A DNA stretch of 64,000 bases from Blastocystis sp. Blastoise (Eukaryota > Protista > Bigyra: Opalinata). The stretch spans positions 682,001-746,000 of the forward strand of contig JBBPEB010000002.1 in the NCBI GenBank assembly GCA_039096225.1. Direction: 5' to 3'. Shown in pieces: positions 1-64,000 of this stretch (position 1 is the first letter of the stretch; each line of letters opens with the position of its first letter). The notes beneath the pieces are model-generated. The model did not search any database, was not told where the DNA came from, and saw nothing but the letters and a program-made list of their open reading frames with translations. The translations under genes and the position numbers were made by a program.

Positions 1-48
1 TTGTCGTAAAAATCCTGAGTATTTTGAGTAAAAATATAAAAACATTTA

Positions 49-1544
49 CAGTCTTTTCAAAAACCTGTTTTTTTATAAAAACTCATCAATTTTTGAAAAA
101 ACCACGTTTTTTTGGTGTTATTTTTGTTTTGTTTTTAAAGAATTCAATTGATTTAACCTCTTGCGGATAAAGATATTCACATCTTACGAACAAGACAGAT
201 ATTGCCGTTCATGTTTGGCTTGGCATACAACGACTTAAAGTCCCATTCAGAATGACAAAAAAGTAGTATATGCACATTTTGGTATCTTCTGCTAGATTGA
301 ATAGGGTAGTTAAAGCTATTAATGAATCAAATGAAGTAGGAGTGAATGGTTGTCCAAAACTACTAAATAAAAAACAAATTGATCAATTTGTGTTAGTTAA
401 AAACAAAGATCTTGAAAATGAGCCACTAACAATACTTCAAGAGATCTCTGCAATGGTCAATATCATTAACAGTCATCAGCTCCCATTGGCCAAAAAAAGA
501 AGACAGTTTCGCGAGCTAGTTTTAGCAATTATATCTATAGAAACGATCTTCGATTGAAATACGCTAATATTGTCAAGAAGGTTGATCCTGAACCTACTTA
601 AAAAGAGATTCAGATGTTTTATGATAACCTAGAAAAGCTTTGAAAAATGAATTCCTACCCTCCTGAATTAATTTTTAACATGGATGAGTCGTGGTGTACA
701 TATAATGTTAAGAATAGAAAATACAAAGTAATTGTCGAAAAAGAATCATATAGATATAAAAAAAAAGAGTGAAATTGAAGATCATGTTACTGTTGTTTGC
801 TGTGTGTCAAATGCTGATGATTTTTCGATTCCCATGTTTATTGTACCTTTCAAAACATTGGATATCAAAAGTACGAAAGAATACAATTTATCAAGAATAA
901 CTATAGCAAATTCAGAATCTTGTTGGATGACAAAAAGTACATTTCTTCAATGGATTGAGAGTATTTTTATAAAATTTGTCGATGAAAACCGAAATAATGA
1001 TCACTCAAGAAGAGCTCTTCTATTACTAGATGGTCATGAAAGTCTAAATATTGTTGAAGTTTGGAAGTTATTGAAAAAGAATAATATAGATTGTATTACA
1101 TTTCTTGCATATTCAATTCAGTTTTTACAACCACTTGACCATATTATATATTCTGATTTTAAATCGAATCTACATAAGGAATTCGCCTCTGGTAGCAAAT
1201 ATGTTTTTCTTCAAAGTTGTAGAAATTCAATTATAAAATCTATGAATGTATTTTATATTGAAAAAGCCTGGGAATAGTGTGAATTTTTTGGAAAACCGTT
1301 AAATGATATCTTGAATAAGTTTCCTGTTGATAGTCCAAAAAATAAAAATGTCAAAAGATTCTCAATCTCAAACAAAATTTGTAACTAGTGACGATGGTAT
1401 AACTCAATTAGAAGATGAACAACGAAAAATAACTAAACAATAATTTATTTTTTATTTTATTTGTTCCTATTCACTTTGTTTGTTATAAAATAATATTTGA
1501 AAAATTGAAAAAACACAAGAATTGATGGGTTTTTGAAAAGACTG
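49..1544 (+). mobile_element. pogo/Tigger-type (Tc1-mariner superfamily) DNA transposon, degenerate
   Basis: 17-bp perfect TIR CAGTCTTTTCAAAAACC (49-65) / GGTTTTTGAAAAGACTG (1528-1544). TA precedes the left end; the right flank is TG. Encloses a broken DDE transposase. Confidence 0.85.
270..1277 (+). pseudogene. DDE_1 (CENP-B/pogo-like) transposase pseudogene
   Basis: Motifs IFNMDES (~670-690), LLLLDGHES and FLQPLD. Split by stops and frameshifts (ORFs 270-557 and 732-1277). Confidence 0.85.
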
Positions 1545-1548
1545 TGGC

Positions 1549-1693
1549 CTGTATTTCATCCAAAAGTTAATTCTCTATAAGTTTAGAGGAATTGTGTCCA
1601 CAAAAGTATAGTATATAGTAGTCAATCAAATGGTTTTCCAAAAAACTGATCAATGCGAATTTTTGTTGCCTATTTGCTTTATAATAGTAATTA
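1549..1693 (-). mobile_element. 5' fragment of the Helitron family found at 3665 and 28668
   Basis: Aligns by eye to the first ~145 bp of the Helitron (AAGTTTAGAGGA.TTGTGTCCACAAA...TTGCCTATTTGCTTTATAATAGTAAT). Abuts the pogo right TIR. Confidence 0.75.
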
Positions 1694-1754
1694 TTTCAAC
1701 TATTTTATATATTAAAAAGCTAAAAAAATATTTATTGATTTTAATTTTAAAAAA

Positions 1755-1828
1755 CTCTCCCAGACGGGATTGAACCGTCGACCTCCCGGTTAACAGCCGG
1801 ATGCTCTAACCAGCTGAGCTATGGAAGA
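1755..1828 (-). tRNA. tRNA-Asn (GTT)
   Basis: TCTTCCATAGCTCAGCTGGTTAGAGCATCCGGCTGTTAACCGGGAGGTCGACGGTTCAATCCCGTCTGGGAGAG gives a full cloverleaf with GTT anticodon, followed by a T-run terminator. Confidence 0.96.
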
Positions 1829-2733
1829 TTATATCCTTTGGTTAATATCATCTATACTAAACATATCTTTATATACTTCTATTCTATTTTCTTATTGATT
1901 TGTGTTTATGATAATTATATTTTCTTTTTTTATAATAATAATTATTATTATTAGTCAAATTTACAAATTATATTTCTTAAAACATTTTAAACCATGCCTT
2001 CACTCATTTTTGTGGCTGTTTCCATAATAATAGTTGATTATCAATTTCAGTCAAACTTAAACTAACTTATTCAAAAAAAATATACAATTCTACTTACATG
2101 AATAAATATGTTATCATATATTTTTTGTGATAATTACTTGTTATGAATTCCATCAAAAGACTTGGGAAGAGACTAATCTTAACTTTCTTAAAAAAAAATT
2201 GTATTTTATTATTTTTATTCTTAATTAAATAGTATTTTCTAATTATCTGATTGTATTGTGATGTTAATCATTTTCAATTTAAGTGATAGAGTGACTCTAT
2301 AATTATGTTATATATAATTCTATATATTTATATATTCTTTATTTAAGAAAGTTTTTAATTTTTCTTTTACATTTCATTATTTTTATTTATATGTTGTATG
2401 ATTATATATTTATCAAATATTTATTGTATCATTGGTGGAAGAAATCTTTGTTAAAATTAAAATATTTATTAATCTTTGAGATTTAGTAATAATACTTATA
2501 ATATATTTATATATATATATATTTCGAATTTTGTTTATATCACAGCAAGTTATACATAAATGCAGATTTTCAAATAATAATTTATAATTTCTTTTTATAT
2601 AATTATAAATATTTTATTTTATTTAGCATTATATAATAAAACCATCCATTTTATTGTGTGACTAAATAGAAGTAATATTAATAGTTTATTCTATAATAGT
2701 ATCTATTCATTCCAAATTTTAAAATATCATGTC

Positions 2734-2926
2734 CAGTGCCTTCCCGACTTTTTGTGACACTTGCGGTGACTTTTTTTGACAGTCACATAAAGTCGCTTTA
2801 AGTCAGGCTTAATATGACTTAATATAATAATAAATATTTTTACACTGTCAAAAATTAACAAAAGTGTCACATTTTTCTGTGACAATTGCGGCACCGCAAA
2901 AAAAAAGGGCCTTTTGGAAGTCACTG
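2734..2926 (+). mobile_element. hAT MITE (193 bp), same termini as the 19-kb element
   Basis: Ends CAGTGCCTTCC / GGAAGTCACTG, perfect 8-bp TSD ATCATGTC (2726-2733, 2927-2934), subterminal GTGAC/GTCAC motifs. Confidence 0.92.
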
Positions 2927-3265
2927 ATCATGTCATTCTTTTTTTTAATTTTATTTCTCATCTTCTGTGTTTGAATCAGTATTTAATATTAATTTTTTTG
3001 TCATTTTTCTAATGAAAATAAATTAATATCTAATAATAATATATTTTTTTTAGTCAATTTTCTTATTCAATTAGTTTCTATTCCCATTTCTATTTTTTTA
3101 TGTATTTATTTTTAGATTTCATTTATTTTCATATTCTTTTTTCCATAATTGTCTTTTTATATATATTTTATATTTTTTTATGTCAAATTAATCGCATTAT
3201 TAATCATTATAAAATTAAATTTGTTATTTTTTACATTCTAAATAAATATATTTTTTATATTATTT

Positions 3266-3296
<31 letters not shown>

Positions 3297-4289
3297 TTCA
3301 TTTTTAATTCAGTTAGTTTATTTTTATAATATATATATATATATTCAATTTATTTGTCATTCTCTAATAATATCATTTTTATTTTGTTGCCTTTTATAAA
3401 TTTTTTTTTAAAGATGTTCTCTTTCTCTTCATTTAAATTTTATTTTATCCTATTTTATTTTTCACTTCATATAATCATGTTTATTATTTCTTTATTCATA
3501 GTACTATTCTATTTTAATAGAACAAATATTTTTATTATTATATAAGTTTTCGTTTTATACATCTTTTTATTTTTATTTAATAATTTAGATCTATATATAT
3601 ATACTTTTTTAAAAATTTAATACTTTATATTTAATAATTCCTTTTTATACTTCATATTATTAAATCATTACTATTATAAAGCAAATAGGCAAAAAAATTC
3701 CCATTGGTCAGTTTTTGGAAAATGCATTTGATTGGCTACTATATACTATAGTTTGTCGCCGCAACTCCTCTAAACTTACGGGGAGTTAACTTTTGGTTGA
3801 AACACAGTTCAATACGATATAAGCTGTAGTTGTGCACCGTATATTTGGATAAGCGATATTGTTTATAATTAAAAAGTTATTAATAAAAAAACAGAAAACA
3901 TGATTTTTGAGTCGTTTTTGATTGGCTCTTTGGGGTGACCCCGATAAAAATTGTTGACCAGACAATTGGAAAATAAACATGGGGTAAACTTGATTTTTTC
4001 TCAATCCCACAATATACGTTATCCGTGTTTATTCTTTATATTTATCTATTTTTTAATACTTTTTCATATTGAACACGTGAGGCCTTAACGGTCAAATTTA
4101 GATTCTTATTTTGACATGATATTCTGATTCAGGAGGTCCAAAAACCTAGGTGTACCAATTTTGAGCTCCTGAGGACGATTTTTGAGTGATCGATATTTTC
4201 TTCGATCTTCTTATAATTGACTAATATTGTAGTATTGTAATCAATAGGTCATCAAACTACTATAGTTAAAACAGAGTCTTTAAATAACA

Positions 4290-5760
4290 AGTTTGAGTAT
4301 GACAATTTTGAAAAATGTGAATTAAGTAGTCTTAGAGGATAAGATTCAATATAATGACTTTTATTTAATAAACTAGAGATAATACTCTATACTATGTTAA
4401 AAGGACAGTCAAAATTATGATGGTCAAAGTGTATGACCAAATGACAAAATGTGTCTTAAAAAGTAAAAGGGTTTCCATATGTGTTCAGAATCATATATAA
4501 AGTCTATTTTATGAATAAGAACTTTAAATAAATAGTTTAAGGTTGTCAAATTCAAAAGAATGTGTAAAACATAGTCTTAAACTGTGAATAAAAAATTTAG
4601 AGATATTAATTAGTATACAGCTGTAGTAGCTCTACAACATATCAAAAGTACAAAGAAAATAATTTTTAGAGAGTGGATGTGTGAGGTGTTGTGAAAGTTA
4701 TTTAAAAATATTTTTACTTCAGTTTATGTTAAATCGTGAATTTCGTGCACTGTAGAAAAATTGAGTCAAAAAATCAACTCTAAGGGTCTTAAATTTTGAA
4801 AAATGTAAAAATGAGTGACTTAGAGGACGAGATTCAAAATAAGAGCTTTTATTCATTAAACTAGAGTGTATGAGCTATATTATGTTAAAAGGAGGGACGA
4901 AAATATGTTGATCAAAGTGTATGAGCAAATGGTAAAGTCTTCTTAAAAAGTCTAAAGTGATGACTAATTTGTTTATATTGTCATATAAAGTCTACTATGT
5001 AAATATTAGCTTTTATAAATGTGTTTAAGTCTTTCAATTAGTAAAAATATGTTTAAAGTGAGTCATAAAATGAGAGTTTTAAGAAACGAGATATTGTTCA
5101 GTATACACTAAGAGACACTCTACAACATATCAAAAATATAGCAAAAACTATTTTTAGAGACTGCATGTGTAAAGGGTTGTGAGAGTTATTGAAAAAATAT
5201 TTTTACTTCAGTTTGTGCAAAATCGTGTTTTTGGAACACTGTAGAAAAATTAACTTCAAAAATCAACTCTAAGGGTCTTAATTTTTAAAAATGTGAAAAT
5301 GTTTGACTTAGAGGACGAGATTCAAAATTCCCCCTCACTTTCATATAACTAGACCACACACTCTATATTATATCAAAAGGAGGGACGAAAATATTTTGGT
5401 CGAAGTAAATGAGCAAATGCAAAAGGTTTATAAAATGTTTTAAAGTGATGACCAATGTGTAGCTAACGTTATACTGAGTATAGTATGTAAATATTAGCTT
5501 ATAAAAATGAGTTTAAGTGTGTCAACTTTTCATAATGTGTCAAAAAGGGTCTTTAAGAAAGAGATTCAAAACATTTACTTTTATTTAATAAATAGTATGA
5601 TAAACTCTATACTATATCAAAAGACTGACGGAAACTGTTTTGATACAGTGGATCTTGAATGGGTAAAGTCTATTTAAAAGTTACTATTTTGAGTTATTTA
5701 TGTTTAAAATCATTATTTGAGACGAATATAAAAATATTAACTTTTTAAATAATGTTTTAG
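4290..5760. repeat. degenerate internal tandem repeat of the Helitron, ~490-bp period, about 3 units
   Basis: CTTAGAGGA(T/C)(A/G)AGATTCAA recurs at ~4331, ~4819 and ~5306. Mirrored in copy 2. Confidence 0.75.
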
Positions 5761-6090
5761 TTGTCAAAGTGAAAATGAATGTTGACTTTGTTATACTTAA
5801 AACTTCAAAATTCTTTTAAGAAGTATTAAAATGAGTTAAAATTATTTTATTACGTTTATTTAAATGAATTTTATGACTTAAAAATACTTCAAAGTTCTTC
5901 ACATTGTTACTCATTTCTAAAATTATTGACTTTAAAACTCAAAAAAAGCTTTAAACAGTTGTATAATTATTAATAATGTCAAAATTGATTTAGAAAATAA
6001 TTTTTTATAATGAATATAACTCAAAACGTTGTTTTTTATTTAAAATAATTTCTTCTTTATTTTTATATATTATTGAAAAAGTATAATAGA

Positions 6091-6160
6091 TTCTTATATC
6101 AGGAATTGAACCTGATTACAATCATTTATTGATTATAACTCTCCATGTAGAGTATAAGAA
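6091..6160 (-). ncRNA. tRNA-like cloverleaf with B-box inside Helitron copy 1
   Basis: Closing stem TTCTTATA/TATAAGAA, CTCT/AGAG arm, 9-bp TTATAATCA/TGATTGTAA arm, T-arm TCAGG-TTCAATT-CCTGA. Expression unknown. Confidence 0.5.
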
Positions 6161-7034
6161 ATAAATAATAAATGATTAATAATAAATAATAATAAATAAT
6201 AATAAATAAATAATAAATAATTAATAATAAATAAATAATTAACAATAAATAATAAACAGTAAAAAATAAACAATATATAAAAATAATGAAGGATACTAAA
6301 AAACTAAACACACATATTTTCATGCAGCCGCGGTCCGGGGCCGTTAGGCACTGGACCTGCGGCGTGACCCTAGTATACATATATTACAAAAATATATAAT
6401 ATTTGATTATTCAAACATAATTATTCTTTTTATTCAGCACAACTCTTTAATATAATTCATTTAATTATTTTTTTTTACTTTTCTTTAAAAACTATATTAT
6501 TTTCAAAATCATGTATCAATTTTCTAATAACTTAAATGACAAATATAATTATCATTCTCTACCTAACTTAATGTGACTAAATAAATGAAATTAAAGTTAC
6601 TATTATTAAAGAAATATTTGGCCACTCATTATGGTGTTAATTTCTATGTAACAATTTTCTTTAGTGACATAAGAATGGATCACAAAATATTCTTTTTATA
6701 TTCAACTTTCTTAATCTTTGTTCTAACTATTATTTTTTTTATATCTTATTTTTTTTACTACTCTTCTTACTATGTATCTTTTTATAACCCTTATTAACAC
6801 TTTTATATTTCTGCATATTCTTTCTTCTTTCTATTATCTTACGATGCTACTTTCTATTAATATTACTCTTCATTTTTTTTAATTCTTGTAATTCATCATC
6901 ATTTTATTTATTTTTAATAATTTTTACAGTGCCTTCCCAACTTTTTATGACACTTGCGGCAACTTTTTTGTGACACTTTTTTTCAGCCAAGCTTAATTAG
7001 ACTGAAATAGGATTATTATAACAATCAACTAAAG

Positions 7035-7701
7035 TAGAGACTTAAGAGAAACCCGTGAAAAATTCTTCACGGGTTTCTCTCAGATTACAGTCAAAATTCT
7101 TTCACGGGTTTTAAAACCCGTGAAAAGAGAAACTGTGTTTCGAATAATAGACTTCATTTATCTTTTCCAATTATTGTTTAAAACATATAGAAAAATATAA
7201 ATTATTCATTTCGCCATATATAAAACACTTGAGCAAAAAATAAATAAAAATTAGCAGTCATTTCATTGTTATCAACATTTTTGTTATAACCTTTTTTTAG
7301 TTAACATAGATAATACTGTATGTCACACATGTTTCAAATGAACAACATAAAGAAAAGTAAAAAGAAACGTTGAGATAATGCAAGTCTTGTCTCACTTACC
7401 AAATATAAAACTTAAAAACATGTAAATATTCAATTTCAGTCATTGAAATAGATATGTGTCTACTCCTCTGATATTTAATAATTGTGTTTAGTCGTAATTG
7501 TAACAATTATGCTTTGAAAATTGGTTTTTCTTATTTTATAACAATAAACAGATTCTGTATTGACATTTTGCAAATCAATAAATCAATAATTACTTTTTTA
7601 CATAGAGTTTAACAAAAAAATATAAAAATAGAAACCCGTGAACTCTTTTCACGGGTTTTAAACCCGTGAAGAATTTTTCACGGGTTTCTCTTAAGTCTCT
7701 A
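7035..7701. mobile_element. second hAT-type MITE family (667 bp) nested in the giant hAT
   Basis: ~42-bp TIR TAGAGACTTAAGAGAAACCCGTGAAAAATTCTTCACGGGTTT, perfect 8-bp TSD AACTAAAG (7027-7034, 7702-7709), palindromic AAACCCGTGAA subterminal repeats. Confidence 0.93.
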
Positions 7702-7924
7702 AACTAAAGACTTCAATAATTTGAAATACTATAAATGATGATGTTAGAATACTTCATAATATATAGTTCTTATATGATAATAAATATAAATTATGACTAT
7801 AATCAATTATCCATTCCATTATAATTTCAAAATACTCTTAATATTTTATTATGACTTTTATTAGCATATATTAATTTTAAGTAACATATATAGTACAAAA
7901 TCAAAAAAAAAATAAACAATAATT

Positions 7925-8320
7925 ATGACTTTTAAAGAAACGTTGTTGTCAAAAATGTTTATAATGATTTAGAAAAGAATTCACAGTGATATTAGATGAT
8001 GTTTACTAAATTTTAAAAAATTAGGAGCAATATATGTAAGAAGAATTATTTGACAATTGTAATAATCGACATAGAACGTTCAAGTTTTCAATAAGTTAAG
8101 TAACTAGAACTAAAATACAGTTGATAATATCTTAAACAGATCAACATTTATATTTGAAAAATAAGAATGATTAATAACTGCCAGTAAACTGGGCTTATAT
8201 TTTTATAAAATAAATGAATCAAACAGAATAAGCTATATTGTATATATGCATTACAAATTTAAAATTATATGATACAATTACAAAACTGATCCTTATAAAA
8301 AGTTATTAGACAGCTTAAAT
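7925..8320 (+). pseudogene. possible decayed A32-like packaging ATPase remnant
   Basis: One frame reads KEFTVILDDVY*ILKN*EQYM*EELFDNCNNRHR, resembling Walker B plus the LF..RH motif. Multiple stops. Confidence 0.3.
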
Positions 8321-9299
8321 GTTGTTTCAATTATAGTGTATTGTGTATATTCATGCATCTTTCAACATTTTAATATAAATAAAAATAGCAAATTGTATTA
8401 TACCATACTCTAAGAAAGTGTCAGCCTAATATTCACAATGGAATGAAGTAAAGTATATCAAGTAATGGCCATGATCATACAAATATTATAGAATTAGATT
8501 AATCCAATAATAGAATAAATAATGTTTTATTAATTCATGAAAATTATTGGTTTTTCACTTAAAATTTGTAAAAATTCGATGATTATTCTATTTGTAAATT
8601 AAATTTATTATATTTAATTAATGGCTTCAATTTGGTTATTATCAATCTTAATCTATAATTCTATTGTATGAATAACTTTTATTTTTATTGTATTATATAG
8701 AAATGCTAAAAAAAGTTAATTCATTCTACACATTTCTATACAGTTGTCTTTATATAGATTATATACTGGCTCTTCAGTTAAGCATGTGTTCAACCCTTAC
8801 AATTCTAATATGAAAACAAATTCTTAGACATACGTATGTGCAATTGAAAGAAGATGTTGTCGTTGTTGATCATGTATTTCTTATGTTATTATTATTACTT
8901 TATATAGTAAACAAAATAGTTATGATTTCATGTATAATCCATCATTAGAAAAGACATTCGTTCTTTTCTTCTTTATAAATAAAATGGTCATTCATTTTTA
9001 ATATTTTTCAAGGTATTTTTAATTGAATCAATCATTTATATATATTATTAGACTATACAGCGGTGGATTCATGATAGTTACTAATTCTGATAAAGGTATA
9101 TACGTGTTAATTATTCGATTATGTTACATATCTTATTACTTTTATTAATAATTATTTTTGGTTTATTAAAATATTTATTTCTTTTGAGTCACATATTTAA
9201 TAATTCATTTATTATAATTAAATAATAGTTGATCTTTTCTTTCACCTTATAATTACTCTATAGGTTAAAATTTGTTAGTCTATTACTACATCATTTCAA

Positions 9300-10400
9300 A
9301 CTCTCTTAAATCCATAGTTACTCATACTTCTTGTTCTATATACCGTTTGGTCTATCTTGAACAGTCCTATTTTCATTTTTTAATAATTTATTCCCTTCAT
9401 TGTGTTTCATTTATTCTTAAATCACTATTATTAACAATTATCATCATTAGTTAAAATTTCATTAATAATTATTTTTAGCCTACTTTCTCTTCTAATTACA
9501 AACTGATTACTGTTATATATCAGCTTTTCATCTTCAATTGTGTCATCATTATTATACCTTATTTCATTTTGATTAAACTTGGTTCTTCTTCTTAATAATA
9601 TGTATTCTTTTAGAGTAACAACGACATTAGCAGTCTTTCCTATAATTGATTTCATTATCTTTTTAGCCCTATTATTATTTTTGTATACATAACATCTTCC
9701 TTGACTGCATAAGTATTATGTTACACTTCAATAACCATGCAAAATGTTTTCCTATATTTAAGCTAATTTTCTCTATTTATTGATAATATTTTAATAATTC
9801 AATATATTTATTATTTCCAGAATTATTAGTGATAATTGTCAATATACATCCTCTTTCATTAAAGTATCCTCAGTTCTGATGACTTCATTATTAACTCCTT
9901 CTTTCTTATCATCAAATATCTTAATACATATTGAATTTCACATTTTTTAATAATTGAGTTTGGATTTCTCTACAAATGTTTGATCATTCCTGTATTTTAT
10001 TTTCATTTCATTTCCATATCATTAGGGTTTTCATTATATACATCTTCCTAGTTTTTATATATATTTTTTGAATGACTTTTATTACTATTCTTGAACACAA
10101 TTACTTTTCCATTCTCATTTCTCTTTATATATATTAATATTAAAAAATTTCTTCGATATATCTTCCTTTGTGTTCTTCTTTAATAACGAGCTTATATATA
10201 CATTTACTCCTTTTATATGTTTCTATTCTTCTTATTCCAATTAGTTTTAATCTTATTTCATAATATATCTTAATTATATCCTTCGTATGATTCGTAGCTA
10301 TTATTACATATCTGATATGCAGTTCTCTTTATATTAATAGACTATTTTTTGGCAAAAACCTCTTTTATCAATTGTTTTCATTTTATTTAACATTTATTTC
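9300..10400 (-). pseudogene. possible decayed protein-primed family B DNA polymerase remnant
   Basis: AKKIMKSIIGKT (~9670-9630) resembles motif B KxxxNSxYGK. KRGFCQ...D..NNSYES (~10365-10285) resembles the region before and at motif A. No motif C found. Confidence 0.25.
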
Positions 10401-12708
10401 TATTTCAATTATAAAAGAAGTCTTCTATTCGTGATTTCATTTATTCTTTTCATTATAATAATAGTAGTATACACTAATTATTGATTTCTTATTGAGCTAC
10501 CAATGATTTTGTCATTATTTTAATTTATGCTAATATTATCAAAACACAAGTTTTCTTTTTCTAGTTTTTTCACTTTATATTTCGTCATTTGTTTATTTTT
10601 ATGATTTTTTTCAACTCTATCACAAGTTTTTATTCATTTAAAGCATTTCCTTTATCACTTTCTCTTATTATCAACCTCTCTTTCGTATAAATATAAGTGC
10701 CTACATATATAATATATGCTTTTAAGCTTCAACTATTATCTATTGCTATTCATCTTCTTTATCCTATTTTATTCACACAATTCGCTGTGTTTATACATAC
10801 TCATTTGAGTGCTTTATACAATTAAAACTTTATGTTTTTATTTAGCTATATAGGATTCTTAGATCAAAATTATTTCATTATTATCCTTATTTTAATGTCC
10901 TAGTTTGATTTCCATAATACTTATTATAATGATGTGAATTTATTAATTTGAAGATAGTATTAAATTTTTTATTTTTAGTTAATGATTTCTATTCTTCATC
11001 TTCTTATCAGTGTTCTGTCTCTACTATTCCTTTATTGACTAACTAATTTGAAATCTTCTTATGTGCCTTATACCATTATTAATCCATTCTTAACTTATGT
11101 CTTGTCGTTTTTATTATGTAAATATTATATTCTATTATTGGTTATATTTCTTCTACACTACGTTTTAGTTTCCCTTCTTTTCTTATTTAATTTTATGATT
11201 TTCATCAGTCACTACTATTTTACCTTCTCTCATTATTTGTTTCTATTTCAATATAAGTTATTTACATAAATGTACATTTATGTTAAAAATTTTATTTTAA
11301 AGGATATATAACTCCAACATCATCTTCCTTTAACATTAATTATGTAGTATCTAACTACTAATTTGCTTAGCATATTCATTTTGTATATCATCAAGATTTT
11401 AGTATTTCTTTTCTTGTTTACTGTCTTAACAAACATTTATTATTATTTCACAAATTATATATCACTCTTGATGGTTATTATTATTAATGCTTTTTTTTAT
11501 TTCATCTTATTTATTGGTATTTATTGTATTTACTAACCTGAGTTTTTGATACATTATTGCTATTATCATTTAATTACTGAATTATCTTAAATGAATTCAA
11601 TGCTTCTTATTATTTATTGTGATTATCGTCTTCATTCTTTCTTTAAATTAGTCTTCTTAGTTATACCTTATACATATAGAAATATTTTTTTAATGAATCA
11701 TATTGTTTAATGTTCGCTTACATTATTTTCATTGTTTATTTATTGACAATATTATTTCACTTTAAAAGAAATATATGATTTTTGTTTCTCGCTCTAATTT
11801 AATTATTATTAATTTATTCTCATTATCCTATTTTGGATTTATTTACTTATTTTAATTTAATTGAATTATCTTTTACTTATCATCACCTTGGTATATCATT
11901 TTAAGAATTAATATTACTATAATTTATAATTAGCATTTTTAAATATTTCTTTAAAACCTATTATTTGATTTGATGATAAAGTATTCTCTTTGCCACTCTG
12001 AAATCTCTCTTCTCTTTTATTTTCTAATTGTCGAATTAAAATAAATTGTATTCTTTTATATAATCATTTAAATATAATGTCTCGCTATACCTTAATATGT
12101 TGATAATAGTTAATTTAGCTAGTTATTAATCTTAGATACTATCATAAAGAGAATATGATTCACATAATCAAACGATTGATCATTCTTCAATTATCCTTTT
12201 TCGTATATATTTACGTTCCTTCACATTAATCATTAAATATATTCAACATTATTTCCTCTTTATTATAAGCAAACCTTTTTCATGGTATTGATGGACATTA
12301 GTTCTAAAGATACTAATAACAGAAGAAGAGTTATTATTTATAATATAATACACTATTATTATTTTATCATAAATATTTTCAATGATTTATATGGTTTCGG
12401 TTATGGAAATAAATTAGTTTGTAATATAATGGAAATTAATTCCTTTAACCACCGTTAATAATAGATTATTTCATGTCTATATTGTTGTGTATTCAAAAAT
12501 ATAATATATCTCTGCAAAATAGAATTATTATAATCATATTGATGTTTAGTAAGAATAGAGTTAAGGATATATATAAATATAGATATGTATAATCAGAGTA
12601 CGTTAAAAGAATTTAAACAAGAAGAATATATATAATAATATATAATTGATATATAATATAAAACAATTTTTATTCTTATCAGAAATAGCAATAGAATAGC
12701 ATATAATA

Positions 12709-15700
12709 CTAGTCACAATTTAATAGTGAACTTTTTAAGACCTTTGTGGTAAGGTTATTACTGAGTATTGGTAATCTAAGATCTTCCATATACTTTTCCA
12801 CAATTTCGCTGCTATTCAATGATGAAAGAAGATCTTGATTACACGTACTTGACATGTATGCTTGAAGCAACTCAGGCTTCATAGATGTTTGAAAACAGCT
12901 TTTTATTCTTCGTAAAGTACTAAAACAAGTCTCACTTTTGATACTTGTTGGGTTGACTGTTAAACATATTTGCACAGCGACCTCATACATTGTATAGTTT
13001 ATTTGATACTTTTTGCGGATCATTTCAATAATATCACTTATTGAAGATTCAAGAGAAATAATTGTTTTTAAATAATTTATCATCTGTCCTATTTTAGATA
13101 CAAAATCAATAGGAAGGCGAAAAGAGAATAGAGAATAGAAAGTCTGTATGCACAATAATTGAGTATCTTCACTAGTTCTGAGAATAAGATCAGGTGTAAC
13201 GAATAATGAAAGTGATAAATCCTTAATTATGTCTTTGTATAATCTTGTTATCATACTTTGTTTTATTCGTAATATCATAAGATTAATATTTGCTGAGAAT
13301 TGATAAATATTATTTCTATTATTTTCGAATATAATACTATATATATAATACTTTAAATAAAAAGAATATAAACTGAGTTATATATATATATATATATTCG
13401 TATAATATATGAAGATATATATGGAAATGTATATAAAAATTTCTATGGAAATGTATATGTATAGTTATATTAAATATATACTTATAATTTGATGAATCTA
13501 ATTTAGATTTTACATATAACTTCTTCTCATCTAAAGTTGTATTTGAAGTGGTTTCTTGAGATAATGACTCAATAGTACCAATCTGGTCAACATTATATGT
13601 TGAAATAATTCGTTTTTTGTCAGGATATAAAGAACGTATATCTTTAATAATATTTTCAGAGTTTCTAGTACAATTCTATATCTTCCGTGGTCTACCTCTT
13701 GATCTCTTAGTTTCAGATAATAATAAAGGAGCATTTGATTTGCTTTTACTAGAATTATTTGAATTATCTATATTCTTTAATGAATTATTAGTATTATGTA
13801 ACGGTGATAATTCGCTGTATAATATAGAATAAAATATATCTATATCTTCATCTAATATATTATAGATATTCATTATCGGTTTTTCTGGGCAAGATGTGAT
13901 TGATGTAGACGAAGAAGTAGGAAGAGAAAGAGAAGAAGATTTTTGTTTTGTCTCTTGTAACAATATAAATTGAATATATTTATCTGAATTAGTATTGTTT
14001 ATATTTGATACACATCTATTCATTCTTATATCTTTACTATGCTCATTAGCAGCAACAGGGGCCATGTTAATATCATTATCACGATTAATCAGAATGTTTT
14101 GCTTTACTCTATAATACATAATAATATATATATGAGAATTGTTATAGTAATTTAATTATGATATTTGAATATATATATATACCTTTTTGTTTGTGGAACT
14201 TGAAGACCTTTATATATATACGTTCTTTGTAAATTTTCCTTTTCCATTTCTTCCCTATAATTGAGAATTGAAAGTATTGACTCTGATATAGAAAATGAAG
14301 ACTGTTGTGGAAATGAAGTATCATAATTACTCAACGATTCTGAATTCAATATCTCTCCACTTTCAGAAAAATCATCGTGACTTGAATTTGTATCATCATA
14401 TGATAAATCATTTGCTGAATTTTCTATTATATCTATATTAAACTCATTAATATAATTAGGCATATTATTCATGATATTAATAATAGAGTCTATACAAGAT
14501 TTAGATTCTATGTTACTATACTTCTTAAGACATTGTGCTAAAGATTGAATATTAGAATATAAATAGTCTCTTCTATTAACAGCATTCTTATACATTTTCT
14601 TTATGGTTTGTGGAGAACATAGGTTAGAGAGACGATCGAATGTTTGGTTAATAATCCTAAGTGCTTCAGAAACAGTAAGAGTATCCGATTGTAACTGAGA
14701 AGATGCGTCATGCATAATACTAAGTAGATAAAACCAAGACTCAATATATAATTGAAATGATACCTCTCCTATTACCTTTAACATTTGTTCACAATTTTTG
14801 AAACATATATTATTTTTGTTATACGAATAATAATATAATAGAAATATTTTGCATAATGTCTGCTTTGAATGAATCATATAAGGATAAATAGAAAAATATC
14901 TAGCTATGAATCTTGTATCTGATATTTGTGGTAGAGTGTACAAGCTAAATCCATGATTCTTTATAAGAACCCTAATTCTTGAGCATCTTGACCAACTAGT
15001 AGCAATATTATTAATAGTATCTATGTAGAATGAAGAGTCAATAATACTTTTCTGTAAGTCCAAGAGAGAGAGATTAAGCATGTGTACACGGCATCCATAG
15101 CCGATTATTGAAGAAGGATTCATTGACAAGCCGGCAATAATACCAGATGTAATGCTTGTATTACAAATACAGTTGTCGTATGATATACAACATAAATTAC
15201 TTTTAATATAATTAAATTGCTCGAGACATTTAAGTATTGATTTTGCAATAAAAACACCTGATGGTGAAGTTTCTTCTAAGATATATAAAAAATACTGATG
15301 AATCTTAAAATTATCATCAATATAACGAATAGTAATTGTTAATTCTTCTAATTTTTGTGCTGTTGTTCCATCAGTTGTAAGACTATACAATTTGTTTCCA
15401 ACATTATTCTTTAATATTTCTATAAGGCTTTTTGAAATAATACTTATCCATTTTTGGATTGATCTTATTGATTTATATATCCTTTCATTCTCTATTAAAA
15501 ATTGATTAAATATAGGGTCATTTTTTCCAGTAAGCTTTAACAGTGTAAGAAACATACCACAATTAGTTGATGATAAAGTAGTAGTGTCACCATATATAGA
15601 GTGTATATGAGATAAACAAACACAAATACAATTATAAAACTTTGAAAGGAAATATTTCCATACTAGTTTATTATTCGTGGTTATACAATGATTTGTTGAA

Positions 15701-17142
15701 TTAGATATTAATGTTTGATTATTTTTCAAATTTTGAAGAAGACTTCTGAATTTCTTTAATGCTATTTTATGAGTACTTAAAGACATATGTGATTCTACTG
15801 TAGTGTATATATATTTATTTCCTGATAACATAGGATCTTCAGAATAAAGGAGACAAGCAATACAATACCATTTATGTTCATCTTGATTATATGATATAAA
15901 CTTATTGTATACTCCATTATGCTTCAAAATACTTTTAAGTGATGGATACTTTAGAGACTCAACATCATAGAACATATTATCATCAGCCAAATATGAAAGT
16001 AATTGTATTATATCACTTCTATTATTATTCAAGTAAATCTTCCATCTTTCATTCTTATTAAGAATAGAATTCATATCCTCACTCATAGAAGATTCAATAC
16101 TATTCTGCTTAACTAAACTGAAGAATTGATCATTACATTTAAGACAAGATTTAATATTCTCTATAGGATAATAATGAGAATTATCATCAACTTGTTTTGC
16201 TATTTCAGATGTTTTATAAGATATATTTTGACTAATATTAGTATTATATTGTGATTCGTCTCTTGCAGAAGATTTAGTATTCATATTTTTATAAGAATCA
16301 GGAAGAAGTAAATACATGTTATTAACAATATCTATTGTTGTGGAAGCAGAGAGTAGGAGAGATCCAAATGAATCTGAAATGTATCTTGATAAGGAAATTA
16401 GTTTGGCAGCAACAACTTCTATTGCTTTCGTATTTAAAGATGTAACTGTATAAACTTGTTCTAAATATAGTATATATATACTATAAACTATATATATACC
16501 TAAAGAATTATTATCCTTCTTCTTCTCCTCTTCTCTTTCAACTGATAATAAATCTACTATATATATTATTAATTATTAATTATTAATTATTAATTATTAT
16601 ATATATATACCTAAAGAATTATTATCCTTCTTCTTCTCATCTTCTCTTTCAACTGATAATAAATCTACTATATATATTATTAATTATTAATTATTATATA
16701 TATATACCTAAAGAATTATTATCCTTCTTCTTCTCCTCTTCTCTTTCAACTGATAATAAATCTACTATATATATTATTAATTATTAATTATTATATATAT
16801 ATACCTAAAGAATTATTATCCTTCTTCTTCTCCTCTTCTCTTTCAACTGATAATAAATCTACTATATATATTATTAATTATTAATTATTAATTATTAATT
16901 ATTATACATATGTATATACAACTAAACTGTAAGCTGGGGTCTTCTATGCTGCCATTCTTAGATATAATACCATCAATGAATTTTAATTCTTTCTTTAGGG
17001 ATACTTTATTACATATAGTATTGATAATTAGGTAATTAAAAAACATACCACATATATATCCATCTTCTTGACAATATACACTTATTTTCTCATTTGCTAA
17101 TCGTACAGATTTATAACCTTCTTGAATAATACGTTTTGACAA
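12709..17142 (-). pseudogene. intron-containing hAT transposase (ZMYM1/DUF4371-like), probably disrupted
   Basis: YSLTTDGTT (first D), ISYDN (second D), GCRVHMLNL (CxxH) and DTRF in ORF 14152-16317. C-terminal dimerisation domain PTSIKSETCFSTLRRIKS in 12709-13278. GTATA..TAG introns near 14110-14180, 13340-13480 and 16465-16920. In-frame TAG at 13676. Confidence 0.88.
16490..16900 (-). repeat. 4 tandem ~100-bp intron+microexon units in the transposase 5' region
   Basis: Unit ...TAG|TAGATTTATTATCAGTTGAAAGAGAAGAGGAGAAGAAGAAGGATAATAATTCTTTAG|GTATAT occurs 4 times. The exon is 57 nt (54 with the alternative NAGNAG acceptor). Confidence 0.85.
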
Positions 17143-18459
17143 AGATTTATTTACTAAATTACATATATTTATTTATATATACATATATAATACATGCTGC
17201 TATTTCTTTTAGTGTTTTTATTTTACCTTTATAAAACGCTTTTTGTTTATTCTCAATTTCTAGACATTTTTAATAATAATATCTAATGAATACCTTCAAT
17301 AATAAAAATAACATTGTAACCTGACTTTTGAACCATATCTATGAACTTCTTATATTCTTTTATTTTTTGAACTCTCCCATTCTATATTTAAAATGACTTT
17401 ACATAAAATATTAAATTACTTACATGTATTTTTGGTAAAAGATCGCTAATAGAGTGTTTATGATGAGTATCATCATAATAATTTTCAGCATTTTGTCGTA
17501 AATATTTTCTTACATATATTGGAAGCAAGTATATAATAAATGAAGCTGTTATCATGGTATATAATGCTATATAACCCTTTAAAAAAGTATATTTTATAAA
17601 AAAAAGAAAAGAATATTTTTCTTTTTTGCGATTAAAATGACTTTTTCAAAATATTTTTTAAATATATATTTCATTTATTCCTTTTAAGACTTAGACTATA
17701 GCCGTTTAGGTAGAAAATCATTTAAGAAGTCTTTGTTTTTTCATTTTATTCAGTCTTCATTAAAGTATTGAAAATTCTTTAAAATGATTATTGTTTTGTC
17801 TATACTTTTAAATATGTCTCCTATCCAATTTTGATAATTACGATGATTCCTAACGATTTAACAACTTTTTTACTAAATCCATTGAATGCTCAGTCGATCT
17901 GATGGACACTTGACTGCTATGGAAATAGTTGATATGTCACAATTTAGTTATATTAATAAATTTATGAACACTAAAGGATATGAAAGAAGTTTATATTCAT
18001 CAAATAATTAGTTTTTAAAAAGAAATTATAAAAATAAAATGTCAAAAATGAACACAACGTGGGTAGATCCTCAAGCTAAAGGAAACATTAAGGCTTCCCA
18101 ATCTCTTGGACTATATTTTTAATAAAATTTTAGTATATATTGTTTATATAATGTTAATAAACTTTATTTATTATTAATTTTATTCATTTTGTTTCACGAC
18201 TCTCAAAGTATAGTTTATCTACATTAGTTTAAAATAAATCTTACGTTAATAAGTTGAATTCATCCTAAAAGTATAGAAATAATCAACATCTTTATTATTG
18301 ATAAAATAAAATGCAATAAGACTATTTTAAAATTCTTAAAGTACAAATGTTCTTCTATATAGCATGAAAATGTCTTATATTGTATATTTAAAAAGAATCT
18401 TGATTAAATACTTTAAAAAGTTTAAATTTTATATCATTCTATTTTAATCATGTATATAT

Positions 18460-23750
<5,291 letters not shown>

Positions 23751-24545
23751 TGTTTATATATATATATAAGATAATAAATGATAACAACTGGATAATAATT
23801 CTAAAGTTGAACTATATATATATTATTTTCATAATCATAAATATCATAAATATAATCATAAATACTATAATAAATACACTAATAAATATAACAATAAATA
23901 TATACTCATTGATATTTTTATACATAAAAGGAACAACAAATAATTCTAAATATAAAAAGAATTTCACACGCAATTAAAGTATTGACCTCTACATCTATAT
24001 ATATAATTTGTTATCAAAAATGAAATAATATTCCTTTTAAATATAAGTAACAAAATAACGATCACCATAATAAACTAATATAAAAATAAATCAATGAAAT
24101 AATAATTATAGAAAGCAATTATAATATAATTAATATAAATACTAATCAAACCTTATAGATAACGCACAATAAATACTCTTGAAAAATAGTGACCATCCTG
24201 AACTATAAAATAAAGATAAATCAAATAAATATTACGAATGAAGAAACGAATTATATACAAAAAATACTTGTTGATCCATTTGAACCATCTGGAATGCTTA
24301 TAGATCCTGATTTCACAGTATAAAGAGTTGTTTAAAAGCTAAAAGCCTTGATACCTAAAGAAAGAAAGTAATTAAGTAAAGCAGATTATAAAAATTAAAA
24401 TAAATACTCAAGGCGAATACTCTTGATAAACTAAGTTAATTAAATTAAACCAAAATGAATGATCGTATCAAGAGATAATCAAAATAAATATATAAAAGAA
24501 CAAGTTTCATAAAGAGATGTTTTTCCAAGAAATAAAAATAAAAAA

Positions 24546-24620
24546 GCCTCTTGCGAGACTCGATCCAGCGACAATTACCATAATAGCTACAGCGCTGGTC
24601 AATTATACCAACCGATTTCT
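24546..24620 (-). pseudogene. degenerate tRNA-like remnant
   Basis: GC island with B-box-like GGATCGAGTC, tRNA length, T-run immediately downstream. Stems are poor. Confidence 0.4.
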
Positions 24621-24911
24621 CAATTTTATTTTTTCATGTGTTCTATATAATAAGTTTAAAATTATTTGATATCTTCAAATATTATATTTATGCTCTTTTA
24701 TTACATTTATAACATTCTAGAAATACTTAGAATTGTTTTTAAACAATAATTACTATTTTTTGAAAAAAAAAGTTTGTTGATATGTTGATTCTAAACTAAA
24801 AAGCAGATATCAATGATGTAAATAATGTTTACAGATAATAAAAATGAAACAAAGTTGATTTTAAATAAAATCATTGTAAATAGCAGTCAAAAGAAAAAGT
24901 TTAAAAAAATA

Positions 24912-24980
24912 GTTCCTCGTAAGATTCGATCCGTCCACTATGTAAAAATTTTATACGCACTAACCACTCGATCAAACAAC
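24912..24980 (-). pseudogene. degenerate tRNA-like remnant
   Basis: A-box-like GAGTGGTTAG, B-box-like GGATCGAATC, downstream T-run. Confidence 0.4.
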
Positions 24981-25958
24981 TTCTCTATTATATGTGTCAT
25001 GTAATCATATAATAATTATAAAACTAGCGACTACTAACCGTTTTTTTATTTTTTTATTTTTAAACATAAAAACAATATATTTTATGATATAAATATTATA
25101 AATGTGTTGTGTGACTTATTCTTCATATAAAATGCATTTTAAAAGCATTTTATAAGGCTATTAAAAATCATTTTGTTGGACGTATTGTTTTTTCAAATCC
25201 AGCTTTTGTTCATTGTATTGTTTTTTGTTTGATTTTTGAAAAATAATATTTTAATATGCTTTTCGTTTATTTAATTTTTATTACTTGTCAGGGTCTATCT
25301 GTAGAGTTCCTACAAGACTACTTCGTGATATTTATATAAAAATAAAAACTTTTTAATTACATTATTATATTATATATTATTATTTTTGCATTTATTGAAT
25401 TTTTTTTGATTGTAAACATAAGTAAAACTCTTTATCATAACCTACAAAAAAATATATTAAGCAATTGACTTTTGTCACAAATAATTTTTATTTGTCACCC
25501 AAATTAACACAAATAGTCATACATCCAACTCATGTTCGTTGTTATTTGATGACTGATGAACTTTTCAGTCATGTATTTGTCACAACATGTGTCACAAAAA
25601 TCTTCTTAGATTACTTATTTCAAAACAGTTATACATTATATATCAAAATGATATGTTTTTAGTCAAAAACTGTCACGTCATAATATAATAGTCAATGAAT
25701 GAATTATCTTTTTTATGTCACCAGGTCCTTTTTTTGTGAAAAGTGTGTAAATCGACGTGTCTTGATGAGCTGAGTTTGAAAATATTTTTTTTAGATTTTT
25801 AAAAAGAAAAACAAAAAAGTTATTTATCATTTTTCATTTTTGTGTCACAAATTTTGGTGACAATTGCGACGCCGCAAAAAAAAAGGGCCTTTTGGAAGTC
25901 GCTGAATTTTTATTTTTAATAATATTACAATTTCTTCAGTTCTTTTCAATAATTACTA

Positions 25959-28668
25959 CTAGGGTCACGCCGCAGGTCCGGGGCCTAACGGCACCGGACC
26001 GCGGCTGCATAAAATAATAACAGTTTGGCTTTTATTTTCTTTTTTTCATTATTATATATTATTTATTATTATTTATTATTTATTATCTATTACATATTAT
26101 ATAGTATATATTATTATTTATTATTTATTATTTATTATATATTATATATTATATATTACTTTAATAACACTTCTTATACTCTATATGGAGAGTTACAATC
26201 ATTTATTGATTGTAATCAGGTTCAATTCCTAATATAAGAATTAAATAAACTATTTAAATAATATCAAAAAAATAAAAAACAATACTTGAAAGAAAATAAA
26301 AAAACTATTTTGAATCATTATATATATTATTTATTATTTTTAAAATATATTTTGTATTTAGTAACAATTAAACAACTTTCTTAAGCATTTTTTGAGTTTT
26401 TAAAGTCAATAACTTTGGAAATGAGTCACAATGTGAAGTACTCTCAAGTATTTTTAAGTCATAAAATTCATTTAAATAAGCATAATATAATAATTTTAAC
26501 TCATTTTAATACTTTTTAAAAGAATTTTGAAGTTTTAAGTATAACAAAGTCAACATTCATTGTCACTTTGACAACTAAAACATGGTTTAAAAAGTTAATA
26601 TTTCTACAGTCGTCTCTAATAATGATCTTAAACACAAATAACTTGAAAATGTAACTTTTAAAGAGACTTTACCCATTCAAGATCCACTGTATCAAAATAA
26701 TTTCCTTCAGTCTTTTGATATAGTATAGAGTTTATCATACTATTTATTAAATAAAAGTAAATGTTTTGAATCTCTTTCTTAAAGACCCTTCTTGATACAT
26801 TATGAAAAGTTTACACACTTAAAATCATTTTTATAAGCTAATATTTACACACTATACTTAATAAGACCATAGCTACACATTGGTGATCACTTTAAAACAT
26901 TTTATAAACCTTTTGCATTTGCTCATTTACTTCGACCAAAATATTTTCGTCCCTCCTTTTGACATAATATAGAGTATGTGCTCTAGTTATATGAAAGTGA
27001 GGGGGGAATTTTGAATCTCGTCCTCTAAGTCAATCATTTTCACATTTTTAAAAATTAAGACCCTTAGAGTTGATTTTTGAAGTTAATTTTTCTACAGTGT
27101 TCCAAAAACACGATTTTGCTCAAACTGAAGTAAAAATATTTTTTCAATAACTCTCACAACCCTTTACACATGCAGTCTCTAAAAATAGTTTTTGCTATAT
27201 TTTTGATATGTTGTAGAGTGTCTCTTAGTGTATACTGAACAATATCTCGTTTCTTAAAACTCTCATTTTATGACTCTCTTTGAACATATTTTTACTAATT
27301 GAAAGGCTTAAACATATTTTTAAAAGCTAATATTTACATAGTAGACTTTATATGACAATATAAACACATTAGTCAACACTTTAGACTTTTTAAGGACACT
27401 TTACCATTTGCTCATACACTTTGATCAAAATATTTTTGTCCCTCCTTTTAACATAATATAGCTCATACACTCTAGTTTAATGAATAAACACTCTTATTTT
27501 GAATCTCGTCCTCTAAGTTAGTCATTTTTACATTTTTTTAAATTTAAGACCCTTAGAGTTGACCTTCTGACTCAATTTTTCTACAGTGCACGAAATTCAC
27601 GATTTAACATAAACTGAAGTAAAAATATTTTTAAATAACTTTCACAACACCTCACACATCCACTCTCTAAAAATTATTTTCTTTGTACTTTTGATATGTT
27701 GTAGAGCTACTACAGCTGTACACTAATTAATATCTATAAATTTTTTATTCATAGTCTAAGACTATGTTTTACACATTCTTTTGAATTTGACAACCTTAAA
27801 CTATTTATTTAAAGTTCTTATTCATAGAATATACTTAATACATGATTCTATACACATATTCAAACCCTTTTACTTTTTAAGACACATTTTGTCATTTGGT
27901 CATACACTTTGACCTTCATAATTTTGACTCTTCTTTTAACATAGTATAGAGTTATAAGTCCAGTTTACTAATTAAAAGTCATTATATTGAATCTCTTACT
28001 CTAAGACCACTTAATTCACATTTTTCAGAATTGTGACACTCAAACTCATTATTTTAAAACTTTGTTTTAACTATAGTAGTTTGAGGACCTATCAATTACA
28101 ATACTGTAATATTAGTCGATTATAAGAAGATCGATGAAAATATCGATCACTCAAAAATCGTCCTCAGGAGCTCAAAATTGGTACACCTAGGTTTTTCGAC
28201 CTCCTGAATCAGAATATGCTGTCAAATTAAGAATCTAAATTTGACCGTTAAGGCCTCACGTGTTCAATATGAAAAAGTATTAAAAAATAGATAAATATAA
28301 AGAATAAACACCGATAACGTATATTGTGGGATTGAGAAAAAATCAAGTTTACCCCATGTTTATTTTCCAATTGTCTGGTCAACAATTTTTATCGGGGTCA
28401 TCCCAAAGAGCCAATCAAAAACGACTCAAAAATCATGTTTTCTGTTTTATTAATAACTTTTTAATTATTAATAATATCGCTTAACCAAATATACGGTGCA
28501 AAACTACATGTTATATCCTATTGAACTGTGTTTCAACCAAACATTAACTCCCCGTAAGTTTAGAGGAGTTGTGTCCACAAACTATAGCATACATTAGCCA
28601 ATCAAATGCATTTTCCAAAAACTGACCAATGGGAATTTTTTTGCCTATTCTCATATATATAGTAATGA
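25959..28668 (-). mobile_element. non-autonomous Helitron, copy 2 (inverted relative to copy 1)
   Basis: A|TCATTACTAT at 28668, GC hairpin plus CTAG|T at 25959. Colinear with and highly similar to 3665-6373 throughout. Confidence 0.88.
26171..26240 (+). ncRNA. tRNA-like cloverleaf with B-box inside Helitron copy 2
   Basis: TTCTTATACTCTATATGGAGAGTTACAATCATTTATTGATTGTAATCAGGTTCAATTCCTAATATAAGAA. Confidence 0.5.
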
Positions 28669-29276
28669 TAATTATATACCTTTCCCTTTTTTGTTGCTAA
28701 ACATGGATTACGAGAAACTTCATCCATTACTCCATCACAGATACTACAGAAGACCTTATCTATTCCATCGACATTCAAAATATAAAATAAATTTTCTTCT
28801 TTTTTTGTCTTTTTATTTAGGAATGTTGCTTTCCAAATCAGTGAATTTTCTATATATAATACTAAAGAATATATAGTATTATCCATACTTGATGATATAT
28901 TTTTCTGCTTAATTTCATGAATACAATCATGAGTTGTAGTTGGAAGTTGGTTTGACGATGTTTGGGGAACACTTAAGACCTATAAGTAAATGCATTGCAA
29001 AAAAATATGTACTTTACTTTTTGAGTTTTTTCGTTACTAGTATCATCGGACAGTATCTCCGACGTATCTGAGCAATCTAAATCCATTATATGATGGAGAA
29101 ATACAAAGAAATAATAATAATAAAATTATCAAAGTCATGACAACTCCCATAAAAAATCGATTTGACTTTTAAAAAACAGCAGTGACTTTTCCCATAAATT
29201 TTTAGTAATCATGAGTCACGATGACTAAAAAAATCACGACTATAGTCACATAAACCTTAGTCATTGCTCATCTCTA
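28669..29276 (-). mobile_element. probable end of another hAT element, cut by the Helitron
   Basis: TAGAGATGAGCA terminus at 29276, GTCA(C/T)GA subterminal motifs, and a downstream KVFCSIC (BED-finger-like) ORF fragment. Partner TIR not found. Confidence 0.35.
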
Positions 29277-29366
29277 GTTTTTTTGCATTTTAGACCTTTC
29301 AAATATTTGTATTCTCAGTTTTCAAAAATTTTTAATTTTTTTTCATTATTATATTATCAACATGAA

Positions 29367-29544
29367 CAGTAAATTTGTTTGGCCTTTATTTACTGCGCAA
29401 CAATTGTCACAAGAAAAGTTATACTTTTGATACTTTTTTGAAACTGTAAACATATTTCTTTTAGTATTTAGCCATATTAAGTCTCACTTAAGTGTCTTTT
29501 TGTGACAGTCACAGCAAGTGTCACAAAATGTTTATAAGATACTG
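29367..29544 (-). mobile_element. old degenerate copy of the 193-bp hAT MITE
   Basis: Reverse-complement similarity to 2734-2926 (CAATTGTCACA..., GTCACAGCAAGTGTCACAAAA...ACTG). No TSD retained. Confidence 0.65.
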
Positions 29545-29711
29545 AATTTAGCAATAAAAGTTAAGAAAATAAATGAATATAGAAAAAAAATATGTATTAG
29601 AAATAAAATTAATCCTTTTATGGGTTTTTCTTGTATATTTCAGGTTTTTCACGGTTATAACAAAACACGAAAAATTATGGTTTTACAACAATAACTGACC
29701 TGTAAAATATT

Positions 29712-30872
29712 TTACAGCTTTTCACCAACATTCATCTCCTGACTGAAAGATGTTGATTTTTTTATATCTTTATTACTAACAATATTGAAAGTAATAGAAG
29801 AATTATTGAAAGTACAGTTACTGAAAAACTTACCTAAATCAGCTACTTGTGAAACCTCAACATCCTCTTGTGTTTGTTGTACCTTCTTCGGTGATTGCAT
29901 CAGTGTCTTCTTGGAAATCATCAATCTATTAGTTATAGAAGAGTCTATATAGTGTTGAGCAACGGCAGCACTCTTCCAACGGCCTTGAACTTGCAATTCA
30001 TGAATACTCGCGTTTCCATTAGCTAGCAATGTTGCCATTGTACGTCTGAAACAATGACCAGTATATTTCTCATAGTTATTTAAACCTAAATATTTAGCTA
30101 TATATTTAGGAAAATCACCTATTGCTTTTAGGCCCACATTCTGAGATGTAAATCCATCGTTTGAAACCACAAGAAAGAAATGTACTTCAGGATCATCAGG
30201 TAGAAGGTTATAGTAAGTAGATAAATGATCATAAATCATTATTCCATCATTCTCATTAGGAATTATACCATCGAATCCACAACCTGCTTGATCAACCTTG
30301 CTTCTTTCAATATGGGCAGTTATCTGTCTATTTTCAATCTATATATTATATATAATAATTAATATTAATAATATTTATATATGTTTATATTTATATATGA
30401 TTACAATAATATTTTTCTTCTTCATAGAATACAGCTCACTCCTACTCAATCCACAATAGATACCAATTATTAGTGCGACCTTCAACTGTAGAAAGTATAG
30501 TCCATCGACAGGAAAATTAATGAATTGAATGCATTCTTCTTTACTAAGAGCCTTGCTTTGCTTGGGAGGAGGACATACCTTGACATGATTTGTTACAGCA
30601 GAATTTATTAGTGAATTAGAAACAGGATTAACAAAGATTTCTTCTTTAGATGTTATCATTTTCTTTATTCCGGAGAGTTTAGATCTTATTGTTGAGCTAG
30701 CGAAGTGTTTATTGATCAAATACTGGGTGTAAATCATTAGACACTGATCAGTAGATTTCCCGGGCATTCTAGATGAGAAGTTTTTAAACTCTTTGTACCA
30801 TTTATCGTATCTATTACCACTTTTAACAGGAATAATATCAAGTTTAGTAGGGATTTCTTCTTTTTCATCCAT
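29712..30872 (-). CDS. tyrosine recombinase (Crypton-like), two exons, 364 aa
   Basis: Exons 30872-30405 and 30338-29712 joined in frame by a 66-nt GT..AG intron. Motifs GLSRSEL, SKVDQ, TGHCFRR, GRW and AQHY. Confidence 0.88.
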
Positions 30873-31080
30873 AATGTAAATAAAATATTTATGCTATTAT
30901 TTTTGTTATTATTAACATTTCGTTGTTTAGTTATTTATAAATTTTATAATAATCAAATAATAATAGAGAAAAATGTCAAATCATTATTTTTTATTGGATA
31001 AAAATGGGAGTAAGAAAAGATAATTGGTATAACAAAAACACTATGATATTATTGATTAAAAAAACCCATAAAAATCCATA

Positions 31081-31208
31081 ACAGGCCTATTTTGGTAAAC
31101 TGGGCAATATTTCACGTGTTTACTATTAATAGGGGTCTTTACTTCGTAAAAGACCCCTATTAATAGCAAAACACCTGAAAATTACCCAGTTTACCAAAAT
31201 AGACCTGT
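31081..31208. repeat. 128-bp imperfect palindrome upstream of the recombinase
   Basis: ACAGGCCTATTTTGGTAAACTGGG...CTATTAATAGGGGTCTTT / AAAGACCCCTATTAATAG...CCCAGTTTACCAAAATAGACCTGT. Confidence 0.92.
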
Positions 31209-32886
31209 AATATACTATTTCGTGAATGAATAGACTATTGATTATAATTTTTTGAAATAAATTAATATTTCATTTTTATAAATCAGCTTTTTATTCATAA
31301 ATTAAAATAATCTAGAAAAATCTCAATATTTATTAATTGTTTTAATTTTTTTTATATCTTGAATGGCTATAATAATGCAAATATTTAGAAATATATAATA
31401 TATAATTAACTTTGAGTGTTATATAAAAATTATTACCTATTCATATATGGCATTATTAATATTTTTTTATATTAAAAGTTGTTTCTAGAGTTATAATATT
31501 TATCTATCGATATACTATTAGATTCAATTAAACTATTATTTTTTAATGAGACAATTACTTTTAATAAACAAATATGATGTTAGTCTCAGTATATCAGTAT
31601 ATAATCATAAGAAACGATAAAATCATAAGTAAAATCTCCTTTATTTTTAGAACAGTTGCCATGGCAATAGCTGACTCTCACTTTCAAACAGAATTAAATT
31701 GACTTAATCAAAAATAAATAAAACTATACAATCAAAAATAAATATTTTGTCACAATTTTTGATGATAATTACCACGTGGTAATTCCTCCTAAAAAATAAA
31801 AACACACGTATTCACAGGTACTATCTAATTCTACATTAGTAGAAGAAATGGAATTAGAAGAAGTATACATATCAGATTCTGAAAATTTTTTTTCTTTTTC
31901 AAAATAAGTTTTATCTAAAACCATATTTTGAGAATTTGAAGAATTATTATTATTTATATAAAAAGTATTTTTTATTATTATTACTCAAATCTTCATTAGT
32001 TGATGAATCCATATCTGAAGAATAATCATGATTATCAGAAGAATTTTCAACTTGGAAGAAAACAGAATTAGGAAGAGTAACAGAAATAGAAGAATGAGTA
32101 TATTCAATTTCAGAATCAGACATAGAATAACAAGAAGATTCATTTTCTGAAGATATACCATAATCAATGCTTATATCATCAGATTCAGTTTCTATAAAGT
32201 CATTAGATTCCATATCTTCTTCTGAAAAGGATATATCTTCTAATATCATATTATTATTATTATTTTCATTATTTTCATTTAATTTCTCATTATTAATCAT
32301 TTCTTTTTCATTCTTTTTGCTATTTAAAGTTTTGTCATAGGATATAGTATCTTTATAAATATCATGTGATTCATTATCTTCAATTCCCATGGAAATAGTA
32401 TGACAAGTGTTTAGAGTATAAGAAGGAGGTTCAATCACTTTGATATCAATTTCTTTAGAAATAGAAGGAGGAATTATATTATTATTATCATTAGATATAT
32501 TAAGTATAGTATGATGATAATCAGTCAAAACATTTTCATTAATATCTTTATTAACAGAATTATTATCATTTTTGTTCATATATATAGATTGTATATATAC
32601 ATTATTTTTATCATCTATTTTTGTATTTTTTATATGGAAGGAATTATCGTATTGAGATAATTCCAATTGATTCTGACTGTAGATAGTCTGCTCTTCATTA
32701 TAGTATAAACCATTTGCGCAGAGCTCCGCTACTTGGTCAACATGACCAAAAATCTTCCCATTCTCTATATTTGTATATAGAGTCGAAACAGTAGAAATCT
32801 TTTCAATCACTATAGTATTTGATTCTTCAACCATATGAGTATTCAGAGTTTGATTATTTGCGTCAGAAGGACCTAATTCTAAAATA

Positions 32887-34541
32887 CACTATGAGGCAGT
32901 TTTCTTTTGCAAAATCTCTCCAAAATGAAGATTTGTATATCAGACTGAATCAGAACCCTTTCAGCTTAGTTATAAGCATGGGGAAAAACCTTAATTAATA
33001 TGATAAATTGACGGGAATATATAAAAATTCTTTATTAAAGACCCAATAAAAATGTCTTTTTAATTGATATTGTCCAATAAAACATATTCAAAATAAACAA
33101 AACGATTGGATAATTATTCAAGCATTAATTTACAAAAAATAGAACAAAGACAAAAAAAACAAAAGAGAAAAAAGGAAAATGAGAAAAGAAGAAGAAAAGA
33201 AACTATTTAGCTTTTAAATCGAGTAACCTGGACACATACTGAGCTCCCCCACAAGCAGCTTTTTTTCATTTTATACCTATATAAAAGAAAAGTAAGAATG
33301 TAAACATAAAGAGAGAAATATAAGTATATACCTTCTACGATAGCTTTTGTAAAGGACAGCAGTTGAACTAGATACCATATTTTGGATAGCTAGAATATAA
33401 TTAATAAAAATGAGTAAAAGCATACCTTTCCAATTGCAGTTTTTTTGATATTTTGAGTTGATAATGATATAATAAACCTACAGAATTAGTTATAGAATAA
33501 ATATATATATACCTAATTCATAACTGTATTCATTTGCTTATTATTTTGATGATATAAAGAAGCCTATATACTATTATATGTAAAAAATAATAAAAATACA
33601 TTTTATAGAACCTTTATTATATATTTTTGAAATATGAATAAAAGAAATATTTATGTAAAGATTGAAAAATATAAAAAAATTAGCAGGGGTGGGGGTAACA
33701 GAGAATCTTTTTATTTATATATAAAAATTTCATAAAAATTTGATTTAAATCCAGGAGATAGATGAAAACGTCTGTTTTTCTCTTTTTTTATACTAAAAAG
33801 TCTTTCTTAAGCAAAAGTCTATTAATAAAGTATTAAATGAGTTGTATACGTTTATATATTGTTAGTAATAGCGTTTAAAGACCACTGACAAAACAATTTA
33901 AAGATTCTCAGAGAATGAAGTCTTAATTATGTTTATGAATAGGTTCTATTGATATATTTGCGTGATTTAATTGATAAGAACAGAGTGATGCATAAAATAA
34001 GACAATTTACATTGCTTTATGTTTATATAATTAGTACATTCTTTAAAAAATAATTATTTTTTCTTGTTTATAAGAGTAGAAACATGCTTGTATAAATGAT
34101 TTAAATAAAAAATAAATATAATTTAATTGCTTAACTAAAAGTTTATCAAAAATAATAGATATAATTAGAACACAAAATTAATTATTAGATAATTGAATAA
34201 CGACACTTATTTATCATACGGTTGTATATAAATCAGTTTTAAACTAAACAGACAATAATTTAAATTTATACTAATATTATAATAATAGGAGAATAAATAT
34301 TTATGCATCAAATACATAATATATATTAATAATAGAAGGAGGAAGAAGAGTAGTTAATATATAGTATACTATTTCTATATAGGCTATTTCTTTTGATATA
34401 TTAATTGGAATAGAAAGAGCAGAATAGAATGAAGATAATTAATCATATAAAGAATTATATATGAAGATTCTCTTGAAAGAAGTTATTATAATAGAGTAAA
34501 TATATATTCAATTAAATTAGCCTATATAACATATATAATAC

Positions 34542-34604
<63 letters not shown>

Positions 34605-34719
34605 GTATAATAATAATAATAATAATAGTAATAATAATATATGTATACATAAAATATTTGCTATAATAATACTTTACAGCTAGCATTATCTTCATAAGTT
34701 TTTGGCATATGATTGATTG

Positions 34720-34771
<52 letters not shown>

Positions 34772-35241
34772 ATAGATTTTGAATTGACTTCTTTTTCGAT
34801 AGCATTCGGAAAAGAATTCGGAAGGTATGATATATACGTGAATTTCTTTATTATTACATATATAGGAAGTAGTAGGTTGAATTGATTTCATAATATATTT
34901 CATCATAAACTTATTCTGATTGGATAAAACATTATCCAATGCAGATGATTGGATACTATGCTTCTCACACAATGTTTTAAAGATATATGCTCATTATATA
35001 AATAATCAACTGCTTTTGGACCTATATATATATATACATAATAATAATAAATATAATAAAAAGTTTTATAATAATACTAGATTCTTGAATTATGTTCAAA
35101 ACATATACATACCTGTTACTGCTTCTACTCTTGTTATTCCCGCGGAAATAGATGAATTCTTGAGAGTTATAAATGGATAAATATCTTTAATGTTTTCACA
35201 ATGAGTTCCTATAATAATAATAGTGTAATAATAGATATAAT

Positions 35242-35274
<33 letters not shown>

Positions 35275-35695
35275 CTTACCTAAACATAATTATTTACTGA
35301 TTCCTTCCACTTCAACTCCTCGAACAGTCTCTTTGTAATTATCCGCAAATATACCAGTATAACCACGGGAAATCGAGTCAGTATAGGACATATAATCATA
35401 ATGAACAGAATTAGCTATATATATATAATATATATATTATATATATTATATTATAACTATTATATACTATTCTATTATATTATATAGTATATTATGTTAT
35501 ACTATTATATTATAACTCCTATATACATCGTTAAGTAATAATATTCATGCTTTTCTCAACGTTCTTTAATACTTGTGATAAGCTATTTTGATCCCCTTTA
35601 AATGAATAATCCAATCGCATTATAGAAGGATCTACATGACTTCCTGCCTGAAGAGGAGAAGTTAGAGGGAATTTTGGACTCAAAGGATTAATAAG

Positions 35696-35735
<40 letters not shown>

Positions 35736-35998
35736 ATTATTATATATATATACATGGATCATTAATCTATCTTCGAAGTAGTTCATGAAGGAGATGAGTA
35801 GAAGTGTGATGAATAGAGGTCTGACTATATATATATATAGATAGAGAAAAATAAAAGCAAAATAAGAATAAAAATATTAATATAAATATATATACGTTCA
35901 ATTATCAGAGTTAACAGAGAGATTGACACGTGCGTGAAGGAGGGACTTGGGAACAGAAATGGAAGTCTTTAATAATATAAAATGTTCATTCACACGAA

Positions 35999-36033
<35 letters not shown>

Positions 36034-36538
36034 GACTAACAATATATAATAAAATAGCATATATACAGTATCTATAATGGGAATAGTGTTTCCATCATCA
36101 GTTAATAGTGTTCCTTGATCCCCCAGTTGACCCCCGCCCATGGGGAAGAATGGACATGGATCGATACAAACATATGAATATTTAGCTTTATTCCCGCGGG
36201 GAGGATTCAATATAGCTTGTATACTAGACGTTGATTGTGTTGAAAGAAGAGGAGGAAGATTATTATTATTATTATTATTATAATGAATTGTATAACCATT
36301 AAATGTATGAAACGAGGGAAGAACAGAAAGGGTGGGAATAACATAACTATCTAAACCTATATTTGTTCTTTTAGATTTATTATCTTTGGCTTTTGATTGG
36401 CCGATTTCATCCTCAGAAATATTTGTGTTCTGTAACACAATTCAACATTCTTCCAATAATACAAGAGAGAGATCCAATGAAATTCCTGTACTTCCATATA
36501 ATTGGTTTAAATCCACGAGAGATGGGGGAATAGATCGT

Positions 36539-36576
<38 letters not shown>

Positions 36577-36798
36577 ATATATAATAATAACATAAGCTAA
36601 TTCTACAATACAAATAAGCATAACAATAATAAAATTAAAAATAAATAAATCAACACAAGTATATACTTTTAATGATTTTACTATGTCTTCAAGTTTATCT
36701 TTACCGCACTCAAATGCCCGCCAAAAATACATTTCCTCATTCTCCATAATCGACGTTATGTCCTGCACGTGACTTGAAATATCAGGATAAAACAGTTC

Positions 36799-36865
<67 letters not shown>

Positions 36866-37675
36866 TAAAGATTGAATAACCGCGGGAATACAAGAAGACA
36901 AGAAAGGGAATTGAATATTGTATATATACTCATATTTTAAACAACGTCTATATATATAGAATTATATATGATTGTCCTTATTGTATTTATGAATAACAAT
37001 TATATATACATATATATACCTGATTAATTTCCTCAGTATATATCCGCGACAGGTAGGCGATAGATATATACCTTGATATATAAGTGCTGAAACTGTTCTG
37101 AAATGGTCTGAAAGAATATTAAGCAACGTAGTATACGGTGATAGGTTTACGCGGGAAGTGATTGGCGGGAACTTTTAATTGAGCACGTGCTTTTTATCAG
37201 TTTTTATATAGGGTTGCAGAATTAACTGTATATAGTTATATTATAATATATATATATTATATATAATTAAGAAAATATATATATACATATATATACAAGT
37301 AAATTATATTTCATTGAATAGAAAACATCTGTATCAAAATTTGAATATACGCCTTGAAGATATATATATATAGTATATTATTAGTATATCTGTAATGAAT
37401 TATATATATATATATATACAACACTGGCCATTCATTCTGCACCCATTCGTGTGTCGACGTAGTAGTGTGTCAGAGGAACGAGGGAAGACTAAGATAAAAG
37501 GAGGGATATAATATATATAACTATAAAATTAAATATAAAATTATTCATTATATTGTATATATATACTATAATATACAAATATCATTAAATATAATTATAT
37601 ATATATACTATAATATATAAATATCATTAAATATAATTATATATATATACTATAATATATAAATATCATTAAATA

Positions 37676-37716
<41 letters not shown>

Positions 37717-38014
37717 TCCTTCTGCTCTATACTCCGTGAATACAGTATTCCACATTTCAAGAAGATCATCATATATATAATAATAAGGATCCTATATATA
37801 TTTAAATAGTATAAAAATATCATCAATAATTATGATTCATATTATTATTATATATATCTATATCTATATACATGTGCATAAAATTTTTCAGTACACTGAC
37901 CGCATGGACCGACACCATCACCCATCGACCAAGAATTATCTTTTTTCCCACGGGAAAAATAGATTTATAATCAAATTCGGCTATCTACTTAATTTATATA
38001 TAAAAGAACAGATA

Positions 38015-38052
<38 letters not shown>

Positions 38053-39163
38053 TAATAATAATAATTATATATACCCATCTATATTTTGATATATAATAAA
38101 CACTACAAAAAATAAATTAAAAGATAAACAAGTTCTTCACTCAATGAAAGTTAACCCCGTATGTCTATATATATATACAATTTATTATCATAAAAATAGA
38201 ATAAAAATTATATTTAAAAATGTAGAAATAATAAGATAGCGATTAAACTATAAATAAATATAAAAATAAATAATAAAATATATATATAATAGAAAAAATA
38301 AGTGATTGTAATTGAATTAATATAAATACTTACTAGACTGACATATAATAAATAAATACACACTTTTGATCACCAGCAATTATTCTACACTATAAAATAA
38401 ATATAGATTAAATAAATAAAGCTAATTAAGAAATATAATTATATACTGAAAGTACTTTTGATCCAGTTGAGCCACATAGGAAAACACAGAACATGATTTA
38501 ACAATGACTGGGGCTGTTTTATCTTAAAAGACCTGATACCTAAAATAAGAAATGAATTAACTAAAATAAAATATAAAAAATACAACAAATTTGAAACGCA
38601 AACATCCTCACTAAATAAAAAATGATATATTAAAACAAAAAACATATTCATAAATCAAGTTCAGCAAAAAAAAAGTAATCAATAGACCCAGTTTCAAATT
38701 TTGATTTTTCTTTTGAAATGAAAAAATTACCGTGTATAACAAAATTTGACTGTCTGAATTTTTGTTTTTGACTTTTTTTATAAACATCATGAAACAAGTT
38801 TTTTCATTTATATTATGAGTCTACATAGTCTATTGAATACATATTGACAACTTTTTACTGAAAGCAAGTCAACATTTCCAAACCACTAATGTGAAGAAAA
38901 CAAACATAAAAAATAGCTCTGTTTGTCAAATAAAGACCCTATTGATTGAATATAATGTCAAAAATCTCATATAAACTCTATATGAGAAGAATAAAGGAAA
39001 ATAGAAAAATAATATTAACTTAGAATTATTTTTTTTTGTTTTTCAGAAAAATTCCTTCTCTAAACCACTTTTTTAGAAGGTCAAATTTTTAAAGAAAAAT
39101 TATTGGACTATTTTTAAAATTAGCCAATCAAAACTCTTAAATAGGCCACCCTGCCTCATAGTG
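32887..39163. mobile_element. non-autonomous CACTA (En/Spm) element with host-gene cargo, 6277 bp
   Basis: Perfect 13-bp TIR CACTATGAGGCAG / CTGCCTCATAGTG, 3-bp TSD ATA (32884-32886, 39164-39166). The flanks rejoin into one continuous retroelement ORF. Confidence 0.93.
34300..38000 (-). pseudogene. AARS: alanyl-tRNA synthetase, intron-rich pseudogene inside the CACTA element
   Basis: Exons in order: DNSWSMGDGVGPCGQCTE, EMWNTVFTEY, VDTRMGAE*MASV, LQGVYSNFDTDVF, SDHFR, FFPMGGGQLGDQG, HHTSTHLLH, QAGSHVD..RLDY, *LCLGTHCEN, AGITRVEAVTG. In-frame stops fall at conserved positions. Confidence 0.88.
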
Positions 39164-40055
39164 ATACATTCTTTACCATTCTTAGTTTTTTCTTCTAGAT
39201 TCATTATATTCTTATTATTACTATCTTTATTCATATCTATATTCATATTTTTAAAAGAGTCCTTATTTTCATCCATAATTAAAGGATTCTTTTTTATAAA
39301 AGTCTTTGATTCACTCTTTTCTTCCATTAATCCGTCATTATTATCTATGATACCATCATTCATAGATTCTAATTGATTAGAAGAATCATCTTGTCTCTCA
39401 AAAGATGATTTTTCTACAGGATGTGTATCAAAGTCATTCACTTGGTTTCTCTCAATACCAAGTTTGACTTGATCATTATATAGGGGAATATTAATATCAT
39501 TATTTAGATTAGTAACTAATTTGTTAGAGTTAATATCCATGACGGAACACGAAGAAAAAGAAAATTCATCATTTAGAATTTTGTCATTTTCATCAATTTC
39601 ATTATTCAAATTTGTTCCATGATGTGGCCAATGGTTTTGAACAAAACCTGTGGTTCTCTTTTCATAAGGTTTCCCTTTATGAAAATGATTACCAAAACAT
39701 CTGGGAGCAAATGAGAAGGAAATTTGATTTTTAGTAGAGCAAAGTCCCAAGTGAGAATTTGAATTTTTGGCTAAAATTTGAATTTTACCAAGAGTTTCCA
39801 ATTGATAGCGTGTTTTATAGACATGCCACCTTGAACTCTTTGAAGGGTTAAAAGTAGACGAGGAGAGGACCAACTTGTTAACAGATGTCGACATTCGTTG
39901 AATTACATGAACCTTTCGGAGCAGGAGCAACGACAGCGGATTTCTTTCATGAGTAATCACCTTCATCTTTTTAAGTTGTCCGTTGATCTCCAAACCACTT
40001 CCAAAGTGATCCTTATCGACCATAGACTATATAAAAATAAACAAAAATAAAATTA

Positions 40056-40078
40056 CGCCTTGACCCGGGATCGAACCA
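40056..40078 (-). other. tRNA 3'-end fragment (T-loop/B-box plus acceptor 3' strand) at array junction 1
   Basis: TGGTTCGATCCCGGGTCAAGGCG, similar to the eukaryotic tRNA-Phe 3' end (CTGGTTCGATCCCGGG....GGC). Confidence 0.75.
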
Positions 40079-41963
40079 ATTAATTTAAACAAGAGAAAAG
40101 AAAGATAAGGAACAGAGAAACACAAATAAAAATAAAATAATAATAAAATTGAGAAAGTCAACTTTATTTTAAGATCAAAAACTAAACAAAAACTCCATGT
40201 CAGCATGGAGAAAAAGACATCCAAAGAGGGACGTCAAAAACAAGAATTATATAAAAAAGTTTTAGTTTTTTAATTTTTTGCCTATAGGACAGGATAGGTA
40301 GGAGTTTTTGATCTATATAGTTCCTAACTATATATATGATAAGATATCTATATATATATATATCTTTAGATAATATAAAATTTATGATAATAAAATTAAA
40401 GAAATCTTATATTATTAATAAAACAAAGGTCATAATATTATATTTATATATATGTATATATATATAAATATAAGGCATAGTAATATATTATATAAAAAAA
40501 TATTATAAAAAAATATTTTAATTTTATTATTAAAATTAATTAATATTATATTAAAATATGTCCTATTTTAAATTAAATAAAATTATAAGATAAATATATA
40601 AAAGAAAAATAAAATATGGTTTATATATATATATATAGAGGAGAGGAATCTATATATATATATATATACAATATATATAAAAAAATTAATGAATTGTATT
40701 AAAAAGTGATAATAGAGAGAAAGAGAGATCAAAATAGAATAAAAAAGATGGATTTAATAATGAGATGAAATAATTCATCATATGAGAATAAATAAGTTTT
40801 GGATGAAAAATATTTAAGAGAGAATCAGTTAATAGAATATAGAGTATATGAGTAAAAATGAGAATCATGATTTTGATAAAAGTATAAAAATGAAGATGAA
40901 AAATAAGAAATATGAGAATATTTATTTAATAAGAAATGTAATAATGGAAGTAATGAACAATATCATTGCCAAGGAACACAATCATGTGCGCTTTGAATAC
41001 TGAGAAAAAACGATAATAATGAGAAGTATATTGAAAATTTTAGTATAAAATGATGTATAAGTAGTAAAGTAGAGAGACTTATGAAAATTGGAATATATAT
41101 TAATATGAAGGGTAAGGAGTAGTATATAATGAAATTTTAAAATTTTTGAAAACTCGATATTTTTAAGTTAATTTCGGTTTGACTTAGTAATAGGAGAGAT
41201 AATATGAAAACATTAAATTAGTTCTCTTGACTCTATTAGAATTCTAAATTTGAAGAAAACAACTTATTTGTAGTTGATAGATATCCTAGTTGGATTTTAT
41301 TGTGTTTTGGAACACAAATAAGGAAATTAATTTTTTGGGTAACTTAGTCAAAATTTTGAAATAGTGAAAAATATCATAAAAAATGAAATTTTCAGAATCA
41401 AGATTTGAATGATAAATAAACCAAATATAGCTCAATACAAGATGTTTGAGGTATAATAGAGCCTATAAGACCATCTAGAAGGTAATGAAAAATCGATTTT
41501 AGAGAGGACGTCTATATGAAAAAGTATATCTAAAAGTATATATATATTCCAAAACATAAATTGATTTCCTGATTCCATTAGAGTTCGAAATTTGAAAATT
41601 TCAATTGATTATATATATATAAATAGAATATCAACTATTAATTGTGTTTTGGAACACAATCATAAAATTTTGAATAAAATTGATAATTAATACTATATAT
41701 AAGGTATGTATATAAAATCTAGTAAAATTGAAGACTTCATTTAACATAAAGATAATTACATATAAATCATAGATATTTGAATAGAATTGATAATAGAAGA
41801 ATATAATGAAGAAATAAGAAGAAAATGATTGATTTAGAGTATATATAGAAATATGAATTTTGAAAATAATATAGAATGAAAAGTAGAAGAGAATTGAAAA
41901 TAAAAGAAAATAAATGAATAAAATATCAATAAAAGATAAATTAATATGATATATTAATTTAAA

Positions 41964-41974
41964 TTATTGAGATA

Positions 41975-42030
<56 letters not shown>

Positions 42031-45000
42031 GAATCTCTTAAATGAGTAGAAATAGTATGACTATCAGGAAGAGATTTTAACCAGAATTTATATGACCAAT
42101 CTAAGATAATATTATTTAATATAGAAGCATAATAAGATACATTCTTCTTAGAAATATCTAATATCTTTCTAAGATTATTTAAAGTATCTTTAGGAATAAC
42201 TCCAGAAGAACCAAAGATTAAAGAATAATTACTCACTCTATAACCATTATTATTCAATATTTCTATTACATTATCATAATCATGATCTTTCTTCTGTTTC
42301 ATTGTTTGAAGAGGATCTATTTGATTAGAAGATCCTTCATATGCTATACCTACATCTGCTATTATTATATCTTTGTTATTTGGATTTGTAGGAATAATTA
42401 CTATATCAGGACGAAGATTATTCATATTTCTATTAAATATATCATTACCAAAGGAAGTTGATAATGATTTATCTATACTTATTCTATATTCTCCTAATTT
42501 ATATTTTCTTATTAATTTTTTATATAAATTATTTAATATTTGATTATGTCTATTTGTAATTAAACCACCTATTCCATTATTATCTGTAATTCTATCACAT
42601 GTAGTAAGAATATGATTCAAATTATGAATAGCTCTTTTATTATGTTCTAAACAATAAGGACAAAGAGCTTCAGTATCATTAATCTTAGGAGATCTCTTCT
42701 TATTATATAAGAAAGATTGAGAACCAGTAAATGCTGTTCTCATTCTTATATTAATTAAAGCAGAATATTTCATAGGATGACATCTCTTACCATTAAATAA
42801 CCATCTATTACTTTCTATGTTATTATCTAAATATTTATAATAATAAGTATTCTCATAATTATTTAATAATTGTTTTGAATGTTTCTTCTTCAATAAATTA
42901 TTAATTTCTTTACATATCGTTCTTCTTACTTTCTCATAAGGAATAGTAGTATTTAATTCAGGAATATCTTTATCTATTAATTTTATTTTAATCCCTAAAG
43001 ATATATCATTAGCATCTATATAAGCTATATTAACACCAAGTTTATAAGCAGCATCTACAGCTTTACGAAGATAAGGAAAGAAATTTGTTAATGATTCATA
43101 AGGATTATCATGTATTATTATATTACCATTTTCTATTCTTCCTTTTACTATTTTATGATTATCATTAATTAACCATTGAAAGAATAATAAATCATTCTTA
43201 TGATTTTCAGGAATATTATTATTATCATTATTATTATTATCTAAGTAATCAATAGGATTAGGTATCATAAATAAATCATTAGTTAATGAAGATTTATTAA
43301 TAGTATATTGAAGAATATTTCTAATTTGAGGATCATCAGAAACAGCCATTCTAGTAATTAAAGATATCTTTCCTATATAATATCTATCAATTAATTGCAT
43401 AATACCTAAACCACCATTATTAATAGGAGTACTAAAGAAGTGAGAAGGTAGATTAGTACCAGTTCCTAACCAATTCATTATATATTGTTTTATAGTAGTA
43501 TCAATAAGAGTAATATCATTTTTATTCATATCACCATTTCTAAATAAGAATTCTAAACAAGGTAAGATATATTGTTTTACTACATTAATTTTTTGACAAG
43601 GAGTTAATAAACTATTATTTAAACAAGATAATCGTTCACTTACTTTCTTTATATTATCTACCCAAAATTCTCTTCTTTTTGTATATATATAAGAAATAGG
43701 ACAACCAAGATATCTTACAGTCTCTTCTTCATTCATTATAGGAATTGATTCATTCTTATAAATAGGAGGAGTAATAGTATATTCTAATTTTCTATTTCTA
43801 TCATCACTCATCTTCATTCCCATACATTTACATTTTGAAACACTCAATTTCATAGAATAATAATCTAATACTTCACCTACTCTTTCTAATAAAATATTAT
43901 TATCATTAGTACAATTTGATAATAATACTATATCATCAGCATAAGCATATGCATTTGATTCTAATATTATAGTATCATTATCTTTTATTTGTACTTTCAT
44001 ATTATTGTTATTATTAATATATTTAAGAAGAGGATCTATAATAATATTAAATAATAGAGGAGAAAGAGGATCACCTTGACGAATACCTCTATGAAGATGA
44101 ATAGAAGAAGTATATTGATGATTATCATATCTAATTTTAGTAGAAGCATTATCATACCAACTCTTTATTATATTAATAATATTATTAGGAAAATTCATCA
44201 TATGAAGAATATTTAATAATATCTTATGAGGAACAGTATCATAAGCTTTTTCTAAATCTAAGAAATTAATTAATAAATTAGAATTTCTTATTCTTTTTAA
44301 TTTAAAATCAGCTATGATATTACTAAGAATATAATTAAGATCTTCACAACCAGCTACATTAGGAGTAAATCCTTTTTGATAAGAAGATATAATATGATAA
44401 GAATTATTAATGTTATTAATATAATCTACTATAAGAGAAGAAAATATTTTTGATTCTACATTTTGAAGACATAATGGTCTCCAATTATTTAAAGAAGATT
44501 TATCATCTTTTCCTTTATCTAATAACCAAGTAATAGATTCATTCCAACTATTTAAAGTAATTTCATTATATCTACATACTTCTAAGATATAAGTTAATAA
44601 TAATCTAGCAGAAGTACTTCTTTTATAGATTTCATAAGGAATTCCATTAGCACCAGGAGTACTATTATTAGGAAGTTTCCTTAAAATTCTAGTAACATCT
44701 TTAAATTTAATAATATTGAAAGAAGAAGAATTTTCAGGTAGAGTAGAAATATTAGTAGATAACCATAGAGGAGGAGGAGTAGAAGTAGAATTAGTATTAG
44801 ATTCATGAGAGGAATATAACTCAGAATATAATTGAGTAAGAGTATCAGGAGGAATAGTACAATGTTCTCCAGTATTATTATTCCATATTTGAGAACGAAG
44901 AGTAGATTTAGAATTAATTTCAAAATCTTTCCTTATTTTAGATGCTTCTCTATGATTCTTTATATTCTCTTTATTCTTTAATAAATCTTCAATCATTCTT

Positions 45001-46577
45001 TTTGAATTATCATAAAAATGATTTAATGAATTCTTACTATCATTCCATAAATCTATATTCATTATATTAATAGATTCATTAATATTTGATATATTTAGAT
45101 TTTCTAATATTGTACCTAATATAGGTTCTTCTGTATTCATTTCATATATTTCTACTAATTTACCTATAAATATATTTATAGAAGATTGAATAGAAATAGA
45201 ATTATTATTATTCATCGATATTTGAGAAGTAAATGTATTAATAGATTGAATACATTCATTAAGAAGTTTAGATACTTTCTTATAATATTGAATTTCTGAA
45301 TTTATTAATTCTTCATTCAATTCATTCTCATCATTTATATTATAATTAAATCTATTATTATTATTATTTGAATGATAATTATTATTTCTATTTCTATTAT
45401 ATCTATTATTATTATGAGTATTATTATTAGAATGAGTATTAGAATTATTATTAGAATTATTATTAGAATTATTAATATTAGATTCTCTTTCTGATTGAGT
45501 ATCATTATTAGAAGAATTAGAATTAGAAGAATTAATTTGATTAGAATTATTATTAGTATTATTAGTATTTTCAGATTCAGTTTCAATTTCCATTTCATTA
45601 TTCATTCTTCTTTCATTTCTATTCGTATTAATGTTTCTAGTATTTCTATTATTCATATTAGTATTTCTTCTTCTATTATTATTATTATGATTTCTATTAT
45701 TATTATTATTATTATTATATCTTCTAGTATTTCTATGATTATTATTATATCTTCTTTGATTTCTATGATTATTATTATTATTATATCTAGTGTTTCTATT
45801 ATTATTATATCTACTAATATATCTTCTATTATTATTATTATTATTAAATCTATTATTATCATGAAAATGATGATTTCTATTTCTAGTTTCATTATGATAA
45901 TTACGATCTTCATTAGCTGAACTACCTACATCTCTATTATTATTATTATATCTATCATTATGATTTATTCTTCCTCTATCACATTGTGATATCCATCTAT
46001 ATATTTCATTAAATACATATTCACAACTCTTATTAAATGATTCTATTAATTCAGGAGTCATAGTAGGATTATGATTTGAATCTTCTATAGGATAACATCG
46101 AATATGATCATATAATCTCTCTTCTACAAATCTATTAAATCGATTTATTGTTTTATTATTAGACCAACGCTTTAAAGCTAATCTAGATAATCTTCTTTTC
46201 ACATTTGAAGTATAATGAAGATTATTTGATCTATTAATAATATTATTAATATTATTTTCTGAATAAGTTGATATTAAATCTATTTCTGTATTATTATTAT
46301 TAGGATTATTATTATTATCATTAGTATTTCTAGTATTATTATTATTATTTCTTTCTTCTTCATTTTCTATTTCCATTTCATTATCATTATTCATATTATC
46401 ATTATTATTATTTAATTCTAATTCTCTTGTTCTTCTACCTTGAACTGTTCTAGGATTATGATTTATTCTAGTTTGTAAAGTAGGAATATTAGAAGGTCTT
46501 GTATTATTTCTATTATTATTATTTCTTCTATTATTATTATAATTATTATTATTAGAATTAGAATTATTTAAATTCAT
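41964..46577 (-). CDS. reverse transcriptase + CCHC knuckle + restriction-like endonuclease (copy A)
   Basis: PGANGI, WRPLCL, QKGF, LDLEKAYDTVPH, GIRQGDPLSPLLF, YADD, YLG, GGLG, CPYC..H...C, RHNQI, RPDIV..IADV...KK. Confidence 0.95.
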
Positions 46578-46597
46578 ATCTATATCAATATCAGAAT

Positions 46598-50132
<3,535 letters not shown>

Positions 50133-50164
50133 AGAATCTAAAAAAATAAACAAAAATAAAATTA

Positions 50165-50188
50165 CGCCTTGACCCGGGATCGAACCAG
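50165..50188 (-). other. tRNA 3'-end fragment at array junction 2
   Basis: CTGGTTCGATCCCGGGTCAAGGCG. Confidence 0.75.
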
Positions 50189-52068
50189 TTAATTTAAACA
50201 AGAGAAAAGAAAGATAAGGAACAGAGAAACACAAATAAAAATAAAATAATAATAAAATTGAGAAAGTCAACTTTATTTTAAGATCAAGAACTAAACAAAA
50301 ACTCCATGTCATCATGGAGAAAAAGACATCCAAAGAGGGACGTCAAAAACAAGAATTATATAAAAAGTTTTAGTTTTTTAATTTTTTGCCTATAGGACAG
50401 GATAGGTAGGAGTTTTTGATCTATATAGTTCCTAACTATATATATGATAAAATATCTATATATATATATATCTTTAGATAATATAAAATTTATAATAATA
50501 AAATTAAAGAAATCTTATATTATTAATAAAACAAAGGTCATAATATTATATTTATATATATGTATATATATATAAATATAAGGCATAGTAATATATTATA
50601 TAAAAAAATATTATAAAAATATTTTTATTTTATTATTAAAATTAATTAATATTATATTAAAATATGTCCTATTTTAAATGAAATAAAATTATAAAATAAA
50701 TATATAAAAGAAAAATAAAATATGGTTTATATATATATATATAGAGGAGAGAAATCTATATATATATATATATATGTATATATAAAAACATTATTGAATT
50801 GTATTAAAAAGTGATAATAGAGAGAAAGAGAGATCAAAATAGAATAAAAAAGATGGATTTAATAATGAGATGAAATAATTCATCATATGAGAAAAAATAA
50901 GTGTTGGATGAAAAATATTTAAGAGAGAATCAGTTAATAGAATATAGAGTATATGAGTAAAAATGAGAATCATGATTTTGATAAAAGTATAAAAATGAAG
51001 ATGAAAAATAAGAAATATGAGAATATTTATTTAATAAGAAATGTAATAATGGAAGTAATGAACAATATTATTGCCAAGGAACACAATCATGTGCGCTTTG
51101 AATACTGAGAAAAAACGATAATAATGAGAAGTATATTGAAATTTTTAGTATAAAATGATGTATAAGTAGTAAAGTAGAGAGACTTACGAAAATTGGAATA
51201 TATATTAATATGAAGAGGAAGGAGTAGTATATAATGAAATTTTAAAATTTTGGAAAACTCAGTATTTTTAAGTTAATTTCGGCTTGACTTAGTAATAGGA
51301 GAGATAATATGAAAACATTAAATTAGTTCTCTTGACTCTATTAGAATTCTAAATTCGAAGAAAACAACTTATTTGTAGTTGATAGATATCCTAGTTGGAT
51401 TTTATTGTGTTTTGGAACACAAATAAGGAAATTAATTTTTTGGGTAACTTAGTCAAAATTTTGAAAAAGTGAAAAATATCATAAAAAATGAAATTTTCAG
51501 AATCAAAATTTGAATGATAAATAAACCAAATATAGCTCAATACAAGATGTTTGAGGTATAATAGAGCCTATAAGACCATCTAGAAGGTAATGAAAAATCG
51601 ATTTTAGAGAGGACGTCTATGTGAAAATGTATATATAAAAGTATATATATATTCCAAAACATAAATTGATTTCCTGATTCCATTAGAGTTCGAAATTTAA
51701 AAATTTCAATTGATTATATATATATAAATATAATATCAACTATTAATTGTGTTTTGGGACACAATCATAAAATTTTGAATAAAATTAATAATTAATACTA
51801 TATGTAAGGTATATATATAAAATCTAGTAAAATTGAAGACTTCATTTAACATAAAGATAATTACATATAAATCGTAGATATTTTAATAGAATTGATAATA
51901 GAAGAATATAATGAAGAAATAAGAAGAAAATGATTGATTTTGAGTATATATAGAAGTATGAAGTATTAAAATAATATAGAATGAATAGTAGAAAGAAGTT
52001 GAAAATAAAAGAAAGTAAATGAATAAAATATCAATAAAAGATAAATTAATATGATATATTAATTTAAA

Positions 52069-52079
52069 TTATTGAGATA

Positions 52080-52138
<59 letters not shown>

Positions 52139-55100
52139 GAATCTCTTAAATGAGTAGAAATAGTATGACTATCAGGAAGAGATTTTAACCAGAATTTATA
52201 TGACCAATCTAAGATAATATTATTTAATATAGAAGCATAATAAGATACATTCTTCTTAGAAATATCTAATATCTTTCTAAGATTATTTAAAGTATCTTTA
52301 GGAATAACTCCAGAAGAACCAAAGATTAAAGAATAATTACTCACTCTATAACCATTATTATTCAATATTTCTATTACATTATCATAATCATGATCTTTCT
52401 TCTGTTTCATTGTTTGAAGAGGATCTATTTGATTAGAAGATCCTTCATATGCTATACCTACATCTGCTATTATTATATCTTTGTTATTTGGATTTGTAGG
52501 AATAATTACTATATCAGGACGAAGATTATTCATATTTCTATTAAATATATCATTACCAAAGGAAGTTGATAATGATTTATCTATACTTATTCTATATTCT
52601 CCTAATTTATATTTTCTTATTAATTTCTTATATAAGTTATTTAATATTTGATTATGTCTATTTGTAATTAAACCACCTATTCCATTATTATCTGTAATTC
52701 TATCACATGTAGTAAGAATATGATTCAAATTATGAATAGCTCTTTTATTATGTTCTAAACAATAAGGACAAAGAGCTTCAGTATCATTAATCTTAGGAGA
52801 TCTCTTCTTATTATATAAGAAAGATTGAGAACCAGTAAATGCTGTTCTCATTCTTATATTGATTAAAGCAGAATATTTCATAGGATGACATCTCTTACCA
52901 TTAAATAACCATCTATTACTTTCTATATTATTATCTAAATATTTATAATAATAAGTATTCTCATAATTATTTAATAATTGTTTTGAATGTTTCTTCTTCA
53001 ATAAATTATTAATTTCTTTACATATCATTCTTCTTACTTTCTCATAAGGAATAGTAGTATTTAATTCAGGAATATCTTTATCTATTAATTTTATTTTAAT
53101 ACCTAAAGATATATCATTAGGATCTATATAAGCTATATTAACACCAAGTTTATAAGCAGCATCTACAGCTTTACGAAGATAAGGAAAGAAATTTGTTAAT
53201 GATTCATAAGGAGTATCATGTATTATTATATTACCATTTTCTATTCTTCCTTTTACTATTTTATGATTATCATTAATTAACCATTGAAAGAATAATAAAT
53301 CATTCTTATGATTTTCAGGAATATTATTAATATTATTATTATTATTATTATTATCTAAGTAATCAATAGGATTAGGTATCATGAATAAATCATTAGTTAA
53401 TGAAGATTTATTAATAGTATATTGAAGAATATTTCTAATTTGAGGATCATCAGAAACAGCCATTCTCGCAATTAAAGATATCTTTCCTATATAATATCTA
53501 TCAATTAATTGCATAATACCTAAACCACCATTATTAATAGGAGTACTAAAGAAGTGAGAAGGTAGATTAGTACCAGTTCCTAACCAATTCATTATATATT
53601 GTTTTATAGTAGTATCAATAAGAGTAATATCATTTTTATTCATATCACCATTTCTAAATAAGAATTCTAAACAAGGTAAGATATATTGTTTTACTACATT
53701 AATTTTTTGACAAGGAGTTAATAAACTATTATTTAAACAAGATAATCGTTCACTTACTTTCTTTATATTATCTACCCAAAATTCTCTTCTTTTTGTATAT
53801 ATATAAGAAATAGGACAACCAAGATATCTTACAGTCTCTTCTTCATTCATTATAGGAATTGATTCATTCTTATAAATAGGAGGAGTAATAGTATATTCTA
53901 ATTTTCTATTTCTATCATCACTCATCTTCATTCCCATACATTTACATTTTGAAACACTCAATTTCATAGAATAATAATCTAATACTTCACCTACTCTTTC
54001 TAATAAAATATTATTATCATTAGTACAATTTGATAATAATACTATATCATCAGCATAAGCATATGCATTTGATTCTAATATTATAGTATCATTATCTTTT
54101 ATTTGTACTTTCATATTATTATTATTATTAATATATTTAAGAAGAGGATCTATAATAATATTAAATAATAGAGGAGAAAGAGGATCACCTTGACGAATAC
54201 CTCTATGAAGATGAATAGAAGAAGTATATTGATGATTATCATATCTAATTTTAGTAGAAGCATTATCATACCAACTCTTTATTATATTAATAATATTATT
54301 AGGAAAATTCATCATATGAAGAATATTTAATAATATCTTATGAGGAACAGTATCATAAGCTTTTTCTAAATCTAAGAAATTAATTAATAAATTAGAATTT
54401 CTTATTCTTTTTAATTTAAAATCAGCTATGATATTACTAAGAATATAATTAAGATCTTCACAACCAGCTACACTAGGAGTAAATCCTTTTTGATAAGAAG
54501 ATATAATATGATAAGAATTATTAATGTTATTAATATAATCTACTATAAGAGAAGAAAATATTTTTGATTCTACATTTTGAAGACATAATGGTCTCCAATT
54601 ATTTAAAGAAGATTTATCATCTTTTCCCTTATCTAATAACCAAGTAATAGATTCATTCCAACTATTTAACGTAATTTCATTATATCTACATACTTCTAAG
54701 ATATAAGTTAATAATAATCTAGCAGAAGTACTTCTTTTATAGATTTCATAAGGAATTCCATTAGCACCAGGAGTACTATTATTAGGAAGTTTCCTTAGAA
54801 TTCTAGTAACATCTTTAAATTTAATAATATTGAAAGAGGAAGAATTTTCAGGTATAGTAGAAATATTAGAAGATAACCATAAAGGAGGAGGAGTAGAAGT
54901 AGAATTAGTATTAGATTCATGAGAAGAATATAAATCAGAATATAATTGAGTAAGAGTATCAGGAGGAATAGTACAATGTTCTCCAGTATTATTATTCCAT
55001 ATTTGAGAACGAAGAGTAGATTTAGAATTAATTTCAAAATCTTTTCTTATTTTAGATGCTTCTCTATGATTCTTTATATTCTCCTTATTCTTTAATAAAT

Positions 55101-55434
55101 CTTCAATCATTCTTTTTGAATTATCATAAAAATGATTTAATGAATTTTTACTATCATTCCATAAATCTATATTCATTATATTAATAGATTCATTAATATT
55201 TGATATATTTAGATTTTCTAATATTGTACCTAATATAGGTTCTTCTGTATTCATTTCATATATTTCTACTAATTTACCTATAAATATATTTATAGAAGAT
55301 TGAATAGAAATAGAATTATTATTATTCATCGATATTTGAGAAGTAAATGTATTAATAGATTGAATACATTCATTAAGAAGTTTAGATACTTTCTTATAAT
55401 ATTGAATTTCTGAATTTATTAATTCTTCATTCAA
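52069..55434 (-). CDS. reverse transcriptase + CCHC + RLE (copy B)
   Basis: Same motifs as copy A with only a few amino-acid differences. Confidence 0.95.
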
Positions 55435-55929
55435 TTCATTCTCATCATTTATATTATAATTAAATCTATTATTATTATTATTTGAATGCTTGTAGTATTA
55501 TTATTTCTATTTCTATTATATCTATTATTATTATGAGTATTATTATTAGAATGAGTATTAGAATTATTATTAGAATTTTTTTTTTTGTTTTTTTTTTTTA
55601 TTAAATGAGTATTAAAGATATTAGATTATTATTAGAATTATTAATATTAGATTCTCTTTCTGATTGAGTATCATTATTAGAAGTATTAGAATTAGAAGAA
55701 TTAATTTGATTAGAATTATTATTAGTATTATTAGTATTCTCAGATTCAGTTTCAATTTCCATTTCATTATTCATTCTTCTTTCATTTCTATTTGTATTTA
55801 AATTTCTAGTATTTCTATTTTCATATTATTATTATTATTATTATTATTATGATTTCTATTATTATTATTATTATTATTATATCTTCTGTATTATTATTAT
55901 TATATCTTCTTGTATTTCTATTATTATTA

Positions 55930-60790
<4,861 letters not shown>

Positions 60791-60822
60791 AGACTATATA
60801 AAAATAAACAAAAATAAAATTA

Positions 60823-60845
60823 CGCCTTGACCCGGGATCGAACCA
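60823..60845 (-). other. tRNA 3'-end fragment at array junction 3
   Basis: TGGTTCGATCCCGGGTCAAGGCG. Confidence 0.75.
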
Positions 60846-62746
60846 ATTAATTTAAACAAGAGAAAAGAAAGATAAGGAACAGAGAAACACAAATAAAAAT
60901 AAAATAATAATAAAATTGAGAAAGTCAACTTTATTTTAAGATCAAAAACTAAACAAAAACTCCATGTCAGCATGGAGAAAAAGACATCCAAAGAGGGACG
61001 TCAAAAACAAGAATTATATAAAAAAAGTTTTAGTTTTTTAATTTTTTGCCTATAGGACAGGATAGGTAGGAGTTTTTGATCTATATAGTTCCTAACTATA
61101 TATATGATAAAATATCTATATATATATATATCTTTAGATAATATAAAATTTATAATAATAAAATTAAAGAAATCTTATATTATTAATAAAACAAAGGTCA
61201 TAATATTATATTTATATATATGTATATATATATAAATATAAGGCATAGTAATATATTATATAAAAAAATATTATAAAAAAATATTTTTATTTTATTATTA
61301 AAATTAATTAATATTATATTAAAATATGTCCTATTTTAAATTAAATAAAATTATAAAATAAATATATAAAAGAAAAATAAAATATGGTTTATATATATAT
61401 ATATAGAGGAGAGAAATCTTATATATATATATATATATGTATATATAAAAACATTATTGAATTATATAAATTTGTGATAATAGAGAGAAAGAGAGATCAA
61501 AATAGAATAAAAAAGATGGATTTAATAATGAGATGAAATAATTCATCATATGAGAAAAAATAAGTGTTGGATGAAAAATATTTAAGAGAGAATCAGTTAA
61601 TAGAATATAGAGTATATGAGTAAAAATGAGAATCATGATTTTGATAAAAGTATACAAATGAAGATGAAAAATAAGAAATATGAGAATATTTATTTAATAA
61701 GAAATGTAATAATGGAAGTAATGAACAATATTATTGCCAAGGAACACAATCATGTGCGCTTTGAATACTGAGAAAAAACGATAATAATGAGAAGTATATT
61801 GAAAATTTTAGTATAAAATGATGTATAAGTAGTAAAGTAGAGAGACTTACGAAAATTGGAATATATATTAATATGAAGGGTAAGGAGTAGTATCTAATGA
61901 AATTTTAAAATTTTGGAAAACTCGATATTTTTAAGTTAATTTCGGCTTGACTTAGTAATAGGAGAGATAATATGAAAACATTAAATTAGTTCTCTTGACT
62001 CTATTAGAATTCTAAATTTGAAGAAAACAACTTATTTGTAGTTGATAGATATCCTAGTTGGATTTTATTGTGTTTTGGAACACAAATAAGGAAATTAATT
62101 TTTTGGGTAACTTAGTCAAAATTTTGAAAAAGTGAAAAATATCATAAAAAATGAAATTTTCAGAATCAAAATTTGAATGATAAATAAACCAAATATAGCT
62201 CAATACAAGATGTTTGAGGTATAATAGAGCCTATAAGACCATCTAGAAGGTAATGAAAAATCGATTTTAGAGAGGACGTCTATGTGAAAATGTATATATA
62301 AAAGTATATATATATTCCAAAACATAAATTGATTTCCTGATTCCATTAGAGTTCGAAATTTAAAAATTTCAATTGATTATATATATATAAATATAATATC
62401 AACTATTAATTGTGTTTTGGGACACAATCATAAAATTTTGAATAAAATTAATAATTAATACTATATGTAAGGTATATATATAAAATCTAGTAAAATTGAA
62501 GACTTCATTTAACATAAAGATAATTACATATAAATCGTAGATATTTTAATAGAATTGATAATAGAAGAATATAATGAAGAAATAAGAAGAAAATGATTGA
62601 TTTTGAGTATATATAGAAGTATGAATTATTAAAATAATATAGAATGAATAGTAGAAAAAGAGAAGTTGAAAATAAAAGAAAGTAAATGAATAAAATATCA
62701 ATAAAAGATAAATTAATATGATATATTAATTTAAATTATTGAGATA

Positions 62747-62805
<59 letters not shown>

Positions 62806-64000
62806 GAATCTCTTAAATGAGTAGAAATAGTATGACTATCAGGAAGAGATTTTAACCAGAATTTATATGACCAATCTAAGATAATATTATTTAATATAGA
62901 AGCATAATAAGATACATTCTTCTTAGAAATATCTAATATCTTTCTAAGATTAGTTAAAGTATCTTTAGGAATAACTCCAGAAGAACCAAAGATTAAAGAA
63001 TAATTACTCACTCTATAACCATTATTATTCAATATTTCTATTACATTATCATAATCATGATCTTTCTTCTGTTTCATTGTTTGAAGAGGATCTATTTGAT
63101 TAGAAGATCCTTCATATGCTATACCTACATCTGCTATTATTATATCTTTGTTATTTGGATTTGTAGGAATAATTACTATATCAGGACGAAGATTATTCAT
63201 ATTTCTATTAAATATATCATTACCAAAGGAAGTTGATAATGATTTATCTATACTTATTCTATATTCTCCTAATTTATATTTTCTTATTAATTTCTTATAT
63301 AAGTTATTTAATATTTGATTATGTCTATTTGTAATTAAAACACCTATTCCATTATTATCTGTAATTCTATCACATGTAGTAAGAATATGATTCAAATTAT
63401 GAATAGCTCTCTTATTATGTTCTAAACAATAAGGACAAAGAGCTTCAGTATCATTAATCTTAGGAGATCTCTTCTTATTATATAAGAAAGATTGAGAACC
63501 AGTAAATGCTGTTCTCATTCTTATATTGATTAAAGCAGAATATTTCATAGGATGACATCTCTTACCATTAAATAACCATCTATTACTTTCTATATTATTA
63601 TCTAAATATTTATAATAATAAGTATTCTCATAATTATTTAATAATTGTTTTGAATGTTTCTTCTTCAACAAATTATTAATTTCTTTACATATCATTCTTC
63701 TTACTTTCTCATAAGGAATAGTAGTATTTAATTCAGGAATATCTTTATCTATTAATTTTATTTTAATACCTAAAGATATATCATTAGGATCTATATAAGC
63801 TATATTAACACCAAGTTTATAAGCAGCATCTACAGCTTTACGAAGATAAGGAAAGAAATTTGTTAATGATTCATAAGGAGTATCATGTATTATTATATTA
63901 CCATTTTCTATTCTTCCTTTTACTATTTTATGATTATCATTAATTAACCATTGAAAGAATAATAAATCATTCTTATGATTTTCAGGAATATTTTATTATT
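60846..64000 (-). mobile_element. RLE-type non-LTR retrotransposon, copy C (3' part; runs off the window)
   Basis: 3' UTR plus C-terminal CCHC/RLE coding region (62736 to the window end), near-identical to copies A and B. Confidence 0.9.

What the first reader, a model, noticed from the sequence alone, without database searches (positions are those of the whole stretch)
6927..25904. ~19-kb hAT transposon with transposase and host-gene cargo
Seen: both ends match those of a 193-bp MITE with its own clean TSD, and an identical 8-bp AATTTTTA flanks the 18,978-bp interval. Inside are a hAT transposase, a multi-exon UTP20 fragment, a nested MITE, tRNA-like remnants and decayed coding DNA. Known: typical hATs are a few kb long, and Pack-type capture is mostly described in plants. 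Inference: the interval moved as one unit, making it a giant cargo-mobilising hAT in a protist. Caveat: the TSD is pure A/T, so a chance match is more likely than usual.
Basis: partly seen in the sequence, partly recalled or inferred. Interest (0 to 1): 0.8.

Follow-up and report, generated by a model that had tools for sequence, protein, structure and literature searches.

The report
Giant hAT transposon carrying UTP20 fragment
This 19-kb stretch is a real cut-and-paste (hAT) jumping gene of a tortoise-gut Blastocystis, four to eight times the usual hAT size, that carries its own transposase gene plus a multi-exon piece of the host ribosome-assembly gene UTP20 and has moved as one unit.

Summary
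Confirmed. Window 6927-25904 is an 18,978-bp hAT-superfamily transposon of a tortoise-gut Blastocystis, probably strain Rus-B ('Blastoise'). It is bounded by imperfect CAG termini, clustered TGTCAC subterminal repeats and an 8-bp duplication (AATTTTTA).

A collinear 23.6-kb copy on another contig ends at exactly the same bases. It has a different duplication (TTTTAAAT) and unrelated flanks, so the whole unit transposed. Six relatives of 8.3-16.9 kb and about 21 MITEs of 193 bp share the termini. Every one I could read has its own 8-bp duplication.

A ~4.85-kb multi-exon transposase gene on the minus strand is a divergent DUF4371 / hAT-dimerisation type. This copy has one private nonsense codon; the other copy has none.

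The cargo is ~2.8 kb of the single host UTP20 gene on contig 34. It holds four to five exons with introns (about positions 620-1120 of ~2,700), is 89-98% identical to the host, and is split by a 2.65-kb insert of unknown origin.

The same cassette sits in a 16.2-kb, ~18-copy hAT that this scan reported earlier on other DNA of this genome, and in a CACTA-like element. The tRNA-like remnants were not supported. This is an unusually large new member of a known kind.

The parts
2734..2926 (+). 193-bp MITE of the same family, outside the element. Its 8-bp duplication is ATCATGTC, and about 21 copies occur in the genome.
6919..6926 (.). Left copy of the 8-bp target-site duplication, AATTTTTA.
6927..7034 (+). 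Left terminus. The imperfect TIR CAGTGCCTTCC is followed by subterminal ATGACAC / TGCGGC / GTGACAC motifs. It is 100% identical in the C28 and C21 copies.
7035..7701 (.). Nested 667-bp MITE of another family. It has ~42-bp TIRs starting TAGAGACTTAAGAG and an 8-bp duplication AACTAAAG at 7027-7034 and 7702-7709. It is absent from the C28 copy, so it inserted later.
7702..12708 (.). About 5 kb of element-specific DNA with no ORF over 74 aa and no Pfam hit. In this genome it is found only in this copy and the C28 copy.
12709..17555 (-). Transposase gene. Exons lie at about 17555-17292 (with a ~42-bp intron inside), 17148-17050, 16570/16428-14182, 14110-13472 and 13341-12709. Motifs read in the sequence: TTDGTT at 15378-15361, SYDNC at 15183-15169, CRVHMLNL at 15093-15070, an AT-hook GRPRK, and KSETCFS at 12939-12919 in the dimerisation exon.
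13676..13678 (-). Private nonsense codon. It reads TAG here and CAG in the C28 copy. It lies upstream of the C-terminal hAT dimerisation exon.
16489..16890 (.). 97-bp tandem repeat inside the transposase gene region. There are about 4 units here, and the C28 copy has about 384 bp more.
17556..18446 (.). Element-specific spacer upstream of the transposase start. It occurs only in the two full copies.
18447..23906 (-). UTP20-derived cargo. Exon pieces lie at 23414-23100 (UTP20 profile positions 620-661), 19985-19506 (688-761), 19600-18779 (820-1013), 18824-18612 (1023-1079) and 18608-18447 (1083-1120). The cargo is collinear with host C34:680433-677590 at 89-98% identity and keeps its introns.
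20373..23022 (-). 2.65-kb insert inside the cargo that is absent from the host gene. It has coding-like patches on the minus strand but no Pfam hit and no match to the UTP20 profile, and its origin is unknown. The (TA)n/(TAT)n microsatellite at 19987-20168 lies just beside it.
23907..24533 (.). Module shared at 68-72% identity with many other loci (core 23753-24509). One such locus is window 38012-38590, inside the CACTA-like element at 32887-39163.
24534..25904 (+). 1.37-kb right arm, conserved at 84-95% in the 8.4-kb family, in the 16.2-kb hAT family and next to several transposase paralogues. There are seven TGTCAC repeats in the last 430 bp. The terminus reads ...GGAAGTCGCTG.
25905..25912 (.). 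Right copy of the 8-bp target-site duplication, AATTTTTA.

Best explanation
The interval is a recently mobile hAT-superfamily DNA transposon of a tortoise-gut Blastocystis.

**Shown:**
- It has defined termini and an 8-bp target duplication.
- A second full copy lies elsewhere with its own duplication.
- A family of shorter relatives and MITEs uses the same termini.
- It holds a multi-exon gene for a divergent DUF4371 / hAT-dimerisation transposase.
- It holds a ~2.8-kb, intron-containing piece of the single host UTP20 gene.

**Inferred:**
- The transposase binds the clustered TGTCAC subterminal repeats and the CAG termini. It excises the whole 19-24 kb and reinserts it with an 8-bp staggered cut, as in other hATs.
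- The window copy now carries a nonsense codon ahead of the dimerisation/catalytic exon. It is therefore probably moved in trans by the copy on contig 28, which also plausibly drives the MITEs and perhaps the 8.4-kb relatives.
- The UTP20 piece was taken up at the DNA level, because its introns are kept. The likely route is template switching during repair or fusion of neighbouring insertions.
- It has since been passed between transposon backbones by recombination or gene conversion. That would explain the mosaic divergence between the two copies.
For: **Unit mobility**
- The window and C28 copies are collinear from 6927 to 25904 and have identical terminal 40 bp.
- Their duplications differ (AATTTTTA and TTTTAAAT) and their flanks are unrelated.
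- No internal termini exist.

**Family**
- Five ~8.4-kb copies and one 16.9-kb copy each have their own perfect 8-bp duplication, including TACGCAAA and CCTTTTAT.
- About 21 MITEs share the termini.

**Transposase**
- It is 52-56% identical to three annotated Blastocystis 'Blastoise' proteins that carry precomputed DUF4371 and FAM200-ZBED5 RNase-like hits.
- Sub-threshold Pfam hits fall in the right order: DUF4371 at E 1e-3 and Dimer_Tnp_hAT at E 4e-4. The same hits appear in a paralogue.
- Language-model features score 0.94 to ZMYM1 / ZNF862 / DUF4371 clusters.
- The C28 copy has no in-frame stop. The window copy has one, TAG versus CAG.
- TGTCAC occurs seven times in the last 430 bp, against about 0.04 expected.

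**Cargo**
- Pfam UTP20_N matches at E 1.7e-23.
- Five collinear minus-strand pieces hit a profile built from 20 full-length UTP20 proteins.
- Contig 34 is the only locus with the rest of UTP20_N and the downstream UTP20 domain.
- The DNA is collinear with C34 at 89-98% identity.

**Mosaicism**
- Divergence between the two copies is 0.1-0.5% at 13-18 kb, 0.8-2.9% at 8-13 kb and 4-9% at 20-25.9 kb.
Against: - The transposase's Pfam hits are below the curated cut-offs, and the whole protein gives none.
- A sequence search of solved structures found no hAT transposase.
- The AlphaFold model was unusable, with pLDDT 34. The protein-level hAT assignment therefore rests on weak profile hits, language-model features and motifs that I recognise from memory.
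- Only two full copies exist, and this one has a nonsense codon.
- The 4-9% divergence of the right third shows that the two copies are not simple products of one recent jump.
- The cargo is closer to the host gene (98% at 18469-19554) than to the 16.2-kb family (94%). A single capture without later gene conversion does not explain that.
Host collinearity therefore comes from hit coordinates alone.
- There is no empty site, excision footprint or expression evidence.
Confidence: 0.86

Rival explanations
1. The two long copies arose by segmental duplication or recombination, not transposition. On this view the A/T-only 8-mer flanking the window copy is a chance match.
For: The duplication is pure A/T in a 77% A+T genome. 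The two copies differ by 4-9% in the right third, which does not fit a clean copy-and-paste history.
Against: Similarity between the copies starts and stops exactly at the CAG termini. The C28 copy has its own perfect 8-bp duplication, and the flanks are unrelated. Six relatives and the MITE also have perfect 8-bp duplications, several containing G/C. The chance of an 8-bp match is about 1e-4, or about 4e-3 for pure A/T flanks.
Confidence: 0.03
2. The interval is a fossil. It is a dead composite of nested elements that no longer moves, and its transposase gene is a pseudogene.
For: - The transposase exon 14110-13472 has a nonsense codon.
- The last UTP20 exon is split here but whole in C28.
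- A later MITE is nested at 7035-7701.
- Only two full copies exist.
Against: - The stop is private to this copy, and the C28 copy has none in any exon.
- The 4.8-kb gene region differs by only 0.1-0.5% between the copies, introns included.
- The 721-aa ORF is open in both copies.
- The termini are identical.
The family was therefore active very recently, even if this copy is now non-autonomous.
Confidence: 0.08
3. The UTP20 cassette was not captured by this hAT. Another element, such as the CACTA-like family or the 16.2-kb hAT, captured it and it reached this hAT second-hand by nesting or recombination. On this view the element is a carrier, not the capturer.
For: - The same cassette, including the 2.65-kb insert that the host lacks, lies in the 16.2-kb family at 93-95% identity. 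There it has a longer UTP20 piece, reaching UTP20_N position 269.
- A CACTA-like element on contig 21 carries UTP20 profile positions 616-661 and 717-761.
- The adjacent module recurs in the CACTA-like element at window 32887-39163.
Against: - In the 16.2-kb family the cassette comes together with 1.2 kb of this family's right arm, minus its last 115 bp. That points to a truncated element of this type nested there, not the reverse. An earlier follow-up of the scan read it the same way.
- No termini of the other families lie inside the window element.
Confidence: 0.3

Closest known systems
hAT superfamily (Ac / Buster / Tip groups; for example Hermes, TcBuster, BuT2)
   Same: - 8-bp target duplications, short imperfect TIRs that begin with CAG, and subterminal short repeats.
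- A transposase with a DUF4371 region and a C-terminal hAT dimerisation domain. BuT2 also carries DUF4371 (PMC3942097).
- Derived MITEs.
   Different: - hATs are described as 2.5-5 kb (PMC3942097). This one is 19.0 kb and its sister copy is 23.6 kb.
- The transposase is about 1,300 aa spread over five or more exons, and too divergent for Pfam's thresholds.
- No clear Ac-type or Buster-type duplication consensus appears among the nine duplications read.
Histone-H3-carrying hAT of Pseudocercospora fijiensis and related fungi (PMC6710886)
   Same: A transposase-bearing hAT with TIRs and 8-bp duplications that has taken up part of a housekeeping gene and amplified it. It is also oversized for a hAT, at 9.5-9.9 kb.
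   Different: - The fungal element has hundreds of copies, all inactivated by RIP (repeat-induced point mutation), and it captured a coding sequence.
- Here there are two full copies. About 18 more cassette copies ride in another hAT.
- The cargo is a multi-exon piece that keeps its introns, the element is twice as long, and the host is a stramenopile.
Pack-TYPE transposons (Pack-MULE, Pack-CACTA, Pack-hAT) of plants (PMC8903248)
   Same: DNA-level uptake of host gene fragments between conserved termini. The acquired DNA lies internally. The neighbouring-insertion and repair models of capture apply equally here.
   Different: Pack-TYPE elements are by definition non-autonomous and usually small. 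This element carries its own transposase gene and 5 kb of private non-coding DNA, and it is not in a plant.
16.2-kb, ~18-copy hAT of the same genome, reported earlier by this scan (s1-718338, s1-734341)
   Same: It shares window 18469-25789 at 93-95% identity. That stretch includes the UTP20 cassette and most of the right arm.
   Different: - Its terminus is different, CAGGGTGTGCCAAAACTGCGC.
- It has 460 bp of private end sequence.
- According to the scan's earlier notes it encodes its own transposase. My 721-aa query found no match at its copies, so that enzyme is a different or far more divergent one.
- It lacks this element's last 115 bp, left 11.5 kb and transposase.

Membership tests
hAT superfamily | 8-bp target-site duplication | tested here: met
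   Perfect 8-bp duplications flank the window copy, the C28 copy, five ~8.4-kb copies, the 16.9-kb copy and the MITE.
hAT superfamily | Short terminal inverted repeats (10-25 bp), typically starting with CAG or TAG | tested here: met
   CAGTGCCTTCC versus CAGCGACTTCC match at 9 of 11 bases. These termini are conserved in all family members.
hAT superfamily | Transposase with the C-terminal hAT dimerisation domain (PF05699) | tested here: inconclusive
   The hit scores 20.5-20.7 bits (E 4e-4) against a cut-off of 21.4. It lies in the last exon and is reproduced in paralogue P0002 at 19.6 bits. The position and the SE..FS motif are right, but the score is just under threshold.
hAT superfamily | RNase-H-like DDE catalytic core (the DUF4371 / FAM200-ZBED5 region in this branch) | tested here: inconclusive
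   - DUF4371 scores 18-19.5 bits (E 1e-3), below the cut-off of 32.1.
- Precomputed PF14291 and PF27073 hits are listed on the paralogues.
- Language-model features score 0.94 to DUF4371 clusters.
- The motifs TTDGTT, YDNC and C.vH.LNL are invariant in the alignment.
- The structure model failed and no solved hAT transposase matched by sequence.
hAT superfamily | Clustered subterminal short repeats (transposase binding sites) | tested here: met
   TGTCAC occurs seven times in the last 430 bp and GTGACAC / ATGACAC occur in the first 50 bp, against four TGTCAC sites in the remaining 18.5 kb. Binding itself was not tested.
Buster group of hAT | Target duplication consensus nnnTAnnn (recalled from Arensburger et al. 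2011, as cited in PMC3942097) | tested here: not met
   Only 2 of the 9 duplications read have TA at positions 4-5. The sample is small and the genome is A/T-rich, so I do not assign the element to a group.
Pack-TYPE (Pack-hAT) | Non-autonomous element that lacks a transposase gene | tested here: not met
   A ~4.85-kb transposase gene is present. It shows no in-frame stop in the C28 copy.
Pack-TYPE (Pack-hAT) | Carries fragments of host genes between the termini | tested here: met
   UTP20 exons are collinear with the single host gene on contig 34.

The most novel reading that the evidence does not exclude
This genome may trade multi-kilobase cargo cassettes freely between unrelated transposon backbones. 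The same UTP20 cassette, with the same 2.65-kb insert, sits in two hAT lineages with different termini and in a CACTA-like element. The two full copies of this hAT are themselves mosaics.

If repair-templated cassette exchange after hAT excision is frequent here, these giant hATs would be a general vehicle for shuffling and amplifying host exons in a protist. The UTP20 piece is still open as a 241-284-aa frame in 20 or more copies. It could be expressed and could interfere with, or be co-opted into, ribosome biogenesis.
Probability: 0.22. Interest if true: 0.7.

Novelty: new member of a known kind. Interest (0 to 1): 0.5.

Why it matters
**Size.** hAT elements are textbook 2.5-5-kb transposons. 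Here a natural family moves 19-24 kb at a time, which bears on the natural cargo limit of hAT transposases.

**Host.** Host-gene capture by DNA transposons is documented mainly in plants and some fungi. This is a clear case in a stramenopile gut symbiont. Its genome paper reports only a 5.6-7.5% transposon content, with no family described (PMC10690189).

**Link to the earlier finding.** This element is the complete, transposase-bearing form of the 'second transposon' whose truncated piece fills more than half of the 16.2-kb, ~18-copy hAT found earlier by this scan. It therefore supplies the missing ends and enzyme for that story.

**Annotation.** The 20 or more UTP20-like fragments, and the transposase paralogues, should not be counted as host genes.

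Tried and rejected
- **Transposase searches.** Whole-protein Pfam scans of the 721-aa ORF and of paralogues P0001-P0003 found nothing. Only sub-fragments gave sub-threshold hits.
- **Solved structures.** Neither the protein nor a four-sequence profile matched a transposase.
- **Structure model.** AlphaFold on the four-sequence alignment gave pLDDT 34, so I ran no fold search.
- **UTP20 ORFs.** The word search with the 263-aa ORF was blank. The atlas search with the 160-aa upstream exon was uninformative. A profile of 20 full-length UTP20 proteins settled the question.
- **Metagenome scan** for transposase relatives came back blank. This says little, because it relies on two peptide patterns.
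- **Pfam on 20 further ORFs** across the element found nothing. I therefore found no support for the 'fossil Polinton' idea noted for 7900-12400. That stretch is simply private to the two copies.
- **tRNA-like remnants.** ARAGORN and Rfam were both negative.
- **Rejected reading.** I first took the contig-34 sequence upstream of UTP20_N for a neighbouring transposon, which would have meant capture by flank transduction. The UTP20 profile showed that those pieces are UTP20 exons.
- **Large inverted repeat around the element.** 3664-6385 pairs with 28669-25948. It is two Helitron-like 3' ends and is not part of the hAT.
- **Not done.** All searches were exon by exon and by reference.


Full report
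**Source of the window.** The window is contig 15, bases 682001-746000, of a 33.34-Mb, 34-contig assembly with 23% G+C. The transposase's only close relatives are proteins of 'Blastocystis sp. Blastoise'. Size, contig number and G+C match the Russian-tortoise isolate Rus-B in PMC10690189 (33 contigs, 33.3 Mb, 23.1%). I therefore take the host to be that tortoise-gut Blastocystis or a very near relative. That paper reports 5.6-7.5% transposable elements but describes no hAT family. A full-text search for Blastocystis together with hAT and transposon found nothing relevant.

**Check of the observation.**
- The element begins CAGTGCCTTCC at 6927 and ends GGAAGTCGCTG at 25904. AATTTTTA lies on both sides.
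- The 193-bp MITE at 2734-2926 has the duplication ATCATGTC. It shares about 42 bp with the left end and about 63 bp with the right end.
- A degenerate terminus pattern finds exactly these four sites in the window and none inside the element.
- The chance of an 8-bp flank match is about 1.2e-4 at this composition.

**Genome-wide comparison.** This was the decisive test.
- The terminus patterns occur at about 30 places.
- C28:220278-243914 is collinear with the window element from the first base to the last, at 91-100% identity. It has the duplication TTTTAAAT and unrelated flanks.
- Five ~8.4-kb elements and one 16.9-kb element share the left 80 bp and the right 1.37 kb. Each has its own perfect 8-bp duplication.
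- The interval is therefore one mobile unit, not two independent insertions.

**Anatomy.** The parts run from left to right.
- A 108-bp left end.
- A later 667-bp MITE of another family at 7035-7701, with the duplication AACTAAAG. It is absent from C28.
- 5 kb of private DNA with no ORF over 74 aa, found nowhere else in the genome except C28.
- The transposase gene on the minus strand, 17555 to 12709.
- A 0.9-kb private spacer.
- The UTP20 cassette, 23906 to 18447 on the minus strand.
- A ~0.6-kb module shared with other repeat families.
- A 1.37-kb right arm with seven TGTCAC repeats in its last 430 bp.

C28 differs from the window copy by a 4.5-kb insertion near window 10270 and by extra units of a 97-bp tandem repeat.

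**Transposase.**
- tblastn with the annotated paralogues maps exons at 17555-17292, 17148-17050, 16428-14182, 14110-13472 and 13341-12721.
- Pfam gives only sub-threshold hits, but in the right order: DUF4371 at E 1e-3 and Dimer_Tnp_hAT at E 4e-4. They are reproduced in a paralogue.
- Language-model features point to ZMYM1 / ZNF862 / DUF4371 clusters at 0.94.
- The blocks TTDGTT, YDNC, C.vH.LNL and SE..FS are invariant or present. From memory I recognise these as the hAT catalytic and dimerisation motifs. That is a recalled resemblance, not a test.
- The structure model failed.
All searches were exon by exon.
- The window copy has TAG at 13678-13676 where C28 has CAG. C28 has no in-frame stop in any exon.
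- At least seven paralogues at 41-63% identity lie elsewhere. Several sit between similar ends 16-28 kb apart. Large size therefore seems to be typical of this hAT group in this genome.

**Cargo.**
- Pfam UTP20_N matches the 263-aa ORF.
- The exhaustive protein search found 288 UTP20 relatives. The ORF aligns to about residues 750-1050 of proteins of 2,400-2,800 aa.
- A profile of 20 of these proteins hits five minus-strand pieces in collinear order, covering positions 620-1120. The last two pieces form one ORF in C28.
- Only contig 34 holds the rest of UTP20_N (to position 538) and the downstream UTP20 domain.
- Contig 34 is collinear with window 23906-23022 (89%), 20373-20150 (91%), 19997-19489 (96%) and 19554-18469 (98%).
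- The cargo is therefore about 2.8 kb of the host gene with its introns kept. It is broken by a 2.65-kb insert that the host lacks and whose origin I could not find.

**Relations to other elements.**
- The stretch 18469-25789 recurs at 93-95% identity in at least 18 near-identical copies of another element. That element ends CAGGGTGTGCC... and has 460 bp of private end sequence.
- The scan's earlier notes describe this element as a 16.2-kb hAT with its own transposase, more than half of which is a truncated second transposon. The window element is that second transposon in complete form.
- A CACTA-like element on contig 21 has termini like those of window 32887-39163. It carries UTP20 positions 616-661 and 717-761 plus the insert.
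- The two full copies diverge by 0.1-0.5% across the transposase region but by 4-9% in the right third. The cargo is closer to the host than to the 16.2-kb family. Both facts point to recombination or gene conversion among copies, and the order of events is not settled.

**Comparison with the literature and verdict.**
- hATs are described as 2.5-5 kb with 8-bp duplications (PMC3942097).
- A 9.5-9.9-kb hAT carrying captured histone H3 is known in Pseudocercospora (PMC6710886).
- Pack-hATs and a neighbouring-insertion capture model are described in maize and rice (PMC8903248).

The element is a hAT by its duplications, termini and subterminal repeats, and probably by its protein. It is not a Pack-TYPE element, because it has a transposase gene. 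I rate it a new, unusually large member of a known kind, of moderate interest.

Noticed in passing
window 3664-6385 and 25948-28669: Two ~2.7-kb copies of a Helitron-like repeat, 91% identical and in inverted orientation. Each ends in a G+C-rich hairpin followed by CTAG, and the two 3' ends point inward at the hAT, 541 bp and 43 bp from its ends. Other copies exist in the genome (in loci L005 and L041).
   Followed up: partly
window 32887-39163: CACTA-like element with a 13-bp TIR, CACTATGAGGCAG, and an apparent 3-bp duplication, ATA. Its module at ~38012-38590 is about 71% identical to hAT 23846-24405, and a sister copy on contig 21 carries UTP20 exons instead.
   Followed up: partly
window ~40250-64000: Three tandem copies of a 10.1-10.7-kb unit at 91-100% identity. 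They contain very long minus-strand ORFs (up to 1,537 aa) that are rich in (ATT)n-encoded repeats.
   Followed up: no
G000 contig ends, for example C14:18104-19781, C13:1344897-1346595, C26:1301211-1302840, C17:13149-14769 and C31:1362621-1364365: At least 15 loci near contig ends match the UTP20-derived 1.5 kb (window 18448-20000) at only 75-77% identity. They often have arrays of the same short A/T-rich repeat between the two halves. This looks like an older UTP20-fragment family in subtelomere-like positions.
   Followed up: no
L066:3178-7684 (C28:222955-227461): A 4.5-kb insertion that is private to the C28 copy of the element, at the point matching window ~10270. It was not characterised.
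   Followed up: no
window 16489-16890: The 97-bp tandem repeat inside the transposase gene varies in copy number. There are about 4 units here, and C28 has about 384 bp more. The open frame of the large exon runs into it.
   Followed up: partly
window 24534-25789 and loci L040-L045: The ~1.3-kb right arm is kept at 83-95% identity in at least four otherwise different element families. It also lies next to several transposase paralogues. That is much longer than binding sites alone would need, so a promoter or another function is possible.
   Followed up: no
window 1755-1828: The only tRNA gene in the window is tRNA-Asn (GTT) on the minus strand. It lies outside the element.
   Followed up: no
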